Below, piece by piece: positions 1-64,000 of a stretch of DNA of 64,000 nt. Numbering within the stretch: the stretch's first letter is position 1; every line of letters begins with the position of its first letter. This stretch comes from a virus, in IMG/VR virus record IMGVR_UViG_3300021197_001995, positions 1 through 64,000 of that record. One strand, given 5' to 3'. The notes under the pieces were generated by a model that saw only the letters and a list, made by a program, of their open reading frames with translations, was not told the DNA's origin and did no database searches. A program made the translations under genes and the position numbers.

Positions 1-2
1 CC

Positions 3-149
3 GGTAATACCACAAAAAAGAAAGGCTGGAAAACGATGAAATTGAGAAACTTAAATCCAAAGGCAGGAAATGCTTTTCTAGCCACACACAACTGCGAAAG
101 CCCGGTCCCAAAATGGAAAGCAAGATACTGGTCCTGTAGAGCTTGGTAA
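3..149 (+). CDS. C-terminal fragment of a small basic phage protein (HNC-x2-PGPKWKARYWSCxxW type), truncated by window start
   Basis: Frame 3 reads GNTTKKKGWKTMKLRNLNPKAGNAFLATHNCESPGPKWKARYWSCRAW* with TAA at 147-149. The C-terminal motif resembles small basic proteins of large myophages. Not in the ORF track. Confidence 0.65.
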   Translation, partial: GNTTKKKGWKTMKLRNLNPKAGNAFLATHNCESPVPKWKARYWSCRAW

Positions 150-150
150 G

Positions 151-390
151 ATGATTAAAAACTATTTAATAAAGATAATAGAAGAAGAACTTACTGCAGT
201 TTTAGACGAAAAACGCAAGAAAAGAAAAAAGAAGAAAAAGAAAAAATCATCCGGTAAAAAAGATGCATGTTACAATAAAGTAAAGTCTAGATACAAAGTC
301 TGGCCATCAGCATACGCTTCCGGCGCTCTTGTAAAATGCCGAAAAGTAGGCGCAGCAAACTGGGGAAATAAGAGTAAAAAGAAAAAATGA
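151..390 (+). CDS. Small Lys-rich protein with acidic leader; putative internal head protein
   Basis: MIKNYLIKIIEEELTAVLDE leader, poly-Lys tract, then DACYNKVKSRYKVWPSAYASGALVKCRKVGAANWGN. Confidence 0.7.
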   Translation: MIKNYLIKIIEEELTAVLDEKRKKRKKKKKKKSSGKKDACYNKVKSRYKVWPSAYASGALVKCRKVGAANWGNKSKKKK

Positions 391-731
391 AAAATCAAGA
401 ACTTATAGAAGTCATAGAAGAAGAGCTGTCTATAGTTCTCGAAAAGCGAAAGAAGAAGCGCAAAAAAGCCGGAACAGAATCCGGTAAAGAATCTTCCTTG
501 AGAGATTGGTTCGGAAGAAAAGGTGCTAAAGGAAAAAAGAAAGGTTGGGTTGATTGTAACACTTGCCGTAAAGACAAAAAAACAGGACGCAAAAAATGCA
601 AAGCATGCGGCCGCTCATCCGGAGAAAAGAGATCAAAGTATCCATCATGCCGACCTACTCCTGGAGCGTGTTCAGAAAAAGGCCGCGGCAAGTCATGGGG
701 TAAAAAATCAAAGAAAAGAAAAAAATCTTAA
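387..731 (+). CDS. Lys/Cys-rich small protein with acidic leader; putative internal head or nucleic-acid-binding protein
   Basis: ATGA overlap with the previous ORF. Leader MKNQELIEVIEEELSIVLE; six Cys including CNTC and CKAC; very basic. Confidence 0.7.
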   Translation: MKNQELIEVIEEELSIVLEKRKKKRKKAGTESGKESSLRDWFGRKGAKGKKKGWVDCNTCRKDKKTGRKKCKACGRSSGEKRSKYPSCRPTPGACSEKGRGKSWGKKSKKRKKS

Positions 732-738
732 AAAACTC

Positions 739-767
739 TTGACAACTTTATAACAATAGTTTATACT
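739..767 (+). promoter_or_regulatory. sigma70-type promoter for tilS (likely leaderless mRNA)
   Basis: TTGACA (739-744), 17 nt, TATACT (762-767). The ATG is at 774 with no Shine-Dalgarno. Confidence 0.75.
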
Positions 768-773
768 TATCTC

Positions 774-1376
774 ATGATTCGTATAATTGGCAAAATTCCA
801 AGTAATGTTGTCGTTGCTTGTTCCGGCGGTCTAGATAGTATGGCTGTCACCCATTTCCTCCAACAGGGAAGGAGAAAAGTCAGACTAGCCTATTTTAATC
901 ATGATACATCTCATTCTCAAGAAGCTCAAGATTTTGTTGAAAGCTATGCCAAAGAACAGCATTTGGATCTTTTCATCGGAAGAGTAAAAGGTACGAAAGG
1001 TAAAAGGTCTATGGAAGAGTTCTGGAGAGACGAAAGGTACAATTTTTTTAAGAGAATTCAAAGTAATTTTATTATTACTTGTCATCACCTAGACGACTGC
1101 GTTGAAACTTGGATAATGTCGTCTTTGCATGGAGAAGGTAAGTTGATTCCTTACCACCGACCCCCAAACCTCCATAGACCATTCTTAATGACGTCTAGGA
1201 GGGTCTTAAAAGACTATGTCCATAGGAAGGGTATCAAATGGATAGAGGACCCCTCAAACGCGAGATTAGAATACATGAGGAATCACGTGAGGCATTCTAT
1301 GATGCCACACATCTTAAAGATAAATCCTGGCATAAGAACCATGATTCGCAAAAAATTAATTGAAACTTATTTATAA
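774..1376 (+). CDS. tilS: tRNA(Ile)-lysidine synthetase, minimal (catalytic domain only)
   Basis: PP-loop SGGLDS, WRDERY, TCHHLDDCVET, RPFL and WIEDPSN..Y.RN motifs; immediately followed by a tRNA with CAT anticodon. Confidence 0.9.
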   Translation: MIRIIGKIPSNVVVACSGGLDSMAVTHFLQQGRRKVRLAYFNHDTSHSQEAQDFVESYAKEQHLDLFIGRVKGTKGKRSMEEFWRDERYNFFKRIQSNFIITCHHLDDCVETWIMSSLHGEGKLIPYHRPPNLHRPFLMTSRRVLKDYVHRKGIKWIEDPSNARLEYMRNHVRHSMMPHILKINPGIRTMIRKKLIETYL

Positions 1377-1399
1377 TTTCTGTTATAAATAGATAATAC

Positions 1400-1473
1400 G
1401 GGCCCATAGCTCAATTGGTTAGAGCATCTGTCTCATAAACAGAAGGTTTCTGGTTCAAGTCCAGGTGGGCCCA
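1400..1473 (+). tRNA. tRNA-Ile2 (anticodon CAU, lysidine-modified); CCA not encoded
   Basis: Acceptor stem GGGCCCA/TGGGCCC plus discriminator A; D-arm GCTC..GAGC; anticodon arm TCTGT-CTCATAA-ACAGA; T-loop GGTTCAAGTCC. C4-G69 and C5-G68 pairs and adjacency to tilS favour Ile2 over Met. Confidence 0.88.
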
Positions 1474-1507
1474 CAGACAGAATTAAACTTTAAAAAAGGA
1501 GAAAACA

Positions 1508-1684
1508 ATGATTGTAGAAAAGTTTAGAGAAATTTTAGAAGAGCTTGCGAAAGCAAAAGAGGATGCTCAAAAATCAGAAGAGGGCAATGCGTCTGCCGGC
1601 AGAAGGCTTAGAAAGACAGCGATGGAGATGATTAAAGAACTAAAAGAGCTTCGTTCCATCGTCTTGGAGAATTCAAAGAAGTGA
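1508..1684 (+). CDS. Histone H1-like protein (Hc1-family N-terminal domain), 58 aa
   Basis: AGGAG SD upstream. MIVEKFREILEELAKAKEDAQKSEEGNASAGRRLRKTAMEMIKELKELRSIVLENSKK* carries the GNxxAGxRxRK signature. Below the ORF-track cutoff. Confidence 0.75.
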   Translation: MIVEKFREILEELAKAKEDAQKSEEGNASAGRRLRKTAMEMIKELKELRSIVLENSKK

Positions 1685-2316
1685 GGGATTGTTTTTGGGG
1701 ATCCAAGGAGACAGAAGTAGAAGACCCGATGTCGGTACATGATTACGCTTCAGAAACAAAAGGGCATGCCTCAACCGACTTCAACGTTGTTGATTCAAGC
1801 CACAATAGAATTTACTTTTATTCTGGAGTAACGAGGCCTAAAATCTTGCAACTAAACAAATTTATTTTTAATCTAAATGTAAACATGTTATCGAAAACAG
1901 GGCCCTTAGAGTACGAGCCACCGCCTATCATGCTGCACATAAACAGTTATGGTGGATCTGTATTTGCGGGATTAGCAGCCCTAGATTACATTAGAAACTC
2001 AAAGGTACCTGTGCATACTGTTATCGACGGCTGCGCCGCATCGGCCGCAACTTTAATGTCATGTGTCGGAGCGCATCGAATGATGCACAGGAATGCATGC
2101 ATGCTAGTACATCAACTTTCCGGGGCTATGTGGGGAAAATTTCAAGAGATGGAAGATGGTATGGAGAATTCCAAGATGTTAATGGAAAAGATCAAGAACA
2201 TTTATAAAGAGCATACCAAAATACCAAAGAGAGAATTAGATAATATTCTAAAACACGATCTTTGGTGGGAAGCTGAAAAATGTCTGCAGTATGGCTTGAT
2301 AGACGAGATTATTTAA
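1681..2316 (+). CDS. clpP: ClpP-like protease subunit
   Basis: INSYGGSVFAG, GCAASAATL (catalytic Ser), LVHQ (His), and C-terminal W.EAEKCLQYGLIDEI. Confidence 0.85.
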   Translation: MRDCFWGSKETEVEDPMSVHDYASETKGHASTDFNVVDSSHNRIYFYSGVTRPKILQLNKFIFNLNVNMLSKTGPLEYEPPPIMLHINSYGGSVFAGLAALDYIRNSKVPVHTVIDGCAASAATLMSCVGAHRMMHRNACMLVHQLSGAMWGKFQEMEDGMENSKMLMEKIKNIYKEHTKIPKRELDNILKHDLWWEAEKCLQYGLIDEII

Positions 2317-2317
2317 C

Positions 2318-2647
2318 ATGAGTATTTTTGATAATTTCTTAAAACCAAGTGAAAAAGAAAGAGTAAGAACATCAGATGAATCTTACGAGATCATAAGTGA
2401 AATGCTCAACGACCAAGAGATCTTTGTTGACATGTCAACGCACGTCCACTTTGTGGATACGAATGCTAGGAAAACCTATGAAAATGTTTTTAAATTTACA
2501 GTTAAACTGTTGTCTCTTGACTTCCTCAACAAAGTCTCGAAAGACCGAAGGGTGAAAAATGTTTACTTTACGGCGCGCCACTCACACCCAGGCGGAGGAG
2601 CAGACGGAATCTCTCTAAGACAAAGAATAATTGTTGAATATTATTGA
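2318..2647 (+). CDS. Hypothetical protein
   Basis: 109-aa ORF tightly packed after clpP. Confidence 0.6.
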   Translation: MSIFDNFLKPSEKERVRTSDESYEIISEMLNDQEIFVDMSTHVHFVDTNARKTYENVFKFTVKLLSLDFLNKVSKDRRVKNVYFTARHSHPGGGADGISLRQRIIVEYY

Positions 2648-3387
2648 GAATTCGCTGCAATAACCTTTTTCCTAACGTTCTTCAAAAACAGCATAAATGA
2701 CTTGTGGCTGGTCATAACTGAGACGTGATGAAATTCTGGATTGGCTCCCCAGATAACACCAACTATTTCTCTTCTGCGGTTTAATACCGCAGCACCAGAA
2801 GACCCACCTATTGCAGGCGCCGTAATTATCGCTGAGGATGGGTCTATTAGACCGCTGTAAATTCCTTTAAAGATCGGCACTGTAGGTGGGTGATAGATCC
2901 CCATGGGCGCCCCCACATAAGCTAGCTCATCGCCAACTTTTGGTTCATCAGTTGAAAAATTTATTTTCTTAACATCGAGAGTGGGTACCCATAACAAGCA
3001 AAGGTCAGAATTCCCAGCCTGGTCATTATGACTAATTAAGATTGGCCAAGATTGGTGCATGTTACCTAAGTGATCTAACACTTGAATTATTTGAACTGCC
3101 TTTTGAACTGCGCTAGTATACTTGGTCTCGCAAACATGTCCCGCGGTCAGGACAGTCATTTCATTACGGAACAAATTAATGGCCATGCCACTACCAGTAG
3201 ACAAATACTGCCCAACGGGACAAAGTTTGTCGTTTGGGTCAGAACAAGAGAAGATTTCAACAGTATGAATTATTTTTACGAAACTTTTCGTCGGCATTTG
3301 TAATGCGTTACTATTTAAACTCGCGACACTGCAACTACACAGCAGCACCGCGACAATAAGAAAAAGTACTTTATTTTTTATGGTCAT
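2641..3387 (-). CDS. Trypsin-like (S1) serine protease with lipoprotein-like signal peptide
   Basis: Triad motifs VLTAGHVC, SDLCLL and GGSSG. The start is revised to the ATG at 3387, giving MTIKNKVLFLIVAVLLCSC. It is the only convincing minus-strand gene. Confidence 0.85.
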   Translation of the reverse strand: MTIKNKVLFLIVAVLLCSCSVASLNSNALQMPTKSFVKIIHTVEIFSCSDPNDKLCPVGQYLSTGSGMAINLFRNEMTVLTAGHVCETKYTSAVQKAVQIIQVLDHLGNMHQSWPILISHNDQAGNSDLCLLWVPTLDVKKINFSTDEPKVGDELAYVGAPMGIYHPPTVPIFKGIYSGLIDPSSAIITAPAIGGSSGAAVLNRRREIVGVIWGANPEFHHVSVMTSHKSFMLFLKNVRKKVIAANSQ

Positions 3388-3433
3388 ATTATAAATACCA
3401 CTAAAATAATAAATTTCTGAAAAGGAGAAAACA

Positions 3434-3625
3434 ATGATTTTGTTTTTAACAGCCATTTTTACTTTGGCTTCACCGGCATTGAACCCGCCACCAGAACAAA
3501 AAACTAATAAATACTTCGAAAGCTTACAGCTGTCTAAAACACCAACCGCGATGCCCATCGAATATAAAATAGTTTACAAAAAGATGCCAACAAAAATTAT
3601 AAAAATTAATAAAAAATCTATTTAA
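3434..3625 (+). CDS. Small hypothetical protein with hydrophobic N-terminus
   Basis: AAGGAG SD; MILFLTAIFTLASPAL signal-like start; divergent from the protease gene. Confidence 0.5.
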   Translation: MILFLTAIFTLASPALNPPPEQKTNKYFESLQLSKTPTAMPIEYKIVYKKMPTKIIKINKKSI

Positions 3626-3656
3626 TTCTGATACAATCTTAAGAAAAGGATCCATT

Positions 3657-4973
3657 TTGGCTAAAAAAACATACGTTCTAGATACAAGTGTCTATCTCAC
3701 AGACGCAAAATGCATTAACTCTTTCAAAAATAATGATATAGTTGTGCCCCTCAAAGTGCTGGAGGAAATAGACAAGCATAAAAAGAGACAAGATTCTGTC
3801 GGCTCTCAAGCTCGCGCCATCATCAGGAAGTTAGATGAACTGAGGTCCAAAGGGTCTCTGGCGAAAGGAGTCAGAATCGAAAAAGGACTTGGATTAATAA
3901 GAGTAAGTTCTTATAATCCTTTATGTCTACCGGACGATCTCGACCTTGAAGATCCAGACAACCAGATTATCGCGACCGCTTTATCTGAACAAGAAGCTGC
4001 ACTCCCATCACGAAAAGTTGTAGTGGTTTCCAGAGACATAAACATGAGAGTTAAATGCGACTCCTTGAGTTTAATGACTGAAGATTACCAAGCAGAACAA
4101 GTCGTGAAAAACTCAGAAGGCTTGTACACAGGTAGAACTGAAATTTTGGTGGATGAACAGGAAATCGACAGGTTTTATGCTGGTGAACCCATCACTATGG
4201 ATAAAAAAGAACATTACCTGTGTCCAAATCAATTTGTAATGCTGATCTCCAACAGTAATGACAAGAAAACTGCACTAGCTAGATTTGTGAATTACGATAC
4301 CCCGCTCAGGAAGATAACAAACGCCACCAGGAAGGTGTGGAACACCCTCGCACGAAACAAAGAACAACAGTTCGCGATTGAGCTTTTAATGGATCCGATG
4401 ATCCCAGTAGTTTCTCTGGTCGGTAAGGCCGGCTCGGGCAAAACCTTGCTGGCACTCGCCGCCGGCCTGGAGCAGACATTCTCCTCAGAATCAACCTATA
4501 GGAAGATAGTAGTCACTAAACCAGTAGAGCCGGTAGGTAAAGATATTGGCTTTCTGCCGGGTACCATGGAAGACAAGATGTTGCCATGGCTAGCACCAAT
4601 ACAAGATAATTTACAATTTCTCATGGGGGATGACAAAGCCACGTTAGAACTTTATATGGAAAAGGGGCAAATAGAGGTTGAAGCCATGACTTTCATCCGC
4701 GGCCGCTCGATCTCCAACGCGTTCATTGTAATAGACGAAGTTCAGAACATGACGCAGCACGAAATAAAAACAGTCTTGACAAGAGTGGGAGAAGGTACTA
4801 AAATAGTATTAACAGGTGACATTGAGCAAATTGACAATGTTTACATCGACGCGACTAATAACGGACTGTCGTATGTGGTAGAGAGATTAAAAGAACAATC
4901 GCTGACAGGACACATTACACTATTGAAAGGAGAGCGCTCAAAGGTGGCTAGCATCGCCGCGACGCTATTATAA
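3657..4973 (+). CDS. phoH: PIN-PhoH (PhoH2/YlaK-like) RNase-ATPase
   Basis: N-terminal PIN (YVLDTSV, EEID, DNQII, SRDINMR), Walker A GKAGSGKT, FIRGRS, IDEVQN and GDIEQID. Confidence 0.9.
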   Translation: MAKKTYVLDTSVYLTDAKCINSFKNNDIVVPLKVLEEIDKHKKRQDSVGSQARAIIRKLDELRSKGSLAKGVRIEKGLGLIRVSSYNPLCLPDDLDLEDPDNQIIATALSEQEAALPSRKVVVVSRDINMRVKCDSLSLMTEDYQAEQVVKNSEGLYTGRTEILVDEQEIDRFYAGEPITMDKKEHYLCPNQFVMLISNSNDKKTALARFVNYDTPLRKITNATRKVWNTLARNKEQQFAIELLMDPMIPVVSLVGKAGSGKTLLALAAGLEQTFSSESTYRKIVVTKPVEPVGKDIGFLPGTMEDKMLPWLAPIQDNLQFLMGDDKATLELYMEKGQIEVEAMTFIRGRSISNAFIVIDEVQNMTQHEIKTVLTRVGEGTKIVLTGDIEQIDNVYIDATNNGLSYVVERLKEQSLTGHITLLKGERSKVASIAATLL

Positions 4974-4974
4974 G

Positions 4975-5247
4975 ATGGACACAAACGACAAAACAAGCCT
5001 ATTGCAAGAAAAGGTACCGACAGAGAATGAACTCAAAGAAATAATAGTTAATTATGTAGGGAACAAGACAAACCCTGACTCGGAAGACATAACAGTGGAG
5101 CAGGTCATCGACGTTTTTTCTAAAGAGTTTCCCGAATTTCTCCTTGCCCTTGCCGAAGAGAACTGGGTAAACGGATATACTCAGGCACTCAACGACGTAC
5201 AGCACTTCCAGGAGTTGAAAGTGCCCGAAGAAAATGTCGAGAATTAA
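4975..5247 (+). CDS. Hypothetical protein
   Basis: 90-aa ORF with operonic spacing. Confidence 0.65.
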   Translation: MDTNDKTSLLQEKVPTENELKEIIVNYVGNKTNPDSEDITVEQVIDVFSKEFPEFLLALAEENWVNGYTQALNDVQHFQELKVPEENVEN

Positions 5248-5911
5248 TTTCATAAAACAAAAAACATCTAATCATTTCACTTTTAACGGGGTGGAGGTCT
5301 TTGTTAAGGACATTCTCCCTAAAGGCGTAGAAATGAAAAACATCGTGAAAAAGCTTTTCAAGTCAGTACCTTCGTACCTGATAAGGGACTTAGACATAAT
5401 TTACGTAGGACAATTTCCAGAACTAAAAAAAAGAGACCTTAACGCTATGTATCAAGATTCTTCTATTTTCGTGACCAATGAGTGCGACTCTGAACATTCT
5501 ATGCTTGATGATTTGATACACGAGGTGGCTCACTGTGTGGAAGATAACCACGGGAACATGATTTATGGAGATGGCAAAATCGAAAAAGAGTTTCTAAATA
5601 AAAGAAAACAATTATGGTCAACTCTAAAAGATGAAGGGTATTCCGTCGAACTGACAGATTTCATGAATGTTGACTTTGACAGTCGATTTGACGAAATGTT
5701 ATACCTGCAGCTTGGATACCCAATGTTATCAGTCTATACTGTAAATTCATTTTATTCGCCTTATGCTGTAACGTCCCTAAGAGAATACTTCGCGAACGGT
5801 TTTGAAGCTTTTTTTATGAAAGAGGACATAAATAGGTTGAAAAATGTTAGTCCCCTGTTGTATAATAAGATTGTAAACCTATTAAACTTACAAAATGGAG
5901 AGACCAAATGA
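5234..5911 (+). CDS. Zincin-like metallopeptidase
   Basis: HExxH (LIHEVAH) plus a downstream third-ligand motif Y...LREYFANGFE. Confidence 0.65.
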   Translation: MSRINFIKQKTSNHFTFNGVEVFVKDILPKGVEMKNIVKKLFKSVPSYLIRDLDIIYVGQFPELKKRDLNAMYQDSSIFVTNECDSEHSMLDDLIHEVAHCVEDNHGNMIYGDGKIEKEFLNKRKQLWSTLKDEGYSVELTDFMNVDFDSRFDEMLYLQLGYPMLSVYTVNSFYSPYAVTSLREYFANGFEAFFMKEDINRLKNVSPLLYNKIVNLLNLQNGETK

Positions 5912-6207
5912 CTTTCAACGAACAAATAGAAGTAGAAGAATCGAAAGTAACAATAACAATCAGCTGCAACATGCGAAAGTATTCTGCAGATCCGAAACTA
6001 GTATATGACAAGAACGTGGAAGACTTGATACCAGAAGACTTAAAGGGAAAGGTGTCATTGATTTCAAAGCCCACATGTAGAATTTCAAACACAGACTATC
6101 ACGACCACACTAACTTTGGCCAGTGGATCTATGAGATAAGAATGCCGCAACCCAAGATTCCAAAAACCGCACCAAAAAGAACAAGAACACCTAGAAATAA
6201 GAAATAG
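5908..6207 (+). CDS. Hypothetical protein with basic C-terminal tail
   Basis: GGAGA SD and ATG overlapping the upstream gene. Preceded by TTGAAA-N18-TATAAT at 5837-5866. Confidence 0.6.
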   Translation: MTFNEQIEVEESKVTITISCNMRKYSADPKLVYDKNVEDLIPEDLKGKVSLISKPTCRISNTDYHDHTNFGQWIYEIRMPQPKIPKTAPKRTRTPRNKK

Positions 6208-6208
6208 A

Positions 6209-6994
6209 ATGACAAACGAAATAAGAAGAATAAGCTTTTCAGAGTTAAAGAACTGGAAAGAGTGTCCGCACCGGCATAAACTAATTTATGTTGATAAACT
6301 CCCATACTTTTCAGGCAACGAGTACACTGCATTCGGAACTGCTATTCACGCAGTTTGCGAAGAGTTGGTTCCTGATAATTCGAGAAATGCTATGGAAATC
6401 TTTGAAACCAGCTTTTTAAAAGAATTGATTCAACTTAAAAGAGATGGTCATGAGTTAAACAAGAGCATGATAACGGACATGAGAAAACAGGCCAAGCCGA
6501 TTTGTGAACAACTGGTGCCTGCAGTAAAAGAATATTTCGGAGAGTTTGACGTCGTATCTGTAGAAGAGCCTCTATTGGAGGACATGTCAGACATAGAATC
6601 TTATGGAAAGAAATTCAAGGGATTCATTGACATGGTAATTAAGACCCCAGATGGCAAACACCACATCATTGATTGGAAGACTTGCTCGTGGGGCTGGGGT
6701 AACGATAAGAAGTCTGCTCCAATGACCACCTATCAACTAACTTACTATAAAAACTACTTTTCAAAAAAGCATAACATTGATCCAAAGGACATAGAAACTT
6801 ACTTTGTACTGTTAAAGAGGACAGCAAAGAAAGAAAACATCGAAACAGTAAAGGTAACTTCAGGCCCAAAGAAAACAACAAATGCCTTAAAAGTTCTACA
6901 GAACGCTGTTATAAATATTGAAAAAGGTATTAGCATCAAAAATCGCCTATCTTGCAAATATTGCAAGTTTCACAACACAGAGCATTGCACATGA
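6209..6994 (+). CDS. PD-(D/E)XK exonuclease, RecB/Cas4-like, with putative Fe-S cysteines
   Basis: ISFS..W.ECP, FGTAIH, GFIDMV, IIDWKT, QL..Y and C-terminal CKYCKF....C. Confidence 0.8.
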   Translation: MTNEIRRISFSELKNWKECPHRHKLIYVDKLPYFSGNEYTAFGTAIHAVCEELVPDNSRNAMEIFETSFLKELIQLKRDGHELNKSMITDMRKQAKPICEQLVPAVKEYFGEFDVVSVEEPLLEDMSDIESYGKKFKGFIDMVIKTPDGKHHIIDWKTCSWGWGNDKKSAPMTTYQLTYYKNYFSKKHNIDPKDIETYFVLLKRTAKKENIETVKVTSGPKKTTNALKVLQNAVINIEKGISIKNRLSCKYCKFHNTEHCT

Positions 6995-8244
6995 CAGAGA
7001 AAAAGAAAATTTTAATAATCGCGGATTCACCATTAGCTCCATCGGGAGTAGGCACTCAAACCAGATACATGATCGAAGGCCTTCTAAAAACTGGAAAGTA
7101 CCAGTTCCTTTGTCTTGCGGGTGCCATCAAACATAACGACTACAGAGTACATGCTGTCTCGCCGTATGAAGAAGATTGGTTAATTAAACCAGTAGATGGT
7201 TATGGAGATCCAAACACGATTAGGGCAGTACTCAGAGATTACAAGCCTGATCTTTTGTGGTTCATGACTGATCCTAGATTTTACGTTTGGCTCTGGGGCG
7301 TAGAGAACGAAGTTAGGGTTAATTGTCCGATGGTGTATTATCACGTTTGGGATAACTACCCCTACCCGATGTACAATGAAGACTTTTATAACTCAAATGA
7401 TGTAGTGTGCACGATAAGCAAGGTAACCGATGACATTGTTCGAACCGTCGCTCCAAATGTAGAATGTGTAAGGATTCCTCATACGGTCGACACAGACATC
7501 TTCAAAAAGATGCCAAACGATTCTGAAGAAGTAAGAAAGACAATTCTTGGAGACTCCGAAGATAAGTTGATTTTCTTTTGGAATAATCGCAATGCCAGGA
7601 GGAAACAGTCGGGTACACTTATTTATTGGTTCAAGGAATTCCTGGACAAGGTTGGCTACGACAAGGCAATGCTCCTTATGCACACTGAACCGAACGATCC
7701 AAACGGCCAGGACTTGCAATCAATTGTTTCGCGATTGGGTCTATCTAAAGAGAACTTGGCGTTTTCAACTACGAAACTCCCACCACCAGGCCTGGCAAAA
7801 ATCTATGCAGCAGTTGATTGTACCATAAACATTTCAGATGCGGAAGGCTTCGGCCTAGCAACTTTGGAGTCTCTAGCTACAGAAACACCGATCATAGTTA
7901 CTATGACCGGTGGACTACAAGAGCAGGTTACAGATGGCAAAGAATGGTTTGGGTACGGCATTGACCCTTCATCAAAGTCTGTAATCGGCTCACAGGATGT
8001 ACCATACATTCACGAGGACAGAATAAATAAGGATGATTTTCTTTTAGCTTTAACTAATTTTTACCAATTAACAAAAGAGCAAAGAGACGATCTCGGCCGA
8101 AAAGGCAGGCAGCACGTGCTAGATAACTATAGCTTGGATCAATATAATCGACTATGGGAAGAAACGATAGAAAGAACAATAGAGCACCATGGTTCTTGGG
8201 AAGATAGAAAAAATTATAAAAGTTGGACAATGGAGGAGTTATGA
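6991..8244 (+). CDS. GT4 (GT-B) glycosyltransferase
   Basis: ILIIADSP..PSGVG, NRNARRKQ and EGFGLATLES. Start revised to the ATGA overlap at 6991. Confidence 0.85.
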   Translation: MTEKKKILIIADSPLAPSGVGTQTRYMIEGLLKTGKYQFLCLAGAIKHNDYRVHAVSPYEEDWLIKPVDGYGDPNTIRAVLRDYKPDLLWFMTDPRFYVWLWGVENEVRVNCPMVYYHVWDNYPYPMYNEDFYNSNDVVCTISKVTDDIVRTVAPNVECVRIPHTVDTDIFKKMPNDSEEVRKTILGDSEDKLIFFWNNRNARRKQSGTLIYWFKEFLDKVGYDKAMLLMHTEPNDPNGQDLQSIVSRLGLSKENLAFSTTKLPPPGLAKIYAAVDCTINISDAEGFGLATLESLATETPIIVTMTGGLQEQVTDGKEWFGYGIDPSSKSVIGSQDVPYIHEDRINKDDFLLALTNFYQLTKEQRDDLGRKGRQHVLDNYSLDQYNRLWEETIERTIEHHGSWEDRKNYKSWTMEEL

Positions 8245-9518
8245 AGAGGATTTTATTAGAAGCACCAATCTTAACCAGATCTGGTTACGGAGAGCACTCT
8301 AGACTAGTATTCAGATCACTTAGCACTTTGGAGGGTGTACTCGTGTGCACCAACCCTTTAAATTGGGGAGCCACTAGTTGGATGACTAAAGATTCCGAAG
8401 AAAGAACTCTGATAGAAGAATCGATCTCGAACTATCAGAGAGTAGTGACAGAGGCGAATCAACAAGGGCAAGGGCCAGCTTTCGATGCACAGGTTTTCAT
8501 CGGTATACCTAACGAATTTGAAAAGAAAGCAAGTTACTCTGTATGCATCACCGCCGGCATAGAAACAGATAGAGTATCTCCATCTTGGCTTGCACAAACT
8601 TACCGCGGCATTGACAAGATTGTAGTACCTTCTGAACATGCTAAATCCGGCTTTATAAAAACTTCATACGCAGTAGAAAACCAGAAAACACAAACATCAA
8701 CAGTGTTAGAATGTAACTGCCCAGTGGAAGTAGTACCCTATCCGGTAAAGAATGTCGAGTCTTCACAACTAGATCTAGACATAACTACTAAATTTAATTT
8801 CCTTTCAGTCGCTCTTCTCGGCGCCCGCAAAAACTTAGAGAACATGATTATATGGTTCCTGGATGAATTTGAGAACGATGATGTGGGTATGATTGTCAAA
8901 ACCGGCCACACCGGCGGATCAATAATTGATAAGTCAAGAACAAGAAAACATCTAAAATCGATAATTGAGAAAAAAGATAGAAAATGTAAAGTATATCTTT
9001 TGCATGGAGACCTGACGGAGTCTGAAGTTCACTCTCTGTATAATCGAGATGACATACATGCCTACGTCAACCTGGCTCATGGAGAAGGTTATGGACTACC
9101 TATCTTCGAAGCGGCATACTCAGGCATGCCTGTACTTGCCACCGACTGGTCCGGACATTTAGACTTTCTAACTGCACCATACAAAGAGGGCGGAAAAGAG
9201 AAAATTAAGAAATTGTTTTGTAAGGTTAATTATGATCTGAGAAAAGTACAAGACCATGCAAAATGGAAAGACATTATTGAAGAAGAAAGCTTTTGGGCCT
9301 ATCCAAGAGAATCTTCGTACAAATCACAGTTAAGGTCTATGATAAAAAATTATGGTATGTACAAGAGTTGGGCCCGCAGCTTAAAAGAGACTCTGTTAGT
9401 AACTCACAGTAGCGATAAAATAATGAACATGATGGTGGAAGCACTGGGCGTCCAACCAGAAAAACCAGAAGTTATTGACTGGATGAACATGCAGCAAGAA
9501 GTCGAAGTTATTGGATGA
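8241..9518 (+). CDS. GT4 (GT-B) glycosyltransferase
   Basis: SGYGEHSR, RKNL and HGEGYGLPIFEA...PVLATDWSGHLDF. GGAGG SD before the ATG at 8241. Confidence 0.85.
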   Translation: MKRILLEAPILTRSGYGEHSRLVFRSLSTLEGVLVCTNPLNWGATSWMTKDSEERTLIEESISNYQRVVTEANQQGQGPAFDAQVFIGIPNEFEKKASYSVCITAGIETDRVSPSWLAQTYRGIDKIVVPSEHAKSGFIKTSYAVENQKTQTSTVLECNCPVEVVPYPVKNVESSQLDLDITTKFNFLSVALLGARKNLENMIIWFLDEFENDDVGMIVKTGHTGGSIIDKSRTRKHLKSIIEKKDRKCKVYLLHGDLTESEVHSLYNRDDIHAYVNLAHGEGYGLPIFEAAYSGMPVLATDWSGHLDFLTAPYKEGGKEKIKKLFCKVNYDLRKVQDHAKWKDIIEEESFWAYPRESSYKSQLRSMIKNYGMYKSWARSLKETLLVTHSSDKIMNMMVEALGVQPEKPEVIDWMNMQQEVEVIG

Positions 9519-11161
9519 AGGATCTGACATTCGTATCTGACTTCTTCCTGGAAGACGGAGTCCTAGGCGGAGCGGAGCTTTACAACCACAACTTACTACA
9601 GGAATTAAAAACCAAATACAACATCACCAGAGTAAGATCCCACCTCGTCGACGGTACCCTACTAAATGACAGAAAGAACTCTACCTTCATAGTATCAAAT
9701 TTCATGAACCTCACGGGCCCCATGAAAGAAATACTGAAATCACTAGACTACATAATACTAGAACACGACCATAAGTATGTAGCTACAAACGATCCATCTA
9801 AATTCGTAAACATGATAGCTCCACGAAGCCAGGTAATAAACCAAGAGTTTTTTCATAAGGCAAGAGCAGTTTTGTGCCAGAGTAAGATTCACGCAGAGGT
9901 GCTGCAAAAGAATCTTTTGTTAGATAGGGTTGTAAACCTTTCATGTAACTTGTGGTCAAATGAACAGCTTGAACTGCTAAATTCCTTCACAAATAGCGAA
10001 AAAAAGACAGAATATGCCTATTTGCAGTCCGGAAACCGCAACAAAGGCATGCATGCAGCAGTAAAGTTTTGTAAAGATAATCAAATTTCTGCCTATCCAA
10101 TACCTAATTTGCCTCAAAAACAGTTCTTCAAGGAGTTATCTGGGGTCGAAAAGTTGATCTTTTTTCCACAATGGCTTGAATCATTTAACCGTCTGGTCGT
10201 CGAGGCCAAGATTCTTGGTTGTAAGATCGTCACGAACAAGCTTTTGGGCGTTGCTAGCGAGAAATGGTTCCGAGAAACAAAGGCAGAGGACCTAATTGCC
10301 ACACTGAGAGAGAAGAGAAATGGGGTATTGGGTGTGATTACTACGTTTATCGAAGGTAATGAGACGAAAGAGTTGTTTATTGACCCAATAAAAGTACCAA
10401 AAATCACAATTATTACCTCACTTTACAAGGCAAGCGCATACATAGAGAATTTTATGAAAAACATAACGTCTCAAACCGTCTTTGATAAGTGTGAACTGTT
10501 GATTCTCGACGCGAATTCTCCGGACGGGGAATACGAATCGTGTATAAAAGGCTATGAAGACAGGTTTTCAAACATAAAATACACCAAACTACCAACTAGA
10601 GTTGGAGTACAAGAGACTATGAACCTTGGCATAGAGATGTCGACAGGTGAAATACTAACAATTGCAAATGTCGACGACCTGAGGTTACCAACTCAGTTAG
10701 AGGAAATGTCAAAGCTGCTAGCAGTCGATGAAGATTGCGACCTAGTATATTCAGATTGCCATGAGGTAGATCAGATAGTGTCAGATGTGTCTAATTTTAG
10801 AAGTAAAAGAATGTATGAACACTCTAGACTTGAGTTTTCCAAAGAGAACATGATAAAATGTTTACCTGGGCCAATGCCAATGTGGCGCAAATCGATACAT
10901 AAGGATTTGGGAAACTTCGACACCACTCTCAAGTACGCTGCAGATTGGGACATGTGGTTAAGAGCGGTAAGATCAGGATGCAAATTTAAAAAATTTGAAA
11001 AAGCTCTTGGTTTGTATTATAATAACCCGAAAGGTCTTTCAACTTCGCAATCCAACAGTAAAGAAAGATTCGAAGAAGAAAAATTGATCTTCAACCGAAA
11101 CAAGGACATCTTTGGCAAAAGTGTGGCCCAGACCTTTGAAGGATATTTTAATGGAAGCTAA
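9515..11161 (+). CDS. Bifunctional glycosyltransferase (GT-B-like N-terminus plus GT2 C-terminus)
   Basis: N-half has GGAEL and ESFNRLVVEAKILGC. C-half has ITIITSLY, ILDANSPD, ANVDD and AADWDMWLR. Confidence 0.8.
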   Translation: MKDLTFVSDFFLEDGVLGGAELYNHNLLQELKTKYNITRVRSHLVDGTLLNDRKNSTFIVSNFMNLTGPMKEILKSLDYIILEHDHKYVATNDPSKFVNMIAPRSQVINQEFFHKARAVLCQSKIHAEVLQKNLLLDRVVNLSCNLWSNEQLELLNSFTNSEKKTEYAYLQSGNRNKGMHAAVKFCKDNQISAYPIPNLPQKQFFKELSGVEKLIFFPQWLESFNRLVVEAKILGCKIVTNKLLGVASEKWFRETKAEDLIATLREKRNGVLGVITTFIEGNETKELFIDPIKVPKITIITSLYKASAYIENFMKNITSQTVFDKCELLILDANSPDGEYESCIKGYEDRFSNIKYTKLPTRVGVQETMNLGIEMSTGEILTIANVDDLRLPTQLEEMSKLLAVDEDCDLVYSDCHEVDQIVSDVSNFRSKRMYEHSRLEFSKENMIKCLPGPMPMWRKSIHKDLGNFDTTLKYAADWDMWLRAVRSGCKFKKFEKALGLYYNNPKGLSTSQSNSKERFEEEKLIFNRNKDIFGKSVAQTFEGYFNGS

Positions 11162-12173
11162 AAAATTTTTAATTATTGATTCAAGACCCTATGGATTGTT
11201 TTCAATTTTCTTGCATACTGTTGACAACATAATGTGGGCGAAAGAAAACGATTACGTCCCGGTAGTGCGTTGGGGCCCTGGCCGAACAGATGTTAACTTA
11301 AACAGACCTGGAGCCGAAAAAGCCACACAGCTAGGCAACCCTGTTCATGTTGGAGATTCTCCAAACTTTTCTACTTCAGCGAAAAATTCAGAAAAGTCTC
11401 CCTGTCTGTACGCAGATACATCCAAAGCGTTAAGTCCAACTTATTCATGCTGGGAGCATTTTTTTGAAAAGGTGTCAAGTACAAGTCTCTCGTCAGCCCT
11501 CGCCGGCACTTACGAAGAATCGGACATTTTCCAGGTTGGGTTTCATGACCTCGACCCCGCTACACTGAATGATAAATTCTTAATCTACAATTTACATAGC
11601 TACACACCACTGAACCTGTGGACCCACTGTTATTTAAACAGCGATGGCTTGTTGCAACACAGGAGGAAAGTTGGAGAAATTATTAGAGAGTCAATACACC
11701 CGACAAAACAGATCACGACCATGGTCGAGAGCTTCGCAAGAGAACATTTTTCCAATAACATGATTGGAGTACACATAAGAGGCACAGATAAAGCCTCTGA
11801 GTCGAAGATAGGCCAACGTCCAACGATTACCATAGAAGACTATCTAGCGAAGCTTAGACGCCTTATAAGCAAGAACCCTGAAGCCACTCTGTTTATTGCT
11901 TCTGATAATAACGAATCAATAAAAGTGATTTTTGAAACCTTCCCAAAGAACAAAAAAGTAGTATACACTTGTACTAGGATGTCGACATATGACTCCGTAG
12001 TACCTGTATGCTTGACTGAGGCTGCTAGCGCGCAGCTTGGCCAAGAAGCTTTGATAGATTGCCTATTGTTATCCAAGTGCGATAATTTAGTGTGCACTGA
12101 TTCCAACCTGGCCGCGGCCGCGGCATACTTCAACCCCGAGTCTAAGATAGAATTCGTAAACATAAAGGAATAA
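11151..12173 (+). CDS. NodZ/GT23-like fucosyltransferase
   Basis: GLFS at the N-terminus, GVHIRGTDK, FIASD and EALIDCLLLSKC....TDSN. Confidence 0.7.
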   Translation: MEAKKFLIIDSRPYGLFSIFLHTVDNIMWAKENDYVPVVRWGPGRTDVNLNRPGAEKATQLGNPVHVGDSPNFSTSAKNSEKSPCLYADTSKALSPTYSCWEHFFEKVSSTSLSSALAGTYEESDIFQVGFHDLDPATLNDKFLIYNLHSYTPLNLWTHCYLNSDGLLQHRRKVGEIIRESIHPTKQITTMVESFAREHFSNNMIGVHIRGTDKASESKIGQRPTITIEDYLAKLRRLISKNPEATLFIASDNNESIKVIFETFPKNKKVVYTCTRMSTYDSVVPVCLTEAASAQLGQEALIDCLLLSKCDNLVCTDSNLAAAAAYFNPESKIEFVNIKE

Positions 12174-12174
12174 A

Positions 12175-13221
12175 ATGAATACAGATAATAGGTTTTTAAT
12201 AATAGATTCAAGGCCTTATGGTCTTTTTTCCATTTTTCTTCATACAATAGATAACATTAAATGGGCAAAAGACAACGGGTACATCCCTGTGGTGCGTTGG
12301 GGCCCTGGCCGCCGAGACCCTAACCACGGAAGACCGGGAGTGAGAGAATACTTCGAAACTAGCGACGCGACAGTTTTGGATAAGAACAACTTCTTAAAAG
12401 AATCAACCGCGGACTCATACAATAACACACCTGGGATGAAACACTGCCAAAACCTTTACTGGTCAAAAGAGGGATGGAACGGGTCGACCAATCCGTGGAA
12501 CTACTATTTTGAACCACTTAATCCTCACACCATCTCAGAAGCAGAAGCTTCGGAGAATGACGTAGCAGACATTTTTATGGTCGGCGAACTCGATGATAAT
12601 CTCGAAAACAAGTTTCTAATTAAAAGTGTTTGTACATATGAGCCGCTAGCTTTATGGGACATACTTGGAACTGACCTTGAGCAAGTACACAGGACAGCAG
12701 TATTCGAAGTGATAGACGACAATGTGAAGATAAGAAAAGAAACATCAGCAAAGATAGAAAACTTTTATAAGGAGCATTTTATACAAGGTCAAAGGGTTTT
12801 AGCGGTTCATGTAAGAGGAACAGATAAAAAGATGGAGTACCCTCATAAAGCTCTGCCCATTTCAGCATATTTGAATGCGATAAAATCTTATTTAGATAGT
12901 ACAAAAGAAAAAGTAAGCTTATACATCGCTTCCGACAACAATGAAGCAATAGGTGAGATAATATCAAACTTTAATAAAGAAGTAGAGAAGGTGATAGTGT
13001 ACCCGTCAGTTCGAATGCCCAAATATTTTTCCAAAGATCCAATTTGCTTAACTTCAGCAACTGGCCCGGGCCATGGAGAAGAAGTGTTAATAGAAACAAA
13101 GTTGCTCTCAAGATGCAATCACATTATTTGCACAGATTCGAATGTTGCAGCTGCAGCAATTTACATGAATCCAGAAATGACTGTAGATTACTTAAACCGG
13201 AGTTACGGCAAAAGAGGGTAG
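12175..13221 (+). CDS. NodZ/GT23-like fucosyltransferase (paralogue)
   Basis: AVHVRGTDK, YIASD and EVLIETKLLSRC..IICTDSN. The N-terminus is nearly identical to that of the upstream gene. Confidence 0.7.
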   Translation: MNTDNRFLIIDSRPYGLFSIFLHTIDNIKWAKDNGYIPVVRWGPGRRDPNHGRPGVREYFETSDATVLDKNNFLKESTADSYNNTPGMKHCQNLYWSKEGWNGSTNPWNYYFEPLNPHTISEAEASENDVADIFMVGELDDNLENKFLIKSVCTYEPLALWDILGTDLEQVHRTAVFEVIDDNVKIRKETSAKIENFYKEHFIQGQRVLAVHVRGTDKKMEYPHKALPISAYLNAIKSYLDSTKEKVSLYIASDNNEAIGEIISNFNKEVEKVIVYPSVRMPKYFSKDPICLTSATGPGHGEEVLIETKLLSRCNHIICTDSNVAAAAIYMNPEMTVDYLNRSYGKRG

Positions 13222-13225
13222 CGTA

Positions 13226-13972
13226 GTGAACAAAGAAACAAAAGAAATAAGAAGAATGATCCTTGAGACTTCGCACAACGCCCAAGCAGGCCACATGCCG
13301 TCGGCAATGTCAATCGTAGAAATTGTTTATACAATCTATAAAGATATAAGAGATGAAGACGTTTTCATACTCAGCAAAGGCCATGGCTGTTTGGCATTGT
13401 ATTCGGTATTCGCAAAGATGGGAATAATTCCAAAAGAAGAATTGAATACATTTTGCAAATACGATAGCCGGCTCGGAGGACATCCTCACTCTGGAAAGAT
13501 GAAAGAGATTTATTCTTCTTCTGGCTCCCTTGGCCATGGCCTACCGATGGCTGTAGGTGTTGCATTAGCAAAAAAGATAAGCAATTGCCCGGGCAGAGTG
13601 TTTTGCTTAATCGGCGACGGGGAGTCAAACGAAGGAACAATCTGGGAATCGTTCTTATTAGCTAACAATCTCAATCTAGATAACCTGGTTTGCTTGGTGG
13701 ATGACAACAACTCACAGGCAAGATCTTTACCCATGGAAGCAATCGAAAAAAAGATAGAGCAATTCGGATGGTCTGTAAAAACGTGCAATGGTCATGATCA
13801 AAAAGAAATAAAATTAAAACTGAAGAAACAAGATAGCCCGCTGTGTCTGGTGTGTAAAACAATAAAAGGAAAAGGCTTCCGGTCAATGGAAGACAACATG
13901 TTCGCTTGGCACCATGGCCCCCCAAGCGACGATCAGCTTAAAATTTTGCTAAAGGAGCTTGAAGATGCGTAA
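13226..13972 (+). CDS. Transketolase-like enzyme, N-terminal ThDP-binding subunit
   Basis: AGH.PSAMS, FILSKGH, GHP, SSGSLGHG and GDGE.NEG...DDN. Confidence 0.9.
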   Translation: MNKETKEIRRMILETSHNAQAGHMPSAMSIVEIVYTIYKDIRDEDVFILSKGHGCLALYSVFAKMGIIPKEELNTFCKYDSRLGGHPHSGKMKEIYSSSGSLGHGLPMAVGVALAKKISNCPGRVFCLIGDGESNEGTIWESFLLANNLNLDNLVCLVDDNNSQARSLPMEAIEKKIEQFGWSVKTCNGHDQKEIKLKLKKQDSPLCLVCKTIKGKGFRSMEDNMFAWHHGPPSDDQLKILLKELEDA

Positions 13973-14852
13973 AAGATTTGCAGAAAATCTAATTTCTCTT
14001 GCAGAGAAAGATGATAAGCTTGTGGTTTTAATTGGAGACATAAGCCACTACCTCTTAAAAGAATTTGAAGAAAGGTACCCAGACAGGTTTTACAACACGG
14101 GTATCTGCGAGCAATCTATGGTCAGCATGGCAGCAGGGTTAGCCTCACAGGGCTTCAGACCCGTCGTGCATACCATCGCCCCGTTTTGTGTTGAACGAGC
14201 CTTTGAGCAGATAAAGATAGACTTGTGCTACCAGAACTTAGATGTGACCATAGTATCTGTTGGTTCGTCATTTGATTACGCACACCTAGGATGCACTCAT
14301 CATTGCTATGAAGACATCTCGATTTTAAGATCCTTGCCAAACATCGATTTGTTCATTCCAGGGAACTCTGACGAGTTCACTTCTTTGATGCTTTCTTCTT
14401 GGTCCAACGGCCGACCCAAGTACTTTAAATTGTCAAAAGATGAACACACTCAAGAGACGAAGGTTAAACCTTATGAGTGCCAGGTATTAAACGCGGGGAA
14501 AGCTGCAACCGCAATCTTTGTAACAGGGCATCTACTACAAGAAGTTATGAAGATCCCAAACATAAAAAACTATACAGTAGTTTATAGCCCTACAATCGAA
14601 CCATTATCTAAGAGAGCTCAGGATTTAATCGCAGAAGTAGTGAGAACGCACAGTAAGGTTGTCACTGTTGAGGAGAACTCTACCATCGGAGCTTTTGGTG
14701 ACAAAATAAATGATATAGCGATGAACTACAATCATCCGATTTTAAATAAAAAAATAGGAATACCTAGACTCTTTTGCGACAACTATGGAACTGCTACTGA
14801 ACACCGTCAAGTTTTAGGTCTAACATCATTAGAAATAGAGAAGAAATTATGA
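13965..14852 (+). CDS. Transketolase-like enzyme, C-terminal subunit
   Basis: NTGICEQ, RAFEQIK, GCTHH..ED and VEE. AAGGAG SD before the ATG at 13965. Confidence 0.88.
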   Translation: MRKRFAENLISLAEKDDKLVVLIGDISHYLLKEFEERYPDRFYNTGICEQSMVSMAAGLASQGFRPVVHTIAPFCVERAFEQIKIDLCYQNLDVTIVSVGSSFDYAHLGCTHHCYEDISILRSLPNIDLFIPGNSDEFTSLMLSSWSNGRPKYFKLSKDEHTQETKVKPYECQVLNAGKAATAIFVTGHLLQEVMKIPNIKNYTVVYSPTIEPLSKRAQDLIAEVVRTHSKVVTVEENSTIGAFGDKINDIAMNYNHPILNKKIGIPRLFCDNYGTATEHRQVLGLTSLEIEKKL

Positions 14853-15904
14853 AATACAATTACGAAGTGATAAAAGAAGAGACCACTCGCTTAATACATG
14901 CGGATAACTTTCCAGAGTTAAAAGGCAAAACAGTGATCATTACCGGCGCCAACGGCTTGATAGGTGGTTTTCTAGCGGACTTTTTATGTCACTTGAACGA
15001 TGCGCTGGATTACAAGATAAAACTACTTCTGACTTCATACAGTCCCGTAGAGAGAGCAGCCAGAGTGTCTCACTTAACTTCCAGGCCCGACGTGACCTAT
15101 TTTTCTTGGGACTGCTCACTGCCATTTGGGGAGACTCAAATCAAAGATGTCGATATAATAATTTTCTCATCTGGATACGGACAACCATCTAGGTTTTTAG
15201 AGAACAAGATAAAAACAACGATGATAAATATAATAGGAGTGAGATCTCTGATCGACCACTTTAGGAGAGAACAGGAAAACAAAGTTAAGTTTCTGTTCTT
15301 GAGTACCAGCGAAGTGTACGGCAGCCCAGATGAATATCCTACTACTGAAGAGTTCTCTGGAAGAATAGACATGTCCAACAACCGAGCGTGCTACATCATT
15401 TCTAAACTTGCTGGCGAAGTGTTGTGTAAGGAATACAATGATAGTTCCGAAGTAGAAGCTAAATCGGCAAGAGTGGCACTTACCTATGGCCCAGGCACTT
15501 CAAGATCAGACACACGCGTGCTTCAAGAATTTGTCTTCAAAGCCGTCGATGATAAGAAAATAAAGATGTTTGATGAGGGCAAGTCAATCAGAAATTATTT
15601 GTACATAACCGATTGTTGTGAGATTTTGCTAAAAATACTTTTAAGAGGAAGGGAAAGTGTTTATAATGTAGGGGGAGACACCGAGGAAATTAGCATTCAT
15701 AGTCTCGCAGAAACGATCGCCGAAAACTTTAAGGTTCCAGTAGAAAAAGGAACCAGAAAATCATCCGCAACATCAAGCGCCCCAAACAAAGTAGGTCTTT
15801 CGATGGATAGATTTCGAAGTGAATTTCCAAGCTATGGCCCTAACATAGTCGATTTAGAAACAGGGATAAAACAAACATTGAGGTGGTATAAATTACATGA
15901 TTAA
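14849..15904 (+). CDS. NAD-dependent nucleotide-sugar epimerase/dehydratase/decarboxylase (extended SDR)
   Basis: ITGANGLIG, LSTSEVYG, YIISK (YxxxK), YGPG, RNYLYITD and YNVG. Confidence 0.85.
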   Translation: MKYNYEVIKEETTRLIHADNFPELKGKTVIITGANGLIGGFLADFLCHLNDALDYKIKLLLTSYSPVERAARVSHLTSRPDVTYFSWDCSLPFGETQIKDVDIIIFSSGYGQPSRFLENKIKTTMINIIGVRSLIDHFRREQENKVKFLFLSTSEVYGSPDEYPTTEEFSGRIDMSNNRACYIISKLAGEVLCKEYNDSSEVEAKSARVALTYGPGTSRSDTRVLQEFVFKAVDDKKIKMFDEGKSIRNYLYITDCCEILLKILLRGRESVYNVGGDTEEISIHSLAETIAENFKVPVEKGTRKSSATSSAPNKVGLSMDRFRSEFPSYGPNIVDLETGIKQTLRWYKLHD

Positions 15905-16808
15905 AAAAATAACAATACAAGATTTCGAAAGCGCTTTTGGAGAAGAATTATCTTCTTTTGTGAAAGAGAAGATCTCCGGATTCATTTTCGAGTATGAAGA
16001 GGTGCAGGAGAGAGAGAAAGATTTTTTAGTACTAAACATTTTGAAAAGCATTTCTGCAGGCCTAAGAAAAGCCGGCCCACACCGAGAGCAAGATTGGATC
16101 CATGGTTGGGCTGAAAACCGAGATGAGGTTAAGCAGTCAATAAAACCGAAGTACTTCGGTAAGCTTCCCCATGTACGATGGAAAGGAAAGTTCATAAAAC
16201 CCATATCGGAAGACTTTGAGTACAACATGGCACAGGTTCTGCAATTTTGGCTATTCGAGAAGTACATGTCAGGGTTTACTTCTATCTACGAGTTTGGCTG
16301 CGGCACAGCTCACAATCTGCTTAGAGCAGAAGAAGTCAGTCCTGCAGCCAAACTGTACGGACTAGATTGGGCAACCTCATCTCAGGAGACGATTAGAGAA
16401 ATAAATAAATTACACGGCAAAGACATCCAAGGTCACAACTTTAACTTTTTTGAAATAGATCACAATCTTAAACTTGATGAATCCTCAGCCGTCTATACGT
16501 TTGCAGCATTGGAGCAGGTGGGAGAAGACCATACTGATTTCATAGATTATCTAATTGAGCAAAACCCATCTATTTGTTTGCACGTGGAACCAATTGCAGA
16601 GCTGCTGGATCCCGAATCTAATCTCTTAGATCATCTAAGTGTTGAATACTTCCGCGAAAGGAATTATTTAAGAAACTTTTATAACCATTTAAAAGATCTA
16701 GAGACCAGTGGTAAGATAGAAATAATTAAAGCACAAAGAAGCCAAATTGGTAGCTTTTATGTAGATGGATACTCAATCGTAGCCTGGAGGCCAAAATGCC
16801 AGAACTAA
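15897..16808 (+). CDS. Class I SAM-dependent methyltransferase
   Basis: Motif I IYEFGCGTAHNL, YGLDW and ALEQ; located in the sugar cluster. Confidence 0.7.
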   Translation: MIKKITIQDFESAFGEELSSFVKEKISGFIFEYEEVQEREKDFLVLNILKSISAGLRKAGPHREQDWIHGWAENRDEVKQSIKPKYFGKLPHVRWKGKFIKPISEDFEYNMAQVLQFWLFEKYMSGFTSIYEFGCGTAHNLLRAEEVSPAAKLYGLDWATSSQETIREINKLHGKDIQGHNFNFFEIDHNLKLDESSAVYTFAALEQVGEDHTDFIDYLIEQNPSICLHVEPIAELLDPESNLLDHLSVEYFRERNYLRNFYNHLKDLETSGKIEIIKAQRSQIGSFYVDGYSIVAWRPKCQN

Positions 16809-17224
16809 TTTATTCAAAAGAAGACCCTGATCTTTTATTGTTAGCAATCAACCGCAAATCAGAAATAACATCTTCCAGGGTTGACGTTTGCCCATCAGAT
16901 GAATATATTCAAATCTGCGCAAAATCTATGCCAAAAGGAATGACGTTCAAGCCACACAAGCACAACAAACTAGAAAGAATAACCGACTACACTCAGGAAG
17001 CTTGGATAATCTTAGAAGGATCCGTTCACGCAAATTTCTGGGACGTTAATGATCAACCCATACACGAAACAGTCCTAAACTCAGGCGACTGCGCGATTGT
17101 CTTTCGAGCCGGCCACAGTTTTGAGGTCCTAGAAGAAGAAACAATTTTATACGAGGTAAAGTCTGGTCCCTATTACGGAGTAGAAAGAGACAAATCGTTT
17201 TTGGATGGTGACAATGAAGTATGA
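16796..17224 (+). CDS. Cupin-fold sugar isomerase (WbuC-like)
   Basis: PHKH....TQE....EG, GH.FE and EVKSGPY. Confidence 0.7.
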   Translation: MPELIYSKEDPDLLLLAINRKSEITSSRVDVCPSDEYIQICAKSMPKGMTFKPHKHNKLERITDYTQEAWIILEGSVHANFWDVNDQPIHETVLNSGDCAIVFRAGHSFEVLEEETILYEVKSGPYYGVERDKSFLDGDNEV

Positions 17225-17387
17225 GCTGTGGGACATGGTGGCATACGGCCATGACGAGCCGATGGTGCCATTTACGCTAATGGCCACAAGTGACAACTAT
17301 GAAGAAATTTATTTCAGATTCAACAAGATGGTAAAAGATAAACCATGTGTAATTTTTTTAAAAGAAAAGGAAAAAAACAATGACTAA
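17214..17387 (+). CDS. Small hypothetical protein
   Basis: Fills the gap between the cupin gene and gmd, overlapping both. Confidence 0.45.
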   Translation: MKYELWDMVAYGHDEPMVPFTLMATSDNYEEIYFRFNKMVKDKPCVIFLKEKEKNND

Positions 17388-18363
17388 AAAGAGAGCATTA
17401 ATTACCGGCTTAGGCGGCCAAGACGGTAGTTATCTAGCAGAACACTTGCTAGAAAAAGGCTACGAAGTGCACGGAATGATCAGAAGACACTCCGTCGCAG
17501 AAAACCAAGACAGCCGAATAAGTAAAATTACCGATCAAATTGAGACATATTACGGAGACCTCTTAGATGTGCCTTCTTTGGTCAGGATTTTCAAGGAGTC
17601 TCAACCAGATGAGATTTATAACCTTGGAGCGATGTCACACGTAAGAATAAGTTTTGATGTGCCATCTTTCACAATACAAACTAACGGACTAGGGGTGCTA
17701 AACATGTTGGAGACATATAGAACGATGTCCCCAGAAGCAAGGTTTTATCAAGCTAGTTCATCAGAGATGTTTGGGAACTCTGTTGATGACGACGGGATAC
17801 AAAGATTAACAACCCCTATGACACCAGTGAGTCCTTACGGGTGCGCAAAACTGCTAGCCTACAACCTGGTGCGACATTATAGGCATGCCTACAAGTTGCA
17901 CGCGTGCAATGGTATTTTGTTTAATCACGAGTCACCAAGACGAGGTACCAATTTTGTAACTAATAAAGTGGTCAAACGCGCTGTAGAAATTAAGCTGGGA
18001 CTAAAAGATAAGCTAGAACTTGGAAACATGGATTCATTCAGAGATTGGGGCCATTCTAAGGACTATGTTAGGGCAATGAATTTAATAGTAAATCACGAAA
18101 CACCGGATGAATTTATTGTGTCGACAGGGAGAACACACTCAGTCAGGGATCTTTGCGATGTGGTTTTCAAGAAATTGGACTTGGATTATAAAAAATACGT
18201 GACACAAAATCCAAAATTTATGAGACCCGAAGAGCTTAAATATCTTAAGGGAGACTCCTCTAAAGCGCGAGATGTTTTAGGCTGGGTACCAGAATATACT
18301 TTTGAGTCAATGCTCGAAGAAATGATAGAAAATTGGAAGGAGAAATTAAGTAATGAAACTTAG
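17380..18363 (+). CDS. gmd: GDP-mannose 4,6-dehydratase
   Basis: ALITG.GGQDGSYLAE.LL.KGYEVHG, YQASSSEMFG, SPYGCAK, LFNHESPRRG and RDWGH. Confidence 0.95.
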   Translation: MTKKRALITGLGGQDGSYLAEHLLEKGYEVHGMIRRHSVAENQDSRISKITDQIETYYGDLLDVPSLVRIFKESQPDEIYNLGAMSHVRISFDVPSFTIQTNGLGVLNMLETYRTMSPEARFYQASSSEMFGNSVDDDGIQRLTTPMTPVSPYGCAKLLAYNLVRHYRHAYKLHACNGILFNHESPRRGTNFVTNKVVKRAVEIKLGLKDKLELGNMDSFRDWGHSKDYVRAMNLIVNHETPDEFIVSTGRTHSVRDLCDVVFKKLDLDYKKYVTQNPKFMRPEELKYLKGDSSKARDVLGWVPEYTFESMLEEMIENWKEKLSNET

Positions 18364-18559
18364 TAATCAAGCAATGGGAGCCATCATGATGGCGCTGCAA
18401 AAATCCCTATTAGAACAATCAGACATCACACCGGTGTTGAGGTCTTTTGAATTCAACTGTGATAACTCAGGTTCACTGACAGTAGATAATCCACCTGCTT
18501 TTTCAGTTGGAGAAGACACGTTCAACCCTGAAGTGAATAATACGTCAGGATCAGATTAA
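18353..18559 (+). CDS. Hypothetical protein
   Basis: AAGGAG SD; 68 aa. Confidence 0.6.
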   Translation: MKLSNQAMGAIMMALQKSLLEQSDITPVLRSFEFNCDNSGSLTVDNPPAFSVGEDTFNPEVNNTSGSD

Positions 18560-18813
18560 TGCCGGTATATACGTACCACTGCAACGAGTGTAAGTTTGAG
18601 TTTGAAGCACGACATTCGATGTCTTACGAATCTCAAGCTTGTAAATCTTGCGCATCACCTAATGTTACCCGGGTACCCTCAAGTTTGGGGGCCGCAAAGT
18701 CTGCAATGGGAAGTGTGCCCCAAAGACTTGGGTCGGTTGTGAAAGAATTTATTGAATCAACGAAAAAAGAAGTAGGCTCCGATAAAAAAGCCCTGAAATC
18801 GAGGGAGATGTAA
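18559..18813 (+). CDS. FmdB-family zinc-ribbon protein
   Basis: MPVYTYHCNEC..EFE......ACKSC.....R..S. Confidence 0.8.
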   Translation: MPVYTYHCNECKFEFEARHSMSYESQACKSCASPNVTRVPSSLGAAKSAMGSVPQRLGSVVKEFIESTKKEVGSDKKALKSREM

Positions 18814-18814
18814 A

Positions 18815-19120
18815 ATGTGGTTCTGGGTATTCATAGCGTCTGCAGCTTTTAATTTGTTGTTTGCGTTATATATAAGATGGCTGCTAAAGTCTGTAGCGGC
18901 GATAAACGAAGAAATAGAACAAGTATACTCTTCTGTAAGTGAGTTTTCTTCTCACTTGTCAAGTATTCACGAGATGGAAATGTTTTACGGGGATCAAACA
19001 CTTAAGGGGTTAATAGACCATGCGAGTACTCTATCAAGCCAATTGGATAATCTGGATCTGATTCTTAACGAAGGTGACAACGAAGAGGAGGTGCCCCTTG
19101 GAGACGAGACCAAAGAGTAA
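18815..19120 (+). CDS. Small membrane-anchored coiled-coil protein
   Basis: N-terminal TM helix WFWVFIASAAFNLLFALYI. Confidence 0.6.
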   Translation: MWFWVFIASAAFNLLFALYIRWLLKSVAAINEEIEQVYSSVSEFSSHLSSIHEMEMFYGDQTLKGLIDHASTLSSQLDNLDLILNEGDNEEEVPLGDETKE

Positions 19121-19805
19121 GAGAAGGAAGCGTACAAAAAATAATTATTTCACAAAGGTACACGAAGACGCAATTGTAAAATACGCTCTGTCCGTTAGCA
19201 GACAAGAAAAGTCTAAACTTTACATTTCTTTAATTCAACCAGCCTTCGATGAGATGGTTAATAAGATAATCTTTACCTATAAATTTAATAATTTACCGAA
19301 CATAGATTACTTAAGAGATGACTGTAAAATTTGGTTGACAACCATTCTTGACAAGTATGACCCAAACAAAGGGTCAAAGGCGTTTTCATATTTCTCTGTC
19401 GTAACCAAGAATTGGTTTATACACAAAGTAAAGCAGAATTCAAAAAAAATAAAAAGAGAGTCTTCTTATGAAACGCTCGTGCAATCAGGGGGCCCCGATT
19501 CGCTGGGCACAAAGTCTGACGTGGACGATTATGTAGAGTTGCGCGCACAGGCTGAGTTCTGGGCCCAACTTTTATGTCAAATAGACAAATGGGACACAGG
19601 TAATTTAAAGACTAGCGAGAAGCTTGTTCTCGATGCTGTAAAAGTCTTAATGCATAACATTGAAGACATCGAAATTTTCAACAAGAAAGCTGTGTACCTT
19701 TATCTTAGAGAGTTGACAGGTTTGAATACGAAACAGGTCGTAAACAATTTAAACAAGTTGAGAGAAAAATATAGGGTTTTTAAAGGAAAGTGGGATAGGG
19801 CATAA
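19098..19805 (+). CDS. Phage sigma factor, T4 gp55-like (late transcription)
   Basis: Sigma region-2-like KYDPNKGSKAFSYFSVVTKNWFI and N-terminal NYFT. GAGGAGG SD precedes the TTG at 19098. Located just upstream of the virion genes. Confidence 0.7.
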   Translation: METRPKSKRRKRTKNNYFTKVHEDAIVKYALSVSRQEKSKLYISLIQPAFDEMVNKIIFTYKFNNLPNIDYLRDDCKIWLTTILDKYDPNKGSKAFSYFSVVTKNWFIHKVKQNSKKIKRESSYETLVQSGGPDSLGTKSDVDDYVELRAQAEFWAQLLCQIDKWDTGNLKTSEKLVLDAVKVLMHNIEDIEIFNKKAVYLYLRELTGLNTKQVVNNLNKLREKYRVFKGKWDRA

Positions 19806-19818
19806 TTTTACGTCTATG

Positions 19819-19825
19819 CTATTTA
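19819..19825 (+). promoter_or_regulatory. Putative phage late promoter core CTATTTA
   Basis: Intergenic, 7 nt before the ATG at 19833. The same heptamer precedes genes at 3618, 32032, 55208 and 61031. Confidence 0.5.
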
Positions 19826-19832
19826 ATAAAGT

Positions 19833-20147
19833 ATGAAGAAACAAGATTTACAAAACTACATCGATCAAGCAACGTCTAACGTAACAGACGACAGAGCCGC
19901 GACAAAGACGCTTCTGATGAGCCTGATGAAGTTTATGCAGACCGGCGATGACCGTCACAGAGAACTTGGCTTGGTCGCTGCAAAATATCTTGAAACACTT
20001 CAAAGATCCAACGAACAGTTGGTTAAGCTAGCCGCGCTCCTTCAAAAAAACGAGAAGACCGCAGAGAACATAACAGAAGAGGATAAGCGAGAGTTGTTTG
20101 AAATGATAAATGACTCAAGCATTTCAGAAGATGACGAAAAAAACTAA
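19833..20147 (+). CDS. Hypothetical helical protein
   Basis: 104-aa ORF after a CTATTTA element. Confidence 0.6.
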   Translation: MKKQDLQNYIDQATSNVTDDRAATKTLLMSLMKFMQTGDDRHRELGLVAAKYLETLQRSNEQLVKLAALLQKNEKTAENITEEDKRELFEMINDSSISEDDEKN

Positions 20148-20778
20148 TCTAGATGACATAGTAAACATTACCCTTGACGGCCGCCACCGGGATGCGATAT
20201 ATAACAACGACAACGTTCAAAATCCTGTGGATAAGATCCGCGCGATGCTGGACAAAATAAAATCGACTCATCAAAGCCTAAGGTCAGATAAAGAAGAGCT
20301 GTTCGGATACAATCTTTTTAGTAGAAGAGTTACGATGAACGAATTTGTAATGATGTACCCAGAAGACAGCGCCTTTTTTAAAGAGTTGCTAAATCACAAA
20401 AACGTCAACAAAGCAAACGCCGCGGCCCACTTTGTCGAATGTAGAATTCACATACCAGAGATAACTGGCCTTTTTCCCCTACCGGATTGGAGCATCTTAC
20501 GAGAACAAAACAAACTGTATGACGATTATGAGAATGTGTCCGCAGAAAACAACCAGAAAAAAATGAAAGAGATAGATAAGAAAATAGAAGATACAAACAA
20601 AAAACTCTTTAAAGAGATTTTAAAAATAAACTTATATCCTCGTATGTATTATTATACCGCTATCGGAGAAAGTATTGACAAAGGCGGCTTTTGTAAAGTA
20701 AAATTTACAAAATCTATGCCAACGATGGCCACCGGTTTGGTTTTAGAAATTTTAGACGACGGAGTTATAATCACTTGA
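20131..20778 (+). CDS. Hypothetical protein, possibly the N-terminal OB-fold part of a baseplate spike
   Basis: ECRIHIPE-type motif; directly upstream of the spike-like gene. Confidence 0.45.
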   Translation: MTKKTNLDDIVNITLDGRHRDAIYNNDNVQNPVDKIRAMLDKIKSTHQSLRSDKEELFGYNLFSRRVTMNEFVMMYPEDSAFFKELLNHKNVNKANAAAHFVECRIHIPEITGLFPLPDWSILREQNKLYDDYENVSAENNQKKMKEIDKKIEDTNKKLFKEILKINLYPRMYYYTAIGESIDKGGFCKVKFTKSMPTMATGLVLEILDDGVIIT

Positions 20779-20801
20779 GAGAAATAGGGAGAAATTAAGA
20801 C

Positions 20802-21842
20802 ATGTCTTCATTCAAAAAAAAAGAGAATCCATCAAAAGCTTATACCATACATTTACCTTTTGAGCAGGGATTCAACGGAAAAGGTAAGAGGAGATTAGAC
20901 GAACCCGCTCCGCTTCCGTCTCTCCGTACTGGCGATGAACTCATTACAGGCAAAGTCGACAACAACGCAAGAATTGTTCTTGGACGAGATCGCGACCCAT
21001 TCGGAGCAGGACCTAGAGGAATAAAAGAGTTTGAGTCCATAGATGAGGACTCGATCTCACAAGTGTCTGGGTATTCCGATTACATGGGCGCCGGCGCCAT
21101 AGACATCGTTGTGGGGTCTGGGGCCCCTTACCCAATGGATATGTCTAAACTTGAAAGGCCCAACAACCTACCTCCGATCTATACTACTGCGAACTCTCTT
21201 AAGCTTAAAGCCTCTTTTTTGTCTGATCAATCCGGGCATCCCGGAGTTTTAATGGACGCAGCCAGAATTTACATAACTCAAATGTCCGACATCGACGACT
21301 ACTTTGGCATAGCCAAGAGAGGATTTAAGACAGACCTGGGGCCCACATCCGCAATAATGATGAAAGCTGACAGAATACGCTTACACTCCAGAAGAGACAT
21401 TAAAATCATCGCCGGTAAAGAGTCCGGCGTCGACATTGATTCAAATGGTTATCTTATCAAGGAGAAGCCAAGAATTCACCTCATGGCGGGAAATGGCACT
21501 CTTGGTAACCAACAGCCCATTCCACTAGGTGACAACCTAGTGGAATGTATAAAATCAATATTCGAGGCTCTTCAAGACAACTTGGAGATAATGCATTCAA
21601 TTACAAAGTCTCAAGCTGAGTTGAACACTGTGGTGGAAAATAGTATAAGAGTAAACCCAGCCGGCCCAACAGCGCCAGACTTTGTCTCTCAGATCGCCGG
21701 CGTATTTAAAAAACTATCGGACATGAAAGACATATTTAGCATTTATTATTCGAAGTTCTTAAACTTGCCCGGGCAAGAATTGACATACCTGGAACCATCA
21801 TCGACCAAATACATTTTGAGCAGATATAATACCACCAACTAA
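20802..21842 (+). CDS. Putative baseplate hub/spike protein (gp5-like beta-helix region)
   Basis: NARIVLGRDR, DAARIYITQ, SAIMMKADRIRLHSRRDIKI and QPIPLGDNL; position upstream of gp25/wedge genes. Confidence 0.45.
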   Translation: MSSFKKKENPSKAYTIHLPFEQGFNGKGKRRLDEPAPLPSLRTGDELITGKVDNNARIVLGRDRDPFGAGPRGIKEFESIDEDSISQVSGYSDYMGAGAIDIVVGSGAPYPMDMSKLERPNNLPPIYTTANSLKLKASFLSDQSGHPGVLMDAARIYITQMSDIDDYFGIAKRGFKTDLGPTSAIMMKADRIRLHSRRDIKIIAGKESGVDIDSNGYLIKEKPRIHLMAGNGTLGNQQPIPLGDNLVECIKSIFEALQDNLEIMHSITKSQAELNTVVENSIRVNPAGPTAPDFVSQIAGVFKKLSDMKDIFSIYYSKFLNLPGQELTYLEPSSTKYILSRYNTTN

Positions 21843-21867
21843 GTAAAAGAAGGAAAAAAGATTCACA

Positions 21868-24800
21868 ATGGCTTTTAAAATAGAAATTCAACATAACTCC
21901 TCGACTCTGTCCTTTGTGCCCAGATCAGTCGGCGATGTAGGGCGCGACATTTTAGCTGTTAAAGTGGCACTGGGGCTGATAAAAGAAATAAGCAACGGTA
22001 GAGTAATTTCAGATAACTCAAACAATGAAGGTTATGAGTTCAGTCCAGAAATTCCACTAGACCGGCAGAATTGGTTTGATTGTCAAACCGGCCTCGGATC
22101 TGACCTAAAGACAGCGTGCTTGTTTGACTTGCCCTTGCAGTCCGCTATCACGACTTTCCAGATCGAAAATAGGTTTTTAATTACAAATTATTTGTTTGAG
22201 AAATACTCAACAAGAAAAATAATACAAGAGACTGTTGGTTTCCAGAGCATGCCTTCATCGGAATATCAAGCAATTGTAGAATCCGAGGTCTCTTTGTCTA
22301 TCCTTTCATACGATGAAGAGTTTGGATCCCTGGGAGAAGGGACCCTCGCAGTGCTGCATGGCTGGAGGCCACAAACCATTATTTCAAACGATGGTTATGT
22401 ACACGATAGAAATTTATTCAATTCATCAGATAAAATCGTTGACATTGTCCCTGAAGCCATCTGGCGCTTGGCTACCCGCTCGACGCGCTCTAACTTGGCC
22501 GACCGCGGCTACATTTTGCGCACCAACCCATCGAATCCCGAGTCTCGCATCGCCACGCGGCAAAACGACGCGTCTAGACTTGAAGCTTACATCGCCCAAG
22601 CACCCTCATATAAGGACTGGATAAGAGACATATCTGGAATCCGCTTCGATGAACTGATACCATACCGCGGCATAGATTATAAGGTTTCCTGGGAAAACAC
22701 AAGCATGTTAATTTCACCTTCCAGAATAGTGGTAAACCAGACAGAAGAATTTGGAGACGTCGCGCTTTTAGGGCCCACTGAATTGAGAGAAAGAATGAAC
22801 AATTTTTTCTATCCAGATCCGTTTTCTACGTCCAAGCCTTTTATTATTGACGAAAATAGAATAGGTATTTTTTACGAGACAAACTTTGAATTATCCTCAG
22901 CGGGCCCCCTGCCTACACACCAGGACGCAGAGGTGATCGAAATAGAAGATCTGGCGCTCAAGGAGGTATTGGACTTCTATAACAAGCCGAAGGTTTGGAA
23001 TTTCATCTTAGACGACGCCACATTTTTGTCGACATATGAGATAAATCATGACGAATATTCGCCAGACCATAATGGCTCATTTCCTCTTGAAATTTCAACA
23101 GAAAGGGTCCGATCATCGAAGCTTTACAAAGCATACGAATTGCAAGAGCAATTAATTCAAAATAGAATAAAAAGATTGGAAGATTCTCTGGACACTGATC
23201 AGTCAGGGCCAAGTCACCCAAGATCGTTTGCATCTCGGGAAGAATTTGAACAATCAATTTCAACCCTTATTACCAACCACAAAGCATCCATGGATGCTTT
23301 GAGATCAAAGATGCAACGCGCACTAGCAGAGGGCGTCTTTAGGAAGCAGGACTTTTGGGTCTTAACAACGCAAGATATGCTGGATAAGATGCAGGAAGGT
23401 TCGGCTCAATCGTGGCGCCAAGTATCCAGCGAAACGACGGAACCATTAATAAAATTCATAGAGTACCGTACTCCATCCTTGCGCCCGGGACACAAATATA
23501 GGGCCCTCCTAGAAATAAATCGACACAAGCTTGATCTAATAGTATACGGAGACGATCCGGAACAAGGAACAGAACTGGTCACAATGCAACAGAACCTTGC
23601 AGCAGAAGCTCGCACTTCAAACGTTAAGGTATGCGAAAATTCAGACCCAGAACAAGCTAGGAGAACTTACGAAGAGTATAAAGTACATGCTCAGAAAAAA
23701 CGAAGAGAATTCGCCCGGGCCCTCAGGGAGAAAGTACAGGAGTCTCTAGACGTTACAACTGTGGACATGGGACCCATGGGTCCATTCAATCTCAATAACG
23801 CATTCCCGGGCTTATATGGTCTTAGCGGCATCACAGACGACTATGAATATACCAGCAAAGCCCTTAAATTACTAGTCGATACTGGGTCCCCGATCTTAGA
23901 ATTAGATTTTTGGGGCGACTATGGAGTCGACACTTCCGCAGAATCACTTAACGCAATGTTGAACGATTTAAATCTTGATGAAGATAACGCTTCACCTGCA
24001 GAGGTTGAGGCAAATTTTAAAAAAGGTTTTGGTCAGATTTTGATGCCGTGGGAGGAATTTAAAAAGAGAATTCAAACAGCGTCTGAAGATCTATCAGAAG
24101 CAGCGCGCACTATAGAGAAAGAAGCAATAAAATTCATAAGAGGGAGCAACTTCAAGCCAAAAAACGAGGCTCAGCTTCTAAAAAGGGTCGTTTCTCAAAT
24201 GGAGGAACTGCTAAACAATCCCAAAGTATTGGACTCAAATGACATGCCTATCGATAAAATTCTAGAGAAGCATGCAAAAGAAAGAGTGATGATTAGGATA
24301 GGATTCAAAACATCCGTCACGACCGAAGACCTTGGACCCAAAAACGGAAAAGATATCACGAGCATCGCCTTGTTAGTTCAAGAGACAGGGTTTTTCGGTG
24401 ATCTTGGCCAAGGCCGCCCATTCGCCGAATTAGAAGTATCGTTTGACGCGTTCGATCAAGATGCGAAAGCACAACACGCTGAGCTTCAAGCTTTTGAATC
24501 ACTGTCCAGGCCTAGAACTGTAAATTATATTAGCAATGTTGGAAAGATGACAAATCCGTTTCCTTCAACTTTTAAAGGGTTTGTTAAGTCATTCTGGGAT
24601 GATAAAAGGATGTCTTGTTCTCAGTTGGGCATAGATTCTGAAAAGGGCATAGCACTTTCACTAGTAGGTAGCTACACTTCTGGTATAGCTGTAGACTTGG
24701 AAAAAGATGATGAAGGCTTGACAGAAGCGTTTAAAGATTGGGCCACGAAAAACTTTAAAGACCCAGCAATGAAGTGGGTTGACCAATCTGCTAAAAATTA

Positions 24801-27800
24801 TGAAGACTCCAAGAAGAACACTTTTGACGAAGAAGAGGCGCTTAATGCCTTTGGAAAACTTTGCACGTTGGAAGATTTGTACAAAGAATTTATAGACAAA
24901 GTAGACCTGAAATCTCTTCTATGTGATTATCTAAAGTGCATAGGTCTACCAGCCTTTGAATTTAAGCTGCCGAACCTTTACCTCCCTCCTTTTCCAAAGA
25001 TACCTATTTTAGGGTGGTACGGAGGCCTCTGGAAATTTCTGAAGAACAGATTCAAAGAGATTTTAATCAGGATACTTTGCACCTTCGTCCGTACACTGAT
25101 AGACAAATTAGCTTTTCCTTTCTGCGAAGAACAATTAGAAGAATTCATTGCCGCCGGCTCAAGTGCTACGCCTATAATGAACAAGGCCCTGGCAGATGCT
25201 TTAACAAATACAGGCATAACCAGCGGGAACAAAGAGAAGGCAAAGGACTACTTTGATGATATTTCGCAACTGACAACTGGCAGAGAACTTTGTCACCTTC
25301 TCAGAGGAAAACCTCTCGACGCAGCCGGTATGCAAATGATGCGGAGGATGGTCGAGAAAAATGGCCTATCATCAGATTTGAATACCGACGAGGCGATCGT
25401 TAACTATTTCGGTGTACTTGGCACGTACATACCTTTTGAAATTTGTGAAGAATTGGAAAATCTAAGCGCATCTTCTTCTGACTTAGGTTCCGTCGACCCA
25501 GAAGATTGTTCGGAGCTAGCCAGTTCACTAAGGGCGATAAGAAACAGGCTGCAAACTGGTGATTCAAATTTATCGAACCAAGAGGTCGAAGATGTCCTGG
25601 CGCTAGCTCAAAAAAACCTTGACGACAGGAAGGCAGAGATCGATGCACTGTCCGGATCTAACCTAGAATTTGCACTCCCAGAAGAGTTTAATGCTGGAAG
25701 CAAACATTTGATAAACACAGAGTTACCGCCCGCAATGACTACAACTATAGATCAAATAGCAAAAGGCTTGTTTTTACCAGCAAAAGCGATCTACATTTCT
25801 TGTTTATCTAGCTATGTCCCTTCATTAAAGGTACAAACGCCTTCTGTACCAACAGCTGGGGATGAAGATTATGATCAAAACAGTACCTTAACTATGGAGG
25901 CGTGTCTAGAGCAAATGCGTAGATATGCAAGATCGATCGCCGAAGAATCCGGTGAAGGTCTGAGCTTAGTTGAAACTTTAGAAGAATCAGGCTTCTTTGA
26001 GCGCGCCAAATATCACGGCCTAGGCAATTGGTCATCTATCTCGGCAGGCATAGATGTGCCTGCAGAACTTGAATTTCTAAACCCATCCAGAGACTTGAAC
26101 AATCCACGAACGAGGGTGGAAAATCAAGAAATGATCGAAGCTTTGGTGAAGATCGACATTGCAAGGACGTTGAAACTTAAACAGATAATTTCGGCATTTA
26201 CTATTTTCGAAAATTTTGGACACTATCCCGCCGGCGCTTTTGATCACTGGGTTAGAAATTTTTATGGACCGCTTACTCTGCGTCCTAGGAACAGAGATGA
26301 ACTTGTAGGGCCCAACGGAGAGTGGTCATTCGACCAGTGGTGGCGCGTCCGCCCGGGCCAAACAGGCCTTTCCAACTCTCTAGCCGACTGTTGGCATTAC
26401 TTGACCCACGCGGCTCGACTTCCCTGGCCAAGCGACGATTTTCGAACGGTTTTCCCGGGCGTAGTTAGAAACTGGGCAGTTACGAAGTCTTTAACTTCGT
26501 CTAGGTGGTGGCGCGGCTGGAAGAGAGACACGGAAGTCGGACCAGGCGGCGGCCCCGGTAACCGATTCTTCGACGAAGATCGTCTCCAGGAGATCTATCA
26601 TCCGAGCCCCGACGAGCCTGACTCTCGCGTCGACGCACTGAGTACATGGTTTAATAAAATAGATACAATAGAGTGGAATTCTTGGTTAGAGTTGATAGTA
26701 CCTGATTCTAACACTACGGAGTACGACTTGACAGCAGCTGCCCAGCACCGTCACGCGAATGCGTCTTTGTGGAGCCTCGTGCGTACAAATAACTTCAAAA
26801 TGCCAATGCTCTCAAATCAAGTTTACTCAACGTCTTTTGAAAGATCAGAATCTTTCCTCGATGACGCCATGGCTTTCTTCTATGGAGATGCAGACTCGCC
26901 CCCTAGTTGGGGAGACTATTCTGGGTATAACTTCAATCCAAGACCCGCGCGCACAAGCACATTCCGTGAGTTAAAAGGTTCTCCTTTGTTCTTGGTCGGC
27001 GGCCCGTCTGGGAAAGAGTTTTTGCCCGACCCCGAATTCGGATCTAGAATAATGACAGACATAAATCAGTTTCGAAATTCTCCCAATGCCGGCCCTCAGG
27101 GACAGGACTTGTTTTTGCCCTTGGAAAATCTGACAGATTTCCAGCGTACTTTTCCTGATAAGTTCCGGAATCACGGTTGGGACACGGCCCATGACCTTTC
27201 TTACCCAGCCGCCGAAAATGGCCCACATCTGACGGATCCTGTCGCTAACGACGATGTCTTTGTCAAGATAGTCCCACCAAATTCGAATCTGGGTATACTA
27301 TCCGCCACGAACACTCTTCTCCCAGACGGTCCCAACATTGGAAACGCCGACGGCGAGGATTATCAATATGTTGATTTGATCCTCGGACATCCATTTCAGG
27401 AATGCCGAGTTTACAGCCCAGGAGAGATCTCTCTAAACCCAGAGGACTATTCAGGTCCTGAGCTAATTAACTATCGCGAGGGCACGGGCCCCGTGGGTTT
27501 GGATCGTATTAAATGGACTGGTGATTACCTCCCTAGACAGGGACCCTTCGGCAACAGCGATGCATTTGATTCAGCTAACAATAGCGCGGTTCAGGAGAAT
27601 TTCTTTGGAACTATTAGAGATTACCAGTTTATCGGAGGTCCCAACGATGCCGAAAATTGGGAAGCTGCGCCGTCACTCGGCACTAGTCTCACCGGTCGCA
27701 TTTTCTTTCCGAAAAGTCACACTCAACTGGGCCCTGACCAGTGGTGGACGAGGAACACAAACCGGTCCGAAAGAACATGGTATGGTCATGGCAGTCAGGT

Positions 27801-30800
27801 AGGGCGCGCCACTAATCTTGCAGGGGTGATATCCGACTGGCCGGACAATCCAGCCGGTGATGCTCACCCCCATGGGCGCCAATGGGCGGCCGATCCTGCA
27901 ATGGCCGGCTTCCCTGATTTTTATTTTTTCGCGAACGAAGAGCAGCGCCACCCGGTGCCAGACCTCGGCCGTCATAAACACCATGGTCACACTATGAGAG
28001 AACTTCAAGACGACGAGACGCGATTACCATGGGAACGCATATCAGACGACCTGCGCTTCATGCACAACCAAAGAAACTCCCACTATAGAAGGATGTCAGA
28101 GCAACTATATATGAAGATTGTGCAAGAGGCTAGTTGTTATTCTATGGTTGTCGACGACATGGTAATTCCTTTTCATGACGAGTCTTCCTTGAAAGGTTTT
28201 GTAATGGACTCTCTTAAAAATAGAATCGAAATCCTAGAAGAATCTATGGTTATTTATGGCACGAAGGCTGAAGCTACGTTTACATCGGTTTTCGAAAACC
28301 TCCCGATCGAATCACCCTTCTCTGGTTTTGGAGGGGGCTCATCAGTGTCCATACTTCCTCAAAACGTTAAAGAATTGTTCACGCTTTATGAAACGGAAAG
28401 AATCTATAAACCGGGCATGCCCAAAGACGAAAATCCGGAAAATTTTCATTTGGTACATAAAAGGTACTTCTTGGACGAAGAACAGCGAGAGCGATATATT
28501 TCGTATGGAGACTTTATTAGAATAATGAGAGACCCACTCATGAGCAGCGCTGACCGCCGGGAGTTTTACTTTAAACCCATCAACCCTGTAGATGAAGCCA
28601 TATTCGACGTCGTTGCCGCAAATTTTAACTACATAGCTCCCAATGGATCAAAAAACCCCATGCCAGACGTTGTCTTGGAAGAAGTTCTTGGTCCGCTTAT
28701 ACCCGGATTCTCCCGCGTTCTGTCAAACGATCTGTTCTTTGTAGACTCACGCGCCGAAGCATTACGCTCGATCGCGCGGCCGCTGCTGAATTCCACAAAA
28801 GACATAACACACAAGCTGTTGCTGGACGACGACCGCGATGCTCTTGTGGAAATCAACCTAGACTTAGAATTGAACACGGCCGAGAATGCTAGGACCATCT
28901 ATGAGAACAACCCAATGTTACTCGAAATCGCAGGAGTCAGGATGAATAAGCTTACAACGATCATAACTGAACTACTTCAGACATTAAACAAGGGATTTTC
29001 ACATGCACTACTACCTACTGTTTCCACTATTTTCGAACTAATTTCGAGATCACACCCGTCGATGGGTTCAAATTTAAACGCGGTTTATAGTTTAATGACA
29101 AACAACAATAGGGATTCTACTCGAATAGCGTTTAAAGTTGGCCAAGGAGCCTATTCCCCGGGGATATCTTTAGTTGACTATCCCTCAAATTCCGGCAGCC
29201 AAGATAGATTTAACATCGTAGTCGACGGAGATACAAACCTTTCACAGGGAGCGAACCATAGTTTAAAAAATAGCCCCTTCGACACAAACCCTGACTATCA
29301 AAACCCTGATTCACTAGACGGCGAAAGCACAAATTTTAGAAAAATTATGAAATTTTGCGAAGTTCTACCAGAGAGATTGAGAAGGGAAGCTTCACCCGCG
29401 GGAGAAGAAAGCTTCAATAAAAGAGAAGCATTCTCTAAACTACTAACTCAGATAATTAGAGAAAATACCCTGATCCCTCGTCAGCGACAGCCGGGAGAAG
29501 CTCGGCAGGCCCCAGAAACAGATGATAATTTCCTTCAAAATCAGCTGATCCCGGCCCTAAAGGGTGAAATTTACGATGAGATCTCAGCAAACATTATGAA
29601 CATGTTATCAGATTCTGTCTCCCAATCTCCATTATTTAACGATCAGTACTCTGACGATCTAGATTCCCGAGTCTCCGGAAAAGCGATAATCACACAGACC
29701 GGTACCGGCCGCTGCATCTCAAATAGATATTCTTTAGAAGAAGCTTCGATTTTATCATTTAACGAAGCAGTCCTGGGAGACCCCAGTCAAGAAGTGATAG
29801 TGGAAATGCAAAAACCAGAAAGTTCGCCATTCAACAGGTCTATGAACAAACTGGAACCATTTGACAAAGCTATGAGAACAGTTTCAGTTAAATCTTTTAT
29901 ACGTATTTGTTTGATAGAAATGATGTTGAAGGGTGGCCTGGCCTATTCTGTTTGGGATCTCGAATCTGTTGTTGGCTCTCCGGTTTTTATAGAATACATT
30001 AAAGAACATGTACGGAAAGAGTTGGACAAAAACAAGGCAATCGCCCCGATCTGGTCAGACGTACTTCAACGTTCCACGGGAATAAACAACCAAGTGCGCG
30101 CATTAGACATAGTAGTAAGGGAAGAGCTAGTTAAGATTCCACAGTATTCTCAACAGATTTTTCACCCTAACCAGTCTCGAATGGATTATTACAATTGGTT
30201 TGCCTATGGGAGAACACTCCTGTCAAGTGACGTTTTTAGTTACGCACTGCCGGAACTTGAAAACCAGCGCAACTTTTTTCAGAAGGAAGGCCTTTTTTAC
30301 CAATTCCCGGTACCAAAAACGGTACCATCATCCGACTCACCAGTTTTTGGGTATACCCATGCTGGATCCATGGACGTTCAAAATAGGACCAGGGCGTATA
30401 GTTCATTGAGATCATTCCCCAAATCGTCAGAAAGGATTAATGCTGCCGAGGAATTAGCTCAAAACTCTTATTTCAAAGGAGATTCTAAAGCTCCCTCCGC
30501 AAAATTGTTTTTCGAGGATTATGTTAGAGTATCCGGAGAACTCGTAGCTTTCTTCGCACACAGTCCAGTATACAATCGGGACTACGAAGAAGGTCAATTT
30601 GAATGGGTGTTTACTTTTTCTGAATTTAATTATGCAATAGAGCACTTAAATAGAGCGTCAACACCCGCAAAATTAACAAGCGTACTTCAAAACTCGACAG
30701 TGAAAATCGGAAAAAGACTGTCATTGCTTCTCAACAGAGGCCTGAATTCCGATGCAGAATTCGCAGACAGTGCAATACCCGAAATAATAAGAAGAATCAC

Positions 30801-31974
30801 TGGCCCAGAAGTGACAGCTCTGTCCAAACGCGAACGCGCCTATCAACTGAGAGCAGCCAGTGGCACCGTTGACTATTATGACGATTACCGGGCCGAAGAC
30901 CCGAACACCGGCGCGCCAGCGGCAAGAGAAGACTTCCTGGTTGCAACCATACCTTTAGCATCTCATGAACAGGTGATAGACCCTTTCGACTGCCCTGAGG
31001 TTGTAGGTATTTTCGAAACAGGATTTGTACCCGACGTATCGGCGCGCCACAACGAATTTTTGCTAAAAATCTCACAAGATTTTTCTCATGATTCGGAATT
31101 CAAGGATTATTTAGAGCATCTATTTCCTGTACGTCGGTTCATGGCCATGTCCTCAATTTTTGCCACATCAGTGCTTGGAGGTTACAACAACTTGCCAACG
31201 TTAATGAAGTCAGCTAAATCCATGATTGCCATGGTAGGCCTCTCTGCGTCAACATTGCCAGCGCAGCGCGCTGGAATCTTGAATATGGATCAGGCAGATT
31301 TTGCAAAACATGTTAGAGATCAGTATCCTGGCGACCCTGATGATCCAAAGTGCTTTGATTTTCCCGGCTTAGGTAAGGAATTCTGGGAAGCTTTTTGGGA
31401 AGAAATTAAAAAATTAGTGTATTATTTTCCTTCGATTTTGTTTAGGGGTGTGGCCAACCAATTAGACCCAGCCTACAAAGAAATGCGCGCTCATTATCTG
31501 AACTGCGACATTAGAGAGTTGACTTGGTCAGGATTAAACTGGAGTTCTGACGGTAAATTTGACCTAACAAATGGCCTCCGCACAGGAACCGGCAACAATC
31601 CAAACGGAAAGTACGTCAACATTATGACCGCAGCACCAATCGATCTCATCAGCGCTTCGACCGACCTATTGTTTTACGGCCGTTGGAAGCCGCTTGAAGC
31701 CACTGTTTTGAAGACTATTTCGTATGTTTACAGTGGAATGATTCCATTTGTTGACCTGACTACATTATTCAAAATACCTTGCGATGACGTAGACATGAAT
31801 TGGAAGGACGGCAAAAAGTATGACTTTGGTAAATACGGCCGCTACGGTCACCCTGTTAGTCCTTTTACAGCATTGGCTTTATCAACTTTTCAATTACCCG
31901 CGGATAAAGACAAGCGTAAGGCCAATTGCGCGCTGGAGCCAGGAGTACTCCCGCCAGAAGATTGCGATGATTAA
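21868..31974 (+). CDS. Giant (3368 aa) putative virion/baseplate-associated protein
   Basis: Uninterrupted 10.1 kb ORF between the spike-like and gp25-like genes. Degenerate PG-binding-like N-terminus and Cys-studded helical regions. Confidence 0.75.
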   Translation: MAFKIEIQHNSSTLSFVPRSVGDVGRDILAVKVALGLIKEISNGRVISDNSNNEGYEFSPEIPLDRQNWFDCQTGLGSDLKTACLFDLPLQSAITTFQIENRFLITNYLFEKYSTRKIIQETVGFQSMPSSEYQAIVESEVSLSILSYDEEFGSLGEGTLAVLHGWRPQTIISNDGYVHDRNLFNSSDKIVDIVPEAIWRLATRSTRSNLADRGYILRTNPSNPESRIATRQNDASRLEAYIAQAPSYKDWIRDISGIRFDELIPYRGIDYKVSWENTSMLISPSRIVVNQTEEFGDVALLGPTELRERMNNFFYPDPFSTSKPFIIDENRIGIFYETNFELSSAGPLPTHQDAEVIEIEDLALKEVLDFYNKPKVWNFILDDATFLSTYEINHDEYSPDHNGSFPLEISTERVRSSKLYKAYELQEQLIQNRIKRLEDSLDTDQSGPSHPRSFASREEFEQSISTLITNHKASMDALRSKMQRALAEGVFRKQDFWVLTTQDMLDKMQEGSAQSWRQVSSETTEPLIKFIEYRTPSLRPGHKYRALLEINRHKLDLIVYGDDPEQGTELVTMQQNLAAEARTSNVKVCENSDPEQARRTYEEYKVHAQKKRREFARALREKVQESLDVTTVDMGPMGPFNLNNAFPGLYGLSGITDDYEYTSKALKLLVDTGSPILELDFWGDYGVDTSAESLNAMLNDLNLDEDNASPAEVEANFKKGFGQILMPWEEFKKRIQTASEDLSEAARTIEKEAIKFIRGSNFKPKNEAQLLKRVVSQMEELLNNPKVLDSNDMPIDKILEKHAKERVMIRIGFKTSVTTEDLGPKNGKDITSIALLVQETGFFGDLGQGRPFAELEVSFDAFDQDAKAQHAELQAFESLSRPRTVNYISNVGKMTNPFPSTFKGFVKSFWDDKRMSCSQLGIDSEKGIALSLVGSYTSGIAVDLEKDDEGLTEAFKDWATKNFKDPAMKWVDQSAKNYEDSKKNTFDEEEALNAFGKLCTLEDLYKEFIDKVDLKSLLCDYLKCIGLPAFEFKLPNLYLPPFPKIPILGWYGGLWKFLKNRFKEILIRILCTFVRTLIDKLAFPFCEEQLEEFIAAGSSATPIMNKALADALTNTGITSGNKEKAKDYFDDISQLTTGRELCHLLRGKPLDAAGMQMMRRMVEKNGLSSDLNTDEAIVNYFGVLGTYIPFEICEELENLSASSSDLGSVDPEDCSELASSLRAIRNRLQTGDSNLSNQEVEDVLALAQKNLDDRKAEIDALSGSNLEFALPEEFNAGSKHLINTELPPAMTTTIDQIAKGLFLPAKAIYISCLSSYVPSLKVQTPSVPTAGDEDYDQNSTLTMEACLEQMRRYARSIAEESGEGLSLVETLEESGFFERAKYHGLGNWSSISAGIDVPAELEFLNPSRDLNNPRTRVENQEMIEALVKIDIARTLKLKQIISAFTIFENFGHYPAGAFDHWVRNFYGPLTLRPRNRDELVGPNGEWSFDQWWRVRPGQTGLSNSLADCWHYLTHAARLPWPSDDFRTVFPGVVRNWAVTKSLTSSRWWRGWKRDTEVGPGGGPGNRFFDEDRLQEIYHPSPDEPDSRVDALSTWFNKIDTIEWNSWLELIVPDSNTTEYDLTAAAQHRHANASLWSLVRTNNFKMPMLSNQVYSTSFERSESFLDDAMAFFYGDADSPPSWGDYSGYNFNPRPARTSTFRELKGSPLFLVGGPSGKEFLPDPEFGSRIMTDINQFRNSPNAGPQGQDLFLPLENLTDFQRTFPDKFRNHGWDTAHDLSYPAAENGPHLTDPVANDDVFVKIVPPNSNLGILSATNTLLPDGPNIGNADGEDYQYVDLILGHPFQECRVYSPGEISLNPEDYSGPELINYREGTGPVGLDRIKWTGDYLPRQGPFGNSDAFDSANNSAVQENFFGTIRDYQFIGGPNDAENWEAAPSLGTSLTGRIFFPKSHTQLGPDQWWTRNTNRSERTWYGHGSQVGRATNLAGVISDWPDNPAGDAHPHGRQWAADPAMAGFPDFYFFANEEQRHPVPDLGRHKHHGHTMRELQDDETRLPWERISDDLRFMHNQRNSHYRRMSEQLYMKIVQEASCYSMVVDDMVIPFHDESSLKGFVMDSLKNRIEILEESMVIYGTKAEATFTSVFENLPIESPFSGFGGGSSVSILPQNVKELFTLYETERIYKPGMPKDENPENFHLVHKRYFLDEEQRERYISYGDFIRIMRDPLMSSADRREFYFKPINPVDEAIFDVVAANFNYIAPNGSKNPMPDVVLEEVLGPLIPGFSRVLSNDLFFVDSRAEALRSIARPLLNSTKDITHKLLLDDDRDALVEINLDLELNTAENARTIYENNPMLLEIAGVRMNKLTTIITELLQTLNKGFSHALLPTVSTIFELISRSHPSMGSNLNAVYSLMTNNNRDSTRIAFKVGQGAYSPGISLVDYPSNSGSQDRFNIVVDGDTNLSQGANHSLKNSPFDTNPDYQNPDSLDGESTNFRKIMKFCEVLPERLRREASPAGEESFNKREAFSKLLTQIIRENTLIPRQRQPGEARQAPETDDNFLQNQLIPALKGEIYDEISANIMNMLSDSVSQSPLFNDQYSDDLDSRVSGKAIITQTGTGRCISNRYSLEEASILSFNEAVLGDPSQEVIVEMQKPESSPFNRSMNKLEPFDKAMRTVSVKSFIRICLIEMMLKGGLAYSVWDLESVVGSPVFIEYIKEHVRKELDKNKAIAPIWSDVLQRSTGINNQVRALDIVVREELVKIPQYSQQIFHPNQSRMDYYNWFAYGRTLLSSDVFSYALPELENQRNFFQKEGLFYQFPVPKTVPSSDSPVFGYTHAGSMDVQNRTRAYSSLRSFPKSSERINAAEELAQNSYFKGDSKAPSAKLFFEDYVRVSGELVAFFAHSPVYNRDYEEGQFEWVFTFSEFNYAIEHLNRASTPAKLTSVLQNSTVKIGKRLSLLLNRGLNSDAEFADSAIPEIIRRITGPEVTALSKRERAYQLRAASGTVDYYDDYRAEDPNTGAPAAREDFLVATIPLASHEQVIDPFDCPEVVGIFETGFVPDVSARHNEFLLKISQDFSHDSEFKDYLEHLFPVRRFMAMSSIFATSVLGGYNNLPTLMKSAKSMIAMVGLSASTLPAQRAGILNMDQADFAKHVRDQYPGDPDDPKCFDFPGLGKEFWEAFWEEIKKLVYYFPSILFRGVANQLDPAYKEMRAHYLNCDIRELTWSGLNWSSDGKFDLTNGLRTGTGNNPNGKYVNIMTAAPIDLISASTDLLFYGRWKPLEATVLKTISYVYSGMIPFVDLTTLFKIPCDDVDMNWKDGKKYDFGKYGRYGHPVSPFTALALSTFQLPADKDKRKANCALEPGVLPPEDCDD

Positions 31975-32031
31975 TAATTACATTATGTCACACCACTGCT
32001 ACCAAATGATTAGAAGTTATTTTGAAATGCT

Positions 32032-32038
32032 CTATTTA
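32032..32038 (+). promoter_or_regulatory. Putative late promoter CTATTTA
   Basis: Intergenic, upstream of the GAGAGG SD and GTG start at 32059. Confidence 0.5.
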
Positions 32039-32058
32039 TTAAAGAGAGGTGTTGAAAA

Positions 32059-32586
32059 GTGACTTCCGGAATAAAAGCTTTAACTGAAAAATCAAAATCA
32101 AAAAAGGCAAACTCTAAATATCAGCCGACTTTTCCACTGGATTATGATGGGAACAACGGGCCTTATAGGTCTGTTGACTCACTGGTAGAATCCCTGCAGA
32201 GAAACTTTGAGATCCTTTTGTTAACGCACCCTGGCTCTTGGCCAATGAATCCCGCCATGGGAATCGGATTGGAGTCTTATTTGTTTGAATCACACAATAC
32301 TGGAATTTTGCTAGGCCTGCAGGCAAAAATAACAAGTCAACTTGCAATGTTCCTGCCAAGTGTGCAATTAATGAAAGTAGAACTTCTATCTACTGAAGAT
32401 CAGAGGGATAGTAGCTTTATGAACGTAAGATTAATTTATTCTATACTTGGAAAGACCACAGCCAGCTCTACAACAAGTCGCGATAGTTCTGGAGACATCA
32501 ACCTAGAAACAGGGCTTCTAGATAAAGACGCGTCATCGTTCCGCGACCGCGCAACAAAGCTGCAAAGTCACATGACAGAGATATAA
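32059..32586 (+). CDS. Baseplate protein, gp25/GpW-like
   Basis: QRNFEILLLTHPGSWPMNPAMGIGLESYLFE ... I..QL..FLPSV matches the gp25 pattern LLT.PGER...P.FG.GL..YLFE. Confidence 0.8.
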   Translation: MTSGIKALTEKSKSKKANSKYQPTFPLDYDGNNGPYRSVDSLVESLQRNFEILLLTHPGSWPMNPAMGIGLESYLFESHNTGILLGLQAKITSQLAMFLPSVQLMKVELLSTEDQRDSSFMNVRLIYSILGKTTASSTTSRDSSGDINLETGLLDKDASSFRDRATKLQSHMTEI

Positions 32587-32612
32587 AAGAATGAAGATTG
32601 GAGAAAACTAGA

Positions 32613-34418
32613 ATGTCAAAAAACAACAAAAGAGGCTCTTCGGATACCAATTTCGCAAATGTAACGTTTGATGAGATAAAAGAAAGGCTGGTAAACAGAG
32701 CAAAAATCTACTATCCAGACACTTATAAAGATTTTAACGAATCCAGCTTCGGATCAATGATGATCGACTTAATCTCCCTTGTGGGAGAGCAATTAAACTT
32801 CTATACTCAATTTGTAGCGAATGAAAATTACATCTCATCAACTAGAACAGTTCAAGGAATGACGGCCGCGGCCAACCGTGAAGGGATACAGATCTCAAAC
32901 AACTACACTAGTGTGGGAACGGTCAACTTTTACGCGCGAATCCCGGCAGATTCAATCATGTCTGGACCGGACAAATCTTATCAATTCACGCTTCTCCGCG
33001 GCGCCATAGTCGCTAACGATTCTGGCGGAGTGTTCACGGTCTCAGAAGACGTGATAGTTGACACTAACACCGACAACATAATAGGTACAGAATATACAGA
33101 TGATGGGTCTAGAATAACATACTATGTCTACGAGATCGAAGTGCCAGTTGTATCTGGAGAAGAAAGAACATTTACTGCCGACATAGGAACTTATAGGAAA
33201 TTTTTGAAACTTGAAGTGAAAGATGACACTGTAAGTTCTATTCTGAGCGTCGTGGATTCTAACGGCAATGAATTCTTTGAGGTCCCAAACCTGAGCCACG
33301 ATGTCGTTTACAAAGAGGTGTTAGACAGGAAGAACAACGACCCAAACACGCCATCTAGGTTAGTACCGACTCCTGCCCCTAGAAGGTTTGAAGTTAGGTT
33401 TGAGGGGGATAGGACATTTTTAGTATTCGGATTCGGATCCGAGAGCACTCTCAAGGTAAAGGGGGTGGCCAACCCTAGTGATCTGGCCCTCGACAGATCA
33501 GGGAGAAGTTATGTCTCTGACACCGCATTCGATCCTTCGAAATTATTATCTAGTAATAAGTTCGGGGTATCACCACAAAACACGACCCTGACGATTGTTT
33601 ATAGATCTAACACTTCGGAAAACTCAAACGCCGCAGCTAACACAATAAAAAATGTGGTCTCCGCGGAGTTGTTATTCAACTCAGAAGAAACGCTTGATAA
33701 AGCAAAGCTGAGCCACATTAGATCTTCAATGGCCTGCACTAATCTTGAGGCTATAAATGGATCCCTGACTTTTAACTCAACTCAAGAAATTGCAGAAACC
33801 ATACGTTCCGCCAGAGGCTCCCGCGGCCGCGCTGTCACTTTGCAAGATTACACAGCTATGTGCTACACTATGCCCTCAAAATTCGGATCAGTGTACAGAG
33901 TCTCTATACTTAAAGATGACAATGACTTGAAGAGGAACTTAAACCTTTTCGCAATAAGCCAAAGCAAGGACGGATTCCTCCAGGCGCCAAGCAAGGTTTT
34001 GAAAGAAAACCTAAAAAGGTGGTTAAATGTAGGAAGGATGGTTTCAGACACAATAGATATCTTTCCTGCAACCATACTAAACCTAGGAATTTATTTCGAC
34101 GCAGTGCTGTCGAACAGAGTCAATAAAGCCACGGCACTGTCAGAGATAAGAAGTAATCTATTTTCAGAACTTAAACTTTCAACACCACAAATCGGACAGT
34201 ACTTCTCAGTGGGAGAAATTGAGAAAATACTAAACAACATGCCAATGATTTCCAGAGTCAATAACGTAAAGATTTTACTCAAAACGGGGCAGAACTATTC
34301 AGATACAAGATTCAGTGTTTCAACTAATGTTTCCCATGACGGAAGCTTAATTTATGTCCCGTCTAATTTTATTTGGGAAGTTAAGTACGAAGAAGATATA
34401 ACAGGAAAAATAGAATAA
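32613..34418 (+). CDS. Baseplate wedge subunit (T4 gp6-like)
   Basis: F..IKE.L......YPD.Y.DFNESSFG.MMID...VG..LNFY, FGFG and RAVTLQDY. GGAGA SD before the ATG at 32613. Confidence 0.85.
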   Translation: MSKNNKRGSSDTNFANVTFDEIKERLVNRAKIYYPDTYKDFNESSFGSMMIDLISLVGEQLNFYTQFVANENYISSTRTVQGMTAAANREGIQISNNYTSVGTVNFYARIPADSIMSGPDKSYQFTLLRGAIVANDSGGVFTVSEDVIVDTNTDNIIGTEYTDDGSRITYYVYEIEVPVVSGEERTFTADIGTYRKFLKLEVKDDTVSSILSVVDSNGNEFFEVPNLSHDVVYKEVLDRKNNDPNTPSRLVPTPAPRRFEVRFEGDRTFLVFGFGSESTLKVKGVANPSDLALDRSGRSYVSDTAFDPSKLLSSNKFGVSPQNTTLTIVYRSNTSENSNAAANTIKNVVSAELLFNSEETLDKAKLSHIRSSMACTNLEAINGSLTFNSTQEIAETIRSARGSRGRAVTLQDYTAMCYTMPSKFGSVYRVSILKDDNDLKRNLNLFAISQSKDGFLQAPSKVLKENLKRWLNVGRMVSDTIDIFPATILNLGIYFDAVLSNRVNKATALSEIRSNLFSELKLSTPQIGQYFSVGEIEKILNNMPMISRVNNVKILLKTGQNYSDTRFSVSTNVSHDGSLIYVPSNFIWEVKYEEDITGKIE

Positions 34419-36238
34419 TGTCAATTAAAAGATTTATAGCAAACAAAGATAACACAATCACGGACGCATTCAATCCCGGTAACAGAACCAGGGGCACATC
34501 GTCCAACATGGGCGCCTCGGACAGCGCGGAAATATTCTCCATTTATGCCCAAGCGAATACCAGCTCCCTCGAACGCGCACGCGCATTATTTGAATTCCCA
34601 ATCCAAGAAATCCTAACGTCAAGAAACGCAGGAAAGATCCAAGCCTCAGGGTCAGCTACTTTTAGATTAAAGATTTTCAACGTAGAGCATACGTCTACAA
34701 CTCCAGAAGACTTTAAACTCGTAGTATCTCCGCTCTTAGAACCCTGGAGCGAAGGTATCGGACTAGACATGGAAACGTATACGGACAAATATGCTTCAAA
34801 TTGGTTGTCATCCAGCCTTGCTACCGCCTGGAAATACCCGGGATCCACTCACGCGGATTCCATAAAAGAAGACTTTGCTCTTAATGCAACTAGTGAGAAT
34901 TACGAACAAACTTTCTCAACAGGCCACGAAGATTTATCTATAGATGTAACTCCGCTTGTAGAAAAATGGCTGTTACATGAAGCTGGAAACTCTATAAAGG
35001 CATCCGGATCAATACAATTAACCGGTGTCCCAACATCCGGCCACCAGATAAAGCTGTATACTTATGGGGGAGATAATCACTTGTTTCAGTTTTCGACATC
35101 ATCAGTGAACGGAGACTCACTCTCTTACGTTGAGATTGCAGCAGGAGACATACCCGCTACCAGAAACAACCTTTTGACCTCAATAAGCGCCACAAGTAAA
35201 TTTACTGGCCAGGCCGCCGCCACAGATAAAGTTATAGTAAAGCAAGTGACGAGCGGGTTTTATGGAAACACTAAGATTTCTTCTAGCGCAGGTACACCAA
35301 TAGCTGCAGTAAACTTCGCCGGCGGAACAGGAATCGTGAATTATGGTCTAGTCGCGAAGCTTTCCGGATCCGCAGAAACTGGGGCGACCAAAGCATCTTA
35401 TTACACTAAGCGTTTCTCAACCAGAAAATCAGAATTCTTCATGAAGCGCCCGGTAATAGAAGTTCAACAGTCTGTGGTCATAACAGACGACCGAGGCAAT
35501 TTAATTAAATCTTCTGTCTTGGCAGAAGAAAAAGATAATTTAAATAAAATTTATTTCTACAACTACATTAATAACTCCCTCAAGGACATACCCTCCGCGG
35601 CAATACCCAATGGACTGATCGTAAGGTTAGCCACTTCTTCAGCCGGCAGCGCGGATGTGGAATTACACGGTCCAAATACTCACGGGCGCCATGCATTGGC
35701 TACTAAGATTTCCACAGGAGTATACGAGGCCCAGTTCGGATACAGCGGCTCTGTATCAACGCTTTATGATGTTTGGCAGGTTTCAGGAAGCAACCCAGCA
35801 ATTTATACAGGTTCAGCAATGAAAGTGAATTCTTTAGCCTTTCAACAACGCAAGGGAAATCAAGATTACACAATAAATATAACCAACTTAAAACCCTCTT
35901 ACAGAGCAGACGAAGTTGAAACTTTTAGAGTGTATACTAGAAACAAAGACTGGTCACAGAATGTGTACACCAAAGCAACACAGACGGCGCCAGTAGACAC
36001 TATAAAAGAATCATTCTATAGCGTGAAGAGAGTAGCGGACAATCATGAAGTAATCTCTTACTCAACATCAAGCGCAACCGCGTATTCAAAACTATCTTAC
36101 GATGCAAGTGGTTCTTTTTTCGATTTGGATATGTCAATTCTAGAACCAAACTATTTATATGAAGTAAGCATCTTGAGCAAGCAAGATGATAGCTATGTAG
36201 AACAAAAAGAAAAGTTTAGGTTTAGAATAGATCCATGA
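34418..36238 (+). CDS. Putative baseplate/tail structural protein with one inserted AATAT...FxGG module
   Basis: KRFIANKDNTI start, DVTPLVEKW...NYGL, and KRFS...EFF..RPVIE. Module at about 35000-35326. Confidence 0.7.
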   Translation: MSIKRFIANKDNTITDAFNPGNRTRGTSSNMGASDSAEIFSIYAQANTSSLERARALFEFPIQEILTSRNAGKIQASGSATFRLKIFNVEHTSTTPEDFKLVVSPLLEPWSEGIGLDMETYTDKYASNWLSSSLATAWKYPGSTHADSIKEDFALNATSENYEQTFSTGHEDLSIDVTPLVEKWLLHEAGNSIKASGSIQLTGVPTSGHQIKLYTYGGDNHLFQFSTSSVNGDSLSYVEIAAGDIPATRNNLLTSISATSKFTGQAAATDKVIVKQVTSGFYGNTKISSSAGTPIAAVNFAGGTGIVNYGLVAKLSGSAETGATKASYYTKRFSTRKSEFFMKRPVIEVQQSVVITDDRGNLIKSSVLAEEKDNLNKIYFYNYINNSLKDIPSAAIPNGLIVRLATSSAGSADVELHGPNTHGRHALATKISTGVYEAQFGYSGSVSTLYDVWQVSGSNPAIYTGSAMKVNSLAFQQRKGNQDYTINITNLKPSYRADEVETFRVYTRNKDWSQNVYTKATQTAPVDTIKESFYSVKRVADNHEVISYSTSSATAYSKLSYDASGSFFDLDMSILEPNYLYEVSILSKQDDSYVEQKEKFRFRIDP

Positions 36239-39200
36239 CAGATTACAGCAAAGAAATAAGACACTTAACATCAAGAGAGAGAGAAGAGTTTTTCAAGAAG
36301 AAGAAAGTTCATTTTCACAATGAAAAGGATCGACTACTAAGTAGTGATCTTGAGAGTGATAATGAAATGAAGAAATACTCGGAATTGATCAAATCATTTA
36401 GGCCCGATGTTAAAGCAAAGCATCCTGGCACATTCTCTTTTTACGGAAGCGCAGAGCAATACTATAAAGACGCGATATATAACATACTTAATTATTATCC
36501 GTTTGATGGAACAAAAGAAGAGGTATTGAAGTGGTACCTAGAGTCACCGCAAATCGACGTCGCTCTTCTCCGGCAGTTTTGGCCAACAAGTGTCGGCCAT
36601 CTAGATTTTAAATATAGCGAATACTTGCCTTTTTATGCCGGCCCGCAGTCTATACCGGAAGCGGAGTTTTTGGGAAAATACACCAAAGGTGAAACCGCGT
36701 TAAAAATAGGGGGAGAAAAGGGGAACACTGCTGAATTTTGGCTGCAAAAAGTCGATTTCAATTCTGACACGGCGGCCCAAGAAACGATCTTTCATATAGG
36801 AACGCACCCTGGGAAGAAAAACGCGTCTGAATCGGCGAATTTCAAAGTATATCTTTCTGCGACTGCATCTGGAAATCCTTTTCATTTGACCTATAAGTCT
36901 GGTACGATAGGGGCAACAGATCTGCAGTTAAATACAAAGTCACTCACAAGACCGGCCGTCGCTGATTCTAAATGGCATCACTATGCATTCAAGATAACAG
37001 AAGAAAACACAAAATTAATAATTAAAACGTACATCGACGGCCAATTTGATGCAACAACGGAACATTCAATGGGATCAACGATGGGCACAGTTGACACCTA
37101 TATGGCTGGTGCACTCGCGGCTAACATTTCAGACACAACCGGTAATTTGTCCGGCTCATTAGACGACTTTAGATTTTGGAAAGGCGCCCGAACTGAAAAA
37201 CAAATATCTAAATTTTACGATAAAAAAGTGTACGCGTCAGACACTACTAAGTTAAACTACGACTCGCAATTGGGAGTACATTTTTCATTTAATAAAAAGC
37301 CTGTAGGTGTTAGTGATAAAGATAGTCTGGTGCTCGATTCATCCGGAAACGATGTTTTGGGTAGAATAAAAAACTACTCGACTACTTGCAGGAGGGACAC
37401 TTCTGCGATTGACCTGCACTCTGCAAGTGCAAACACAGAATCTCCCGACCCGGTTCTTGATTATGCCAATCCTCTTGTGGTGGCCTTGTCTGAAGAGTTA
37501 GAGAAGATAGGTAAATCTTATGATAAGAACAATAACAAAACCTTAAAAACCTACCTACCAGACTGGACGAAAAAAGAATCCAAAGATTCTCAGTCGCATA
37601 AAGAATTCGAGCTATTGCTTCAAATTCTGGCGACAGAATTCGATGCAATAAAAATGAAGCTCGATTCAGTAAGAAAATTAAGCGCGCCAGAGTATTCTGA
37701 AGCTTTTCACCTCTCGGACACCCAAGCAGAAGGTACAGCAAACGTCAAGATATACTCAGAGTGCGGAGATAGCATTTACTTCAACTGCGCGGACAATGAT
37801 TTGGATCATGATCTAATAGCAGGCAATGAGATCGATTTTTCAAAAAAACTCTTAGAAGATATGGGACTGGAGTTGCCGAACAACTTGCTGCTGTTTCTTG
37901 CAACGCCGGAAGAAGAAGCTCACTCTATAGTCGAAAAACAAACATTAGAAAGAAGCATCTATGAAACGCGACAATTGATGTATAAGGCTCTCGCGAACGC
38001 CTATACGTTCGCTGGTTCACGTAAGGGCGCCGAAAGCTCTTACAACTCTGTACTGAACTCTGTAGCTCTAGGTAACGAGGTCATTTCTACTAACATAATG
38101 GGCCAAAACGCAGATCTGTTTGTAACTGACGCGAAATCTGATAATATTTCTAAGGATATGAAAAGTATTTCATTCGCACAAAACCGGGATGTGACACTGT
38201 TTTTGGATAACACGCTCAGCCAAGACAGAACATTTTTAAAGGCAGACCAAGAAGAGACAGAATATACGTTTGAAGGTACTTTTATCTTTCCAACAAAATC
38301 CTCTCTAGAATACGACATTTCGTCGTCTTCAATTTTTGGATTACACCAGGTTGCTGGAACAAATGGAACCCTAACAACGTCGTCACCAGACAAGGCCAGT
38401 TTTCAGGTTTTTGTCGACAAGGAAAATGAGTCATCTTCAAGTGCAAAATTTACCTTAAAGTCAAGTTCCGGAATAATAAGCGACATAAGTACAGATCTAA
38501 TCTACAGTGTCTATGACAATCAACCATGGAACATAGCGCTTAGAATAATAAAAGAGTCAGACAGTAAATTTATGCCACAAAACGCGTCAACTGTATTCAA
38601 AGTGCAGCTTCTAGGGCACAGCTATATAGGGTCTGAGTTGGTGGAAAGTTTTAAAATAGAGTCAGAAATCACCCAGGCTCAGTTTCAAAATTTTCGACAA
38701 TCGCACAAAACTGTATTTATAGGCGCTCATAGAACAAACATAACAGGTAATCTGATAGATTCTAGTGACATCAAAGTCGTGGACTTTAACGGCTGGAAAG
38801 CTATGTTGACAGATGAGGAACTCAAATTGAGGGCCCAGAACCCTGAACGTTATGGCAGGAATCAAAGCTTTATCTCTAAGGATTTACAAAACAATAAATC
38901 AACAGCAAGAGATCTTATTTTTAGAATGTCCCCTTATGCTTTATCGGATCTAGATTCAGAAAACAAAGTTTATTTGTATGACCTTTCAGATGGCTCTGTA
39001 GAACTTAAAGAAAAATACGGAGATCTTATAGGGTCTAGGTACAACTTTAAGTCAACAGCCTTTTCTTCGGATTTGAAGAACGTAATACATCAGGAATTCA
39101 TTTCTGTTATGGAAAATACGCCCATACAGAATCTTTATGGAAAAGATGGAATTCAGATAAAATCCAACGATTTTAACAAGTTTGACGTTGACTCTCGCCC

Positions 39201-42200
39201 AGAGATAAAAATCATGTCATTTGAAAAGAGCATGTATCGATCAATCTCCAAAGAGATGATTAATTTTATTTGCGGGATATCATCATACAACAACCTCATA
39301 GGCACCCCAGTAAATAAATATAGGAAGAAGTATAAATTATTGGACCACCTGAGAGGCCAGTTCTTTGAGGGGGTCAAAAACGATAACCAGTTCGAAAGGT
39401 ACGTGAAATACTATCGATGGATTGATAAGACAATCGGTGAGTTCTTAGAGCAATTAGTACCAGCGTCCATGAGGTCAAACACTGGCATAGAAAACGTAGT
39501 GGAATCTCACACTCTTGAAAGGAATAAGTACGATCACAAAATTGTAAAGATTAACACGAAAGACTTAGACCTGTCGACTAATTTATTATCAATTAATGAG
39601 CTTTTGTATGATTGGGAACATGGTCATTATTCACCCACGGAAGCAGACCATTGTCTTTGGCATCGCGACCGCGCACCTAGAGCTACAATTAGAGAAAGTT
39701 ATCAAAAGGCCCTGACAACTGTAGTGACGGGCTCTAACCACGGCTCACACTTTAGAAACTACGCACTCCGTAACCTGGTGAAGCCGTATAAGTACGCTGC
39801 AGACAAGCAACTAGATCTAAAAGTTGGGTCAAACAGGCGCGCCAACGTAATAGAAGACCTATACAAAATCATCAACGAAGGTAAAGAGATAACTCTCAAA
39901 AGTGAAGACGTCTACGAATTCAAGAAATGTAACGATGTCTTGGATCCGAACGAGAAGAAGAAATTTACAGCAAAAGTAGATGTCTCAGGTACATCCGGCT
40001 ATCTAGACGGAGACGCAGACTTGATTTTACCTTTCAGTCTTTTTAGTTCATCCGCAGGTATCGACTTCACGGACTTCCAGCGAGGCATGATGATAACAAA
40101 CAATCATGACGACACGGCTACATTGCAGAGCCCATGGATAAGAGAGAACGTAGGAGGCATGCCTCACCGAAGAGTCAAGTTTAACAGTTTAAGTAAAGAT
40201 GCAAACGGTAAAGACAAGGATAGGCCCGAAGCATACGACATAAACAATGTCATGACTGCAGCCACCGCAACTTTCACTTTTGGGGATACTGAGTTCGATG
40301 ACACCAATAATGCTTCGATAACACTTACTGATGCTGCAGGTCTATCAAAAACTTATGTAATCCGGAATGATTATGGCGCTTCCTCTGCGCTTGAGTTTAA
40401 TGCAGGCGGCAACACGAACGCTGCAGCAGAAAATTTTATCATTCTCGTAAACAGCACCAATGGTCACAACGGAACAATTATCGCGGAGAGAACCAATGGC
40501 GCAATTACTTTGACTCAAGCTACAAAAGGACCATACGGAAATACAGCAATTGCAATCTCAAATTGGAATAACATTACAGATGTTAACGCTCCATCTAAGT
40601 TTTCTGGAGGTACCGCAACATTAAAGGTAAAGGCAAATCCTCGATCTCAATCTATGTTCCACCGAGATCTCGGAGGCGCGCGCTTCTACAACATCGCAAA
40701 CATCAAAACAGAAACATCTGGGTCTCAAACTTTAACGAGAGGAAACTACACAAAGGATTATGAAATCGTCCAAACCATGGGCCGAAACATAAATAATTCA
40801 TATTTGGTCGACATCGAAGGCGCCGGTCTTGAGGGTAATTATTCACCGTCGTCTCTCTTATCTGGAGTTGTGGACTTTTCGACAGAAAGGAACACACCTT
40901 GGCCAAGTATGTTCACGGCCTTGGCCGCCACAGCGACAGTGAAAATTACAGCAGCACCGCTCGAAGGGGAACAGATAACCATAACCTCTCTACAAGGAAC
41001 ACAAAAAACATACACAGTAGCCAACTCAGAAAATCTATCAGCCCGGAATTTTGTCAAAAGTACGTTCAAGTTAACATCTTTGAGTCTGGTATCTTGTATT
41101 AACTCTTCGCATGGTCACGATGGCGAAATTGTCGCATCTTACGACAATGACACTGAAACAATAAACCTGACCCAAAGTACTCCCGGGAAGTCCGGCAATG
41201 TATCTGTCACGCACAACTTGTCCAACACAACCGTAGTCGGATTTACAAACGGCCGCGGCGTCCAAGGAGAGGAAGTGTATGCGCCGCCTGCAAGAGCGCG
41301 AAGAGAACATGTTTTTGTTAATAGGTTTAGTCCAATTGGTACTCCGGAAACACAAGGAGTTTATGGTAGAGATAGAGTATCCGGAGAGTTCTCGATCTAT
41401 AGCACGGTTAACTACAGAAATAGAGTACACAGGGAAGTATATGACAACCTTTCACAAGAGAGATCTGAGCAATTTGGCATTAGACAAAACAGCACCACGC
41501 AGGGATCTATCCATAAGACAAACAGGAACCTTCAGAGGTTTACAGGCTCTGCAGAAACGAGCGAACTCGATTATGCTACTGCTACTTTTACTTTTGGAGA
41601 TACAGAATTTAATGATACAAACAACGCGTCAATAACCCTCATCAACGGTTCTGGGCTCTCAAAAACATATGTCATTAAGAATGATTATGGAGCTTCTGCA
41701 GCAACCGAATTTAATGCCGGCGCTAATGTCGGCGTTGCAGCGGAAAATTTCATACTCCTAGTCAACGGCGCAAACGGACACAATGGTACCATCACTGCCA
41801 CGCGCGTCGGAGGAAAAATAACCCTCACTCAGGCCCATGGTGGCCAAGAAGGAAACACAGCAATCACTGCCTCTAACTGGTCGTCTATTACGGATGTAGA
41901 CGCACCCACGGCATTCCGAGGCGGAGCGTCCCGAGGTTCTAACGCAGATAACTTCTTCGTACAGCATCAGATGCCGCAAAACGACTTCGGGTACTCTTGG
42001 ATAACAGCTTCGGCAAACGAAGATGTATATAGTTTCTTGGGCAAGAACGCTAACCATGGCCACCAGCATACATTTGAATTGTCTGGATTGCTAAAGTCTA
42101 GTCAGACAATCTCTTTCGTAGACTCTTCCCCGATCTCATCAGGCTTAGATTTTATCGGTCTGAACTCGATAGCTGAGAAAACCTTGTCTACTGACACGAA

Positions 42201-45200
42201 TTTAATTTCAACCGCGCCATCAGTGCATTTGAATAGTGTACTTTTGAACCGACAGGGTCCATATGGTTGGCCATCATGGCGCCAGATACGCGGCGGAGAC
42301 CATCCTGTAAGTCGAAAGCTTAGAAGTGACAACTTGTTTTCGATTACAACCAGAGCCACCACCGGAGGTACCAGCGTTTTCCCAGAGTCATACCCGGGCA
42401 ACAGCTTTGATCTTAGCCTCGGCACCAGCGCCGGATCGGTCTCTCGAATACCTGAATTCCCTCGTCGGCCGTATACTAATCCTAGAGAGGTATCAAATTA
42501 CAAAGAAGTTATGATCTCAAATAGGTTCAGGCCAATAAACTTTAGCATTCACTTGATGTCTGAGGATGCCTCCGTAGCCCGAGGTGCATTAAACGACATC
42601 GCTTTTATGAACTCTAGAAACACACAAGAGCTTTATCAGTCATCTTGGTTTTATGATAACTTTTTTGAATCCATAGGTGTAAGCGTTGACGGTACTAGAT
42701 CACGCCCAGAAGATTTACCAACCTTCTCTAGTAAGTTTACCATACAGAACGATTTATCAAAGTTAGCAAATCAAGAGTTGTTTGACAAAATCAGGCTAAA
42801 TGAGAGTAAATTTTACAACAACGCAAACTTGCAAAAACTTAACTTGATGATTAATAGAGTCGAAGGCGAACTGTCACTGCCCTCGATCTTGAAGGAAGTT
42901 AATTATGTGGAAAAGATTTACCCTAGGGAAGTAAACACTTTTACGTCCACCGCTCGAAACCGAAACCTATTCGACTTTTTCGGGTGGAAAACTAGTCGCG
43001 ACTCTCGATCTTTGATCCTCGACGGAAACCTAAGCTATTCTGGTTATTATGCGGTATCGGACGGTGGCATCACCAACAAGCTTTTTCCTATAATAACAAC
43101 AGCGAACCAGCAAAAGGAATTTATAAGCTCATATTTTGATAAGGTCGAATTTGTAGATTTAAATCACATAGATTCGACCGCGGACGTAGCATCCGCTGGT
43201 ATCCATATAACTTCAAGTAAGTGGGTTCTCGATGCCCGCGCGACATTCACTTCTTTGCCAACGAATGTGACTGCTTCTTATTTTACAAGTGGGTCCACCT
43301 GGATGTCGACAAGAACACAAGGGACCAGAGGAGAGGGTATTTTGCAGAACGATTATAGTATCTTCGCTTTGGGTATAAATAATCTTTACGGCGCGCCCCC
43401 AATCTCTCCATTATATAACAGAAGAATGCCACAATCGTATCAAGACAATGAATATTTGTCAGGAGAAAGTCTGTGGAGCATGGGAATTGATCATAAAATC
43501 GGGCCTTTCTATGACGAATACAAAGAATTTTCAAAAGAGTCCAGGATTGTAGGTCAGCAGTACTCTCTGGTTCCAGAATTTACCATGAGTAGATATACGG
43601 AAGATCTATTAAACACTCTAGCAGACAACAACAGTAATTTCGAGCAAGAGATTGAAAATATAGGAGATTTCTTGCAAGTAACAGGGACGACTTATCACAC
43701 GTCCTCACAAGAATTTGAGATCGGTTCAAAGTTTTTCAAGACATACTCAACTAGTGATTTTTTAAAGTACTTCGCAGACTTTGATAGAAACACTCAAAGT
43801 AACGAATTCGAGTTGAGCCCTTTCAGGCTGAACCTTAGGTGCAAGGCCGTAAAAAGATTCTTGCCATACAGAGGGTTTTATCCGGCCGAGCGAGCAGTGC
43901 AACTTTCAGAGATCTTCGCAAGGTGTTATTTGGACGATAGTTCTTACACTTATGAGGAAACACCGGGCGCCCTGAACTTGATTTCTACTTCTGCCAAGAT
44001 AAAGAATCTTCTAGACCTTAAAATACAAAATTCACGCGCCCAAGCGACTAAATTGCTTTTCGGCCCGGGCGTATTGTTCAACTCGATAAAAACCGGAATC
44101 GCGGTGGATTATCCTATTTTTTCATCGTCTAACGGGTCTTTCGACGCAAACATTATAAATTGGAGCACGCAAAATAACTACGTACCGCTCAACGACTTCT
44201 CGCAGATAAGCGCAGGCTCGATAACTTGCGTAACAGGGTCATTAGTAAACTCAACGACTGACTCTGGAATCCCAAGAATTAAGGGATCGGTCTCTAGGAG
44301 GGTTACATTTGACGACTTCCTGGAACCTCATAAAATGTTCGGCGAAAAAATATATGATAACGAACCACATCCAAGCGCCAGTTTATACTACGGCTCCAGT
44401 CTGCACTTTAGGACTCTTGAGCGTCCATTCACCTTTGGCGGATTAAATAGAGATGATACGAAGCGTTACAATGGAGTATCGTTTAATAACACTACTGCAT
44501 CTTTTTATAGGTCAATGAGGCCCTATTCTGCTGCAGCAAATAACTTCGCCTCTGAGGCAGTAGATTTCTTTTTAGAAAAAGGGGAACTTCAAACCCTAAT
44601 GTCTGACCCGGTAGAGCCTCTGTTGACAGAAAATGTTCCGTACACCATGAGAGTGTATTTGTTTAATAATCAAATCTCAATGTATGACAGGCACTCGGCC
44701 TTCGGGCCCCCGGTGCACGACGGAGACATAAACTTCACCACCTATTCTGTCACAACCTATCCGGTCGCCGCCATAGCTGCCCAGGGAAAGATAGATTTCA
44801 GCGACTTTGTGGGTATTGATGCCGAAAGTGCACTGCACAATTTGCAACTTACCTTGACAAGTACGTCCGGACTCTCAAAAACGTATAAATTTAACGGCGG
44901 TACCGCCGGTACGCAAGCGCTCGGCTCGATAAACTTCAGCCATTATGCTGAAGCCCTCGGCGCCGACAATGTATTTGACACAACAACAGTAACAATGAAG
45001 TCAACTTCCGGAAGCACAGTTAAAACTTATGTGTTTACAAGCACCTCTAGTGATGGTGCAACTGGAACCGTCAACGGCAGTTCACAGGTTATAGTGCAGA
45101 CAGATGGAATAGTAAAGTTGTCTGACACTGTAGCCCAGCTAGAAGCCGCCATAGCTCATTCGAATGGTCACAATGGAAAGATCTTGACGTCATACAACTC

Positions 45201-47613
45201 GTCAACGGAAATTCTTTCTCTTACTCAGTCCCACGTTGGCAGTAATAGTACCGCCATCTCAGGAACAGGCAACATTGTTGCTGGAAAGGCTGAACCTAGC
45301 GGCTTCACAGGAGGATCATCTGGCCAAGAAGCGACAGGTTTCTTTGATGGATCAACCGTGCTTGTCGCAATGAACGGTCAAAACATTTTAGGAATAGCTC
45401 AACAATTGGTCATAGCCATTAACCATTCAAATGGCCACGGAAACACCCTCGCAGTCAGCCATTCCGGCAACGGTGGTGTCTTTTACATAACACAAGCAAC
45501 AGCAGGTTCAGCCGGCAACAAAACCATCACCGCAACTGGTGCGCTAAGTTCAAGAGTCTCGGGTCTAGTTGGAGGTGCCAACGCAACCACTGCACCTAAC
45601 CAGTTCTTGACACCTTCTAGCGCCACGAGGACTAACTCACATGGGTTTTTGCCTTATGTGCCACCATTTTTAGACCCCCAAACGTTCCCCTTTGCGGAGA
45701 TTTCGTTCACACCCACGGCAACTAGAACATATAGTGTCCCAGAAATAATCGAAGCTTCGACAATAACTTACAATAATGGCATACCGACATCAACAGCCGC
45801 CGGCAGCACTAATTATCAGAACTCCATGAACTTGTCTGCCAGCTTAGATCTCCGCGGCTCCGCTATTTTGAGGAGCGATAATGTGTCTTATAGGAGGCTT
45901 TCAAGCCCAAATAGTCGGGGCACCCTGACTGAGATGGTAAGAGACCCTGAATACGATCGCCCAAGGTGGATAATCCAGACAAAGTGGGAAGCTCCAGTTT
46001 TAGATTTTTCAAGCGCTGAAGTCAAAGCTCTAAAACTTAATGACAACACAGTCGCGACCGTTACAGGCTCTCCGTGGAAGCTAAGGTCGCAAGATAATTA
46101 CTATGAAGAAAAAGCACAATCATCAGTACCATATCTGACATCTTCTACTGGTATGTGGCACCAGTCAGGTTCTATCCCATCAGTCGACCAGGGATACTTC
46201 TTAGCTATATCTGGACCTCCTAACGAATCTACGACACAGGGAAACCTAGCCCGAAAGCTTGGATTTGTAAAAGACAACGCTGACAGTGATCAAAACGCGG
46301 CATTCGACCCTGATTCCGTAAAGAAGTTGGGGGTTATTGCAAAGGACAAGGAGGTCTGTGAAGCTGTAGTCGCAATTCCGTTCTTTAGCTCTGGCGATAA
46401 TACTGACATAGAGTTCTTTGAACTCAACGCAGCCGAATTACAAAAAGCCGGCCAGGCGAATACGGCCGCTCAAGAGAGACATGTGCAATTGCTGCACGAA
46501 AGGTCGGTAGCAGACCATGAAATACTTAAAGATAGCTATAAGGAGTTTTACGACAACCCGTCTAGCCCAACTGGAAGATTTAACATAGCATACCAACTTA
46601 GGATGATGGATAAGTTTATTCTCCCTCCTCATTTAGACTTTGTGAACAACCCCAGGATAAAGCCACACCTACAGTTTTTCTTTCAGTTCAAGGCAAAAAT
46701 AACACAAACTCAACTTAAGGATCTGTGGCAGAACGTTTATCCAGACTCGGATGTTGGCATTTTCAAGGCTCAACATTCTAGTATACGGCCAACCCAAGAG
46801 CAAGTGGAAAATTTTATAGAGACTTCTGATGTGGAGTTTTTATCCACCTATTTGGATGTCGATCCAATGATCGACTTTAAACAAATAGCCTCAAGTTTTC
46901 AAACGCCTGAAGACTTTATTGGAAACAAAGTTAGGTGGTTAATTTTTAAGGTAAAATACCGCGCAATGTCAGATTACACAGACCTAAAATTAAAGTCTCT
47001 GACCCCGTCCGGTGTTGTGGCAGACGTTTTACAGAGGAACGGACTAGTGGTTCGTAACGATAAAGTCCGCGCCGGCAAAGCTATTCAATTTAACTGGCCA
47101 TATGACTTCTTTTCTATTGTGGAATCTGCACAAATAGAAAGTAAAGTCGACTATTATTCAAAATTCGAAGTGGGCCAAACAGGTGCAGAATCTCCGTCGT
47201 CACAAGTGCAATCATTTGAAATGGTGACCTCAGAAGACGCTGTAGAAGAGTACACCACGCATGCTTCGGCCTACACATCTGCGGCCGCCTCTGGTGGTAC
47301 AGCCGGCGGTCAGTCGTCAACTCAGTATTATTCTCTGGTTGGATCAACAGAAGCGACAGAGGGTCTAGTTATACGACAGTTAATAAAATCAGACGAAGTC
47401 AATGCACCAAGCCCTGCAAACGTATATACGTTTACCGTGGACACAGGATATACAATGAAAACTAATTCAGAATCTATTTATGTTAACGGGGTATTGCAAG
47501 CAGAAGGTGCATCGAACGATTACACTATCAGTGGGAACACAATAACCTTCACTGAGAACATAGAAAATTCTTCCTCAATTTACATGACTTATTTGAAGCA
47601 GAAGAATAGCTAG
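36235..47613 (+). CDS. Giant (3792 aa) tail/baseplate protein with LamG-like domains and five inserted modules
   Basis: LamG-like TAEFW...DSKWHHYAF...YIDG...GSLDDFRFW. C-terminal IYVNGVLQ...DYTISGNTITF domain typical of phage tail proteins. Confidence 0.8.
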   Translation: MTDYSKEIRHLTSREREEFFKKKKVHFHNEKDRLLSSDLESDNEMKKYSELIKSFRPDVKAKHPGTFSFYGSAEQYYKDAIYNILNYYPFDGTKEEVLKWYLESPQIDVALLRQFWPTSVGHLDFKYSEYLPFYAGPQSIPEAEFLGKYTKGETALKIGGEKGNTAEFWLQKVDFNSDTAAQETIFHIGTHPGKKNASESANFKVYLSATASGNPFHLTYKSGTIGATDLQLNTKSLTRPAVADSKWHHYAFKITEENTKLIIKTYIDGQFDATTEHSMGSTMGTVDTYMAGALAANISDTTGNLSGSLDDFRFWKGARTEKQISKFYDKKVYASDTTKLNYDSQLGVHFSFNKKPVGVSDKDSLVLDSSGNDVLGRIKNYSTTCRRDTSAIDLHSASANTESPDPVLDYANPLVVALSEELEKIGKSYDKNNNKTLKTYLPDWTKKESKDSQSHKEFELLLQILATEFDAIKMKLDSVRKLSAPEYSEAFHLSDTQAEGTANVKIYSECGDSIYFNCADNDLDHDLIAGNEIDFSKKLLEDMGLELPNNLLLFLATPEEEAHSIVEKQTLERSIYETRQLMYKALANAYTFAGSRKGAESSYNSVLNSVALGNEVISTNIMGQNADLFVTDAKSDNISKDMKSISFAQNRDVTLFLDNTLSQDRTFLKADQEETEYTFEGTFIFPTKSSLEYDISSSSIFGLHQVAGTNGTLTTSSPDKASFQVFVDKENESSSSAKFTLKSSSGIISDISTDLIYSVYDNQPWNIALRIIKESDSKFMPQNASTVFKVQLLGHSYIGSELVESFKIESEITQAQFQNFRQSHKTVFIGAHRTNITGNLIDSSDIKVVDFNGWKAMLTDEELKLRAQNPERYGRNQSFISKDLQNNKSTARDLIFRMSPYALSDLDSENKVYLYDLSDGSVELKEKYGDLIGSRYNFKSTAFSSDLKNVIHQEFISVMENTPIQNLYGKDGIQIKSNDFNKFDVDSRPEIKIMSFEKSMYRSISKEMINFICGISSYNNLIGTPVNKYRKKYKLLDHLRGQFFEGVKNDNQFERYVKYYRWIDKTIGEFLEQLVPASMRSNTGIENVVESHTLERNKYDHKIVKINTKDLDLSTNLLSINELLYDWEHGHYSPTEADHCLWHRDRAPRATIRESYQKALTTVVTGSNHGSHFRNYALRNLVKPYKYAADKQLDLKVGSNRRANVIEDLYKIINEGKEITLKSEDVYEFKKCNDVLDPNEKKKFTAKVDVSGTSGYLDGDADLILPFSLFSSSAGIDFTDFQRGMMITNNHDDTATLQSPWIRENVGGMPHRRVKFNSLSKDANGKDKDRPEAYDINNVMTAATATFTFGDTEFDDTNNASITLTDAAGLSKTYVIRNDYGASSALEFNAGGNTNAAAENFIILVNSTNGHNGTIIAERTNGAITLTQATKGPYGNTAIAISNWNNITDVNAPSKFSGGTATLKVKANPRSQSMFHRDLGGARFYNIANIKTETSGSQTLTRGNYTKDYEIVQTMGRNINNSYLVDIEGAGLEGNYSPSSLLSGVVDFSTERNTPWPSMFTALAATATVKITAAPLEGEQITITSLQGTQKTYTVANSENLSARNFVKSTFKLTSLSLVSCINSSHGHDGEIVASYDNDTETINLTQSTPGKSGNVSVTHNLSNTTVVGFTNGRGVQGEEVYAPPARARREHVFVNRFSPIGTPETQGVYGRDRVSGEFSIYSTVNYRNRVHREVYDNLSQERSEQFGIRQNSTTQGSIHKTNRNLQRFTGSAETSELDYATATFTFGDTEFNDTNNASITLINGSGLSKTYVIKNDYGASAATEFNAGANVGVAAENFILLVNGANGHNGTITATRVGGKITLTQAHGGQEGNTAITASNWSSITDVDAPTAFRGGASRGSNADNFFVQHQMPQNDFGYSWITASANEDVYSFLGKNANHGHQHTFELSGLLKSSQTISFVDSSPISSGLDFIGLNSIAEKTLSTDTNLISTAPSVHLNSVLLNRQGPYGWPSWRQIRGGDHPVSRKLRSDNLFSITTRATTGGTSVFPESYPGNSFDLSLGTSAGSVSRIPEFPRRPYTNPREVSNYKEVMISNRFRPINFSIHLMSEDASVARGALNDIAFMNSRNTQELYQSSWFYDNFFESIGVSVDGTRSRPEDLPTFSSKFTIQNDLSKLANQELFDKIRLNESKFYNNANLQKLNLMINRVEGELSLPSILKEVNYVEKIYPREVNTFTSTARNRNLFDFFGWKTSRDSRSLILDGNLSYSGYYAVSDGGITNKLFPIITTANQQKEFISSYFDKVEFVDLNHIDSTADVASAGIHITSSKWVLDARATFTSLPTNVTASYFTSGSTWMSTRTQGTRGEGILQNDYSIFALGINNLYGAPPISPLYNRRMPQSYQDNEYLSGESLWSMGIDHKIGPFYDEYKEFSKESRIVGQQYSLVPEFTMSRYTEDLLNTLADNNSNFEQEIENIGDFLQVTGTTYHTSSQEFEIGSKFFKTYSTSDFLKYFADFDRNTQSNEFELSPFRLNLRCKAVKRFLPYRGFYPAERAVQLSEIFARCYLDDSSYTYEETPGALNLISTSAKIKNLLDLKIQNSRAQATKLLFGPGVLFNSIKTGIAVDYPIFSSSNGSFDANIINWSTQNNYVPLNDFSQISAGSITCVTGSLVNSTTDSGIPRIKGSVSRRVTFDDFLEPHKMFGEKIYDNEPHPSASLYYGSSLHFRTLERPFTFGGLNRDDTKRYNGVSFNNTTASFYRSMRPYSAAANNFASEAVDFFLEKGELQTLMSDPVEPLLTENVPYTMRVYLFNNQISMYDRHSAFGPPVHDGDINFTTYSVTTYPVAAIAAQGKIDFSDFVGIDAESALHNLQLTLTSTSGLSKTYKFNGGTAGTQALGSINFSHYAEALGADNVFDTTTVTMKSTSGSTVKTYVFTSTSSDGATGTVNGSSQVIVQTDGIVKLSDTVAQLEAAIAHSNGHNGKILTSYNSSTEILSLTQSHVGSNSTAISGTGNIVAGKAEPSGFTGGSSGQEATGFFDGSTVLVAMNGQNILGIAQQLVIAINHSNGHGNTLAVSHSGNGGVFYITQATAGSAGNKTITATGALSSRVSGLVGGANATTAPNQFLTPSSATRTNSHGFLPYVPPFLDPQTFPFAEISFTPTATRTYSVPEIIEASTITYNNGIPTSTAAGSTNYQNSMNLSASLDLRGSAILRSDNVSYRRLSSPNSRGTLTEMVRDPEYDRPRWIIQTKWEAPVLDFSSAEVKALKLNDNTVATVTGSPWKLRSQDNYYEEKAQSSVPYLTSSTGMWHQSGSIPSVDQGYFLAISGPPNESTTQGNLARKLGFVKDNADSDQNAAFDPDSVKKLGVIAKDKEVCEAVVAIPFFSSGDNTDIEFFELNAAELQKAGQANTAAQERHVQLLHERSVADHEILKDSYKEFYDNPSSPTGRFNIAYQLRMMDKFILPPHLDFVNNPRIKPHLQFFFQFKAKITQTQLKDLWQNVYPDSDVGIFKAQHSSIRPTQEQVENFIETSDVEFLSTYLDVDPMIDFKQIASSFQTPEDFIGNKVRWLIFKVKYRAMSDYTDLKLKSLTPSGVVADVLQRNGLVVRNDKVRAGKAIQFNWPYDFFSIVESAQIESKVDYYSKFEVGQTGAESPSSQVQSFEMVTSEDAVEEYTTHASAYTSAAASGGTAGGQSSTQYYSLVGSTEATEGLVIRQLIKSDEVNAPSPANVYTFTVDTGYTMKTNSESIYVNGVLQAEGASNDYTISGNTITFTENIENSSSIYMTYLKQKNS
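40261..41925 (+). repeat. Dispersed protein-level repeat: two 117-codon copies (40261-40611 and 41575-41925) with a diverged copy between them (40924-41253)
   Basis: ATATFTFGDTEF.DTNNASITL....GLSKTYVI.NDYGAS...NGHNGTI...ITLTQA...GNTAI..SNW..ITDV.AP..F.GG aligns without gaps, with about 32 of 117 residues differing by hand count. Confidence 0.9.
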
Positions 47614-47632
47614 AAAAGGAGACTGACAAAAA

Positions 47633-48466
47633 ATGGCATTTTTTGATCAAAAAGAAGAAGTGATGGACGTCGAGTTGACGCAATTTGGTAAAAATTGTTT
47701 GGCGAGGGGGGTGTTTAAGCCTGCCTATTATCAGTTCTTTGATGATGACATTTTATATAACTCAAGAAACGGAGGGTTTTCTGAGCACCAAAACGATTCA
47801 GAGGTGAGAATCTTGACAGAGACACCGAAATTGAAGACTCTGCACTTAACTTATTCTGTTAAAGAGCAATATAAAGTAGATGATCAATTGATTGTGGATC
47901 GTCTAAAACCTAGGTTTATGCCGCTTCGTCAAAACGTAGATCCGGACTTGCAAAGCAAAATCTTAATTTACCCAATGGCCGAACAAGAAGTTTCGTCCAA
48001 CGAATATCCGAGATTTTCAGTGGTATCAAATGATGCACCATTTACGCAAGCGACCATAACCTTCCTGACGTCATCACAAGTCATAAGAAAAGTTCCTCAG
48101 ATACAAGTAAATCCAAAATTTACAATAAGTAGGAGCAATTCTAACTCCATGCAAGAAAGGATAACAGAGGAAGACCACTATGATCTTATGTCTAACGAAA
48201 TAACTTTTTCAGATAACTCAAAAATAATTAAGACAGAAGAAAATTTTTTAATAGATCTGGAAGAGATAGGGTCTTTCCATGGCCTAGACAATTTTGAAGT
48301 AGAAATTTATGAAGTGCTGCAGAACGACGACCGTGAATTTCTATTGAGGATCGATGACCGGGACCAAATCAACACTCGATTCGAGATCAAAACAGATTCA
48401 GATGTCGAAGGCCTCAAAACCCAAAACGCGAAGCAAACAAATTATAGAAAAAGAGGGGAGGTTTAA
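47633..48466 (+). CDS. Putative tail/baseplate protein with tail-collar-like N-terminus
   Basis: AAGGAG SD. MAFFDQKEEVMDVELTQFGKNCLARG...YYQFFDDDILY is paralogous to the N-terminus of 55247-56293. Confidence 0.6.
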   Translation: MAFFDQKEEVMDVELTQFGKNCLARGVFKPAYYQFFDDDILYNSRNGGFSEHQNDSEVRILTETPKLKTLHLTYSVKEQYKVDDQLIVDRLKPRFMPLRQNVDPDLQSKILIYPMAEQEVSSNEYPRFSVVSNDAPFTQATITFLTSSQVIRKVPQIQVNPKFTISRSNSNSMQERITEEDHYDLMSNEITFSDNSKIIKTEENFLIDLEEIGSFHGLDNFEVEIYEVLQNDDREFLLRIDDRDQINTRFEIKTDSDVEGLKTQNAKQTNYRKRGEV

Positions 48467-48472
48467 AATCAG

Positions 48473-51400
48473 ATGGCAGAAACAGAAAATGACCCTGCGA
48501 CCTTAGATAACCAAAGGCAGGATGTCTATCCCGTATTAAAAACTAATCGCATCTTGTTGAGCCAACCCTCTTCTGGCGCACCCTCGTTAAAAATCCGCAT
48601 AGATTATTCCCTGAACCTTAAAAGGCCCCACTACAGCGGCACGGACGAGATAGTCTCTTTCATGAACAGTCCCGAAGGACGTAGAGACACTAAAGTAACC
48701 TTTTTAGTTGTAGATCAAAGAAGTGAATCTTTAGTAGCCGATCTAACAAATCCTTCAACCGTACGAAATACGTTGATGAACGCAACATCAGACGAGAGGT
48801 TCATACGTATTGTAAGAACAAACGGATATCAAAGAGTACCGCTCCGCGAGGCCTTGCTCCAGAACGCAGACCAGAGAAATTACACCACCGCAACCGAAAC
48901 GCGCCATGGGACACATTACGAGACTTATAGTACGCTAGAGTTTGAATACAATTTGAGTGACACTCTACAGGCCAACACCGATCTTTTTGATAATGATGGT
49001 TCACCCGCAGCGCTCTCTAGGCTTCACTTGCTAGGCTTTATAGAGACTCCTTTCATGACAGCCAATCAAACGCCGCCACCCGGAGTGGCAGAAGAATTGA
49101 TAACTATACCATTAACTGAATTAACTTATGATCTTTTGTTAAATCAATCATCGGACTACGTGACCGGCCGAACACTTTTGCGCCCACCGGTACAGAGAGA
49201 GATCTTTTACGTACAAGACGAGGATCCAAACTATTCAAGGATAAATCTTCGCCCATACTCTGGTCCGGCACATTATCACGGCCCATCGCTCCCAGCGCCC
49301 TCTGGGTATGTTGGTTGGATGGCTGGGCACATGTCCGACGCTATGGGTCCAAAGTTATCTGTGAGGTCAGTTCCAAATCACAAAGTGTTGGTTGACGCAC
49401 CGCCATGGAACTCTCAACCAATGTTGCCGGCCATTGGCCAACCGGGCATCACTGGGGAGACAGGCGGTCACCTTGAAGATTTTGTAAAGTCGATACTTAC
49501 AGAAAAACAGATTAATAACCCCGCCCAGCGAACAGCGGCTATGTTGCAAGCATCCATCTCAGCAGCTACAAGGAGCAGTCGAGCTTCTTTTGTTGAGCCT
49601 TGGTCTCGAAGACACACTTGGATAACGATGGATCAAAATGAAGACGACGACAATCTGGATAGTAGCTATAATAGCATAATCGGAGTTAAATTCCTGGAGA
49701 TTTTAGAACATCACTCCCCTTTTGGTGCCCTAATTTCTCACTTTAAGCGTATAGTAACAGAAGAAAGAGATCAACAAAGGCCTGATTTAATATTAGCTAA
49801 AACGATGCTAGAGAGATTCATGCAAAACAGTAGAATATTGGAAATGTCTATAATCAGAAGAAGATTGGACCAAAGACCCTACAACAATAATGATCAGGAC
49901 ACTAAAACTTACAACGACTTCGAAGAAAACCAAAAGAACAAAATCATAGTGCAAACGTATGACATGCCCGGCCAACCCGCTGATGCCATTTTCAAAACAG
50001 TTTTCCCAACGCGTTGGCATGCGTCTGAAATAGAAGAAGTTAGAATGGATTTTCAACCACCGGCCGCCACTCGACGCGGCCGCCAGGCGGTTTTGTCAGC
50101 TCGAGCCCTAACCTCTAATAGTTATGTCGAACTCGCCGACCTGTATTCCACGAGATCATTCTTGATTAGAGATTACGAACTGTTTTATAACCTAGATTAT
50201 GGCAAATACACATACGATATAGAAATGATAATATTAGATGGATCTAAATCACTAATAGATTCATTTACTCAAAACCTGCGAGACTCATCCCGTAGGTTGG
50301 AGGGTTTAATAGTCTCACTATCATCTCCGGTAATCCGTGACGAGGTCGGACGCCCAACAACCGGATATTATGATTATCACAGTAGGAAGTTTCACGAAGT
50401 CCCAGAAGAACTGCGAAATAACACTCGCCAAGCGGTCTTCGATTTGATCACTCATTCTCGCCACAGTATGGCTCTAATGACAGGCATCGACCCGTTCTCT
50501 TCAGACGACATTGTCAACATTGTAGCTGCAGCAGACCCGGGCCTGCCAACAACAACCCTCGATGGGTTGAATTATCTAATAACAGAATCAGAAAGGACAC
50601 TAAGTTCCTTGGAAAAAATTTTACAGGATACTTTTCTGGAATCTGCAGAAGCCGCTAGTAATAATACTGAGGAGGTTTATGTCCCAAACGCCACTGGAAA
50701 CGCCGCGCCTATCGTGCATGTAAGGTGCAACACTGGGGTTGTTCATGACGCATCTGATACATTGAAGATGTGTGCTGACTATGGTATTATCTCTAATCGA
50801 TTAGGGGACGACTCTCTGGGAAGGTTTATTCAATCGGCGCGCCTGCAGTCAGCTTCTGAGACCTTGAGAGAGGTACTTGAGAATTCCGACCTGGATCGTC
50901 CATCTCTCCCCGGGCAAGGCTATTCCGGCACCGCGCCAAGCTTGCAAAGAGTAGAAAACATGCTCCCAGACCTAATCGCCGCGGACGATAACTTTTTTAT
51001 GCCTATCGAATTCACAGTGCCAGAAGGAATACGAATAGAGGTCATACCTTCCGCGCCGATGCAGTTTACGAGGGAAAACCCGAGACTGGCATCAGACAGT
51101 TCGTCCAGCGCCAACGCTTACGCAACCACGTCGCAATCTAGAATCTCTATGAATAACCTAGGCCAATCCGCTCGCCGTAAGGCTCTCTCTTTTGGTTCAA
51201 GTGTTCCAGCCGGCCTCAACAAGCGATCGATAATTAAGATACGAAAAATAGATTTCGATTCCATGACGCCGGACCTTCGATCAGTGAAGGAGGCTAAAAT
51301 ACTAACAATGATGCAAGAAGACTCACATGTCATCGGCGCCGCCCTTAAATCGTCAGCCTTTGACGCCAGATTCCTATCCTCAACTGTGGGTGGTATGTCA

Positions 51401-51973
51401 AGCACATTTTCTGGATTCGACATTTCATCATCAAGCCGCGACATTACCGAAGCCGCGCTTAAGAGCGTGGCGATTGATTCGTCTCTTCTTTCAACCGGCT
51501 TAAAATCTGCGATAATGGATACTGCATTGGACGCAGAAACAGAAGATGACTTTCTGAGAAAGGTAGATGAAAACTATAAGGAACTCCTCGCAATAAAAAA
51601 CAATTTGAAAGGTCTATACACAGCGTTTAACAGATTAGTGTCTCTGACAAAGATTAGCTTACCAGCAGGCTTTGATAGAGAAAGATCGAAGAATTTGTTC
51701 GAAAATGGACCAGACACAAACTTTAAAAAGTCAGACTTGGAGATAGCACAATCACCTTTTAAACGCAAAGGAGCAAAGTTTGTAGAGTTTTCAGAGACGG
51801 GAGATGCCAAGATGTATGATTCAGTCACTGCATTAAAGAGAATCTCGGCTCTCCAAGGCGCGCCAACTATGAACGGAGAGATAAAAATGGTCAAACTATT
51901 TAAACTAGAACAAGTCGGAGCAAGAGATAACATACCAGGAGTAAACAATGCTTTGATGATGGAGTTGAACTAG
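48473..51973 (+). CDS. Large hypothetical protein (1166 aa), likely virion-associated
   Basis: Long ORF within the structural operon; contains a YSGPAHYHGP...GWMAGH motif. Confidence 0.65.
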   Translation: MAETENDPATLDNQRQDVYPVLKTNRILLSQPSSGAPSLKIRIDYSLNLKRPHYSGTDEIVSFMNSPEGRRDTKVTFLVVDQRSESLVADLTNPSTVRNTLMNATSDERFIRIVRTNGYQRVPLREALLQNADQRNYTTATETRHGTHYETYSTLEFEYNLSDTLQANTDLFDNDGSPAALSRLHLLGFIETPFMTANQTPPPGVAEELITIPLTELTYDLLLNQSSDYVTGRTLLRPPVQREIFYVQDEDPNYSRINLRPYSGPAHYHGPSLPAPSGYVGWMAGHMSDAMGPKLSVRSVPNHKVLVDAPPWNSQPMLPAIGQPGITGETGGHLEDFVKSILTEKQINNPAQRTAAMLQASISAATRSSRASFVEPWSRRHTWITMDQNEDDDNLDSSYNSIIGVKFLEILEHHSPFGALISHFKRIVTEERDQQRPDLILAKTMLERFMQNSRILEMSIIRRRLDQRPYNNNDQDTKTYNDFEENQKNKIIVQTYDMPGQPADAIFKTVFPTRWHASEIEEVRMDFQPPAATRRGRQAVLSARALTSNSYVELADLYSTRSFLIRDYELFYNLDYGKYTYDIEMIILDGSKSLIDSFTQNLRDSSRRLEGLIVSLSSPVIRDEVGRPTTGYYDYHSRKFHEVPEELRNNTRQAVFDLITHSRHSMALMTGIDPFSSDDIVNIVAAADPGLPTTTLDGLNYLITESERTLSSLEKILQDTFLESAEAASNNTEEVYVPNATGNAAPIVHVRCNTGVVHDASDTLKMCADYGIISNRLGDDSLGRFIQSARLQSASETLREVLENSDLDRPSLPGQGYSGTAPSLQRVENMLPDLIAADDNFFMPIEFTVPEGIRIEVIPSAPMQFTRENPRLASDSSSSANAYATTSQSRISMNNLGQSARRKALSFGSSVPAGLNKRSIIKIRKIDFDSMTPDLRSVKEAKILTMMQEDSHVIGAALKSSAFDARFLSSTVGGMSSTFSGFDISSSSRDITEAALKSVAIDSSLLSTGLKSAIMDTALDAETEDDFLRKVDENYKELLAIKNNLKGLYTAFNRLVSLTKISLPAGFDRERSKNLFENGPDTNFKKSDLEIAQSPFKRKGAKFVEFSETGDAKMYDSVTALKRISALQGAPTMNGEIKMVKLFKLEQVGARDNIPGVNNALMMELN

Positions 51974-51976
51974 CAA

Positions 51977-54900
51977 ATGACTGAAGAATATAAAGATTTA
52001 TGCATAGAGATCCCTGACAATACCACTGACATCGCCGCGGCCAATGCTCCAACCGCACCATGGCGCCCGATGGAGTCAGCGGGTTATAGTGCTGCAGACT
52101 CACTAAGAGATCCTGCATCTGATTTTGAAGAAGCTGTCACTAGAAGAGAAATAGACAGAGGCTTAATACAGATTGGAAAGAGAGAAATAAAAATGTACCC
52201 ACAGCAGTTTGTGTATAATTTTCCGGAGTTTAATGCGCTCCCAAACCGCAGGTATTATCAGGTAGGCTTAAATAAACCATTCCTTCAGTCTACCGGTCTG
52301 ACAGTCCGACAGCCTCCATCGATGAATCCTGCAGATTACAAATCGACAGAGTCAATAAAAAATGTAATAAACCTGCAAGACCCTCTTAGATTTGTTTCGG
52401 GAAAAGTCTTTTCAGAGATCTCTGGCCGCAGACACATCCAAGTCGAACAAGAACAGTCACGGTTCTCAATCTTGAACAACAAAGCCCTGCCCAGCTTGGG
52501 CCGGCCAAATGAAGGAGACGAAGGAACCTATCCCCTTGCTGGCGAGCAAGACCCAGAGTTAGCTATCTATATCCCAATGCCCAACCGGGCCAACGCCGAC
52601 TGGGATTATGATGATTATACCCATTTTGCTTCTGTTGAGGTGACATGCCATCTCGAAGCACAGAGATATTACAGGCTGGAAGTGACACCGAATCAGGTAA
52701 ATTTTGCTGATTCTGAACCTCTTCAAGCCGGCCGCGAATACTTAAAAACATTAATACCATCCGAAGACAAGATCTTCGAAGACACACGATTCAAGACGCA
52801 TGCTGCGTTTCACAAGTCCGAGCTTGACCACATGGAAACGTTCCCGAAATTTTATGCGGAAGCCAAGGTTGTGACACCACTTCGCGATTCTCCTGCAGAG
52901 CAGAGATATGCTCACACGCAACCATTGTCAGAAAGACAAAGCGGCTATTATCAAGTGGAAAGCCCTGAGCGCAAAAACCTTAAAAACATATATGAAGGAT
53001 TTTTAAGTTCTTCTATCGCTCATGACGAAAGCTTCAGGAACAGGCTTATCAGCCAAGGCTATCGAGCAGACATCGTGTTGTACGATGCGGAGACATATGA
53101 CGACTGCGCGGAACAGGCAGTAGTGGAGAAATACCCTGCAAGTGAAATAGAGTTGATTGGGCGACTAAACAACCTTATTTTTTCAAACATAGAAGAAGAA
53201 GAGCCAGGAGATAGGAAGCGGTGGATAGACGTCAATTCTGATGGTTTTGTGGAACTTTCGTTTAGAATGCCAAACCCAGAAGAGTCTAATTGGGCACGCC
53301 ACTTCAAGGATAATTACGCAGACATTCCCTTCTTAACCATGTTGGACAACCTGCACAGCCGCAGACTACCAGACTCTCCGCCTATTTATGATACCTTGTA
53401 CGCGTACAATTTGGAAATGAGCGTGCTAGATGATCAATCTCCGAACGAGCAAGATGATTTCTACAGGGCCCCAGACCTAGAAAACCCATATTACAGCCCC
53501 AACGAAAAAACAGTATTTGAATACCGCCCAAGAAAAGTTGATCACGTCTTTACATACATGCGCGAATGGCTTTCATCTATCCTTCCGCGCAATCAATCTG
53601 CCGCCGGTCGCCGCGTCGCCCTGAATGATTATTTTTCCAAAAAAGGTTTCCCTCTTCTTTTTGATCGATCCGAAAGTACTTTTAGCGCGCCTGGAAGATC
53701 AGTACTGGCCAGGCGCCTACGTGAATCCCCCATGCACGCCCTCGCCGACCTTGATGGTTCTATGTATCCCTCTCGCTCTAACAACTTCACTTTCAATAAT
53801 TCAGCGATGCATCCTAGAAAGATCTTCACAGAAGAGTCGTGCCCGTCTGAAATTTTAGCATTCAGGGTGGAGAAGATTAATACGTTTTCCGGCCAGGTTT
53901 TAAAAGAATTCTATTTTTTTAATAACCCTGAAACGACCGACTTTACGTTCATTGACAATGAAGTCTCTATAGGGGGTAAATACAAGTATAACATTTACGC
54001 CATCAACCTCGTCGCCGGCGTAAAGTACCAGTACTCGAATCCGTCCACAGATAACTCCGGTCTCGCCCGCGTCATTCAAGACACAGGCAGGATCAATCCA
54101 GACATAGAGTTTAAACTTAAGATCTTTCCTCATCACAAGATTGTAGAAACGCCCTATTTTTCTCAAGATGTTACATTTGTGGATCTGCCCCCTGTTCACC
54201 CTAGCGTTAGTCTCCATAAGATGACATCCGGCGCCAATACGGATACCTCGTTCAGATATTTGTTTTCTCCGAGAATTGACCACACCGCAGAGGTGCCAAT
54301 ATCACTAAGATCAGGGGACCAAGAATTAATTTCAAGTATGATCCAAGCCCAATCTTCTGTTTCAATTTCTGATTTAGAACCAGGCGCGGTGAGATATTCT
54401 TCTGACACAAAACCTACTCACTATGAAATGTTTGTTCTAGACGAGGCGCCAATTGGATATAGCGATTTTCAAAACGCCGATTATTATGAAACTACGGCCG
54501 ACGCTCCGTATTTTAACTTCATAGCACCAGAAAATCAAGACAGATACCTTGTTTTCAGAACAAGGGATCTCGGGGGTATCTCCAACCCGGGCCCAATGTT
54601 TAGGTTCAGGTTCAACAAATACGGCGACGGATCATACCACGAATTTGAAATTTACGAGCCGGTCGACACATCAGCACTGGATCCGCTTACGTGCGAACGG
54701 TACTTGAGTATAAGGCCATCGTCGATCCAATCTTCATACGATTTCGGTCTCGGACAACAACCAAGTCAGGATGATCTAAGGATCCTCCTGGGCACTGCTC
54801 CTGAAATAGATTCTGTTTCTATTGGCCTGGCACCAGAACAATCATCAATTTGGGGAAAGAGATACAAAATAAGGTTGAAATCGAGAGCGACAGGAAGGAT

Positions 54901-55132
54901 GATTGACTTTAACTTTGATTACGAATTGTCCAGAAGGCCTAGTGATTCGTCATCAGGATCCCGCTCAGCAAGCCTCGATGCACACTGCGCGGTACAAACA
55001 ATAGAGAAAAACGAGAATATAGAACAGAGCTATGTATCTTCCAGACAAGCAATCGTAGAGCGTTCCTCTCAGCCGGCTAGTCAGCCCGGCCCAAGAGAGG
55101 GCCCTAACGGGCCCGGCAACGATGATTACTGA
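51977..55132 (+). CDS. Large hypothetical protein (1051 aa), likely virion-associated
   Basis: Long ORF with a C-terminal beta-rich, FnIII-like segment (EILAFRVEK...FIDNEVSIGGKYKYNIYA). Confidence 0.65.
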   Translation: MTEEYKDLCIEIPDNTTDIAAANAPTAPWRPMESAGYSAADSLRDPASDFEEAVTRREIDRGLIQIGKREIKMYPQQFVYNFPEFNALPNRRYYQVGLNKPFLQSTGLTVRQPPSMNPADYKSTESIKNVINLQDPLRFVSGKVFSEISGRRHIQVEQEQSRFSILNNKALPSLGRPNEGDEGTYPLAGEQDPELAIYIPMPNRANADWDYDDYTHFASVEVTCHLEAQRYYRLEVTPNQVNFADSEPLQAGREYLKTLIPSEDKIFEDTRFKTHAAFHKSELDHMETFPKFYAEAKVVTPLRDSPAEQRYAHTQPLSERQSGYYQVESPERKNLKNIYEGFLSSSIAHDESFRNRLISQGYRADIVLYDAETYDDCAEQAVVEKYPASEIELIGRLNNLIFSNIEEEEPGDRKRWIDVNSDGFVELSFRMPNPEESNWARHFKDNYADIPFLTMLDNLHSRRLPDSPPIYDTLYAYNLEMSVLDDQSPNEQDDFYRAPDLENPYYSPNEKTVFEYRPRKVDHVFTYMREWLSSILPRNQSAAGRRVALNDYFSKKGFPLLFDRSESTFSAPGRSVLARRLRESPMHALADLDGSMYPSRSNNFTFNNSAMHPRKIFTEESCPSEILAFRVEKINTFSGQVLKEFYFFNNPETTDFTFIDNEVSIGGKYKYNIYAINLVAGVKYQYSNPSTDNSGLARVIQDTGRINPDIEFKLKIFPHHKIVETPYFSQDVTFVDLPPVHPSVSLHKMTSGANTDTSFRYLFSPRIDHTAEVPISLRSGDQELISSMIQAQSSVSISDLEPGAVRYSSDTKPTHYEMFVLDEAPIGYSDFQNADYYETTADAPYFNFIAPENQDRYLVFRTRDLGGISNPGPMFRFRFNKYGDGSYHEFEIYEPVDTSALDPLTCERYLSIRPSSIQSSYDFGLGQQPSQDDLRILLGTAPEIDSVSIGLAPEQSSIWGKRYKIRLKSRATGRMIDFNFDYELSRRPSDSSSGSRSASLDAHCAVQTIEKNENIEQSYVSSRQAIVERSSQPASQPGPREGPNGPGNDDY

Positions 55133-55207
55133 ACATGAGTCAGATACTTTGTAATAATTTAGCAAATAAAAGATCACAAATATAAGAGAATTATTATTTA
55201 TAAAACA

Positions 55208-55214
55208 CTATTTA
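55208..55214 (+). promoter_or_regulatory. Putative late promoter CTATTTA
   Basis: In the AT-rich intergenic gap before the AAGGAG SD of 55247. Confidence 0.5.
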
Positions 55215-55246
55215 TTAGTGATTTTACATAACAAAAGGAGCACAAA

Positions 55247-56293
55247 ATGGCATTTTTGGACAACTCAGGAGACATTATTCTAGACGCAGTACTCACTGAC
55301 ATCGGGAGAAAGCGTCTCGCAGCAGGAAGATTTAACATCTATAAGTTCGCCTTAGGGGATGAAGAGATCAACTATGAATTGTGGAATTCCAACGACGCCA
55401 GGGGTACAGCCTTTTATGATTTAGAAATACTTCAGACTCCCATTTTGGAGGCTTTTACTAGCGATCAATCTCTTATGAAATCTAGGTTAGTTACTTTTTC
55501 TAGAACTGATCATCTTTACATGCCAATCTTCAAGGTGAACAACAAAAGTGTTGATCAGTTTAACTACAACAGTCCTATCGTCAATACAGATAACCAGTTC
55601 TACATAGTGGCAGATCAACTGACTCACACTATCAACGACACAAACCCGGTCGCCGATGCGCCATCCGGCTGGATCTACGGCGTCCCGGGGCAAAATCATG
55701 TAAACCCGACCAAATGCATCGCGATTGATCAAGGCATAGACTCTGCTGCCGGCGGCCGCAACATAACGACATCAATGGATGAAGAACTCCTAGAGACAGC
55801 GTTCATCGTAAAAGTAGACAACAGACTTTTGTCGATGGCCACAGTCTCTGGCCAAGGCAATGAGGCCGCCAACACAGTAATTCGAACACCACAATATTTG
55901 GATGATGATTATGTTGCTTCTTATTATTTCGTCCGCGGACAAGTACAAGGCGCAATCAAAAACCAACCAGGTGGCAACGGTCCCAACTTCCGTAACCGCA
56001 GCGCGATAATGCCAGGCATGTCGGCCGTGGAACAGTCAAGGGCTGAAGGTTTTGAAATGTTTCTGGGCCCATTAGGTAGGACTTTGCAGATCTGCCCAGT
56101 TGTGAAAACTGAACTACAGCATGGCACATCCGTCTTTGAAGAGCTCGGAGCCCTGAGTTCTACAGATTTGACGTACAAGACTGTTGGAGACATTACCAAC
56201 CACTACTACATAGACACTACAATAACAGTACAAGGTATGACGACTGGGTATTCCATCGACATACCGGTAAAAATAATAAAAGGAAAATTTTGA
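55247..56293 (+). CDS. Putative tail/baseplate structural protein
   Basis: MAFLDNSGDIILDAVLTDIGRKRLA....I.KFALGDEEINY, a tail-collar-like LT..G...LA/A.GD start. Confidence 0.65.
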   Translation: MAFLDNSGDIILDAVLTDIGRKRLAAGRFNIYKFALGDEEINYELWNSNDARGTAFYDLEILQTPILEAFTSDQSLMKSRLVTFSRTDHLYMPIFKVNNKSVDQFNYNSPIVNTDNQFYIVADQLTHTINDTNPVADAPSGWIYGVPGQNHVNPTKCIAIDQGIDSAAGGRNITTSMDEELLETAFIVKVDNRLLSMATVSGQGNEAANTVIRTPQYLDDDYVASYYFVRGQVQGAIKNQPGGNGPNFRNRSAIMPGMSAVEQSRAEGFEMFLGPLGRTLQICPVVKTELQHGTSVFEELGALSSTDLTYKTVGDITNHYYIDTTITVQGMTTGYSIDIPVKIIKGKF

Positions 56294-56315
56294 TAATTCA
56301 ATTTAGGAGAAACCA

Positions 56316-57794
56316 ATGAGCGCGATTTCATTTAAAACTTTAACACAAGACGACGTCACAACGTCTAGAACTTTACTGCACGAATCAATACCAATAACCG
56401 GAACACTAGTGTCGGGAACCTATGAGACGTCTTCAGTGACGTCAAGGGGCCTGAACGTGAAAACATTCTCCCATGGAATGTTTCAGTCGGTTTACGATTA
56501 TCCGTATGCCTCGTCTTCGGCAAACCACATCTTTGACCTGACCGTGGGATGTAGCACCGGATCCTATTCGGCTTCAGGTTCCATCGAAGCATTAAACAAA
56601 GAATCCGCCGCCCAGGTATCAAAGAAGGTAAACATGTACAACCAAATGGCCCAGATACTTGTGGGTTATGATACTAACGGAAACATCAGAAGATTCGATC
56701 GAGACGGCGACTATGGCACGACTACCGATAAGATGGACGACATGGTTTTTATGAATTTTTCTAGGCTCTTAGTAAAAGATGAAATAAAGAAGGGCTCCTT
56801 CGAACTTAAGCTCGGTACTAATCCGGCTTGGGAAAAGGGACAGTCCCAAGAGCTTGTAACAATTACAGATGCATCTGCCACTACTAGCTATAGAGCTAAC
56901 TCCCCCGCCGGCGAATATGGTTTTCTTAAGAAATCTGGAGTCAATAATGATGTTGCAGCCACTGCTACTGTTACGATTTCAGCCTTCGGTAATTTAGCTA
57001 CTACCGGCGACAAGATTGTGTTCCACACTACCGACGGCACTGCGATCACTGCATCGGTAGCCGCCTCCACTACCGCCACAGACACTAACATCGTGACCTT
57101 CGTTGCTGCAGGAAATAACAACACTACCGCTGCCAACTTGGCTTCCTGCTTGAATGCCAATAGTAAGATTACAGCTACAGCCAACAACGCCGTCGTCACA
57201 ATCACCCAGGCACCTGGGTTTACAGGTAACGGAGCCATAACATTGACCGATGCCGGCTCAGCTGGGATGACTAAAACGGATTTTACTGGTGGGATTACAG
57301 CCACTATCGGATTGATTTATTATCAAGCTGGTATAGTGGCACTTACAGCTAGCGCTGTCGGCACCGCCGCGGCCCGCCCGGGCGAAACAGTAGATGTTCA
57401 ACTAATGCCTGGGGATGGCGCCTCCGTAGCTGCAGGAACTAGCATAACGCTTCTCAGATCTGGATCCATGGATTCTTTTTCGGACGGAGTTAGAAATAGG
57501 ATCCACAACATAAAGTTCAACAATACGACAGAACTTAACTCAACGATTTACTTCTGCAGAGCAAACAAGGGCGAATTCAACTACAGTTCAAACCCAACTT
57601 ATCTTACGGGAAGTAAAATAAGAGTAAAAGAAGACCCGGGCACAAACGAGTACAAAAACATGCCAATGTCTTACGTCACAACGGTGGGTTTATATTCTCC
57701 AGATAACGAACTTCTGGCAGTTGCGAAGCTATCAGAACCAGTAAAGAAGACTCCAATAAATGAGTTGAACCTGAGAGTTAGATTGGATTATTAA
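56316..57794 (+). CDS. Putative tail/baseplate structural protein with one inserted AATAT...FTGG module
   Basis: C-terminal YFCRA...EFNYSSNPTY...YVTTVGLY....LLAVAKLSEPVKK.......RLDY. Module at 56955-57293. Confidence 0.7.
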   Translation: MSAISFKTLTQDDVTTSRTLLHESIPITGTLVSGTYETSSVTSRGLNVKTFSHGMFQSVYDYPYASSSANHIFDLTVGCSTGSYSASGSIEALNKESAAQVSKKVNMYNQMAQILVGYDTNGNIRRFDRDGDYGTTTDKMDDMVFMNFSRLLVKDEIKKGSFELKLGTNPAWEKGQSQELVTITDASATTSYRANSPAGEYGFLKKSGVNNDVAATATVTISAFGNLATTGDKIVFHTTDGTAITASVAASTTATDTNIVTFVAAGNNNTTAANLASCLNANSKITATANNAVVTITQAPGFTGNGAITLTDAGSAGMTKTDFTGGITATIGLIYYQAGIVALTASAVGTAAARPGETVDVQLMPGDGASVAAGTSITLLRSGSMDSFSDGVRNRIHNIKFNNTTELNSTIYFCRANKGEFNYSSNPTYLTGSKIRVKEDPGTNEYKNMPMSYVTTVGLYSPDNELLAVAKLSEPVKKTPINELNLRVRLDY

Positions 57795-57796
57795 AA

Positions 57797-64000: not shown

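What the first reader, a model, noticed from the sequence alone, without database searches (positions are those of the whole stretch)
44776..45576. Nested insertion: one module copy sits inside another copy
Seen: the outer copy starts AAQGKIDF...LTLTSTSGLSKTYKFNGG and is interrupted by a complete second copy, TAGTQALGSINF...VKTYVF...AAIAHSNGHNGKI...LSLTQ...FTGG (about 44902-45315). It then resumes SSGQEATG...IAINHSNGHG...YITQATAGSAGNKTI...LVGG. The order start-start-end-end is what nesting gives, not tandem duplication. Inference: the module can insert into its own loop and build an extended stalk, which is the strongest evidence here that it behaves as an insertion unit.
Basis: seen in the sequence. 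Interest (0 to 1): 0.78.

Follow-up and report, generated by a model that had tools for sequence, protein, structure and literature searches.

The report
Protein domain nested inside its own copy
In a giant tail-baseplate protein of an uncultured marine phage, one copy of a ~135-residue surface domain sits inside a loop of a second copy; related phages repeat this up to about six levels deep at the same site, which suggests a variable-length stalk.

Summary
Window 44767-45585 lies in a 3792-aa ORF (36235-47613). It encodes outer N-half (aa 2845-2889), a complete inner module (2890-3027, DNA 44902-45315) and outer C-half (3028-3117).

- **Alignment.** A profile built only from 12 single-copy modules of other proteins aligns the excised, re-joined outer halves full length (41.6 bits; best of 200 shuffles 6.1). 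A profile of unsplit copies stops at position 42 in the N-half and resumes at 46 in the C-half.
- **Structure.** AlphaFold2 (pLDDT 81.9) gives both copies the same order of elements, b1-b3 | b4-a1-b5-b8. I could not inspect coordinates.
- **Fold.** The fold resembles FliD D3, flagellin outer domains and tail-sheath insertion domains (Z about 7-8).
- **Relatives.** Across 74 homologs the site is empty (10), holds one module (12), NNCC (13), or N^k...C^k up to k = 6. Some carry 200-655 aa at the centre.
- **Pairing.** Shell orthology is mirror-symmetric, and duplicated halves in one relative diverge equally only under nested pairing.
- **Age.** The nest is ancient (45% nt identity, no DNA repeats) and under purifying selection, so it is not mobile DNA.

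A one-level self-insertion of a FliD-like domain is already published for a flagellin. The deep recursion appears new. The scan noted this same stretch once before in an overlapping window, not on other DNA.

The parts
36235..47613 (+). 3792-aa ORF (P0001), a giant virion protein in the baseplate gene cluster and host of all the module copies
   Evidence: It lies downstream of a gp25-like gene (PF04965) and a gp6-like baseplate wedge gene (phrog_10646; 26-28% identity to 'baseplate wedge protein' of Flavobacterium phage immuto). 74 giant homologs were found in marine metagenomes.
44452..44751 (+). Conserved core segment upstream of the insertion hot-spot (aa 2740-2839)
   Evidence: It matches 74 of 75 proteins. 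In 10 of them it abuts the downstream flank within 0-12 aa.
44767..44901 (+). Outer module, N-half (aa 2845-2889; strands b1-b3, ends KTYKFNGG)
   Evidence: Profile positions 3-42 of the unsplit-copy profile, E 7.7e-4. AF2 strands at model residues 11-15, 32-36 and 42-48.
44902..45315 (+). Inner module, complete (aa 2890-3027), inserted in the b3-b4 loop of the outer module
   Evidence: Profile 2-140, E 1e-46. The AF2 domain at model residues 52-191 matches FliD 5fhy_B (Z 8.2, rmsd 2.5, 103 aligned) and sheath insertion domains. dN/dS 0.05-0.09.
45316..45585 (+). Outer module, C-half (aa 3028-3117; b4, helix, b5-b8, ends SGLVGG)
   Evidence: Profile 46-140, E 7.5e-11. AF2 elements E203-206, H212-224, E233-237, E243-248, E259-261 and E269-273 mirror those of the inner copy.
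45607..45906 (+). Conserved core segment downstream of the hot-spot (aa 3125-3224)
40255..40620 (+). Unsplit module copy C1 (aa 1341-1462)
   Evidence: The site is empty in about 60 homologs.
40918..41262 (+). Unsplit module copy C2 (aa 1562-1676)
41569..41934 (+). Unsplit module copy C3 (aa 1779-1900)

Best explanation
Residues 2845-3117 of the giant baseplate-cluster protein form two copies of one ~135-residue alpha/beta domain. Its fold resembles FliD D3, flagellin outer domains and sheath insertion domains. The inner copy is inserted in the b3-b4 loop of the outer copy, so the chain runs outer b1-b3, then the whole inner domain, then outer b4-helix-b5-b8.

The arrangement works because the module's first and last strands lie next to each other. 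The module can therefore be plugged into a surface loop, including the equivalent loop of another copy, without breaking the host fold. Repeating this gives a hairpin-like stack in which the chain goes out through the N-halves and back through the C-halves, as in flagellin.

The stack projects from a hypervariable loop of a conserved core. Related phages carry 0 to about 6 shells there, some with a 200-655-aa unidentified segment at the centre. I infer that the nest is a length-adjustable spacer or display stalk on the periphery of the baseplate. In this phage the tip is the inner module itself.

Shown: the nested order, the complementary break point, conservation, the recursion in relatives and the pairing rule. 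Inferred: physical stacking, surface exposure, the role in host contact and the DNA mechanism. My guess for that mechanism is illegitimate or register-shifted recombination among the homologous module-coding segments of related genomes.
For: - **Joined outer halves align full length.** Singles-only profile, 41.6 bits against at most 6.1 for 200 shuffles.
- **Complementary break point.** The break falls at profile position 42/46.
- **Structure prediction.** AF2 with a 7-sequence alignment gives pLDDT 81.9 and pTM 0.60. The outer halves carry b1 b2 b3 | b4 a1 b5 b6 b7 b8 in the same order as the inner copy.
- **Truncation control.** Removing the outer C-half from the input loses outer strand b1 and lowers pLDDT of residues 11-30 from about 82 to about 65.
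- **One fold per module.** The single module is one fold. FliD D3 aligns over 103 residues within model range 53-190, a range that includes the N-half strands.
- **Architecture in homologs.** Of 35 homolog inserts with 3 or more half-units, 31 have all N-halves before all C-halves. The series runs NNCC, NNnCCC, N4...C4, N4nC5 and N6-(655 aa)-C6.
- **Mirror symmetry.** P0019 and P0015 have one extra first N and one extra last C relative to P0004/5/6/28/31. All 12 protein pairs with clear registers obey 'extra outer N = extra outer C'.
- **Tree.** A tree of shells joined under nested pairing gives level-specific clades with 96-100% support.
- **Duplicated halves in P0033.** N3~N5 is 76% aa / 72.7% nt and C2~C4 is 72% aa / 71% nt, whereas N2~N4 is 41% and C3~C5 is 42%. 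These values are concordant only if N_i pairs with C_(k+1-i).
- **Selection.** dN/dS is 0.05-0.27 on all three parts.
[quoted passage not shown] The XM1 sheath insertion domain resembles FliD D3 (10.1101/2021.12.18.469577). The crAss001 gp36 FliD-like FD domain is inserted in a PH domain (PMC10172136).
Against: - No coordinates or contact map were available, so contact between outer N-half and outer C-half is not directly seen.
- In the truncated model the outer b2-b3 hairpin kept pLDDT 81-85, so that control is only partly informative.
- Fold matches of Z 7-8 are in the range the tool calls middling, and there is no sequence-level link to FliD, flagellin or any Pfam family.
- The mirror-symmetry pairs reduce to one or two evolutionary events.
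- Some relatives show unequal N and C counts. This is probably a detection limit for the 45-aa N-half, but it is unproven.
- Tandem NCNC arrays also occur at the same site (P0030, P0048), so nesting is not the only way the site grows.
- The function is inferred from position and variability only.
Confidence: 0.85

Rival explanations
1. One intact module flanked by two decayed partial copies. On this reading a former tandem array NC-NC-NC lost the C-half of the first unit and the N-half of the third, and the outer pieces do not fold together.
For: Tandem arrays of full modules do exist at this very site in P0030, P0048 and P0054. The outer N-half alone is only weakly detectable (E 7.7e-4; not detected with the singles-only profile).
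Against: - The two pieces break at the same profile position (42/46) and together cover the whole profile once.
- The layout is conserved in 13 orthologs, down to 29% identity in alignment A1, and both outer pieces are under purifying selection (dN/dS 0.12-0.27).
- Deeper relatives keep equal numbers of N and C pieces, with mirror-symmetric orthology.
- AF2 gives the outer pieces ordered strands at pLDDT 80-88.
Confidence: 0.05
2. The N-half and the C-half are two independent small domains, each of which expands by tandem duplication. On this reading NNCC is an N-array followed by a C-array, with no pairing.
For: N-units and C-units are each strictly contiguous arrays. A single unequal crossover could easily change either array.
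Against: - N and C counts track each other from k = 1 to 6.
- In the single module the N-half strands lie within the range of one compact fold that superposes on FliD D3.
- In P0033 the divergence of duplicated N-units matches that of the C-units at the nested-symmetric positions, not elsewhere.
- An extra first N always comes with an extra last C.
Confidence: 0.05
3. Parallel, domain-swap-like pairing. The first N-half pairs with the first C-half and the second with the second, which gives two interleaved rather than nested domains.
For: Sequence order alone cannot exclude it for k = 2.
Against: - The inner N-half and the following C-half are contiguous, with a normal-length loop like the single copies.
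- P0033 divergence values are discordant under parallel pairing: 76% with 42%, and 41% with 72%.
- Shell gain or loss is mirror-symmetric.
Confidence: 0.03

Closest known systems
Geovibrio thiophilus flagellin outer domains D4/D5 (PMC11532411; PDB 9au6)
   Same: A FliD-D2-like domain was duplicated and the copy inserted within one of its own loops, giving a one-level self-nest on a surface-exposed appendage protein. 9au6_A is among the fold matches of the module (Z 4.5).
   Different: That case is a bacterial flagellin with one level. Here the host is a phage baseplate-cluster giant protein, and its relatives reach about 6 levels. There is no detectable sequence similarity. Whether the insertion loop is the equivalent one was not tested.
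FliD (HAP2) D2-D3 and flagellin D0-D3 hairpin architecture
   Same: These give the best fold matches (5fhy_B Z 8.2, rmsd 2.5 A, 103 aligned; 4nx9 Z 7.1). Each outer domain is inserted into the previous one, so the chain goes out and comes back (established knowledge of flagellin and FliD structures).
   Different: In flagellin and FliD the nested domains are mostly of different folds. Here one homologous module is reused recursively. Pfam Flagellin_IN does not match.
Insertion domains of contractile-tail sheath proteins (cyanophage A-1(L) 8kee, XM1 gp6 7kh1, Mu 9khy, Milano, E217) and crAss001 gp36 FD domain
   Same: The same fold class (Z 7-7.8) is used as a loop-inserted, surface-exposed decoration of phage structural proteins. 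The XM1 authors noted FliD D3 similarity (10.1101/2021.12.18.469577). The crAss001 gp36 FD domain is inserted in a PH domain (PMC10172136).
   Different: Those are single insertions into a different host fold, not a copy inside its own copy.
T4 gp18 tail sheath three-domain nest (my own knowledge of Aksyuk et al. 2009, not checked here)
   Same: A Russian-doll topology: domain I is inserted in domain II, which is inserted in domain III.
   Different: It has three unrelated domains and a fixed depth.

Membership tests
Nested (discontinuous-host) domain insertion | The host domain is split into two pieces that together cover the domain profile exactly once | tested here: met
   Profile 3-42 plus 46-140. 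The joined halves align at 7-147 of 153 with 41.6 bits, against at most 6.1 for shuffles.
Nested (discontinuous-host) domain insertion | The guest is a complete domain between the two pieces | tested here: met
   The inner copy covers profile 2-140, E 1e-46. The AF2 domain 52-191 has block-mean pLDDT of about 69-94.
Nested (discontinuous-host) domain insertion | The two host pieces pack into one domain in 3D | tested here: inconclusive
   The tools return no coordinates. The evidence is indirect: matching order of secondary-structure elements, loss of outer b1 when the C-half is removed, and single ~100-residue domains aligning to model range 5..276-280 at Z about 3.
FliD D2/D3 and flagellin outer-domain fold | Structural superposition on FliD or flagellin outer domains | tested here: met
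   5fhy_B Z 8.2, rmsd 2.5, 103 aligned; 4nx9 Z 7.1; 5h5w_B Z 6.5. All of the top ~25 rows are FliD, flagellin or phage tail, baseplate or capsid structural proteins. Z is middling by the tool's own calibration.
FliD D2/D3 and flagellin outer-domain fold | Sequence membership (Pfam Flagellin_IN PF07196 or other FliD/flagellin families) | tested here: not met
   No Pfam hit at E <= 1-10. PF07196 was not found in the 159-kb genome at E <= 10. The profile against PDB sequences gave nothing below E 0.1.
Mobile DNA insertion (intein, homing element, MITE-like) | Terminal or direct repeats, target-site duplication, or near-identical copies at the DNA level | tested here: not met
   Self-blastn of 44701-45650 finds only chance 9-15-nt matches. 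Inner and outer copies share 45% nt identity in aligned codons.
T4 gp7-type peripheral baseplate wedge protein | Gene order gp25 - gp6 - ... - large wedge protein | tested here: met
   gp25 (PF04965) lies at 32059-32586 and a gp6-like gene at 32598-34418. The same order is seen on the P0008 contig and in phage immuto.
T4 gp7-type peripheral baseplate wedge protein | Sequence or structural similarity to gp7 | tested here: inconclusive
   There is no PDB sequence hit for the 3792-aa protein and no Pfam or PHROG hit. The core was not folded.

The most novel reading that the evidence does not exclude
A single FliD-like module is a recursively self-insertable building block. A lineage of large marine myoviruses stacks it 0 to about 6 deep at one loop of a giant baseplate protein. 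This forms a hairpin stalk of tunable length that in some phages carries a distal 200-655-aa segment. Shells are added or removed symmetrically, both inside and outside, by recombination among the homologous half-module coding segments. That would be a homologous Russian-doll nest deeper than any I found described, and a natural design for length-adjustable display scaffolds.
Probability: 0.5. Interest if true: 0.75.

Novelty: new variant of a known kind. Interest (0 to 1): 0.62.

Why it matters
Domain insertion is a known route of protein evolution. Insertion of a domain into its own copy is rare, and it is documented once for this fold class, in a flagellin.

Here the same principle is seen in a phage giant protein. 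In its relatives it forms a graded natural series at one site: empty, 1, 2, 3, 4, 5 and about 6 shells. That series makes three questions directly testable:
- How do deeply discontinuous domains fold?
- How are balanced N and C halves gained and lost at the DNA level?
- Does stalk length tune the reach of a baseplate appendage to the host surface?

The module also has adjacent termini, tolerates guests in its b3-b4 loop and is found in at least 647 protein clusters. These properties make it a candidate scaffold for engineered loop display.

Tried and rejected
- Pfam and PHROGs on the whole 3792-aa protein gave no family. Pfam on the seven nested segments gave only noise. PF07196 Flagellin_IN in the genome gave nothing.
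- PDB sequence searches gave nothing significant, whether with the whole protein, with the module profile, or with the P0033 central segment.
- tblastn of aa 2557-3422 against 50,697 phage records gave no match. An IMG/VR scan with the single segment found no relative.
- DNA-level repeat or target duplication at the junctions: none found, so a mobile-DNA reading is rejected.
- Identity of the central 'cargo' of deeper relatives:
  - A module profile iterated on all hits drifted and was uninformative.
  - Atlas features gave only leads: RTX-like at 0.88 for P0015, and viral hypotheticals and crAss_AuxCP at 0.89-0.91 for P0033.
- The tree could not resolve whether the window's inner and outer copies are sisters, because the backbone is unresolved.
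- The truncation control by AF2 was only partly informative.
- A paper search for 'Russian doll' domains in phages found nothing relevant.

Full report
**Context.** The finding lies in one ORF, window 36235-47613 (+), of 3792 aa (P0001). The genome is a 159-kb IMG/VR virus record.

The gene sits in a myovirus baseplate cluster:
- a gp25-like gene at 32059-32586 (PF04965);
- a gp6-like wedge gene at 32598-34418 (phrog_10646). It is 26-28% identical to proteins of Microcystis phage Mel-JY01 (annotated hypothetical) and of Flavobacterium phage immuto (annotated baseplate wedge protein);
- a 606-aa ORF, then the giant ORF, then a 277-aa ORF.

The same order is found on a relative's contig. The giant protein has no Pfam, PHROG or PDB sequence match. 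It has 74 giant homologs (2100-6300 aa) in marine metagenomes.

**The observation.** The protein holds three unsplit copies of a ~120-135-aa module: aa 1341-1462, 1562-1676 and 1779-1900. At aa 2845-3117 the order is N-half (2845-2889), complete copy (2890-3027, DNA 44902-45315), C-half (3028-3117).
- Excising the inner copy in silico and joining the outer halves gives a sequence that aligns end to end with the unsplit copies. Identity is 28-32% to those copies and 37% to the inner copy.
- For a non-circular test I built a profile from 12 single-copy modules of other proteins only. The joined outer copy aligns over positions 7-147 of 153 with 41.6 bits (E 7.5e-15). The best of 200 shuffles scored 6.1 bits. 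The C-half alone scores 26.9 bits.
- With a profile of unsplit copies (A3), the outer N-half ends at profile position 42 and the outer C-half resumes at 46.

So the two pieces are complementary at a single break point. That point lies just after the 'KTYxF' strand.

**Structure.** AlphaFold2 on window 44752-45606, with a 7-sequence alignment of orthologs (A1), gave mean pLDDT 81.9 and pTM 0.60.
- The inner copy has E54-61, E79-82, E91-96 | E113-116, H123-135, E144-149, E154-162, E170-172, E181-186.
- The outer copy has E11-15, E32-36, E42-48 | E203-206, H212-224, E233-237, E243-248, E259-261, E269-273.

This is the same order of elements, interrupted after the third strand. The tools return no coordinates, so I could not measure contacts.

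As a control I folded the segment without the outer C-half (A2). The outer first strand disappeared, and pLDDT of residues 11-30 fell from about 82 to about 65. The b2-b3 hairpin stayed confident. This result is partial. It fits a module whose first strand pairs with its last.

In the structural searches a few single ~100-residue domains align to model range 5..276-280 with about 90 residues at Z about 3. That is weak support for one compact outer domain.

**Fold.** The inner domain (model residues 52-191) matches the following:

| Chain | Protein | Z |
|---|---|---|
| 5fhy_B | FliD (rmsd 2.5 A, 103 aligned) | 8.2 |
| 8kee_A | sheath of cyanophage A-1(L) | 7.8 |
| 7kh1_A6 | sheath of Vibrio phage XM1 | 7.5 |
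| 9khy_a | sheath of phage Mu | 7.5 |
| 4nx9 | P. aeruginosa flagellin | 7.1 |
| 1el6 | T4 gp11 | 6.0 |

Sheath proteins of Milano and E217 also match, as does crAss001 gp36 (7qof). Z of 7-8 is middling by the tool's calibration, but the list is coherent. BFVD gives many phage structural proteins, including baseplate J-like, major tail and sheath proteins.

Papers describe this fold class as an inserted decoration:
- the XM1 sheath insertion domain resembles FliD D3 (10.1101/2021.12.18.469577);
- the crAss001 gp36 FD domain is inserted in a PH domain (PMC10172136);

At the sequence level there is no link to these families.

**Relatives: a hot-spot with a graded series.** I anchored on 100-aa conserved flanks and measured the insert at this site in 74 homologs.

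| Insert length | Number of proteins | Content |
|---|---|---|
| 0-12 aa | 10 | empty |
| 140-174 aa | 12 | one module (aligned) |
| 276-297 aa | 13 | NNCC |
| 439-442 aa | 7 | about three modules |
| up to 1560 aa | remainder | larger inserts |

Half-module profiles give these architectures: NNCC; NN-(~55)-CCC; NNN-(59)-CCCC; NNNN-(38)-C-CCCC; NNNN-(204)-CCCC; NNN-(385)-CCC; NNNN-(652)-CCCC; and NNNNNN-(655)-CCCCCC.

Of 35 inserts with at least three half-units, 31 have all N-halves before all C-halves. Tandem NCNC(NC) arrays also occur at the same site (P0030, P0048, P0054).

The central segments of the deepest nests are unidentified. Only weak leads exist, including resemblance to crAss auxiliary capsid protein.

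**Which N pairs with which C.** Three independent lines support nested pairing.
1. P0019 and P0015 have one extra first N and one extra last C relative to P0004/5/6/28/31. In all 12 protein pairs with a clear register, the number of extra outer N-halves equals the number of extra outer C-halves. These pairs reduce to one or two evolutionary events.
2. A maximum-likelihood tree of shells joined under nested pairing gives level-specific clades across proteins. Inner copies of P0001/2/7/8 group at 98/96 and the outermost shells of P0009/15/19 at 100/99. P0004/31 shell 1 groups with P0015/19 shell 2 at 98/88, and the single copies P0023/37 join that group as sister at 96/91.
3. In P0033 (locus L009), N3 and N5 are 76% identical (72.7% nt) and C2 and C4 are 72% identical (71% nt). 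N2/N4 are 41% identical and C3/C5 42%. These values agree only if N_i pairs with C_(7-i). Parallel pairing would couple 76% with 42%.

**Age and selection.**
- Inner and outer copies share 45% nt identity, and no DNA repeats or target duplication flank the inner copy.
- The NNCC layout is kept in orthologs down to 29% identity.
- Against two close relatives, dN/dS is 0.05-0.09 for the inner copy and 0.12-0.27 for the outer halves.

The nest is therefore ancient and maintained, and the outer copy evolves about three times faster in protein.

This rate difference may explain why the single-copy relatives P0020/21/32 resemble the inner copy more (scores 199/174/120 against 102/102/58). P0023/37 resemble the outer copy more. 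The direction of the founding event cannot be read from these data.

**The module as an insertion unit.**
- The three unsplit copies in P0001 are clean presence/absence insertions. At each site the flanks abut in about 60 of 65-73 homologs, and the site is occupied sporadically in a few others.
- A profile search of 1.84 billion representatives finds the module in 647 clusters at E <= 1e-3 (253 at E <= 1e-10). The proteins range from 156 to 3950 aa.
- NNCC layouts recur in unrelated short proteins (P0100, P0103, P0115, P0121, P0137), and tandem layouts recur too.

So the module is a widespread plug-in domain with a propensity to nest. Nothing suggests autonomous DNA mobility.

**Interpretation.** The best explanation is a true nested self-insertion of a FliD-like plug-in domain. 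In this phage it forms a two-shell unit on a hypervariable loop of a giant baseplate-cluster protein, and in relatives it forms a stack of up to about six shells.

A spacer or display role at the baseplate periphery is inferred from gene context, variability and the analogy with flagellin and sheath outer domains. It has not been shown.

The DNA mechanism that keeps N and C numbers balanced is unknown. Candidates are insertion of contiguous module DNA from related genomes, or register-shifted double recombination.

**Novelty.** One-level self-insertion of this fold class is published for a flagellin, and heterologous nests are classic in flagellin, FliD and T4 sheath. A homologous module nested recursively to about six levels at a single hot-spot was not found in the papers I searched. 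For the window itself (k = 2) this is a new member of a known kind. For the family-wide recursion it is a new variant.

The scan noted this same stretch once before in an overlapping window (e1-5725606), not on other DNA.

Noticed in passing
window 40255-40620, 40918-41262, 41569-41934: The three unsplit module copies are clean presence/absence insertions. The same sites are empty in about 60 homologs and sporadically occupied in a few others, some holding 200-400 aa there.
   Followed up: partly
L009 (P0033) 7608-8003 and 10464-11360: A recent duplication of one split module. N3~N5 is 72.7% nt identical and C2~C4 is 71% nt identical, at nest-symmetric positions and separated by another shell. 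How both halves were copied together is unexplained.
   Followed up: partly
window 56316-57794: This 492-aa ORF has a weak full-length module-like match at about aa 212-329 (E 3e-3 with the unsplit-copy profile). The closest fold matches of the module are insertion domains of ~490-505-aa tail sheath proteins, so this ORF might be the sheath. Not tested.
   Followed up: no
window 44752-45606 versus L001:8979-9833 and L004:5649-6503: The outer (host) copy evolves about three times faster in protein than the inner (guest) copy. dN is 0.13-0.27 against 0.03-0.11, with dN/dS below 0.3 throughout.
   Followed up: yes
P0030, P0048, P0054 (same site as window 44752-45606): Some relatives fill the same hot-spot with tandem full modules (NC NC NC) instead of a nest. 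Both growth modes therefore operate at one loop.
   Followed up: partly
modules throughout P0001 and its orthologs: The module has invariant positions: Y and F of the 'KTYxF' strand, 'NGH' after the helix, 'LTQ', and glycines of the 'G..GN' and closing 'F.GG' motifs. The conserved His hints at a ligand or metal site. Not examined.
   Followed up: no
L009:8133-10097 (P0033 centre) and L007:7915-8526 (P0015 centre): The 204-655-aa segments at the centre of the deep nests have no Pfam or PDB match. Language-model look-alikes are viral hypotheticals and crAss auxiliary capsid protein, or RTX-like, all below firm thresholds.
   Followed up: partly
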